Part shown: positions 1 through 25,830 of the stretch, piece by piece | Layout: every line of letters begins with the position of its first letter | Position numbering within the stretch: position 1 is the stretch's first letter | IMG/VR virus record: IMGVR_UViG_3300028840_004242 | Coordinates: 62,001-87,830 of that record | Origin: an uncultured virus (IMG/VR IMGVR_UViG_3300028840_004242) | Lineage: Duplodnaviria; Heunggongvirae; Uroviricota; Caudoviricetes | Reading direction: 5' to 3' (one strand) | DNA length: 25,830 nucleotides | The notes under the pieces: model-generated | Database searches by the model: none | The model's input: only the letters and a program-made list of their open reading frames with translations | Told to the model about the DNA's origin: nothing | Position numbers and translations under genes: made by a program

Positions 1-1252
1 CTAAACAGCCCCGCTCCTGTGCTAGGCTCTTTGCTGTCATCCAGGTATCGTTTATAGCTTCACGACCAACCAGCTTAGGATTTTCTGGACCCAAAATGTC
101 CATATAGTCTATCAGTATAACGTCAGGTATAAAATCCTCTGTATATTCCAGCAAGTCAAGATCCCTCTTTATATCTCCTATGTTGGCAGTCTTTATGGGA
201 TAGCTTATAGTTCTAAGCAAATTGTTTCCATACATCATCATAAAAGATTTGGTAGCCTTTTTAACCTTAGCTACTGACATGGTGGGAACCTCTTGCTCTT
301 CATACCAAGGTTCAGGATCAAAGAATCCCAATTTATTGTCAAGGCAGTAAGTACAAACTGTCCAATCTAAGTTAGGACTGTAAGGTGATAATTTGCCTTC
401 ATCATTTATTAGTGAACCAGAACCCCTACGCTCTTTCATGTCACAGGTGCCCTGCTGGTTCTTAAGGCAGTCAAATATGGGAAAACGGTAGATGTTTTTT
501 TCTTCGGTAGATAGGGCGGTAAGTCGTTGATAGGACCTTATAGACGTTTCCTCTTTTGACATCTCTAATGAAATGGAAGCTACCTTCAGCCTGTTATACA
601 AGGCAGCGAATTTTATCTCTTCCAACCACCAAGTCTTTCCCCGCTTCATAGGACCCATAAGGGATATTAGCCAAGTTCTTTTAAGAGGACCTAATATCTG
701 TCCTAGCCTACCTGGCATTTTAAACAAGTATTCTTCATCACGAATCATCACTTGTTCTATTTGTTGGATATCAAAAGGATTTATCCATTCTGATGTAGTT
801 TTACTGACCTTCCTAAAGTTAGAAATTTCTATCTCAGCCTCCTCAACTTTACCAAGGTCAATTAAGTTCATCAGTTTGTCTTTGTGGTCTATTATGGATC
901 TTTTCTTTAGATATTTTAAACAGCGCCTCTCTAAATATTCCTCATTGAAACTCTCCATTTCTTCATAATAACCACTCAGTCCTGCAATAAATTCTCCTAC
1001 CAGCTTCTGCTCTTCTTCCTCCAGTTCCTCCTTCTCTACTTCATAGATTTTCTGTATATTGTGTCCAGGTGCATCTTCAAATTCTTTGTAATAATCTCTC
1101 ACCCATTTGTACACCCTTTTACTGTACTTACTTTGTAGGTAATGGGACTGTATCATAGGAAGGAAGGTTTGACAGAACCTTTTACTGATAATCAGACCTA
1201 TCATTAAGTTCTTCTCATCAGCTGTGTCTATTTTGACTCGTCTGCGGATCAA
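1..1252 (-). CDS. DnaB-like (SF4) replicative helicase, C-terminus truncated by window edge
   Basis: Manual translation (absent from the ORF track). TTG start at 1252 overlaps the upstream TGA, with AGGAGG RBS. Sequence begins MIRRRVKIDTADEKNLMIGLII; Walker A SLMGPMKRGKTWW, H1a SISLEMS, H2 PDVILIDYMDIL, H3 WMTAKSLAQERGC. Confidence 0.9.
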   Translation of the reverse strand, partial: MIRRRVKIDTADEKNLMIGLIISKRFCQTFLPMIQSHYLQSKYSKRVYKWVRDYYKEFEDAPGHNIQKIYEVEKEELEEEEQKLVGEFIAGLSGYYEEMESFNEEYLERRCLKYLKKRSIIDHKDKLMNLIDLGKVEEAEIEISNFRKVSKTTSEWINPFDIQQIEQVMIRDEEYLFKMPGRLGQILGPLKRTWLISLMGPMKRGKTWWLEEIKFAALYNRLKVASISLEMSKEETSIRSYQRLTALSTEEKNIYRFPIFDCLKNQQGTCDMKERRGSGSLINDEGKLSPYSPNLDWTVCTYCLDNKLGFFDPEPWYEEQEVPTMSVAKVKKATKSFMMMYGNNLLRTISYPIKTANIGDIKRDLDLLEYTEDFIPDVILIDYMDILGPENPKLVGREAINDTWMTAKSLAQERGCL

Positions 1253-2373
1253 AAATCCCTCCTGTCCTCAATAATACTATTAGAGTAGAGGAAAGCTGGT
1301 AACCTTTTGTCAAACATCGTATCGCTGCTGAACCACCCAGGCGTCAATTTATGGAGATCTCCATTCACGCTTTGCTCTAACGCTTCGGTTACCAGCTCTC
1401 CAAATTGTAGCAAGCTATAAATGCCTGCCCCTCTTAACTCCATCTTATCTTCGTGCTCTTTATAGAATTCTGCTGTTCGCTCTGCAGCGCGGACAAAATG
1501 GTTCATATCGTACTGGCTGAGGCCATTTTTAGGTTTTATACCTCCGAGCACTTTATCTAGATAGAAATTGGCGTAGTACTTAGTTAGATTGGGATATTTA
1601 TCTTCTGGATGCTCTTGTTGTTCTATTTTCTTAGGAGGTTCTAAATATTCCTCTAGGTAGGACCTGCTGGAATGTTTACTGTAGACATAATAAGCGAGAG
1701 GTATTTTAGTGAGCGATTTCTTGTATTTACTTTCAGGTGGATGGTAATGAGGATGAGTAGCTGCCAGGTGAAAGTTAGTTATAGACTTTATGATTTCTTC
1801 CTTATTAAATTTCCTTCCTTCAGCACAGGATAGGGAACCTCTCATAGCTCTTTTTACCTGTCTTATGTTTTCATTATAGGTCTTAGTTCCTGGTTGAGCA
1901 TTATGCAGTCCTAATGTGTTCCAAAAGTTAATAATTTCCTCTACCACCTTAGGGCAAGAGATAGGTGTGATTTCTTTTCTCTGTCTTTTAGGTTTTATAG
2001 GACCTTTTTTAGTCTGTGCTTCCCTGATCTTTTGACTGTTAGCATGAGTTTCCTCTTTGTATTCCCTATAAGATTTGCTTCTTTTTTTGATCGGCCGAGA
2101 CGTACTTTTTTGGCGTAAAAAAGAGGAAACAACAGAATGTTGAATGCTAGATTTGCTATGTATAGCTTTAGCTATACATGTCAGGTCTTGCGTTTGGCTT
2201 TCTGATGCATCTTTATTAGGACAAAAAAGGTACTTTCCGTCGAAACATCGCGCTGAGTGAAGGTAGGGCTTAATTTGGCTATCCCAGCAGGAGTTGCATA
2301 TAATTTTTCCTCTGATTGTTCCTTCCAACTCTGTACTTACCTTTCTGTTACACAGCCCACATCTCAGTATCAT
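1249..2373 (-). CDS. Putative replication initiator/helicase-loader-like protein with N-terminal CxxC..CxxC
   Basis: 374-aa ORF translationally coupled to the helicase. Basic linker followed by a helical VEEIINFWN segment typical of phage replication proteins. Function inferred from position. Confidence 0.45.
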   Translation of the reverse strand: MILRCGLCNRKVSTELEGTIRGKIICNSCWDSQIKPYLHSARCFDGKYLFCPNKDASESQTQDLTCIAKAIHSKSSIQHSVVSSFLRQKSTSRPIKKRSKSYREYKEETHANSQKIREAQTKKGPIKPKRQRKEITPISCPKVVEEIINFWNTLGLHNAQPGTKTYNENIRQVKRAMRGSLSCAEGRKFNKEEIIKSITNFHLAATHPHYHPPESKYKKSLTKIPLAYYVYSKHSSRSYLEEYLEPPKKIEQQEHPEDKYPNLTKYYANFYLDKVLGGIKPKNGLSQYDMNHFVRAAERTAEFYKEHEDKMELRGAGIYSLLQFGELVTEALEQSVNGDLHKLTPGWFSSDTMFDKRLPAFLYSNSIIEDRRDF

Positions 2374-2420
2374 GGTAGAACTCCATCAGATTTCCTCTTC
2401 CCCCCTCTTACCCTTGTGGT

Positions 2421-2519
2421 GGATTAACAATAGTGAACCGGGCTACTGCTTGGTAGGTACTAACAGGAAGAGGGGTGTTAGTGTGTGGAAGGAGCAGCCC
2501 AGCTCACTATTATTAATCC
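2421..2519 (-). ncRNA. Structured leader RNA, C4/P4-CI antisense-like
   Basis: 27-bp stem with 4 G-U pairs that work only on the minus strand, inner hairpin ACUAACA/UGUUAGU, and C-rich loop CCCCUCUUCC complementary to flanking GAAGAGG(G) sites. Confidence 0.65.
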
Positions 2520-2548
2520 CTCTTCGCAGTACTTGTGTATAGGTACAC

Positions 2549-2578
2549 ATAATAGCACAGCACCATGACAGCTTGCAA
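2549..2578 (-). promoter_or_regulatory. sigma70-type promoter TTGCAA-18-TATTAT
   Basis: Preceded by AAAAATTATC; member of the TATCTTG promoter family; TG extended -10. Confidence 0.75.
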
Positions 2579-2586
2579 GATAATTT

Positions 2587-2730
2587 TTAGGATTTATTTG
2601 TATCTTTATTTTTATCTTTTCCCTTTTGGACTGCTTCTTTTATTACCTTCTTGATATGTTCTTTCCATAACTGTCTAAATGTAGAACCTTCTACATAATC
2701 GTCTATTCCACTAAGTCTACTCCATTTCAT
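2587..2730 (-). CDS. Small hypothetical protein (47 aa, MKWSRLSGIDD...)
   Basis: Manual translation; ATGA overlap with the primase stop. Confidence 0.5.
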   Translation of the reverse strand: MKWSRLSGIDDYVEGSTFRQLWKEHIKKVIKEAVQKGKDKNKDTNKS

Positions 2731-3626
2731 AACAGTTCGCTCCTTAACTGTGCAGCCTCTTGTGGTGTGAGGTCTGCTGGATCTTTGCCTTCTGGTAGAT
2801 CTAATTCCACTCTTTCTACTTCGGATATAAACATACCTAAATCATAAGCTATCTGATCTGCCACTTCTTGTGCCTCCTCTTCAGGGTCATACAACACTAT
2901 CGCTCTCTTAACACCTTTATTCACAAGTGCTGATGTTTGGGCTGTAGTGGCTGTGGTTCCCATGAAACTTACAAATTCATTACCCATACGCCATACATCA
3001 AAAGGTCCTTCTACTATTACCACTGTGTCTCCTGTAATTCTATCTATGTTGTAAACCCATCGCTCTGGTAGCACAGGACATTCATTCTGTGGTTGGTTCT
3101 TATAGCGTATAGGACTTTTGAAGGTAACATCTCGTGCCGTGAAGCCTGCCAGTTTGAAGTTCATATAAATAGGAATGATAAGGCGGAATTTATATTTACC
3201 TCCTTCCCAGCAGGCTTTGACATAATATTTATCCTGAATTTCTACAGGATCAAATCCCCTCCGCCTTAAGTAGTCTTTATGTATAGTTGGTAAGGTGTCT
3301 AAGGATTCTTTAGGCAGCCCTTTTGGATCCCTCCTTTTAGGATGATAGGTGCCTATGTGAGAAGATCTAAACTCTTCTAATATGGAATATATATCCCCTT
3401 GTCCGTCCTCAATTATGCTTATTACTTTAGTAATAAGCCCTGTTTGGTGACATTTCCAACAGTGCCATTTCTTAGACTTTAGGTTGATACCAAGATGGTT
3501 AGACTTGTCACCACAGAAAGGACAGCGAATGTTTACCCAACCAGGACTACAGTTCTTTCCTGAAGTGTATATCCTTACACCTCTGTCATTAAGGTAGGCC
3601 TTTACATCAAACAGTTCTATATCCAT
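2727..3626 (-). CDS. DNA primase (Zn finger + TOPRIM)
   Basis: CPFCGD..HCWKC zinc finger; IVEGPFD, LYDPEE and KDPADL TOPRIM motifs. Confidence 0.92.
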   Translation of the reverse strand: MDIELFDVKAYLNDRGVRIYTSGKNCSPGWVNIRCPFCGDKSNHLGINLKSKKWHCWKCHQTGLITKVISIIEDGQGDIYSILEEFRSSHIGTYHPKRRDPKGLPKESLDTLPTIHKDYLRRRGFDPVEIQDKYYVKACWEGGKYKFRLIIPIYMNFKLAGFTARDVTFKSPIRYKNQPQNECPVLPERWVYNIDRITGDTVVIVEGPFDVWRMGNEFVSFMGTTATTAQTSALVNKGVKRAIVLYDPEEEAQEVADQIAYDLGMFISEVERVELDLPEGKDPADLTPQEAAQLRSELL

Positions 3627-3850
3627 TAATAGAAGTCCTCAGGTTCTAGGTCAGCTCTGCGTCCATTGAAGAAAATACGGCAATCTTCTGAATCAGTGTC
3701 ACGCATGAACACGTATTCGTGTTCTTCTAAGTGACCAATGGCAGCTCTAAGCTCTTGGGTCAAAGAAGTTGTCCAATGTCCCCATTTTGATCTGATGCAG
3801 AACTTTCTTGGTGAAACTTTAAAAGCATCTTTGATAACTATCATAGCCAT
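3626..3850 (-). CDS. Hypothetical protein
   Basis: 74 aa, coupled between helicase and primase, GGAGG RBS. Confidence 0.65.
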   Translation of the reverse strand: MAMIVIKDAFKVSPRKFCIRSKWGHWTTSLTQELRAAIGHLEEHEYVFMRDTDSEDCRIFFNGRRADLEPEDFY

Positions 3851-5352
3851 CCCTCCTCACAATAAAGTGAAATGCGTTCTCCAAAGTGGTCAACAAACCA
3901 CCTTGCGTTTGGATCGAAAAAGTCAACTATCAATCCATATTCCTTTTCTGCACTCGCTGTCAGCGACCTGCTCGCAGCCTGTATTGTTTGTATCTCTGAC
4001 TTACCTCCTGCGGCATTAATGATAGCATCCAGCGTTGGTATGTTAATGCCTTCATTCCATATATTGGTTACAATAATACATCTTATGCTGCGGTCATTGA
4101 GGGCTTTTCGGTAGTGAGGACGTTTCTGATTGTTTACTTTTATTTTTGCTTCCAAGTTCTTGTAGTCTTGAAATTCATCATACATTTCTTGCAACTTGGC
4201 TTTTCCCTTATCTGAAGTCAATCTTTTCTCAATGTCCTTCTGTAACCGCTTCATCTCTCTTTTTGTGTCAGCATCTATTCCGCCACAAAGAAAAGGAGCC
4301 TCATACTCTGAAAATTTCTCAAACATATTTGCTAATTCAAATCCATGTCGCACTCGTCTCACCAGTATGAGTACTGTTTTGTTCTCATCCAATAATCCTG
4401 TAGCAGTTTTCATTATCAGTCTGTTTCTGGTTCTGCTGAGTACTATTCCTTTTTTGTAGGCTTCGTAGTAAGTTTTGATATTTTTTACCGACACATTTAG
4501 GGGTACTTTAACTATCTTTACTTTGGCCTGCGTAACAACTTCCGCTACACGAGCTTCTTCCTGAGTGATTTCACCTATAACAGGACCTATCAAGCCTTCC
4601 ATTGCAAGTCGCTTTCCTAATTCAGGAGAAGGAGTTGCTGTTACACCAAAGCGAAAGGGAGCAAGGTCATTCTTAAGTATCTTCCCATAATTGCTGTCAT
4701 CGCTTGCTATGTGATGAGCTTCGTCAACCATTATGAGGTCATGATGAGTATGTCCGTTAGTTCCTAACGCTTTGACATAGCTTTGATGTAGAGCAATAGT
4801 GATCCTATGTCCATACTCTTTCTTACCATCTCCTACTATACCTATATCTTCAAAGCCAAAGCGTTGGAACTCTTCATAGGTTTGCCATAGTAGGTCTTTT
4901 GTGTGCATTAGGATTAAGATAGTTTGAAATTTGCTCTGGAAACAGCTCGCTATGCCTCCCATGATCACCGTCTTGCCACTTCGTGCAGGTGCTTTTATGA
5001 CACCTCTCTGAGTCATGATGGCTTTGAGTATGAGTTTGTCCTGGAATTCCCTTAGCGTGATTCCCTCAAGGTAGGGATCTGTAGTGGGCAGTGGAATCTC
5101 CTTCATGATATCACCGAAGGTCCATATGGACTTCATTCCTCTTTGCATCAGTGTGTCTTTCACCCGTGGCACGAGCCCTGTTAGGAAGACACCACCTTTT
5201 GTGGACATATACTTATTGTGCATCTTAGTGGTGCCTCCATATTTCTTTTTCACATAGAAGGGCTCTTGGTAGCGGAGAGCTGACCGTAAGAATTGTTTTG
5301 CTTCGTTGTCCAGTCCTTTGCTAAAGACTGGACTTTCGATTAGGAATCTCAT
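3841..5352 (-). CDS. SF2 DEAH helicase (UvsW/SSL2/ResIII-like)
   Basis: Q motif LREFQ, Walker A APARSGKT, VDEAHH, GVTATP, NEGINIP. Confidence 0.92.
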   Translation of the reverse strand: MRFLIESPVFSKGLDNEAKQFLRSALRYQEPFYVKKKYGGTTKMHNKYMSTKGGVFLTGLVPRVKDTLMQRGMKSIWTFGDIMKEIPLPTTDPYLEGITLREFQDKLILKAIMTQRGVIKAPARSGKTVIMGGIASCFQSKFQTILILMHTKDLLWQTYEEFQRFGFEDIGIVGDGKKEYGHRITIALHQSYVKALGTNGHTHHDLIMVDEAHHIASDDSNYGKILKNDLAPFRFGVTATPSPELGKRLAMEGLIGPVIGEITQEEARVAEVVTQAKVKIVKVPLNVSVKNIKTYYEAYKKGIVLSRTRNRLIMKTATGLLDENKTVLILVRRVRHGFELANMFEKFSEYEAPFLCGGIDADTKREMKRLQKDIEKRLTSDKGKAKLQEMYDEFQDYKNLEAKIKVNNQKRPHYRKALNDRSIRCIIVTNIWNEGINIPTLDAIINAAGGKSEIQTIQAASRSLTASAEKEYGLIVDFFDPNARWFVDHFGERISLYCEEGWL

Positions 5353-5491
5353 CTTTTAGTTTCCTTCTTATACATTTCAGGATAGGAATAAGTACAGCTC
5401 TGTCCCATGCTACTCCTGGAAGGTTTGTGCTTAATTGTTTGAGTAGTGTTTTTTCGAATTTAAAGTATAGTTTCTTCCATGGTGTACTCAT
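5321..5491 (-). CDS. Small hypothetical protein (56 aa, MSTPWKKLYF...)
   Basis: Manual translation; ATGA overlap with the upstream stop; fills the operon gap. Confidence 0.45.
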   Translation of the reverse strand: MSTPWKKLYFKFEKTLLKQLSTNLPGVAWDRAVLIPILKCIRRKLKDEIPNRKSSL

Positions 5492-5841
5492 AATGCTAAA
5501 AACCTCTCATGAGCCCGCCTGAGGTCACTCATTACTTTCTTGACCTTAGTTGCACTCCATCTTTCTTCAAACATGAGGTAGTTTTCGAGGCGTCGGCGGG
5601 AAAAGGAGTTATTAAATTTGAATTGGCTGAGGAACTCTTCTGGGGCTTCCAGCAGTATTATCATCAATGCTTTAGCCTCATCACAGACTTCCCTCATTAT
5701 GTGCCTTTTCGCTTCCAAGTCAATGTGGTAATCTTCAATGTGTTGTAGCGACATAATAGGATTGGGCCTTTCTGCTTCAATTAGCTGTAAAGTATTGTGA
5801 TTGTAGCAAATTCCTACGCTTTTATTTGCTGAATTCTGCAC
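5488..5841 (-). CDS. Hypothetical helical protein (start uncertain)
   Basis: Fits the operon; C-terminal LLEAPEE..LENYL..ERWS helical segment; poor RBS. Confidence 0.55.
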   Translation of the reverse strand: MQNSANKSVGICYNHNTLQLIEAERPNPIMSLQHIEDYHIDLEAKRHIMREVCDEAKALMIILLEAPEEFLSQFKFNNSFSRRRLENYLMFEERWSATKVKKVMSDLRRAHERFLAL

Positions 5842-5883
5842 GAACTTTACTTGCTTAATGTCAAAGTATGCAGTAAATTTTTC

Positions 5884-6282
5884 CTATTGCAGGCAGTTTT
5901 CAGGGAATGTGAAATGAATTTCTTCATTTTGTTCTTCTACCTGCACGTTTATGGCTTCAACAGGTCCATTACTTTCTGGAGGGATAGGCATCCCTTCTTT
6001 CCAGGTGAAGTTTAAAACACCTCTACCATTTTTTAGGATCGTTACAGTTTTACCTTCTTCAGTTTGAACAATAGCACCAGCACCTGTAGTGTCGTCCCAA
6101 AGCACGTCCAGCTTGTCACTGGGACGTATGTTGGCTTTCTCACATAGTTTGGAACCAATATAGAATACTACCATAGCGTTGTCTCTGTTTTTCTGATTAG
6201 AAATGAGTAGCTTTTCTGTGGTGTGGCTTGTTCTCTCTTTTCTGCTAAATCCCGACATAGATCTTAGTGCCATTTGTTTCAC
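5884..6282 (-). CDS. Hypothetical beta-rich protein, possibly AbrB-like
   Basis: GTG start with AGGAGG RBS and its own promoter. FYIGSKLCEKANIRPSDKLDVLW resembles swapped-hairpin patterns (weak). Confidence 0.6.
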   Translation of the reverse strand: MKQMALRSMSGFSRKERTSHTTEKLLISNQKNRDNAMVVFYIGSKLCEKANIRPSDKLDVLWDDTTGAGAIVQTEEGKTVTILKNGRGVLNFTWKEGMPIPPESNGPVEAINVQVEEQNEEIHFTFPENCLQ

Positions 6283-6306
6283 CTCCTTCTTTTTGTTTTC
6301 TAATTA

Positions 6307-6335
6307 ATTGTAGCAATTTCAATATGATATTGCAA
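6307..6335 (-). promoter_or_regulatory. sigma70-type promoter TTGCAA-17-TACAAT
   Basis: TATCTTG family, TG extended -10. Confidence 0.8.
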
Positions 6336-6347
6336 GATAAGTTTGAA

Positions 6348-6469
6348 GGCTGACCTCCTCTTGCAACCTGTCCGAGCATTGGGGCTCTGGTCAGTAGGAC
6401 AATTACCAAGAGGTTCACCTACTTTGCTTACCCGTCAGCGTGATTAGGGAGCTCTCGGTTAGGTCAGCC
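6348..6469 (-). ncRNA. Unidentified multi-stem structured RNA
   Basis: Closing stem GGCTGACCT/AGGTCAGCC enclosing two further hairpin domains in an intergenic gap. Confidence 0.45.
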
Positions 6470-6478
6470 ATAAGGTCT

Positions 6479-7312
6479 TCAGTTAAACATAACCTTTCTG
6501 ATTCTATCTTCTAACTGCTGACGGCGTACTTCACTGGCTATATGGTGTGTGGTAAACTGTGTGAGTATATTGTAGAAGATCCACATATTCATATACTCTT
6601 CTGCTTCCTTCTCCCATTTACCGCCCATTTCATGTAAAGCTAACCAGCGGGCTAAGTTAGCGTTGGTGCTTGTTTCAGGTTCTTCCAACAGCAACGTGGT
6701 CTCTTTGTTATTAAGATCCAATTTCTTTTCCACCTTTTCAAACTTCTCAGGCAGTAAAGGGGTAGAGGTCCAATCCTGCCACTGCTTCCTTTGGTCGTCG
6801 ATAGCTGTAAAACCATCTTTGAGTGCATACTGTACATCTTCCAAGTACAGGTCAGGCATGTGGCGTTTCTTGTACTTAGCGAAGGTTTCTCCTATAACAA
6901 GACCGTTCGTGCATACCATTCTAAATGCTCCCAGCATCACTGTGTGTTTACAACTACGGTCATAGCTGTTGAAAACCTCCAGTGTGGGATTCATAACGTC
7001 ATCTTTCCCACGGAATTTAACTACTACCTGAGCATCGTCAAACCTGTATTTGGTCCTCATGCGGGCGCCGTCTTTGTAAAGGAACACATGCTTGGAGTAG
7101 GAACCAAAATCTACTGTATTTCTTTCCAGTACTTCCTCTACATTCTCCAGCACCTTTTCATGCCTTACCAGTTTGTATTTAGGGCTGACGATATCATAAA
7201 TCTGGTCTGTTTCGACATTCCTCACCGCCTTGTAGTTCTCAGCAGTAATGCCAGCCACCTCTACCGTTGTGAGTTCTACTTCAGGGAACTCAGGTGTAAC
7301 TTGTTGTTCCAT
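6479..7312 (-). CDS. DUF932/DUF945 family protein
   Basis: IVSPKYKLVRH, VFNSYDRS and AFRMVCTNGLVIG signatures; start set at MEQQV behind AGGAGG. Confidence 0.85.
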   Translation of the reverse strand: MEQQVTPEFPEVELTTVEVAGITAENYKAVRNVETDQIYDIVSPKYKLVRHEKVLENVEEVLERNTVDFGSYSKHVFLYKDGARMRTKYRFDDAQVVVKFRGKDDVMNPTLEVFNSYDRSCKHTVMLGAFRMVCTNGLVIGETFAKYKKRHMPDLYLEDVQYALKDGFTAIDDQRKQWQDWTSTPLLPEKFEKVEKKLDLNNKETTLLLEEPETSTNANLARWLALHEMGGKWEKEAEEYMNMWIFYNILTQFTTHHIASEVRRQQLEDRIRKVMFN

Positions 7313-7544
7313 GATAAACCTCCTGTTTTGGGATTGATATGTCAAATTTATATGGACTTTTACCTATTTCTTTTATACTATCCTTTAAGATTTCAGTCCA
7401 TTCTATTTGGAACTGCCAATACCTTCTTTTATAACTGTACCAACAGAATACCGCGTGGTCTTCTATGATTGCAATTACATGTATCACTTTATTAGAAACC
7501 ATAGGTCTTTCGTAGTGGTATTTATAACCTGGTTTTAGTTTCAT
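7290..7544 (-). CDS. Hypothetical protein
   Basis: 84-aa ORF in the early operon. Confidence 0.6.
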   Translation of the reverse strand: MKLKPGYKYHYERPMVSNKVIHVIAIIEDHAVFCWYSYKRRYWQFQIEWTEILKDSIKEIGKSPYKFDISIPKQEVYHGTTSYT

Positions 7545-7638
7545 TGTGTTTCTCTCTTAGTATGCGTCCTATTATTATACCTAATGGTATGCTGACGAGT
7601 ACCCACAAGGCTAGGACTATTATGATTTTAAGTACCAT
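7522..7638 (-). CDS. Small membrane protein (38 aa)
   Basis: Manual translation MVLKIIIVLALWVLVSIPLGIIIGRILREK..., one hydrophobic helix. Confidence 0.5.
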   Translation of the reverse strand: MVLKIIIVLALWVLVSIPLGIIIGRILREKHNETKTRL

Positions 7639-8086
7639 TTGCTACACATATCCTTCCTTTGTCATCGACTTTGATGTCCCATCCTTTGTTCTTTCTCAAG
7701 TCAGCTATTGTTCCACTGACCGCTACTTTGTTCTTCTTTAAGGGCCATGTCTCGTTCTTCATGTGCAACATTTCTGCCAACGTAACCGTGTCCCATATTC
7801 CTTCTTTTATCGCTTCGATGATTATACTGCGTCGGCTACCTGCACGGGAAGTAACTTTGTGGTAGTTGTTTTCAGTGATGCCAAACTGGGGGTCGATGTC
7901 AGGATTGTACTCTTCTGCGCTGGGGTTCTCTTTGTTGAGCTCTTTGAACCTGTCGTAGAGCTTTTGGATGATGTCCTTCTTTTTAAACTTAGCGGGGGGA
8001 GATTGCGTGAAGATTTTCTCGTACAGTGGTTTAAGGTGACTTAGGTTCTTTCCAGTCAAGTGGTTGAGGTACTCTTGATTAGTCAT
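7628..8086 (-). CDS. Putative DNA-binding protein with C-terminal winged-helix-like domain
   Basis: SRRSIIIEAIKE...VAVSGTIADL..WDIKVD; paralogous C-terminus in 15511..15981; has its own promoter. Confidence 0.7.
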   Translation of the reverse strand: MTNQEYLNHLTGKNLSHLKPLYEKIFTQSPPAKFKKKDIIQKLYDRFKELNKENPSAEEYNPDIDPQFGITENNYHKVTSRAGSRRSIIIEAIKEGIWDTVTLAEMLHMKNETWPLKKNKVAVSGTIADLRKNKGWDIKVDDKGRICVANGT

Positions 8087-8119
8087 AGCTACACCCTCTC
8101 TTCCTTTAGTGTTTCCTTA

Positions 8120-8148
8120 AGTATAACAGCTATTTAAACGGATTGCAA
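8120..8148 (-). promoter_or_regulatory. sigma70-type promoter TTGCAA-17-TATACT
   Basis: TATCTTG family with an A-tract UP element. Confidence 0.8.
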
Positions 8149-8156
8149 GATATTTT

Positions 8157-8351
8157 TTATATTTTATCGCAAAGTTTATCATACACCCTTGAGGGCACAA
8201 GGAGGTATATTTTACCAGCATACCAATCTTTGAGTATGTCATGTACAGCACCTGGGGAGGCTTCTGTAATACTCTTCCAAGCATCTATTACCTCATCTTC
8301 CATACTCTTTGCCTTTGCTAACTCTGCGGATACAGCGAATTTATGATTCAT
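8157..8351 (-). CDS. Hypothetical protein (MNHKFAVS...)
   Basis: ATGA-coupled start with AGGAG RBS. Confidence 0.55.
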   Translation of the reverse strand: MNHKFAVSAELAKAKSMEDEVIDAWKSITEASPGAVHDILKDWYAGKIYLLVPSRVYDKLCDKI

Positions 8352-8548
8352 AGCTCTCTCCTTTTGTACCAAACCTCTATTACTTCTCCAGTACTGCAAT
8401 CTTCTCGACAACCAAAAGAGTAATAGTAGTATCCTTCCACATCGTCGATGAACCGTGTAGGAAAGGGAGTGTCTCCAAAGGCGACAAAGGAAGGATCTGA
8501 TATTTCCTCGTCCCAACATTTCATCCCTCTATTCACAAAGTGTCCCAT
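8348..8548 (-). CDS. Hypothetical protein (MGHFVNRG...)
   Basis: GAGG RBS; fits the operon. Confidence 0.55.
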   Translation of the reverse strand: MGHFVNRGMKCWDEEISDPSFVAFGDTPFPTRFIDDVEGYYYYSFGCREDCSTGEVIEVWYKRREL

Positions 8549-8550
8549 TT

Positions 8551-9087
8551 CTATAACCTCATTGGCATTATTAGTGCTTTGCGCTCTCCTTGATGAAAGT
8601 AGTTGGGATTCTCGTCTCTTATATATCCCTCCCAAGGTCCGTCAGTCAGTATCTCCAACCACGTTATGTTCATACACTCTTTGCTCATAGTTCTTATAAT
8701 GGTTGCAAGAGCCCTGCTGTAACCAGGCTTGTCGTCTGAATCAAGATCAATGCTGACATATGGACCTGTCTCTTTTGCCCAGTCGTGGAGTATGTCCTTG
8801 TAGTCTGGGTAGTTCAGTGGTGCTTCTTCCACCTTGCATACAAACTCTATCTCCAGCATATTTCTATGCACCTTTTTAGGTTTATAGAAACCAGCTACTA
8901 AAGGAACATGTTTTACCCAGTGCAGTACAGAACCATTTGTGCTAACAGCAGAGCGATCCTCTTCTACCAGAAAATGGTTTACATGGAACCTCATGTCGCC
9001 TTTATCTATTGTTCTCAAAGGGCGTGCCAGGAAAGAGAGATTGTTGAACTCCACGTCTCTTCTCGTGTACTTCAGGGTCTTTGGCAT
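8551..9087 (-). CDS. Truncated DNA polymerase III beta-clamp-like protein
   Basis: DMRFHVNHFLV..AVSTNGSVL, NYPDYKDIL and C-terminal LIMPMRL match DnaN motifs; AGGAGG RBS. Confidence 0.7.
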   Translation of the reverse strand: MPKTLKYTRRDVEFNNLSFLARPLRTIDKGDMRFHVNHFLVEEDRSAVSTNGSVLHWVKHVPLVAGFYKPKKVHRNMLEIEFVCKVEEAPLNYPDYKDILHDWAKETGPYVSIDLDSDDKPGYSRALATIIRTMSKECMNITWLEILTDGPWEGYIRDENPNYFHQGERKALIMPMRL

Positions 9088-9289
9088 TTTGTACCTCCTG
9101 ATTGATTTGATAATTTTTATCAATACTGTAGTAATTGGATACGTAGGCGAAATGGTATCCTACTTTGTCAGCTAATTTGTGGAATAGGGAAGTGCGGGCT
9201 TTAGCGAAGGAGGAGGAGTGAGTGTAGAGTGTGTGAACTTCTCCGAACCAGTTGAAAGTGCCTTTGTATAGATTCTTTTTTACTTCCAT
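9002..9289 (-). CDS. Hypothetical protein
   Basis: 95-aa ORF, YKGTFNWFGEVHTLYT. Confidence 0.6.
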   Translation of the reverse strand: MEVKKNLYKGTFNWFGEVHTLYTHSSSFAKARTSLFHKLADKVGYHFAYVSNYYSIDKNYQINQEVQNAKDPEVHEKRRGVQQSLFPGTPFENNR

Positions 9290-9414
9290 GAAGCGTATCC
9301 CATGATGTTAGCGAACACGAAAAGGGCATAAAGTAAACCAATTAATCCAATTATGTCCTTAATCCACTCTGGAACCTCTTCCCATCTTTTTTGTATTCTT
9401 CGTATTGTTTTCAT
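9280..9414 (-). CDS. Small membrane protein (44 aa), probably leaderless
   Basis: Manual translation MKTIRRIQKRWEEVPEWIKDIIGLIGLLYALFVFANIMGYASWK; ATG at the predicted TSS. Confidence 0.55.
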   Translation of the reverse strand: MKTIRRIQKRWEEVPEWIKDIIGLIGLLYALFVFANIMGYASWK

Positions 9415-9420
9415 ATCTAT

Positions 9421-9449
9421 AGTATAGTATAAAAGGCCGGTGCTGTCAA
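9421..9449 (-). promoter_or_regulatory. sigma70-type promoter TTGACA-17-TATACT
   Basis: Near-consensus; TATCTTG family. Confidence 0.85.
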
Positions 9450-9463
9450 GATAAATTATAAAT

Positions 9464-9820
9464 TTAAATCATACCTTTAGTTGGACACTCATCTATATCT
9501 TCATCGTCGTGCTGTACAATAGCAATTGGAGTTATGTCGTAGTTTCCTTCTTCAGGGCTACTCAGTCCTTGCACTTCGAGAAACCTTTTCTGTGTTTCCT
9601 CATTGAGATCGTCAAAGTAAATTGGGAATTCTATCATTTTATTTTCCTCCTTTTCATATTTCCTTTTTGCTTCTTCCCATCCTTCTAAGAAATCTTCCAA
9701 ATGATGTTTATACCACCATGACTTTTTAGGGTAGTCGAAGAAATCTTCAGGATTAGTTTCTCCTGGCACAAATGCGTTACGTCCTTTTCTTCTGTATCTT
9801 CCTGGAGAGTGTGTGCCCAT
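9464..9820 (-). CDS. Hypothetical two-part protein with internal start at 9637
   Basis: GAGG RBS at the start; second GGAGG-N8-ATG in frame (MIEFPIYFDDL). Confidence 0.6.
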   Translation of the reverse strand: MGTHSPGRYRRKGRNAFVPGETNPEDFFDYPKKSWWYKHHLEDFLEGWEEAKRKYEKEENKMIEFPIYFDDLNEETQKRFLEVQGLSSPEEGNYDITPIAIVQHDDEDIDECPTKGMI

Positions 9821-9881
9821 TTTTCAATTCCTCACTATGAAAGGTATTAGTGCCAAAACAATGATCCAAAATATGATTATT

Positions 9882-10271
9882 TCATCCATTTTTCCTTTTC
9901 TCCCATTCTTTTAAGAAGTACTCGTCCTCTCCTTTAATCATTATTTTAATCCAATGGTCGACTTCTTCCAAGCAGTCATCGTACATTTGGTCTGACTCCA
10001 TGAGGGACTGGAGGAAATAATCATACTCGTTAGCTACTTTCTTCCAGTCACCATTGCTTTCTTTTATCAGCTTTGGTAGGTCATCAGGAGTACCTATTCC
10101 TCCTAAGAGCCCTAAGTTACCCATACCAAAATGCCAACCCGCTGCAATGGCTTCCTCTTTTGGTAACTTACCAAATGTTGTGCAATAAGAGCAGATACCA
10201 TATTTCTCCATATCTGTGCTGTCGTAGGGGTACAGTTTGCTCTTACATTTCGGACAATACTTCATCTTCAT
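9882..10271 (-). CDS. Hypothetical protein with N-terminal Zn ribbon
   Basis: CPKC...CSYC; acidic C-terminus. Confidence 0.65.
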   Translation of the reverse strand: MKMKYCPKCKSKLYPYDSTDMEKYGICSYCTTFGKLPKEEAIAAGWHFGMGNLGLLGGIGTPDDLPKLIKESNGDWKKVANEYDYFLQSLMESDQMYDDCLEEVDHWIKIMIKGEDEYFLKEWEKRKNG

Positions 10272-10387
10272 TTCCCTTCGTGGTTTTTATTTACTGCTTG
10301 TCATAGCATTAAAAGCAAAAGTTCATGCAGAATTCGTCAAATGAAAGCGTGGGATTTACGATTCTGTACGCTATTAAAACTGCAATT

Positions 10388-10600
10388 TCAGCGCAGACGA
10401 GTAATAATGTCACCAGTTTCAAAGTTCATAACCAGTTCATTACACTCACTGTTTTCTATCCATAAGCTGATGGTTTCAAATCTTTCTCCCGCCTTATCAA
10501 ATACTTTATAAAGAGTATCGGCTACGAGCTTTTCTCTGGTGAAACCATCTGCTCCCTTGAAACCTTCTATCTTTTCGTCCAATTTAATTACGATACGCAT
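10388..10600 (-). CDS. Hypothetical protein
   Basis: AGGAG RBS, MRIVIKLDEK start. Confidence 0.6.
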   Translation of the reverse strand: MRIVIKLDEKIEGFKGADGFTREKLVADTLYKVFDKAGERFETISLWIENSECNELVMNFETGDIITRLR

Positions 10601-10602
10601 TT

Positions 10603-10821
10603 CTATCTCCTTCCTACTTCCCACATCCTCTGTATTTCTCTCAGTATTTGGCGACCATAAGAGGAGGCAGAGAGTGGAGCCCTGTTTACCTCACTGATGA
10701 TAATTTTATCTTCAGCCCAGTCATCATCTAGGTCTTCAAAATCAAAGTCTACTGGGTAATCTTCTACAATTTCCCAAGTGTTTAGGACTTCGCCTTCATT
10801 GTCGGAGAGTGTGAGTCTCAT
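10603..10821 (-). CDS. Small highly acidic protein
   Basis: EDYPVDFDFEDLDDDWAED tract. Confidence 0.65.
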   Translation of the reverse strand: MRLTLSDNEGEVLNTWEIVEDYPVDFDFEDLDDDWAEDKIIISEVNRAPLSASSYGRQILREIQRMWEVGRR

Positions 10822-11020
10822 GGCATTTCCTTTCTACCGCTTTCTGGGTGGCTTCAAATATCTCCCTGTGTTCTTCTGGGGTCAAACAGTCACCGCATAT
10901 ACCTTGGTACTTTTCTCGTATATGTTGTGGTACACCCCAGATTGACCTATTTGTGGTTGCTAATACCTTACCGCAACCTCTTCTGCATTTAACTGTATAG
11001 ACTCTAATCTTTTTTGGCAT
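10796..11020 (-). CDS. Small Zn-finger-like protein
   Basis: CRRGCG...ICGDC; AAGGA RBS. Confidence 0.65.
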   Translation of the reverse strand: MPKKIRVYTVKCRRGCGKVLATTNRSIWGVPQHIREKYQGICGDCLTPEEHREIFEATQKAVERKCHETHTLRQ

Positions 11021-11042
11021 TTTGCTTTCCTTTTCTCAGGAT

Positions 11043-11100
11043 TTCTCAGCATCTTTTCTCACTACTACCTACAACAGCAGTGAGAAAAGAGGTTGAAGAA
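11043..11100 (-). other. Long intergenic RNA stem (processing site or terminator)
   Basis: TCTTTTCTCACTGCTG/TAGTAGTGAGAAAAGA, 16 bp with G-U pairs on the minus strand. Confidence 0.55.
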
Positions 11101-11102
11101 TC

Positions 11103-11315
11103 CTAAATGAGTCCTCCAAGTACCAGTACACTGTTTACCTTGCCACCTTCACATTCCCAGCAATCGTAGTTGCTGGCGTCAGGCTCCACGTCACGGATTG
11201 CGTGGCATTTGTCGCAGATTCCCACAGCGATACCGTCTACTGAGTCTTCCAGCATACCCATCACTGTGTCATAACCAGACGCTTCTTTTGCTAATACCAG
11301 TAAGTTTTCTCCCAT
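11103..11315 (-). CDS. Small Zn-ribbon protein
   Basis: GICDKC..VEPDASNYDCWECEG..VNSVLVLGGLI; AGGAG RBS. Confidence 0.7.
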   Translation of the reverse strand: MGENLLVLAKEASGYDTVMGMLEDSVDGIAVGICDKCHAIRDVEPDASNYDCWECEGGKVNSVLVLGGLI

Positions 11316-11328
11316 GACTCTAATCTCC

Positions 11329-11508
11329 TTAACTGTAAATTTTGCCGTACGATCTCATTATCCGCAATACCAGCACGTTGCACTCTGCAAAGCGGCACTC
11401 TGAAGCGAGTCTCTTAGCTGTTTCCCAACGGGGATCGTTTAAGTAGCGGTCTTCGTGAGATCTTGGACGGCGGGGTTTATATTGATGTTGCTCTTGGGCC
11501 TCTTCCAT
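11329..11508 (-). CDS. Hypothetical protein
   Basis: AGGAG RBS, MEEAQEQ start. Confidence 0.55.
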   Translation of the reverse strand: MEEAQEQHQYKPRRPRSHEDRYLNDPRWETAKRLASECRFAECNVLVLRIMRSYGKIYS

Positions 11509-11659
11509 TTCAGTCGCTCCTTTCCTTAGCAAAGGCTAAAGTGAAGAACCGAGATGATAGCTATAATTGCTACCATCAATCCAATGTAAATGTCCAATTT
11601 CATGAGCTATTTCCCTCTTCCTTAGTCATGTGCTCACCAATTTCTTAGCTTGCACATAT

Positions 11660-11688
11660 AATGTAGCATGTTTCCATTCGCCCTGCAA
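11660..11688 (-). promoter_or_regulatory. sigma70-type promoter TTGCAG-17-TACATT
   Basis: TATCTTG family, TG extended -10. Confidence 0.75.
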
Positions 11689-11697
11689 GATATTTTT

Positions 11698-12078
11698 TCA
11701 TACATACTCACGCACCTGATATGCTACGTTGGGACCAGCGTGATCGTTGTATTCATCACATTGGTCTTGTGCTTCCTGCTCGTCCTCAAAGATCATCACC
11801 TCACCATCACGCTTGCACCAGGACTCAGCAGGTCCCATATGGCTCAGGGAGGACCGCATGGCCCATATGCCCCACCTTCTGCTTCGCTTCTCCACCTTCT
11901 TCATCGCTTTCAGCACCATCATCAAGTACTCCTGCCTCATGTCCAGCCCAGTGTACTCTTCCACAATCTCCATCGCCTCAATCAGCTTATCCCGTTCTGC
12001 CACCGTCAAGCACCGTTCTATCGCCCTGTCCAAATCTCCACCAGTTTCTGCTTTATTATACTCGTCTTTGAAACTCAT
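11698..12078 (-). CDS. Hypothetical protein
   Basis: GGAGGTG RBS; AESWCKRDGEVMIFEDEQEAQ C-terminal domain. Confidence 0.65.
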   Translation of the reverse strand: MSFKDEYNKAETGGDLDRAIERCLTVAERDKLIEAMEIVEEYTGLDMRQEYLMMVLKAMKKVEKRSRRWGIWAMRSSLSHMGPAESWCKRDGEVMIFEDEQEAQDQCDEYNDHAGPNVAYQVREYV

Positions 12079-12156
12079 ATTCTTCACCTCCTTCCCAGTG
12101 CAGTAGCACTTACCACATAGCTTATGCCCTCTCCACATAAGCTATGTAATCATGAG

Positions 12157-12360
12157 CTATTGTACTTGCCATGGTTGCAGTACTAAGTCAAGTGGGTCAA
12201 CCTGCTCCATTAATGTGAAGCGCCCATAGCGTTTGTGGTATGAAACGCCACACTTTGGGCATCTCCAAAATGAACCGACACCAGGTGCACCAGCCTCACC
12301 TTCGTAGTCAAGCGTATCATTACCACACCTGCTACACCCTTCAAAGTCTTTGATACACAT
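12157..12360 (-). CDS. Small Zn-ribbon protein
   Basis: CSRCG...WRCPKCG; AGGAGGTG RBS. Confidence 0.65.
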   Translation of the reverse strand: MCIKDFEGCSRCGNDTLDYEGEAGAPGVGSFWRCPKCGVSYHKRYGRFTLMEQVDPLDLVLQPWQVQ

Positions 12361-12373
12361 TTTGCACCTCCTT

Positions 12374-12574
12374 TTAAAGTTCCTCATCAAATGCTATGTG
12401 CTCATCTAAATGCCCGCTGCTGTAGCATGGGTCAGCGGGGTTGAAGTCACCAGTCCGTGCTGTAATACACGCATCCGTACAGCACTCGTCAGTAGCCCGA
12501 AACCAGTGTATGTTTTTAGCGCATCCACTTAGTATCAGACCTGCTAAAATTAGCGCAAAGAGTTTCTTTTTCAT
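12374..12574 (-). CDS. Small lipoprotein
   Basis: MKKKLFALILAGLILSG|C signal peptide II lipobox. Confidence 0.7.
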   Translation of the reverse strand: MKKKLFALILAGLILSGCAKNIHWFRATDECCTDACITARTGDFNPADPCYSSGHLDEHIAFDEEL

Positions 12575-12846
12575 GGTAGCAACCCGTCGTATGTGATGTA
12601 CATGTTTGAGTTACGAAAATAGACAAGACCACGTGTTTCTTGGTCGTGGTCACATTCCCAGGGCGTTGCACAGCATCCTTCATCCGCTTTGAAGCATCCG
12701 TCGTCATATTCCCACAACAGTCTGTAATCGTCTACGACCTCTCCGCATTTCATTTCACCGTGTACCGCTTGCACCCAAACGCTGTCAACATCCACACGCT
12801 GTACCGTACCGTCTTGTTTTCTAATTGAAAACCGCATACTTTTCAC
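12571..12846 (-). CDS. Hypothetical Cys/Asp-rich protein
   Basis: GGGGAGG RBS directly after a promoter. Confidence 0.6.
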   Translation of the reverse strand: MKSMRFSIRKQDGTVQRVDVDSVWVQAVHGEMKCGEVVDDYRLLWEYDDGCFKADEGCCATPWECDHDQETRGLVYFRNSNMYITYDGLLP

Positions 12847-12875
12847 CTCCCCTCTTTTGCTGTTTTGTTTTCGCT

Positions 12876-12923
12876 TTTCATATTAATAATGTAATACATT
12901 TCATGTGGTTATACAAGATATTT
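12876..12923 (-). repeat. 48-bp exact direct repeat, copy 1 = promoter TTGTAT-17-TACATT
   Basis: Identical to 14196..14243. Confidence 0.9.
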
Positions 12924-12993
12924 TGTTTATATTTTAGCGGATAACTCTGCTTGCACCTCACCTCCCCAACACACATTAAACTGCGCTACCCGC

Positions 12994-13368
12994 CTAGTAC
13001 CGTATGCTTACACTCTTACCAGCAAAGCGACCTTCTAAAATGTAAACCCGTGCATGGTAATTGCGAAAGCACCCATACAGCATGTGCTCGTTCTCCGTGT
13101 AGTACCGCTGCACTATCCGTGCCTTAAAAGCCGCTACATGATCGTACCGCAGTTTCTTTTGCCAGCGACCATTCCTGCACCAAACTTCTATAATGTCACC
13201 GACTCTGTTACCCTTTGACCCAGTGCAGAAATACCTTTCTCGCTCCACTACTCTGTAGCCCGTGGGCATGCGTCTCATGAACCCATAGTCCTTAAACTCA
13301 CACGCTACCCTACATTTGTAGCTGTCGCCCAAAAGCTGCGGGCCTTTTTGTGGTAAATTGTTACTCAT
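12994..13368 (-). CDS. Hypothetical basic protein
   Basis: 124 aa, overlaps the upstream stop. Confidence 0.55.
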   Translation of the reverse strand: MSNNLPQKGPQLLGDSYKCRVACEFKDYGFMRRMPTGYRVVERERYFCTGSKGNRVGDIIEVWCRNGRWQKKLRYDHVAAFKARIVQRYYTENEHMLYGCFRNYHARVYILEGRFAGKSVSIRY

Positions 13369-13630
13369 CGACCAGTTCTCCTCTCACTTCTAAGTCAATA
13401 ATTAAACCCACCATTGCCACCATATCACACTCAATTCCAGTGTGCTCCAAGCAACTAACCAGTCCGTTTTCGTTGTCAATACTCAGTTTAAACCCATGTG
13501 TGTCGTTTCCATCATCTGCTACCCAACTCACCTCAACCCAGTCAGCAGTATAATCAATTCTAAATTGTCTATCCCCGTAGTCGCCAGAAACAAACTCATA
13601 ATAATCAGTTCTTTCTTTCACCCTCACCAC
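13361..13630 (-). CDS. Small acidic protein
   Basis: GGGAGG RBS, D/E-rich. Confidence 0.65.
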   Translation of the reverse strand: MVRVKERTDYYEFVSGDYGDRQFRIDYTADWVEVSWVADDGNDTHGFKLSIDNENGLVSCLEHTGIECDMVAMVGLIIDLEVRGELVDE

Positions 13631-13757
13631 CTCCCTTCTTGTTTTAATTTTCGCACGTTAAAACTGCAAATGGTTACTTAGTTTGCGCTTGCTTATTTCG
13701 CGGACATTGCATGATCTTTTCTTTCTAATGCACAAGCAAGCACAAAATAAACACCAC

Positions 13758-14162
13758 TTACGACAACACCGCCATCAGATCGTCATAGTCTTTAAACTCG
13801 TAATTGTCGCAACTGTATAAATCATGGTCCCTTTTCACCCAATCCAAATAGTTTTCACATGCTACCCAAACTTCGTTTCTGTCATAATCCAGATCGAAGC
13901 ACAACAAATCCCATTGCCCATTGTCTATAATGACCGCTTCGTGCTTGTCGTGGTGCATTACGAAAGAAACACGGTAAGGTGTAGTGCCCTCATACTCGCT
14001 GATGACCGCGGTACAATTACGACCGTCACCCTTAACAGTCCAAACTCTGTGCTCGTGACTCGTTTCAGGGTTGGGGTGCAGACCATGATTCTGTGCTGCT
14101 TTCCTATCCTCTTCAGCACTCGTCACCCTGCTCTTATAAATTTCTCGCTTCGCTTTTATCAT
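13758..14162 (-). CDS. Hypothetical protein, first gene of the early operon
   Basis: GGAGGTGA RBS after a promoter; acidic C-terminal half. Confidence 0.7.
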   Translation of the reverse strand: MIKAKREIYKSRVTSAEEDRKAAQNHGLHPNPETSHEHRVWTVKGDGRNCTAVISEYEGTTPYRVSFVMHHDKHEAVIIDNGQWDLLCFDLDYDRNEVWVACENYLDWVKRDHDLYSCDNYEFKDYDDLMAVLS

Positions 14163-14195
14163 CCCTACTCACCTCCCTTCTTTGTGTTTTCTTGC

Positions 14196-14243
14196 TTTCA
14201 TATTAATAATGTAATACATTTCATGTGGTTATACAAGATATTT
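14196..14243 (-). repeat. 48-bp exact direct repeat, copy 2 = promoter TTGTAT-17-TACATT
   Basis: Identical to 12876..12923. Confidence 0.9.
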
Positions 14244-14859
14244 CTTACACATACCCATAAAATTTATCACACCTATCCATTAAAAATTTCTAACAATTTC
14301 TCACTAATATTTTCTCACAAATTTCTCAGCAACCTAATCTTTTCTCACTAATCTTCTGACCACATCGACTCAACCACATCAGTAATCGTTCCACAAACCA
14401 TCCCACAACAAATAAGTACCACCAAAGGCCACCGTACCATATCAAACAAGCTAATTAATAAGTCCATCCCTATTCTTTCCTTTCCAATCCAAGTTAAAAG
14501 TTATACACTTCACATAGTACATAGTATAGCATAGTAAAAATGGAGAACAAGATAATACTCAGGTATATCCGTTTATAGCAGTAGCATCATGGGAAGGTGC
14601 GAATCGTGATAAGGATAGTATCTTTCCTTTAGTATCGCAGTAGTAGCTAAGAAACAAAGTAAATAAGGGTAGGTATAGCTTGATTGATTGTATCGAATCA
14701 TGGAGTGCATGGGGTGTGGCGACGAGCCCAGGTATGAGCAAGAGCAGATGTGAGTACGAAAGCATATAATCATCTACACCTATCCTGCCCACACAGTCTT
14801 AATCAATCATATCAACCCGCGCCTACCCTCTGATTGCATAGTTTAACGACTCACGCAGG

Positions 14860-15198
14860 TTTACGGGCAAGAGCAGAGCAGGGCGTGGGTGAGGAGCAGA
14901 GGCTTCGGGCTTCATGATTTAGATAGTATCAGACCAGACCACGCCTGCCCAGACCAGACCAGACCATGGGCTACGAATGGATTAGAATGGGACGATTGGG
15001 AGGCTGCGTGGGTGAGCGTGGATTAGATTGAATCACATCAGACCAGACCGCGCCAGACCAGACCGTGGGGGTAGGGGTGCAGGCTATGTGGGATCACGGG
15101 CGTATAGGGATCACGGTAGGTCATGGCTGGCGGAGGTATACGGGATGGCGGATATGGCGTGGTCTGGGGTGGAGGTCGGGCTTCATGGGTTGTATGGG
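14860..15198 (+). repeat. Non-coding G-rich block with AGACC pentamer arrays and G-tracts
   Basis: (AGACC)n clusters at about 14931-14965 and 15039-15064; GGGATCACGG x2; nine or more GGG runs. Confidence 0.75.
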
Positions 15199-15220
15199 TT
15201 TCAGTAAATATTGCATATTT

Positions 15221-15263
15221 ATTGCATGTAGTTTATTTATTTAATGAAGCATATTTAGTAAAT
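15221..15263 (+). repeat. Left arm of 43-bp inverted repeat
   Basis: 40/43 match to the reverse complement of 16780..16822. Confidence 0.85.
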
Positions 15264-15482
15264 TTGCTTCATTAAGTAAATAACACCGCTTCATCATTTT
15301 GCTTAAAAATAATACATGTATATGTAATTAATACATGTATTATTTTTATATACAGTTAGTTTAAAACTAAGTAAATAACTACACTATTAAAAAATAGTGT
15401 TGTTACAAGCAAAATAATTTCAGTTAGTAAATTAATTAATTTTGTCATGTTTTTAGCTTTCTTTTTTAGTTGTTTAAAATAT

Positions 15483-15500
15483 ACAGCTTGACTTGCTTGC
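15483..15500 (+). repeat. Left arm of 18-bp perfect inverted repeat
   Basis: ACAGCTTGACTTGCTTGC; partner at 16035..16052. Confidence 0.9.
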
Positions 15501-15510
15501 AAGTTATTGA

Positions 15511-15981
15511 CTACGCAAAAACTGAAATTATTTTGTCTGTTTCGTTGTCAATTTTAAATGTAGCTACGTTGTGTGTAGCTAGATCGTAAATTGTACCCGA
15601 AACCGCTTTCAAGTTATTTTTGTAGTCAGCAATTTCATGCTTTTCAGTCAATATGCTTGCAATTTCACGTTTCGTGAAATTGTTTTCTTTCAGCATGTCA
15701 ATAATAAGTTTTCTGCGTGACCTCTTATTATTACTTGCTTTCAGCGTATTGTCTGAAAGTTTGTAATTTCGTTTGACTTCAGTTTCTTTCTTTTCGCTGA
15801 AGTCAAACAGTTTAGCGTTGTCAGCGCTTACGTTGTCAACAAAGTCAGCTAAACTTGCTTTATGTTTTTTTAGCAAGTTAGTCAGCTTGTTTTTAGCTGT
15901 ACTTTTTTCGTTGTCAGTCGTTGCGCTGTCAACAAACATACTGTATAATTTACTTGCTTTGCTTTTTTCTTTACTTGTCAT
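15511..15981 (-). CDS. DUF2786-like N-terminal helical hairpin plus winged-helix-like protein
   Basis: KASKLYSM..SATTDNEKSTAKNKLTNLLKKH resembles DUF2786; SRRKLIIDMLKE..KAVSGTIYDL is paralogous to 7628..8086; has its own promoter. Confidence 0.75.
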   Translation of the reverse strand: MTSKEKSKASKLYSMFVDSATTDNEKSTAKNKLTNLLKKHKASLADFVDNVSADNAKLFDFSEKKETEVKRNYKLSDNTLKASNNKRSRRKLIIDMLKENNFTKREIASILTEKHEIADYKNNLKAVSGTIYDLATHNVATFKIDNETDKIISVFA

Positions 15982-16034
15982 AATGCACACTTCGCTTTTC
16001 TGCTATTATTTAAAATAGCTGTTAAAGAAATTAA

Positions 16035-16052
16035 GCAAGCAAGTCAAGCTGT
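16035..16052 (+). repeat. Right arm of 18-bp perfect inverted repeat
   Basis: GCAAGCAAGTCAAGCTGT. Confidence 0.9.
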
Positions 16053-16178
16053 CATTATAAGTAATACAATAAAGTATTGCAAATAAGTATAACGAAATTA
16101 ATATTTTAATTGCTTTTGACATAGTAATATTTTTTAGCGTCAAATAAGTTGTTAATTTTGTAGTTTGTAATACATAAA

Positions 16179-16207
16179 AGTCTATATACTTTTAAGTCTT
16201 TTGTCAA
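16179..16207 (-). promoter_or_regulatory. sigma70-type promoter TTGACA-17-TAGACT
   Basis: Enclosed by the 10-bp inverted repeat TACATAAAAG/CTTTTATGTA. Confidence 0.7.
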
Positions 16208-16393
16208 GTCTTTTATGTACTTTTTATTTTTTTGTTTCGCTGTCATGCTATTATATAAAGCAAGTTTCATGCACAATAGCATATATTTGCATATTTTTTT
16301 TAATTTATTTATAAGTACTTAATATCATTACAAATATAAATATAAATTTATTTCTTATATACTACATTGTAGTATATGCTATATACTGAAAAG

Positions 16394-16492
16394 TGACAAT
16401 TCACGTCACTTTTGACAATTTTTGTCAAAAAACGCTATAACATACTGTAATTATTAATAATATTACAATGTAGTATATGACAATTATTGTCA
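16394..16492. promoter_or_regulatory. Three TGACA-N5-YGTCA palindromic operators
   Basis: 16394..16408, 16413..16427 and 16478..16492; the second overlaps a plus-strand TTGACA-18-TATAAC. Confidence 0.65.
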
Positions 16493-16540
16493 ATATATAC
16501 TACAATGTATTACTGCTACAATGTAGCATTATATATACAC

Positions 16541-16644
16541 TATATTACTACATTACTATACTACTGTATTACTACATTACTATACTACTACATTACTATA
16601 CTACTGTATTACTACATTACTATACTACTACATAACTACATAAC
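16541..16644 (+). repeat. Octamer tandem array (13 x TRYAYWAC) with a 40-bp higher-order repeat
   Basis: Units TACATTAC, TATACTAC, TGTATTAC, TACATAAC; 16549..16588 equals 16589..16628. Confidence 0.9.
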
Positions 16645-16779
16645 TACAATAATATTTCTAAACAATATTTACTTATTATATATACATATAGTAAATATAT
16701 ATTAATACATTAATATAATACATAATAAATAAATGAAGCATATTTATTTATTATACATGCAATAACTAAGCCCCCACAC

Positions 16780-16822
16780 ATTTAATAAATATGCTTCATT
16801 AAATAAATAAATAACATGCAAT
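16780..16822 (+). repeat. Right arm of 43-bp inverted repeat
   Basis: Partner of 15221..15263. Confidence 0.85.
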
Positions 16823-17039
16823 ACAAACTACATTAATTGTAGTAAGCTACATTATTTGTAGTATGACAATTTACATTTTATTGCAACATTTATTAATTAC
16901 ATGCAACATGTGATAACTGAAGCCCCTTCAATAAACAAATGGGGTATACTTAATAAATGAGCATGGAGGCCCGACCATAAATTAGAATACCGAATTCACA
17001 CAACTTTAACGGAGGCCAATCCTGCATCGTATTTTCCAC

Positions 17040-17069
17040 TTGACACCACGCTCCGGGGTGTGCTATACA
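17040..17069 (+). promoter_or_regulatory. Promoter TTGACA-18-TATACA
   Basis: Shares GGTGTGYTATA with the promoter at 21313. Confidence 0.7.
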
Positions 17070-17079
17070 GCGAATTAAT

Positions 17080-17613
17080 ATGAACCTTCCCCAACTCATA
17101 AACCGCATACGCAATGGTGTGTATGAACTCATTAACACCCCTTCTAAGCAAACCGTGGTGCCCCAGGCCAAAGCAAAGATCAATCAAAACGTGCGCTTTG
17201 ACGACCACACCTTGCGAGAGCTCACCAGCAACGGAAAGCAAGTGTATATCGTGCAAGCAGCTCAAATCAACCTTCAACAGTCACTTACCAACGAAGGCAC
17301 CAAAGTGCTCACCTATATTGACCAACTACAAACCGCCTTAGAAGACCAAGCCCGTGACCAATCTCTATTCGAAATATTACTCCGTAAATATAATGAGGGA
17401 TGCACCTTGAAAACCATCCGCGACATCGTAGAGCGTTTATACATCGAGATTGCCCTTGCCAACACGCCTACGCAATCAGATGCCGCCCGTCGCCTTGGTA
17501 TTGCCCGCAGCGGCATATATGAGCGTCTAAAGCGCCTTACCTACGCCGAAGAGGCCGAACCAACCATGACAAAGGAGATCACCAAATGCGAGACACAGAA
17601 CTCTACCGACTGA
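17080..17613 (+). CDS. Fis/NtrC-type HTH (HTH_8) domain protein
   Basis: C-terminal VERLYIEIALANTPTQSDAARRLGIARSGIYERLKRL. Confidence 0.8.
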   Translation: MNLPQLINRIRNGVYELINTPSKQTVVPQAKAKINQNVRFDDHTLRELTSNGKQVYIVQAAQINLQQSLTNEGTKVLTYIDQLQTALEDQARDQSLFEILLRKYNEGCTLKTIRDIVERLYIEIALANTPTQSDAARRLGIARSGIYERLKRLTYAEEAEPTMTKEITKCETQNSTD

Positions 17614-18188
17614 CACCCACAAAGGGATACACTAAGGAAGGCCTACGCATGATCGCTATCGACGCGGTCAGAGACTGCGTAGGAGAGGACTGTCCTGTAT
17701 ACCAGAAATGTCCTTATAGCAAGAATGGAAAGTGCAGCGTGGAGACTGGGTATATCAGTGCCGTTATGGACAGCTACTATGATTTGATTAAGAAGGATAT
17801 GAACCAAGAACTACTCAACGCCTTCACCCTGCGCCTGCTGCCACTGTTCCATCAGCTTGTGCGCTTCCAGATATTCGCCTACAGCGTTCAGGAGGTGTGC
17901 TACGTCACCTCCCGAGGGTTGCTAAAGATGCACCCCGTATTTAAAGAGATAAGGGAAACCATCCGCTCCATTGAGGCTACGCAGAAGTCCATTGGGTTGG
18001 AAGGAGAGTATATACGTGCTCTTGGTAACCTTAAGCAGCCAGGCATACTGCCTAGAGACCGAGAGGATGCTGAAGAGGTGCCTGGAGGTGCTAATTGGCG
18101 TGAGCAGTGGAACAAAAAGTACTTTGATCAGAACTTAGGACTGCGTGAGCCTAATGAAAGACCCACATTGAGGAGGGCGGCGAAGTGA
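17586..18188 (+). CDS. terS: Probable terminase small subunit with Cys cluster
   Basis: GLLKMHPVFKEIRETIRSIEATQKSIGL resembles the P27-family TerS C-terminus; AAGGAG RBS; upstream of TerL. Confidence 0.6.
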   Translation: MRDTELYRLTPTKGYTKEGLRMIAIDAVRDCVGEDCPVYQKCPYSKNGKCSVETGYISAVMDSYYDLIKKDMNQELLNAFTLRLLPLFHQLVRFQIFAYSVQEVCYVTSRGLLKMHPVFKEIRETIRSIEATQKSIGLEGEYIRALGNLKQPGILPRDREDAEEVPGGANWREQWNKKYFDQNLGLREPNERPTLRRAAK

Positions 18189-18463
18189 TGGAGGTCAAGA
18201 AATGTGGATGCAAGGATTGGGAAGAGAACATAAACCTTATTAATGCACCATGGACATTGCCGTTAACCATAGTAGGGAAGTATGAAGGGAAAGAGTTTGA
18301 ATACTGTCCCTGGTGTGGAGGTAAGTTGTGGACTACTTATAAAGTAGAGTATGGTAATTGTAGTAGTCCAAAATGTACGTGTGGCACATCAGAGTTTAAG
18401 AAGTCTACTGTTGGGTGTCCAGTGCATGGCATTTACGAGTGGGGGTATAAGGAGAACTACTAA
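18185..18463 (+). CDS. Cys-rich Zn-finger protein
   Basis: CGC..W, EYCPWCGGKL, CTCG..CPVHG. Confidence 0.65.
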   Translation: MMEVKKCGCKDWEENINLINAPWTLPLTIVGKYEGKEFEYCPWCGGKLWTTYKVEYGNCSSPKCTCGTSEFKKSTVGCPVHGIYEWGYKENY

Positions 18464-18660
18464 TGCCACGCCGATCACATAATATAAAGCGCCGTATGGA
18501 GGGTAGGTGTATAGATTGTGGTGCTATGGCAGAGTATGGGAAGGTGAGATGTGAAAAATGCTTGGTGGAACAGAGGGTTAAAAAGAGGGCTAGCTATGAT
18601 GAAAAAAAGCGCATAGCAAAGCATACAAGCAATAGAAATCTTTTAAAATTCAACAGATGA
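18463..18660 (+). CDS. Small basic Zn-finger protein
   Basis: GRCIDCG...RCEKC; AAGGAG RBS. Confidence 0.6.
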   Translation: MPRRSHNIKRRMEGRCIDCGAMAEYGKVRCEKCLVEQRVKKRASYDEKKRIAKHTSNRNLLKFNR

Positions 18661-18675
18661 GAGGGGGTAAAAATT

Positions 18676-18864
18676 ATGGCTAACAATGATTTAAACGTCA
18701 AGTTGCAGGTGACAGAGGACAATATAGAGCACATGTTGAATGGATTGGAAGAGTACAGTGGACTAGAAGTTAAGGATATAGGATTGCTGAGAAATGAGAA
18801 GGGCAAGCTGAAGGCTATAATTGTAATGTGGAGAGGGAAAGGTGCAAAATCTAAAGAAGATTAA
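18676..18864 (+). CDS. Hypothetical protein
   Basis: GAGGGGG RBS. Confidence 0.55.
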   Translation: MANNDLNVKLQVTEDNIEHMLNGLEEYSGLEVKDIGLLRNEKGKLKAIIVMWRGKGAKSKED

Positions 18865-19405
18865 AAAATGGCTGATTAAGAACGTAGCCGACATCCGTCT
18901 CTATAAAGGTGGCGTTATACTCTTCGGCGACAGCCACTACCGTATGAAGGGGGAGGACGTGAGAGATATCCTGAACTCCTTGCAGAAGGGAGATGTGCTG
19001 TTGCGAAGGTATGATCATTATTTAGGAGGTATGCTAACACCTGGCTACTTCACCCATGCCGCTATTTATGTTGGGGATAACAGAGTGATTCACATGTTAG
19101 GTGAAGGTATATGTAGTGAGGACATCCTTACGTTCTGCCGCTGTGACCACGTTGCTGTGCTGAGGCATGTTGGTGCCCACTATCCTCGATACCAAGCTGT
19201 AAAGAAGGCATTCGCATTTCTGGAAAAACATGTACAGTATGATTACGAGTTTGAGAGTGAAGATGAAGAGTTTTACTGTACTGAGTTTGTATGGGAATGT
19301 TATGGCAGACCTCCCGATCTCTACTTTGATAAATATATACTGCCTGATGACTTCTTAGCTTCGGTTAGCATATTTGAATTGGTAATAAGGAGACCTTCTC
19401 CATGA
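18842..19405 (+). CDS. YiiX/YaeF-like permuted papain-like (NlpC/P60 superfamily) enzyme
   Basis: LQKGDVLL, GYFTHAAIYVGD, YDYEF..FYCTEFVW (His before Cys). Confidence 0.85.
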   Translation: MQNLKKIKKWLIKNVADIRLYKGGVILFGDSHYRMKGEDVRDILNSLQKGDVLLRRYDHYLGGMLTPGYFTHAAIYVGDNRVIHMLGEGICSEDILTFCRCDHVAVLRHVGAHYPRYQAVKKAFAFLEKHVQYDYEFESEDEEFYCTEFVWECYGRPPDLYFDKYILPDDFLASVSIFELVIRRPSP

Positions 19406-21276
19406 CAGTAAAAAGAGCGAGTAGAATCAAAGCAGCAGATCACGAAGTGGTAACATATCAGGATGGAGCCGAAGGGTGTATTCGCTTCTGTGAGGATCAT
19501 GTAAGGGTTCCTATTTTCATAGACAAAATGGAGTACTGGTGCCCCCTAAGTGATCTACCTGACACACCTAATCCCAAGACTAAGCGTTCCTACAAAGAGA
19601 TGTGGGAAAGGCAGAAGGATATATTAAGGGAATGTCTAGCGATGGATGAGGAAGGTTATTTCCTCTACAGGCAGATAGTGTTTTGTTGGATGAGAGGTGA
19701 AGGTAAATCACTAATAGTCTGCCTTATAATAATCTGGAAGTTTATGGCATTCTCCCGCCAGAAGATCATGCTAGGGGCTAATAGTAGAGACCAAGTTAAG
19801 TTCGTTCATTATGATATTATACGGGATATCATTCTCCACAGCCCATCGTTGTTAGCACTAATTGGTAAGAATAATATCCAAGAAAAAGAAATCAGATTGA
19901 AGGAAGACCCTGACGATCCTAAGAGTAAGGACATAGATTGTATCATCCGCAGCGTTGGTACCTTTACTGGTATACTTTCTAATATAACAGCCTACTCATT
20001 CAGTGAAATGTTTGATATGAAGAATCCAAGGTTCTATGTACAGCTAGATGGTAGTATTAGAAATATACCTAATGCGTTTGGCTTAATCGACTCAACCGTG
20101 TCAGATAAGACCCATGTACTCTATAATTTATATAAAGAATGGAAAGCAGGAAACCTGCGAAATGTCTACTTCAGCTATAGGTGCTCGAGAAGTGCAGATT
20201 CGGAAGATTATTGGAACCCTCTTATGGATGAGGATCAACTTAATGACTATAAAGTCAAATTTCCTTTTGGAGAGTTTGAGAGATATTTTCAGAACCTCTG
20301 GGAGGCTGGAACTGTACGGGTTTTTACAGATGAAATGATTGAGGAAATGGGTTACATCGGTGTAGATAATGGATTTTTAAATCATGATGAAATACAAACG
20401 GCTATTAGAAGAAAGTATGAGTTGATTGCTAGAGCGGAGGATACTGCTGGTAAAGGATTTAACGAAGGGGCGGCAGCTGATTGGGAAAGAGTAGCTCTTA
20501 TAGATAGTAAGTTTAGAAAGGTAGAGTCCCTTTTCACCCTTGAAGGTCCTTTTGTAGATAGTCCACCTTCGGTTTCTACGTTGCAGTTCCTTTCTGATAT
20601 TTTTGATACTGATTGGGCTTTACTTACTGGACTTGACATGGCAGATCCTACTGCTGTGCATGGACAAGCTCGCACCATTTTCTGTGCTGTGCTTAAGGGA
20701 CTGGCAGGAAGCCGCAGTAATCCTTTCCATGAAACTATTGAAATACCAGATATGAAGTATATCTACATATTGATATTCCTGACAAGTATTCAGAATCAAG
20801 ATATCAATATTGTTAAACGTCTAATGGACGAAATGGATACAGAATATGATGGAATTGATGCATTCTGCAGCGAGCGCTACGGGTCCTGGGATATGGTTCA
20901 GTGGTGCGAGGATCGAGATATTTTCTTCGAACCTATCTTTCCTAATTACGACCGACAACGGGAAGCATTTAAAGAGTTTTATAATGTTGCCCGTGAGGGT
21001 AGATTTAAATGCCCACCAATCCATGTGGTCGGAAGTAAACGGGTCGATGTTTTACGTGAAGAGCTGTCAGTCTTTGATCATGATCCCATTAAGCGATGGT
21101 TCGGAAGTCCAGAAAAGACTGAAAAGGGAGGAATACAGGACGATTCCGTGTATAGTGTGGGATGGTGTTTATACGGAGGTCGTATGCTCGGACCTGACTC
21201 TTTTAGAATCAGAAAGTCAATGACTAGCTTTGGAACATTCATTCAAGGCACAGGAATCGTAGGGGATTATACTTGA
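19402..21276 (+). CDS. terL: Terminase large subunit
   Basis: WERQKDIL, Walker A WMRGEGKS, coupling motif IDST, FERYFQNLW, nuclease TGLDMAD and QDDSVYS. Confidence 0.9.
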   Translation: MTVKRASRIKAADHEVVTYQDGAEGCIRFCEDHVRVPIFIDKMEYWCPLSDLPDTPNPKTKRSYKEMWERQKDILRECLAMDEEGYFLYRQIVFCWMRGEGKSLIVCLIIIWKFMAFSRQKIMLGANSRDQVKFVHYDIIRDIILHSPSLLALIGKNNIQEKEIRLKEDPDDPKSKDIDCIIRSVGTFTGILSNITAYSFSEMFDMKNPRFYVQLDGSIRNIPNAFGLIDSTVSDKTHVLYNLYKEWKAGNLRNVYFSYRCSRSADSEDYWNPLMDEDQLNDYKVKFPFGEFERYFQNLWEAGTVRVFTDEMIEEMGYIGVDNGFLNHDEIQTAIRRKYELIARAEDTAGKGFNEGAAADWERVALIDSKFRKVESLFTLEGPFVDSPPSVSTLQFLSDIFDTDWALLTGLDMADPTAVHGQARTIFCAVLKGLAGSRSNPFHETIEIPDMKYIYILIFLTSIQNQDINIVKRLMDEMDTEYDGIDAFCSERYGSWDMVQWCEDRDIFFEPIFPNYDRQREAFKEFYNVAREGRFKCPPIHVVGSKRVDVLREELSVFDHDPIKRWFGSPEKTEKGGIQDDSVYSVGWCLYGGRMLGPDSFRIRKSMTSFGTFIQGTGIVGDYT

Positions 21277-21312
21277 TTTTCCGCCTTTCTTTTTGGGAAA
21301 GCAAAAAATAGT

Positions 21313-21342
21313 TTGACAACCCGCCCCCAGGTGTGTTATATA
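21313..21342 (+). promoter_or_regulatory. Promoter TTGACA-18-TATATA
   Basis: Intergenic, upstream of the portal gene; A-tract upstream. Confidence 0.7.
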
Positions 21343-21376
21343 TTTGGCAATTTGTTCTCTTAATACCATCTTGTAG

Positions 21377-22969
21377 ATGAGGAATCAAAAAATGACAGTG
21401 GAGTTGAGTAGAGATGAGATAGCGGAGAGAATACAAGAAATTCCAGATGACGTTTTAAGGCACATCACCTTCAGTATGCCCTGGCAATCACTAGCTGAAG
21501 GGTACTCTGGAGCAACCGATGAAGATGGATTCCCTATCATTCCTGATGCAGGGAAAAAGGAAGATCCAACCGAAGTAAGGAAGCGACTACAGACGGTCTG
21601 CTTCCAGAAAGCTCATCAAAATCCCCACATTAATACTGCAATAAGAGGTCTAGCTGGCCGTGTTACTGGCATGGGCTTCGAGGTCTCTTCAGGAATACCT
21701 GAAATTCAGCAAGCCATTGACGAAATTTGGTATGATCCCCGCAACCGTCTTTATTATTTCCTTTATAAGTACTACGTGAGGCATTTGATAGAAGGTGAAC
21801 TATTCTTATGTCTTACTTTACACAAAGATGGCTTTGTAGAAGTAGATTTTGTGGATCCCTCTGTGGTTAGCAGCAGTGGAGGGGACGGAAGTGGAGTAAT
21901 CAATCATCCTACTAAGCCTACAATGCCTCTGATGTACAATATCCGCTACGATAGCAATAATATGCAACAGATACCCTCGATTTTCTGTGCTTACTACCCA
22001 GAACTGTTATCGTTAGCCGCAGAATCCGAGCTTTACGACCCAAAATTGCAATCGAATAGCAAATCTAGGGCTAGAACTTTCACTAAATTCAAGAGTTATA
22101 ATAAATTTATTGTAGTGCTTGAGAAAGGATTTGTTACGAAAAGAGCGATATCCTACCTAAGAACTACGCTTGAGTGGATAAATCACTACGAAAACCTTAA
22201 AAAGTATGAAATAGACCATAAAAAGTCATCTGGGGCTTATTTATGGATATTCAAAATAACTGAGCCAAAGAGTTTCAAACTTTGGCTATCTTTATCTGAT
22301 GATGACCGTCGTAAGACGGGTATCATGGCAAAAAAGACCCCAGGATCGTCATTGGTGCTTCCCCCTGGCATGGAGGTAGAGGTTAAGAATCCTGTACTTT
22401 CTAATATTAGGGAGCAGGATACGGATATTCTTGAAATGGTTGGGAGCGGACTCAACGAGCCCGAGGATATTCTCTCCTCCAAATCTCGGAGCCCTTATGC
22501 TAGTATAAGGGCTTCGAGAGGTCCAATGTCAGACCGTGTAAGTGATGAGGTTGTGCTGTTCGATCGCTGGTTTATTCATGACTTTTGGGGTTCCATATTC
22601 TACCTTAAATCCGTAGTTTCTGATTTCCCTTCTATATTTAAAGTAAAGGAAGCTGTGGGATTTAATGAAGATAAAAGTCCGATTGTGAAAAAGGTGGATA
22701 GGAAACCTCAAGAACTCATCAAAGTTTCCTATCCCATTAGCGAAGTAATAGACCTAGAGGGCCGTGCTAAAGCATTGTTAGGGGTTAAACATGGTCCTGT
22801 GAGTGAGCAACTAGGTATACCTAATGAAGAGGTAGCACGAAGGATGGGTGTGGGTAACTACCATAAAGCTAGATTGAAAAAGGCTACAGAGGATGAGATG
22901 TATCCCGAGCTTATTTACAATGTAGATGCTGAAGCTACCCAGGAAGACTTAGAAGGAGGAGGAGCATGA
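21377..22969 (+). CDS. Portal protein
   Basis: Follows TerL; NPHINTAIRGLAGRVTGMGF, IEGELFLCL, VDFVDPS, SLVLPPGME. Confidence 0.85.
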   Translation: MRNQKMTVELSRDEIAERIQEIPDDVLRHITFSMPWQSLAEGYSGATDEDGFPIIPDAGKKEDPTEVRKRLQTVCFQKAHQNPHINTAIRGLAGRVTGMGFEVSSGIPEIQQAIDEIWYDPRNRLYYFLYKYYVRHLIEGELFLCLTLHKDGFVEVDFVDPSVVSSSGGDGSGVINHPTKPTMPLMYNIRYDSNNMQQIPSIFCAYYPELLSLAAESELYDPKLQSNSKSRARTFTKFKSYNKFIVVLEKGFVTKRAISYLRTTLEWINHYENLKKYEIDHKKSSGAYLWIFKITEPKSFKLWLSLSDDDRRKTGIMAKKTPGSSLVLPPGMEVEVKNPVLSNIREQDTDILEMVGSGLNEPEDILSSKSRSPYASIRASRGPMSDRVSDEVVLFDRWFIHDFWGSIFYLKSVVSDFPSIFKVKEAVGFNEDKSPIVKKVDRKPQELIKVSYPISEVIDLEGRAKALLGVKHGPVSEQLGIPNEEVARRMGVGNYHKARLKKATEDEMYPELIYNVDAEATQEDLEGGGA

Positions 22970-23391
22970 TAGATGAAAAAGTAGCCAGAAAGCTCGTACA
23001 GAGAATCGCTATGTCCTATCTTGGCACTTTTTATATTTGGGGAGGAGACGATCCCTCAGGATTTGACTGTAGCGGTCTTGCTATCGAGTGCTTAAAATCT
23101 GTGGGAATTCTTCCTAGATCGGGTGACTGGACAGCTCATATTCTAGCTAAAAGATTTGTTACTACTGAAGGACCTAGACCAGGAGATCTTGTTTTCTGGG
23201 CTAACGAGAATGCCCATGTCGTACATGTTGAGATATATATTGGTAATGGGCTGTCTGTTGGCGCTTCTGGCGGAGGTAGTAAAACTAAAACTGTAAAAGA
23301 TGCAATCAAACATAATGCCTTTATTAAAGTAAGACCTGTAGCCTCTCGTGGCGGAGAGGTTTTTTATTGCAACCCTTATATAGAGGTATGA
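22966..23391 (+). CDS. NlpC/P60 (C40) peptidase
   Basis: YIWGGDDPSGFDCSGL, PGDLVFW, HVEIYIGNG. Confidence 0.92.
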   Translation: MIDEKVARKLVQRIAMSYLGTFYIWGGDDPSGFDCSGLAIECLKSVGILPRSGDWTAHILAKRFVTTEGPRPGDLVFWANENAHVVHVEIYIGNGLSVGASGGGSKTKTVKDAIKHNAFIKVRPVASRGGEVFYCNPYIEV

Positions 23392-23392
23392 G

Positions 23393-23863
23393 ATGCCTTG
23401 GACAGCGGCAGATGCCAAAAGGTTTAAAAAGGGCTTGACTTCAGCTCAGGCAGCTCAATGGGCTAAAATAGCTAATGGTGTACTGAGATCATGCCAGAGT
23501 CAGGGTAGTAGTGATTGTGAGGGAAAAGCAATAAGGATAGCGAATAGTAAATTTAGTGATGAAAGTTTTGAGCTTGAAGCCTTGGTAGAAATGGGATCTA
23601 CTTGGAAACAGGTAGATTTACTTTTGCATGATTCATTTTTTGGTCTCCAGCAGCAGAAAGCCGGAGGCTCTAATGCAGGTAAATATAAAACAGGACCTTT
23701 TTGTGGTCCTTCAGGAGGAGCACCTAAGGGCACCTATCCTGTAAATACAAAGGCAAGGGCTATAGCGGCCTTGGCGTATGCTCGTCACGCACCTAATCCT
23801 TCTGGTATTCGAAGATGCGTGTGTCGTCATTGGCCAAGTTTACCAGCTTGCAAAAGGAGCTAA
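23393..23863 (+). CDS. ChaB-like N-terminal domain fused to a DUF6582-like domain
   Basis: MPWT..QWAKIANGVL..EGKAIRIANS; FCGPSGGAPKGTYPVNTKARAIAALAYA. Confidence 0.6.
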   Translation: MPWTAADAKRFKKGLTSAQAAQWAKIANGVLRSCQSQGSSDCEGKAIRIANSKFSDESFELEALVEMGSTWKQVDLLLHDSFFGLQQQKAGGSNAGKYKTGPFCGPSGGAPKGTYPVNTKARAIAALAYARHAPNPSGIRRCVCRHWPSLPACKRS

Positions 23864-23865
23864 AA

Positions 23866-25068
23866 ATGAGTGAGAAACAAGTACCGAAAGGAGCACTACG
23901 TTTTGTAGATGAGGGACATGGATGCCAAGCATTCGTGGACTTCGGGGAAGGTGAAGAAGGACAGCCTAAATTGAGTATGGTTGGGTACTCAGGCAAGATT
24001 ATTAAAGGTCATTGGTACTGGGGGGACCTTGCCATTGACTTGCAAGGCATGAAATTCGAGGAATCCCGCTATCCTATCCTTGAAAATCATGATACCAGTC
24101 GTAAGGTTGCCTTTATGGGTAAACCTATTGTGAATGAGGAAGGACAGCTCGTAGCCCCTGAAAACAGCAAGCTGTTGGATACTGAAGCTGCTGATGAGTT
24201 CATTAAATTATCAAAACAGGGATTTCCTTACCAGTCTAGTATTAGTGCCAAGCCGCTCGTGGTAGAGAAGCTGGATGAAGGTGCGAAGGCAGAGGTTAAT
24301 GGGTTCTCCATGAAAGGACCAGCTACTATCTGGAGGCAGTCAAAGTTTCGAGAGATGTCTGTTTGTGTGTTTGGATGGGATAATAAGACTAGTGCTTCGG
24401 CTTTCAGCAAGGAGCCTATCGATATTGATTACGAAGAGAAAGTAATCAACGCTGAGGATGACCTCAGTGATAACCAAAAACCTGTTTTAAAGAGAAGGGA
24501 GGTGAAAGAGATAATGGATATTAAGGAACTCCAAGAGAAGTATCCAGAAATTTATGATGCTGCTCTTAAACTTGGCAGGGAGGCAGCCGAGAAGGAATTC
24601 TCTAAAGAGAAGACCGTTTTGGAAGCCAAACTGGAGACGATGCAGAAGGACAATGAGTCTATGAGTGAGAAAGTTCTTGAGCTGGAGAAGAAAGATGCAA
24701 TCCGGACTGAGAATGAGCTCAAAGCCGAAGGTTCTAAAATATGGCTTGATAAGTTGTCTGACAGCAAGATTCCCGAACGTTATTACGATAAAGTTCAGCC
24801 CCATGTTTCCTACAGCAAGTTTGTGGAGGATGGGGTACTGAATGTCGAAAAGTTTGGGGAAGCCATCGACGCTGAGATTAAAGATTGGGAAGACAGGGGC
24901 ATGACTGAACAGGTCCTGGGCTCTGGCTTCACCAAAAAGGAAGTCGAGGATGGCTCTTCTGAGGGATCGGAAGAGGAGACCAAGAACGATATGGCTATAG
25001 CAGAGAAATTGGTCCATCTTGCTGGGCATCAAACCAAATCGGACTTGGAGAAGAAAGCTCAAACTTAA
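23866..25068 (+). CDS. Prohead protease with C-terminal scaffold
   Basis: AAGGAG RBS; YPILENHD (His), GFPYQSSIS (Ser), REMSVCVFGWD; acidic coiled-coil tail. Confidence 0.85.
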   Translation: MSEKQVPKGALRFVDEGHGCQAFVDFGEGEEGQPKLSMVGYSGKIIKGHWYWGDLAIDLQGMKFEESRYPILENHDTSRKVAFMGKPIVNEEGQLVAPENSKLLDTEAADEFIKLSKQGFPYQSSISAKPLVVEKLDEGAKAEVNGFSMKGPATIWRQSKFREMSVCVFGWDNKTSASAFSKEPIDIDYEEKVINAEDDLSDNQKPVLKRREVKEIMDIKELQEKYPEIYDAALKLGREAAEKEFSKEKTVLEAKLETMQKDNESMSEKVLELEKKDAIRTENELKAEGSKIWLDKLSDSKIPERYYDKVQPHVSYSKFVEDGVLNVEKFGEAIDAEIKDWEDRGMTEQVLGSGFTKKEVEDGSSEGSEEETKNDMAIAEKLVHLAGHQTKSDLEKKAQT

Positions 25069-25112
25069 ACCTTTAACCCTTTGAAGCCTATTAAGATAGG
25101 AGGTGAAACTGT

Positions 25113-25808
25113 ATGGTAGATATAGCTCGAGGAGGCGATATCCCTCATGTACTTCATGGTACGCAGAAGGATTATAAACGCCTATATTATTCAGACCACA
25201 TGGCAGCTCTTCGTGTTCCTGTCACCCTTCAGGCTGGTTATGGCTTGATTGAACAAGGTACCACCTTGGCAAAGAACCTGTCGGCTGCTGGTGGGAAGGC
25301 AAAACTTTTGCCTTACGCTCCTACTACCTTCCCAGCGGACGTTGATAATGCGCGGGCTTATTTGGTTGCTAATAGTGGAACTACTGATAAGTTCGTGTAT
25401 GTTACCTTGGACGATAGTTATAAGTTCCAGGTAGGCGACGATGTTATCATCAATGACAACACCACCGCTGCGGAGAACAAGGGAGCGATCACGGCTATCG
25501 ATCGTACTTCTGATCCACATCGTGCAAAGATCACTTTCACGACTGCTATTGGAGGTACTGCTTTTACAACCGCCCGAAGAGCCTACATCATTGTCGAAGC
25601 TGGCACGAGTGGTAATAATTACTCAGATTGTGTCGGTATTTTGGAGAAAACTGTGGATACAGGCACTGGTGTTACGGCTAAAGGTGCTGTTGCAACCCTT
25701 ATACTTGGTAATTGCGTTCTGTACACAGGATGTCTTACCAACTTGGATGCCGCTGCTATTGCCGACATTAGCTCTGCTACTTTCGGCCAATACACATACA
25801 TCCGTTAA
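25113..25808 (+). CDS. Head decoration protein (gpD-like) with inserted beta domain
   Basis: VTLQAGYGLIEQGTTLAK..CVGILEKTVDT..LDAAAIADI; follows the protease gene and precedes a GGAGGTGAA RBS for the next gene (probably major capsid). Confidence 0.7.
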   Translation: MVDIARGGDIPHVLHGTQKDYKRLYYSDHMAALRVPVTLQAGYGLIEQGTTLAKNLSAAGGKAKLLPYAPTTFPADVDNARAYLVANSGTTDKFVYVTLDDSYKFQVGDDVIINDNTTAAENKGAITAIDRTSDPHRAKITFTTAIGGTAFTTARRAYIIVEAGTSGNNYSDCVGILEKTVDTGTGVTAKGAVATLILGNCVLYTGCLTNLDAAAIADISSATFGQYTYIR

Positions 25809-25830
25809 TTCCACGATGGAAGGAGGTGAA

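What the first reader, a model, noticed from the sequence alone, without database searches (positions are those of the whole stretch)
15199..16940. Motif-purged 1.7-kb island: candidate first-injected, defence-invisible pre-early module
Seen, by manual scan: no GG on the plus strand from 15199 to 16940. Up to 16770 there are only four CC sites, about three GAT/ATC and one GAG/CTC, whereas GAC/GTC, GC and CG are common, so AT-richness alone does not explain it. The boundary with the G-rich DNA at 15198 is abrupt. Established: GG/CC, GAT and GAG are frequent cores of restriction-modification, BREX and phosphorothioate target sites and of some CRISPR PAMs, and T5 and T7 keep their first-entering DNA poor in restriction sites. 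Inference: this is the leading end of the genome, stripped of whole short words to evade many systems at once, and it expresses one protective protein before the rest enters. An alternative is DNA that must stay free of a phage-encoded G/A modification.
Basis: partly seen in the sequence, partly recalled or inferred. Interest (0 to 1): 0.9.

Follow-up and report, generated by a model that had tools for sequence, protein, structure and literature searches.

The report
GG/CC-free control cassette beside packaging genes
An uncultured 88-kb phage and several distant relatives keep one small gene unit next to their DNA-packaging genes free of the DNA steps GG and CC, so its protein has almost no glycine, proline or tryptophan, which means that something not yet identified reads that two-letter step.

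Summary
GG is absent from 15198 to 16941, against 23.9 expected under a composition-matched Markov model (0 of 20000 simulations). CC, GA and TC are also depleted. The cause is selection, not AT-richness. Sharply bounded GG/CC-free islands of 1.0-2.1 kb lie upstream of terL in 7 other contigs and one further genome (terL 44-52% identical, island GC 31-41%). They hold unrelated minus-strand genes with 0-1 Gly/Pro/Trp, and their codon choice avoids the word. Only GG/CC is shared. The GAG and GAT depletion is specific to this lineage, and one relative instead depletes GC.

The window's island holds one conserved winged-helix protein gene, repeats and palindromes. A G-rich block flanks it on the left and a C-rich block on the right. 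It lies between the early arm and the packaging arm. Contig depth there is 1.8x, a hint of a terminal repeat.

My best reading (0.45) is a leading-end control cassette hidden from a reader of that word. The phage encodes a DpdA 7-deazaguanine system, so a modification-free stretch is a strong candidate. However, CAjan and one DpdA-bearing relative have no island.

Earlier unchecked notes of this scan report similar islands in at least 19 other genomes. My searches found no description in print.

The parts
12876..12923 (-). First copy of a 48-nt exact direct repeat (second copy at 14196-14243). It is promoter-like on the minus strand, and it explains a contig break.
   Evidence: exact repeat, two copies in the genome; contig ends there
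14196..14243 (-). Second copy of the 48-nt repeat. It marks the left end of the 1.8x-depth contig.
14214..16575 (.). Contig with k-mer depth 27.4/26.5, against 14.5/14.1 on its left and 15.7/15.2 on its right. Candidate collapsed terminal repeat; its limits are not resolved.
   Evidence: runs X1 and X2, which may be the source samples and may be one data set
14900..15198 (+). Left flank: CAGACC repeats, then a G-rich repeat block with up to 10 or more GG per 50 nt. It contains GGTCGGG at 15174.
15199..16940 (.). The GG-free island. Its core, 15199-16770, is also nearly CC-free.
15220..15266 (.). Left arm of a 47-nt inverted repeat, 91% complementary to 16777-16823.
   Evidence: I1
15233..15348 (.). 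AT-only hairpins downstream of the gene (25-nt arms at 15233-15283; perfect 18-nt arms at 15304-15348). Candidate end of the leftward transcription unit.
   Evidence: I3, I8. G+C-containing terminators stand at the same edge in relatives L049 and L055.
15514..15981 (-). Gene of a 156-aa basic protein (P0001 from its ATG) with 1 Gly, 0 Pro, 0 Trp. The C-terminal half is a predicted winged helix.
16054..16083 (-). Best sigma-70-like site upstream of the gene (TTGCAA, 17 nt, TATAAT). Two others lie at 16179-16207 and 16371-16399.
   Evidence: These are consensus matches only and are not enriched over shuffles.
16349..16513 (.). Field of TACTACAATGTAGTA-type palindromes and TTGACAA/TTGTCAA words. 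Candidate operators.
   Evidence: I4, I12, I16; D10, D14
16539..16648 (.). Tandem array (period 8/16/40). Two near-identical or related public contigs break here.
16777..16823 (.). Right arm of the 47-nt inverted repeat. With 16723-16748 it forms a local hairpin around a C5 run.
   Evidence: I1, I6
16941..17079 (+). Right flank: C-rich, with the conserved CCCGACCA(T/C)AA motif (16969-16980). CCCGACC is the only minus-strand copy of GGTCGGG in the genome. A TTGACA promoter-like site for the rightward operon follows.
17080..17610 (+). First rightward gene, a 177-aa protein with a Fis-type HTH.
   Evidence: PF02954, E 2.7e-07
17586..18185 (+). 200-aa protein conserved next to terL in all four other genomes compared. 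Small-terminase candidate by position only.
19402..21273 (+). Large terminase.

Best explanation
The island is a self-contained control or early cassette. It holds a winged-helix DNA-binding protein gene read leftward, its upstream field of repeats and palindromes, and hairpins at its downstream edge. It lies at the junction of the leftward early/replication arm and the rightward packaging/structural arm.

I propose that it lies at, or inside, the terminal repeat of the packaged chromosome. It would then be the first phage DNA exposed in the cell, as in the first-step-transfer DNA of T5 or the leading end of T7.

Selection keeps it free of GG/CC, and in this lineage also of GAG/CTC and GAT/ATC. 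I infer that a factor reading these words on DNA would otherwise act on it before the rest of the genome is in place or protected.

Shown:
- the ban, its sharp limits, and that it overrides protein composition and codon choice;
- its recurrence at the same map position around unrelated genes;
- the winged-helix fold;
- the 1.8x depth.

Inferred:
- the terminal position and first entry;

My first candidate is the phage's own 7-deazaguanine writer (DpdA). A motif-free stretch stays unmodified, so it would be invisible to modification-dependent nucleases and glycosylases and readable by host proteins. My second candidate is a host reader of GG/CC, such as a CRISPR PAM or a nuclease.
For: - The ban is real.
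- Of the 80 terL loci, 23 hold more than 3 kb upstream of terL, and 6 of these 23 show an island (one, L006, is the same phage). L025, L049 and genome G004 show it too.
- In relatives GG is 0-3 against 27-73 expected and CC is 3-26 against 37-79 expected. Limits are abrupt, with a G-rich block on the left and a C-rich block on the right.
- Each of three whole genomes has exactly one island.
- The island genes belong to at least three families that are unrelated by BLASTP and by profile comparison. All lie on the strand opposite to terL.
- The 12 island ORFs tested have 0-1 Gly/Pro/Trp, against a genome mean of 12.5% of residues. Synonymous shuffles expect 5-22 GG+CC where 0-4 are seen.
- Natural control: in the L051-type family, 10 of 14 members have at most 2 Gly/Pro/Trp, but 4 of 14 have 10-16. 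The fold therefore does not demand the ban.
- P0001 is conserved: 17 homologues at 58-78% identity, with 0 Pro and 0 Trp in 19 of 19 rows.
- The island lies next to the terS-like/terL genes in all island-bearing genomes.
- Minus-strand terminators stand at the terL-distal edge in 2 of 3 relatives scanned.
- Depth is 1.8x over 14214-16575 with no alternative flank in the graph.
- DpdA-like, FolE and QueE-like genes are present. DpdA is present in 3 of 3 island-bearing whole genomes.
- Defences aimed at 7-deazaguanine DNA exist in print.
- A relative depletes a different word, GC, at the same place.
Against: - Termini were not mapped. The depth figure comes from contigs of two runs that may be the source sample and may be one data set. 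A contig further left has only 9.0, so depth is uneven for unknown reasons.
- Contig breaks inside the island are explained by its tandem array.
- Sigma-70-like sites in the island are not enriched over shuffles.
- No DnaA boxes lie near the island, unlike the T5 injection stop signal.
- The protein looks like a regulator, not a known anti-defence protein.
- Most evaluable relatives, 17 of 23, have no island.
CAjan, whose DpdA motif is known (GA and GGC), has no motif-free zone (lowest GA/TC observed/expected 0.48). GAC and GAA are tolerated here while GAT and GAG are not, unlike a plain GA motif.
- A ban on both GG and CC in one strand is automatically symmetric, so an RNA-level reader is not excluded.
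Confidence: 0.45

Rival explanations
1. A modification-free zone that has nothing to do with entry order. The phage's DpdA would write 7-deazaguanine in GG (here also GAK) contexts. The control region would have to stay unmodified on both strands so that host RNA polymerase, the winged-helix regulator, the terminase or a replication initiator can read G in the major groove.
For: - DpdA-like, FolE and QueE-like genes are present.
- G in the island is followed by T or C in 173 of 195 cases. These are the contexts CAjan DpdA leaves unmodified.
- DpdA is present in 3 of 3 island-bearing genomes.
- The island is dense in repeats and palindromes and encodes a DNA-binding protein.
- The banned word differs between relatives.
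Against: - Protein binding does not explain why whole coding sequences obey the ban.
- G002 and CAjan carry DpdA without any island.
- GAC and GAA are tolerated.
- The modification and its motif are unknown here.
Confidence: 0.2
2. An RNA-level constraint. The leftward transcript would have to contain neither GG nor CC, which makes the DNA ban symmetric by itself. Possible reasons are avoiding Shine-Dalgarno-like and anti-Shine-Dalgarno-like runs, avoiding stable G:C stacks, or avoiding an RNA-binding protein or RNase.
For: - There is no GG-containing ribosome-binding site before the gene.
- In this lineage the further depleted words GAG, GAT and GTG are sub-words of the extended Shine-Dalgarno complement, a sequence I recalled.
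- In L049 and L055 the ban ends within about 20-65 nt of a strong minus-strand terminator.
- In L049 and L051 a promoter-like site lies near the other edge.
Against: - In the window, about 540 nt of the island (16400-16940) lie upstream of every promoter-like site found.
- TGA/TCA, also part of that complement, is enriched.
- Relatives ban only GG/CC.
- No known RNA reader of both GG and CC comes to mind (recalled).
Confidence: 0.12
3. A replication origin with its initiator. The winged-helix protein would bind the iteron-like repeats, and the extra depth would reflect local over-replication.
For: - Both island protein families model as winged helices. The L051-type protein is nearest to ORC/Cdc6 winged-helix domains (Z 7.3 and 7.0).
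- The island holds a tandem array and palindromes.
- Depth peaks here.
Against: - The Z-scores are in the range of common arrangements.
- The depth change is step-like over about 2 kb rather than a gradient.
- An origin gives no reason for a dinucleotide ban across coding sequence.
Confidence: 0.08
4. A foreign AT-rich insert, such as a mobile element with inverted ends, or the footprint of a context-specific mutator such as a CC/TC-specific deaminase. In either case there would be no present selection for the ban.
For: - A 47-nt inverted repeat lies near both edges.
- Island GC is 25% against 41% for the genome.
- YC steps are depleted on both strands.
Against: - The island holds no transposase.
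- There is a single genomic context in the assembly graph.
- The same ban holds at 31-41% GC around unrelated genes at the same map position.
- P0001 is conserved, with the ban kept through 58-78% identity.
- Codon choice actively avoids the words.
Confidence: 0.04

Closest known systems
First-step-transfer (pre-early) DNA in the terminal repeat of phage T5/BF23
   Same: A short stretch at the chromosome end with its own early genes, followed by a large untranslated field of repeats, inverted repeats and palindromes (abstract of bioRxiv 10.1101/866236; search listing of PMC10644984).
   Different: - Here the avoided item is a dinucleotide, enforced even on protein composition.
- No DnaA boxes lie nearby.
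- P0001 matches no PHROG or Pfam family at the thresholds used, so I saw no A1, A2 or dmp likeness.
- The repeat would be about 2-2.7 kb, not about 10 kb.
- Two-step entry is untested.
Leading end of T7-like phages (strong host promoters reading inward, first gene an anti-restriction protein). Recalled, not from a call.
   Same: The cassette lies at the presumed entering end and is read toward the genome interior. The early genes beyond it run in the same direction.
   Different: The first protein is a winged-helix DNA binder rather than a DNA mimic. Promoters are not demonstrated. Termini are unmapped.
Motif-specific 7-deazaguanine DNA modification by phage DpdA (CAjan: GA and GGC, PMC7544227; iggy: GA, PMC10484667)
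   Same: The phage encodes a DpdA-like enzyme with FolE and a QueE-like enzyme. The banned or depleted words all begin with G followed by a purine on one strand or the other, as in the known motifs (passages; abstract).
   Different: No published DpdA phage is reported to keep a motif-free zone, and CAjan has none. GAC and GAA are tolerated here. The modification was not measured.
Restriction-site and PAM avoidance in phage genomes. Recalled; the idea that first-injected DNA ends are hot spots of spacer capture is also recalled, and I did not open that paper.
   Same: Short words are removed by selection from DNA exposed to host nucleases. GG/CC is the core of several CRISPR PAMs.
   Different: Known avoidance is genome-wide and statistical. 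Here it is absolute, confined to 1-2 kb with sharp limits, and it costs three amino acids.

Membership tests
T5-type first-step-transfer region | Lies inside a long direct terminal repeat | tested here: inconclusive
   Contig depth is 1.8x over 14214-16575 with no alternative flank. There were no raw reads, so no termini.
T5-type first-step-transfer region | Injection stop signal with a conserved set of DnaA boxes | tested here: not met
   None of the 4 window matches to TTWTNCACA lie within 14000-17300. The consensus was recalled. A G-rich repeat block stands there instead.
T5-type first-step-transfer region | Pre-early genes A1, A2, dmp | tested here: inconclusive
   P0001 has no PHROG hit at E<=1e-4 and only weak sub-threshold Pfam hits. 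I made no direct comparison with T5 proteins.
T5-type first-step-transfer region | Two-step DNA entry | not testable with these tools
   Needs infection experiments.
Phage 7-deazaguanine (DpdA) modification system | DpdA/TGT-like transglycosylase gene | tested here: met
   phrog_887, E 8.2e-37, for genome 54492-55679. Homologues occur in G001, G002 and G004. There is no Pfam hit at E<=0.001.
Phage 7-deazaguanine (DpdA) modification system | preQ0 pathway genes (FolE, QueD, QueE, QueC) | tested here: inconclusive
   FolE matches PF01227 at E 3.3e-42. A QueE-like radical SAM protein matches phrog_2076 at E 1.7e-32. QueC and QueD were not recognised.
Phage 7-deazaguanine (DpdA) modification system | Modified G in virion DNA at a defined motif | not testable with these tools
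   Needs LC-MS or nanopore data on virion DNA.
Winged-helix DNA-binding regulators (P0001) | Helix-turn-helix plus beta wing fold | tested here: met
   The AF2 model has pLDDT 88.3. Residues 91-159 align to MecI (Z 6.4, rmsd 2.8, 63 aligned) and to PadR, ArgR and MarR types. The Z-scores are middling, and DNA binding is untested.
Transposon or insertion sequence | Terminal inverted repeats | tested here: met
   47-nt arms, 91% complementary, at 15220-15266 and 16777-16823.
Transposon or insertion sequence | Transposase gene and copies in other contexts | tested here: not met
   No transposase family matched. There is a single context in the assembly graph and in the genome. The map position is conserved in relatives.

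The most novel reading that the evidence does not exclude
Tailed phages of quite different kinds keep a small leader cassette at the packaging end of the chromosome written without one two-letter DNA step. The step is set by a lineage-specific reader, most simply the context of the phage's own base modification. On that view the cassette is the one unmodified, defence-blind and host-readable part of the incoming genome.

In this clade the word switches between relatives: GG/CC in most, GG/CC plus GAK/MTC in this phage, and GC in L046. The same protein family exists in banned and unbanned forms.
Probability: 0.3. Interest if true: 0.9.

Novelty: new variant of a known kind. Interest (0 to 1): 0.75.

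Why it matters
A ban on a single dinucleotide that is strong enough to remove three amino acids from real, conserved proteins is a very loud signal. It says that something reads GG/CC on this stretch of DNA (or on its RNA) and nowhere else in the genome.

In practice the island is a sequence-only marker for the probable packaging end and immediate-early unit in uncultured phages. It also makes a prediction for any DpdA phage of this clade: the modification motif should equal the banned word. That can be tested directly by nanopore or LC-MS on virion DNA.

Tried and rejected
- **GenBank phages.** No similar DNA or terL was found in 50,697 records (blastn distant on 15000-17100; megablast on 17000-25830; tblastn with terL). 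The clade therefore has no cultured reference there.
- **Searches with island proteins.** The search for related loci with P0001, the L051 protein or alignment A1 returned only the same phage. Alignment A5 returned nothing. I could therefore not inspect the DNA contexts of the 17 P0001 homologues or of the 4 unbanned family members. The tool that would fetch them is closed.
- **RNA genes.** Rfam gave no credible family (one hit at E 0.71). No tRNA was found.
- **Fold search.** Foldseek against PDB with the P0001 model gave nothing at E<=0.001.
- **Gene shared only by island-bearing genomes.** I found none (tblastn of 119 ORFs against 4 genomes).
- **Other forbidden words.** None beyond GG/CC is shared by the 9 islands. 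CTAG is at 0.35, GATC at 0.56 and GTAC at 0.57, which are mild.
- **E. coli Chi.** Not enriched: 15 matches with up to 1 mismatch against 12.7 expected. The inverted GGTCGGG pair at the edges could arise by chance in a post-hoc search of two flanks.
- **Mobile-element reading.** Rejected (see rivals).
- **Two-strain explanation of the depth.** Not favoured, because no parallel variant contigs were laid. It is not excluded.
- **Runs X3 and X4.** They hold too little of the stretch to say anything.
- **G005/L046.** No modification gene turned up in the 27 ORFs scanned from its first 20 kb. The record is a fragment.
- **Earlier notes of this scan.** None on this genome or on look-alike stretches.
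- **Literature.** Two searches for a printed description of such islands found none.
Full report
**Setting.** The window is the last 25.8 kb of an 87,830-nt contig whose ends overlap by 144 nt, that is, a circular assembly. The contig is a tailed phage.
- Major head protein, tape measure and other structural genes lie on the + strand.
- A clamp loader, family-B-type DNA polymerase, processivity factor, recombinase, helicases and primase lie on the - strand.
- There is also a 7-deazaguanine gene set: a DpdA/TGT-like protein (phrog_887, E 8e-37), FolE (PF01227, E 3e-42) and a QueE-like radical SAM enzyme.
- In the window, all genes from 1 to 14,792 read leftward. These are DnaB-like, primase and helicase genes, then about 25 small ORFs without family. 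From 17,080 all genes read rightward: an HTH protein, a conserved 200-aa protein, terL, a 530-aa ORF at the place where a portal gene would be expected (by position only; no family hit) and a protease.
- The finding lies exactly between the two arms.
- terL has no tblastn match in 50,697 GenBank phage records.

- GG is absent from 15198 to 16941, the longest GG-free run of the genome.
- A first-order Markov model with the genome's dinucleotide odds ratios, fitted to the island's own base composition, expects 23.9 GG. None of 20000 simulations has fewer than 7.
- CC (12 against 35.5), GA (22 against 68.7) and TC (62 against 101) are also low.
- At the trinucleotide level GAG/CTC (1 against 10.7) and GAT/ATC (4 against 24.4) are low, while GAC/GTC is enriched 2.7-fold.
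- The other long GG-free runs of the genome are Ser/Thr/Tyr repeat tracts of two giant ORFs. They are CC-rich and unrelated to this feature.

**Anatomy.**
- One real gene, 15,981 to 15,514 on the minus strand, encodes a 156-aa basic protein.
- Downstream of it lie AT-only hairpins at 15,233-15,348.
- Upstream lie about 950 nt of non-coding DNA with sigma-70-like sites (the best is TTGCAA-17-TATAAT at 16,083-16,054), TACTACAATGTAGTA-type palindromes, a tandem array at 16,539-16,648 and a hairpin around a C5 run.
- A 47-nt inverted repeat (91% complementary) lies near both edges.
- The left flank (14,900-15,198) is a block of CAGACC repeats and G-rich repeats.
- The right flank is C-rich. It carries a conserved CCCGACCA(T/C)AA motif and then a TTGACA promoter-like site for the rightward operon.

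**The protein is real and conserved.**
- There are 17 homologues at 58-78% identity, nearly all on very short contigs.
- None of the 19 rows has Pro or Trp, and 16 of 19 have exactly one Gly, in a conserved SGT.
- The AF2 model (pLDDT 88.3) has a helical hairpin followed by a C-terminal winged helix. It is nearest to MecI (Z 6.4) and to PadR, ArgR and MarR-type regulators. These Z-scores are middling, so I claim the fold and not the function.

**Selection, not composition.**
- I fetched 80 loci around terL relatives. Of these, 23 hold more than 3 kb upstream of terL, and 6 of the 23 show a zone free of both GG and CC. One of the six, L006, is the same phage. L025, L049 and genome G004 also show it, and contig-end fragments are seen in L008, L056 and possibly L026.
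- These relatives share only 44-52% terL identity. Their islands have 31-41% GC. GG is 0-3 against 27-73 expected, and CC is 3-26 against 37-79 expected.
- Maps at 50-nt resolution show abrupt limits, with a G-rich block on the terL-distal side and a C-rich block on the terL side.
- In three whole genomes there is exactly one such zone (observed/expected 0.00-0.04 against about 1.0-1.1 genome-wide). Two other genomes have none.
- The genes inside differ. There are at least three families without BLASTP or profile likeness. All read away from terL.
- The 12 ORFs tested have 0-1 Gly/Pro/Trp in total, against 12.5% of residues in the genome. With the protein held fixed, synonymous shuffles expect 5-22 GG+CC where 0-4 are seen.
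- A profile search of the L051-type family gives a natural control. 10 of 14 members have at most 2 Gly/Pro/Trp, and 4 of 14 have 10-16. The ban is therefore imposed on the DNA of some lineages and is not a property of the fold.
- That family also models as a winged helix followed by a long basic helix (ORC/Cdc6 winged-helix domains, Z 7.3 and 7.0).

**Which words.**
- Pooling 9 islands, no word other than GG/CC is commonly forbidden.
It is enforced by codon choice. Asp is GAC 11 to GAT 1 and Glu is GAA 10 to GAG 0, against 272:499 and 553:376 in 22 long genes of the genome.
- One relative, L046, has at the same map position a 2.3-kb zone poor in GC instead (24 against 109).
It is not a universal physical property of DNA.

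**Position and ends.**
- The island abuts the conserved terS-like/terL module in every island-bearing genome. This is where cos or pac sites usually lie (textbook knowledge).
- Minus-strand terminators stand within about 20-65 nt of the terL-distal edge in L049 and L055. None was found at that edge in L051.
- Only Logan contigs were available for reads. In two runs, which may be the source and may be one data set, the contig 14,214-16,575 has depth 27.4/26.5. Its left neighbour has 14.5/14.1 and its 26-kb right neighbour has 15.7/15.2.
- The contig breaks are explained by a 48-nt exact repeat and by the tandem array. No alternative flank appears, so the extra depth does not come from a second context.
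- This is what a collapsed terminal repeat would give. However, a contig further left has only 9.0, so depth is uneven and I treat this as a hint.
- Many relatives' contigs end in or near the island. For L005 and L008 the break is the tandem array.

**What reads the word.** I could not identify it.

For the phage's own modification:
- DpdA is present in 3 of 3 island-bearing whole genomes.
- The banned words start with G followed by a purine, like the two known DpdA motif sets. CAjan's motifs are GA and GGC, while GT and GC contexts are cut by restriction enzymes and so are unmodified. For iggy the motif is GA (abstract).
- Defences that attack 7-deazaguanine DNA exist. These are Dag glycosylases (passages of bioRxiv 10.1101/2025.10.29.685425) and GrwAB, which is escaped by DpdA mutations (passages of PMC12137116). 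They give a reason to keep the first-exposed DNA unmodified.

Against it:
- G002 has DpdA but no island.
- CAjan has no motif-free zone: lowest GA/TC observed/expected 0.48 in 600-nt windows.
- GAC and GAA are tolerated here.

A host reader (a GG/CC PAM or a nuclease) and an RNA-level reader remain open. A ban on both GG and CC in one strand is symmetric by itself.

**Earlier notes of this scan.** These are AI notes and mostly unchecked. They report GG/CC-free cassettes in at least 19 other genomes, several next to packaging genes and some tied to DpdA.
- I tested two of their claims here. The link with DpdA holds only in part. A relative with another word at the same place does exist.
- Two literature searches found no printed description.

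**Verdict.** This is a real, selection-maintained, sharply bounded GG/CC-free control cassette beside the packaging genes, probably at the chromosome end.

Noticed in passing
L002:14552-19507 (genome 32552-37507) and L001:16079-19249: Two giant + strand ORFs (1651 and 1056 aa) carry hundreds of residues of STSTSTY-type Ser/Thr/Tyr repeats between globular ends. They produce the genome's other long GG-free runs.
   Followed up: partly
genome 54492-61100 (L003:18495-19679, L004:1942-7100): A 7-deazaguanine gene cluster: a DpdA/TGT-like protein, FolE, a QueE-like enzyme, a second 447-aa radical SAM protein and several ORFs without family. QueC and QueD were not recognised.
   Followed up: partly
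window 12876-12923 and 14196-14243: A 48-nt exact direct repeat in the early arm. It is promoter-like on the minus strand, and it is the cause of a contig break and of an apparent 'goes back' joint in the laid contigs.
   Followed up: yes
L046:5150-7450 (record G005): A terL relative (48% identity) has, upstream of terL, a 2.3-kb zone poor in the dinucleotide GC (24 against 109 expected) and rich in GA. It contains a 425-aa + strand ORF with only 9 Ala. The same record holds an integrase, a DnaN-like clamp and a ParB-N protein.
   Followed up: partly
window 15174-15180 and 16970-16976: GGTCGGG occurs once on each strand in the whole 87.8-kb genome. The two copies bracket the island as an inverted pair. 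CCCGACCA recurs at the same edge in L051 and L055. Significance is uncertain because the search was post hoc.
   Followed up: partly
window ~8200-12900: The contig covering this part of the early arm has depth 9.0/8.6 in runs X1/X2, against about 15 for its neighbours. This is unexplained; it could be strain variation or a deletion variant.
   Followed up: no
L049:365-396 and 1088-1117; L055:8093-8135: The terminator hairpins inside the relatives' islands are built from alternating GC/CG steps (GCTGCGCAGC, AGAGCGCTAG). Strong stems are thus made without GG or CC.
   Followed up: no
window 6482-7345 (-) and 18842-19402 (+): A DUF932 protein sits in the early arm. A permuted papain-like amidase (PF05708) sits just before terL.
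   Followed up: no

Follow-up and report, generated by a model that had tools for sequence, protein, structure and literature searches.

The genome of an uncultured phage (G000; record of 87.8 kb with an end overlap of 144 nt) contains a stretch of about 1.6 kb from which a set of short words has been purged on both strands. This island occupies positions 15200..16770 of the window, i.e. the whole 25,830-nt stretch of DNA analysed here (bases 62001-87830 of the record). It lacks GG/CC, GAT/ATC, GAG/CTC and GAAY/RTTC, and retains GAC, GAAR and GC. It is a real, highly non-random and recurrent feature, and similar islands are found in relatives of the phage. We favour, with moderate confidence and judging from sequence, the reading that guanine marks made by the phage itself are kept out of the island, letting a first gene or a genome end work as ordinary DNA.

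Extent of the purge and the gene inside it

Compared with expectations corrected for base content (p 6e-16 for GG, 4e-19 for GAT), the island has 5 GG/CC vs 50 expected, 4 GAT/ATC vs 55, 1 GAG/CTC vs 19 and 1 GAAY vs 28, while GAC (35 vs 19) and GAAR (37 vs 28) are kept; the purged words together cover ~41% of all G. The purge fades by ~16920 on the right side, and a scan of the whole 87.8-kb genome found no other stretch so purged. A sequence-only reading had described avoidance of GG, GAT and GAG in 15511..16324. This avoidance holds there, but the island is wider (~15200-16770) and GAAC and GAAT are missing as well. The non-coding part (15982-16770) is depleted to the same degree (GG 0 vs 18, GAT 1 vs 26), and the purge is therefore a DNA-level effect.

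The island contains one small gene, at 15511..15981 on the minus strand, encoding a 156-aa basic protein with a predicted N-terminal helical hairpin (DUF2786-like) and a predicted C-terminal winged-helix-like domain. Its composition is as the earlier reading had given it, with Asp encoded by 11 GAC and 1 GAT, Glu by 10 GAA and no GAG, and one Gly, zero Pro and zero Trp in the protein, which additionally lacks Gln and Cys. Relative to the 77 other ORFs of the genome, both codon biases stand out (GAT/GAC, p=1.8e-4; GAG/GAA, p=0.007), as does the content of Gly+Pro+Trp (1 vs 18 expected, p=9e-8). Seven forbidden words remain in the gene, compared with a mean of 48 and a minimum of 28 in 5000 rounds of synonymous re-sampling. 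As had been noticed, all seven lie within the SRR and AVSGTIYDL motifs or next to them (at K86-R87, A126-V127, S128-G129 and D133), and among them the protein forces only G129. S88, R89, R90 and G129 are invariant across 41 homologues.

The homologues, which begin at the ATG of this gene, show how far the protein itself demands such a composition. Pro and Trp are absent from all 17 close homologues (55-79%); among the distant ones (n=34), 11 have exactly one Gly+Pro+Trp residue and 21 have 7-23, so that the family need not be devoid of these amino acids. Together with the equally purged non-coding DNA, the 21/34 distant homologues that keep Gly, Pro and Trp support the proposal that DNA words outrank amino-acid choice. 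A paralog outside the island (7628..8086, minus strand; 30% over 86 aa) has 1 GAT and 8 GAC, yet contains 8 Gly, 7 Pro, 3 Trp and 6 GAG. The GAC bias outside islands that the earlier reading had named as a counter-argument is thus found, but the loss of Gly, Pro, Trp and GAG is not, and the Asp bias alone is not diagnostic because the paralog shares it.

This paralog is also what can be said for ordinary composition, in which the gene would simply be rich in AT, highly expressed and coding for a helical protein, as are the false positives produced by low-complexity ORFs: candidate islands in G027 and G031 (Ala-rich ORFs), in G047 (a pentapeptide repeat) and in a Ser/Thr-repeat ORF of G000 were all rejected. 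Such an origin is extremely improbable and is refuted by the re-sampling, which never fell below 28 words against the 7 seen, as well as by the base-corrected p values and the purged non-coding DNA.

In residues 85-156, where a three-helix plus wing fold would be expected, the structure model of the island protein (pLDDT 90) has helices at 89-99, 104-113 and 120-136 and two strands. Its fold matches are mostly winged-helix but weak (best Z 6.7; none with E<=0.001 or Z>=8). DUF2786 was matched in 9 of the 41 homologues. Searches of PHROGs, Pfam and NCBIfam gave no name or assignment, and the single Atlas match, at 0.80, is to an entry without a name. The protein is presumed to be a first-expressed DNA-binding regulator.

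Host restriction-modification, which the earlier reading had implied as the cause, does not account well for the words that remain. Many restriction sites contain GG/CC, GAT/ATC or GAG/CTC, and the island has one GATC and no GGCC, CCGG or TCGA. Palindromes are nevertheless retained or enriched (AGCT 10 vs 3.8, CATG 12 vs 3.8, TGCA 12 vs 3.8), with GTAC (4), ACGT (4) and five G/C-containing 6-mer palindromes also present. Moreover, escape from sites of 4-8 bp needs no loss of whole dinucleotides, T5 and T7 have no such desert, and two related islands, described below, are rich in GATC and GATATC. Loss of restriction sites from leading regions is already published, for Autographiviridae, as the available part of PMC12455610 documents. 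However, the persistence of AGCT, CATG, TGCA and GTAC makes host restriction a weak explanation, and classical avoidance of many host sites in first-injected DNA, in the style of T5 or T7, is very unlikely here.

Expression signals, borders and genome setting

The Shine-Dalgarno position of the gene (15989..16000, minus strand) reads AAAAGCGAAGTG and, as had been claimed, is free of GG. Upstream, three sigma-70-like promoters were found on the minus strand by consensus match: TTGCAA-17-TATAAT, closest to the gene (16054..16082); AAAAGAC-TTGACA-17-TAGACT, without TATC (16179..16214); and TTGTCA-17-TATACT (16371..16399). The second is the promoter at 16207 that the sequence-only reading had set apart from other leftward promoters; TATCTTG indeed occurs nine times on the minus strand, seven of them preceding an evident -10 box. 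This reading of the promoter stands, with the correction that there are two further sites (16082 and 16399) and that the count of promoter-like sites (11) does not exceed that of shuffles (15.9). Elsewhere in the window, the leftward promoters at 12920 and 14240 are identical over ~45 nt, and assemblies break at both.

A perfect 18-nt inverted repeat flanks the gene, its left arm at 15483..15500 (plus strand) and its right arm inside the 5' leader at 16035..16052 (minus strand); with up to 3 mismatches allowed, these are the only two copies in the genome. At the left border of the island (15220..15283), a local hairpin accompanies one arm of a 47-nt inverted repeat, whose partner arm (16777-16823) lies at the right border (16723..16823) together with a local inverted repeat. 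Towards the right border lie three TGACAAT...TGTCA-type palindromes (16394..16492) and an AT-rich 8-bp tandem repeat on the plus strand (16515..16678), which is an assembly breakpoint. The 18-nt repeat and the border repeats are, from their sequence, candidate binding sites for the island protein. A contig from another run matches 15213-15347 without a difference; its remaining matching pieces diverge by ~10%.

The early genes lie on one side of the island and the terminase on the other. Leftward genes for early functions and replication descend from ~16000, and the rightward block with the terminase, portal and protease genes begins at 17080-19402. The large terminase subunit (19402..21276, plus strand), for which no cultured phage match was found, is the landmark adjoining the islands of relatives; it is preceded by a conserved ORF (17586..18188, plus strand), taken from its position to be the small subunit. 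A 177-aa ORF with a Fis-type HTH (17080-17613) lies between the island and the terminase genes. On the other side, a GC- and GG-rich non-coding region with AGACCAGACC repeats (14700-15200) abuts the left border. Two further genes were recorded outside the window. A family A DNA polymerase (G000:C1:49746-52388; L004:3746-6388) has an N-terminal uracil-DNA-glycosylase-like domain. A 1651-aa ORF made up mostly of Ser/Thr/Tyr repeats and mucin-like in character (G000:C1:32552-37504; L003:552-5504) lies downstream of a glycosyltransferase/methyltransferase/sulfotransferase gene cluster (G000 19311-28540) and may form a glycosylated fibre of the virion.

Between 14214 and 16575 the contigs have a depth of 27, compared with 16 rightward and 9-14 leftward, in two runs that resemble one data set and with contigs that cannot show ends. 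This step hints weakly at a terminal repeat or at a packaging start. Over-sequencing of unmodified DNA was considered as its source and set aside, being inseparable from terminal redundancy.

These borders and depths bear on local mutation pressure, whereby a marked G would be excised or miscopied (for instance, in a terminal repeat that host enzymes repair or copy) and words would erode unless the protein forbids it. The clustering of leftover sites where the protein is most conserved and the partial islands of some relatives (G023, G024 and G059) agree with such erosion, as do host glycosylases that excise deazaguanine from DNA, whose existence is reported in the available part of 10.1101/2025.10.29.685425. 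On the other hand, the island has sharp borders that fall on inverted repeats enclosing a single transcription unit, the GG-rich region at 14700-15200 falls within the same high-depth contig as the island, and the genes of one related island (G044, below) have lost five amino acids entirely and yet remain open. Mutation pressure is improbable, although less so than restriction avoidance.

Modification genes and islands in other phages

The genes that suggest a self-made mark lie at G000 54495-61470, which encodes DpdA, a glycosyltransferase-like protein, a radical SAM enzyme, a DpdL-motif protein, FolE, QueE and QueD; gene searches of G000 gave no match to QueC. The phage thus has the genes of a DpdA system, namely DpdA, the precursor genes FolE, QueD and QueE and, by motif, the DpdL route. 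Its DpdA (gene at 54495-55679) is 34.5% identical to that of CAjan (E 1e-33), has TGT as top Foldseek matches (E about 1e-3), matches NCBIfam DpdA weakly (E 0.0026, below the cut-off) and is, among cultured phages, nearest to the motif-specific CAjan type. The motif LxxxHRHxF, given as that of DpdL in section 15 of 10.1101/2023.04.13.536721, is present at G000 58267-58614. The available part of the same source links FolE, QueD, QueE and DpdL without QueC to 7-deazaguanine in phiST, and ties the DpdA3 of phiST to complete replacement of G. G000 shares this gene set and motif, but its DpdA is nearest to the CAjan type rather than DpdA3. Measured DpdA targets, according to the available parts of the respective papers, are GA and GGC in CAjan (PMC7544227) and strictly GA in iggy (PMC10484667). 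G000 resembles these two phages in its DpdA homologue (34%), its FolE, QueD and QueE and its putative G-first target words, and differs from them in having no QueC match and, instead, a DpdL-like gene, a radical SAM enzyme and a glycosyltransferase. The pathway genes, together with the fact that measured targets are G-first words, support an avoidance of own marks; the DNA of G000 would then be modified, and the purged words would be the targets of its enzyme.

Related islands were sought in a scan of terminase loci covering 61 loci of family A and 58 of the 80 of family B, those with little sequence upstream of the terminase being left out. Upstream, deserts were found in 15/61 family-A loci (13 of GG/CC, including this phage, and 2 of GC) and G-first deserts in 7/58 family-B loci, 3 of the 7 by construction since the family was seeded with three island-bearing genomes. 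Downstream, there was one GC match and none for GG, GA or GT. Matches for GC only, CG or TA were excluded from the association table because they are also present in controls. The islands of relatives occupy the same place but purge differing G-first words (GG; GG+GA; GT+GC+GAA+GAG), and genes inside the GG-purged ones are devoid of Gly, Pro and Trp. Both the position upstream but not downstream of the terminase and the differing sets argue for marks that each phage makes itself.

The most extreme case is G044, with an island of >2 kb (L290:1-2700) in which GG (0/63) and GA (0/112) are absent and three ORFs do without Gly, Pro, Trp, Asp and Glu, their reading frames still open. Another island without GG or GA, as in G044, is seen at L349:5821-8940. 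The islands of G032 and G041 purge GT, GC, GAA and GAG, are rich in GG, in GATC (23 vs 2.4 expected) and in GATATC, and are a near-complement of the G000 island. Conversely, G076, whose DpdA is closest to that of G000, purges the same four words (GAAY 0 vs 15), as expected if the words follow the enzyme; G023 and G024 have orthologous genes and partial islands. In a quick IQ-TREE result, these four phages of the GG+GAT type (G000, G076, G023 and G024) form one DpdA clade with a support of 90, a match that is not evidence of co-evolution because kin share enzyme and island alike. In profile searches, most proteins from the islands of other GG-free phages showed no homology to the 156-aa protein, and no common cargo family was found; L388 and L389 carry an identical protein. 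At L129:5201-7240 (G012), a 2-kb GC-free island upstream of the terminase covers a 425-aa ORF, and dpdA was not found in that record (63% complete).

Several observations weaken the case for own marks. In G059, the DpdA sister of the GG+GA-free G044, the loss of GA is only partial. Two islands of ~2 kb upstream of the terminase are free of TG/CA, which is not G-first (L326:7281-9080, 1 vs 62; L638:2001-4220, 0 vs 62), and no modifying enzyme was seen in the L326 fragment. Loss of GAAY without GAAR or GAC fits no measured DpdA motif, and every G-first word equals a C-last word on the opposite strand.

In cultured phages, the match of a depleted word to the measured DpdA motif is seen in iggy and weakly in CAjan. 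The sole flagged window of iggy (60041-60580) has 8 GA vs 62, keeps GG and is non-coding, between divergent gene arms; the whole GA-depleted junction extends over 59980-60628 (L424:27980-28628). The loss of its own DpdA word, with GG kept, supports the favoured reading, although the iggy island is non-coding and that of G000 takes in a complete gene and changes the amino acids it encodes. In CAjan, GA+GGC reaches its minimum in an intergenic window (18 vs 40). The 9 remaining cultured dpdA phages have no GG, GA or GT ratio <0.39, leaving iggy as the only one of 11 with a strong island. Of whole-scanned dpdA records, 9/37 have a strong GG/GA/GT island, so that most dpdA phages are without one, and the association is not significant (Fisher tests, 9/37 vs 0/9, p=0.11; 10/46 vs 0/11, p=0.09, both computed before RHEph10 and SSU5 joined the set).

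Controls were largely devoid of such deserts. No desert of GG, GA or GT was found in 8 cultured genomes negative for dpdA, T5, T7 and SPO1 among them (lowest ratio 0.47), nor in 77 T7-like leading regions and 51 other terminase loci, and SSU5, scanned over the first 100 of its 103.3 kb, lacks both dpdA and an island; these absences speak in favour of own marks. The exception, which speaks against them, is RHEph10, an unrelated Rhizobium phage in culture whose complete genome has a GG/CC-free island of 1.15 kb at 98833-99982 (L643:48833-49982), in which dpdA, folE, queD and queE were not detected and no known base-modifying family occurs among the 30/172 annotated features scanned. Like the G000 island, that of RHEph10 covers small genes with ~1.1 kb free of GG/CC; it differs in the undetected dpdA pathway, in lying ~11 kb from the terminase and in showing no depletion of GA. 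A ParB-ParB-ATPase gene cluster is located 6-9 kb from it. Word deserts consequently do not need DpdA, and, the two TG/CA-purged loci also considered, there is at least one further cause or enzyme behind them.

RHEph10 also lends weight to a host factor, such as a CRISPR system with CC/NGG PAMs or an unknown defence enzyme, that would recognise GG/CC, along with some GA/TC words, as DNA comes in and would select for a first-entering cassette free of them, dpdA then being incidental. GG/CC is the commonest purged word (13/15 family-A islands), CC/GG are purged from the G000 island, and the depth step suggests a genome end there. Yet in iggy GG/CC persists and the word lost is that of its own DpdA, the islands of G032 and G041 are GG-rich, and the 77 T7-like leading regions show no GG desert. 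Among the other PAMs, TTC and AAG are those of types I-C and I-E, and both remain in the island (GAA/TTC 39 vs 55, AAG/CTT 68 vs 55). Such a reader is unlikely, though it is the strongest of the rivals.

A proposed unmarked unit

Under the favoured reading, the avoidance of own marks, the phage DpdA would swap G for a 7-deazaguanine base at short words defined by their 3' context, and the neighbouring radical-SAM and glycosyltransferase genes would perhaps add further groups to this base. A single unit of 1.6 kb, presumably located at the genome end or close to it and purged of GG, GAT, GAG and GAAY on both strands, would stay unmarked. It carries the presumed first-transcribed gene, host-type promoters and AT-rich repeats, may be the part that enters first, and its winged-helix protein would start the infection programme. 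Candidates for the gain are access of the host RNA polymerase, recognition of an origin or by the terminase, and escape from modification-dependent defence. Transcription of the first gene by the host polymerase is favoured, since the coding strand, the Shine-Dalgarno stretch and the promoters all lie inside the purge, and the deazaguanine-attacking host glycosylases mentioned above could be the reason why an unmarked first segment pays. The marking mechanism is plausible but unproven.

As for precedents, the first-step-transfer DNA of T5 (identified from the annotation of the T5 record) and the leading regions of Autographiviridae are alike in that a word is missing from probable first-entering DNA and present elsewhere in the genome. 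They differ in that specific longer sites are lost, whereas G000 loses di- and trinucleotides and keeps common palindromes. The available parts of PMC7544227 and PMC10484667 make no mention of motif-free regions in CAjan or iggy, and a literature search that covered subscription journals thinly found no paper on deserts of kilobase length in which a phage lacks the motif that it modifies itself; 10.64898/2025.12.19.695335 was of no relevance here.

The broader proposal that self-marking phages reserve a start-up cassette without marks at the end of the genome, at a cost of up to five amino acids, is evenly balanced. If true, base modification would be costly, phages paying by leaving one unit unmarked, and this unit would reveal which infection step requires ordinary DNA. 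The missing words would be a direct read-out of enzyme specificity from sequence alone, predicting new DpdA specificities (GG/GAT/GAG/GAAY, or ~41% of G; GG+GA; GT+GC+GAA+GAG), and deserts of GG/CC or TG/CA in dpdA-less phages would be signs of marking enzymes yet to be discovered. It would thereby become possible to predict, in uncultured phages, which words a DNA-modifying enzyme targets, providing a search handle for new enzymes, and the island proteins are natural cases of a reduced amino-acid alphabet.
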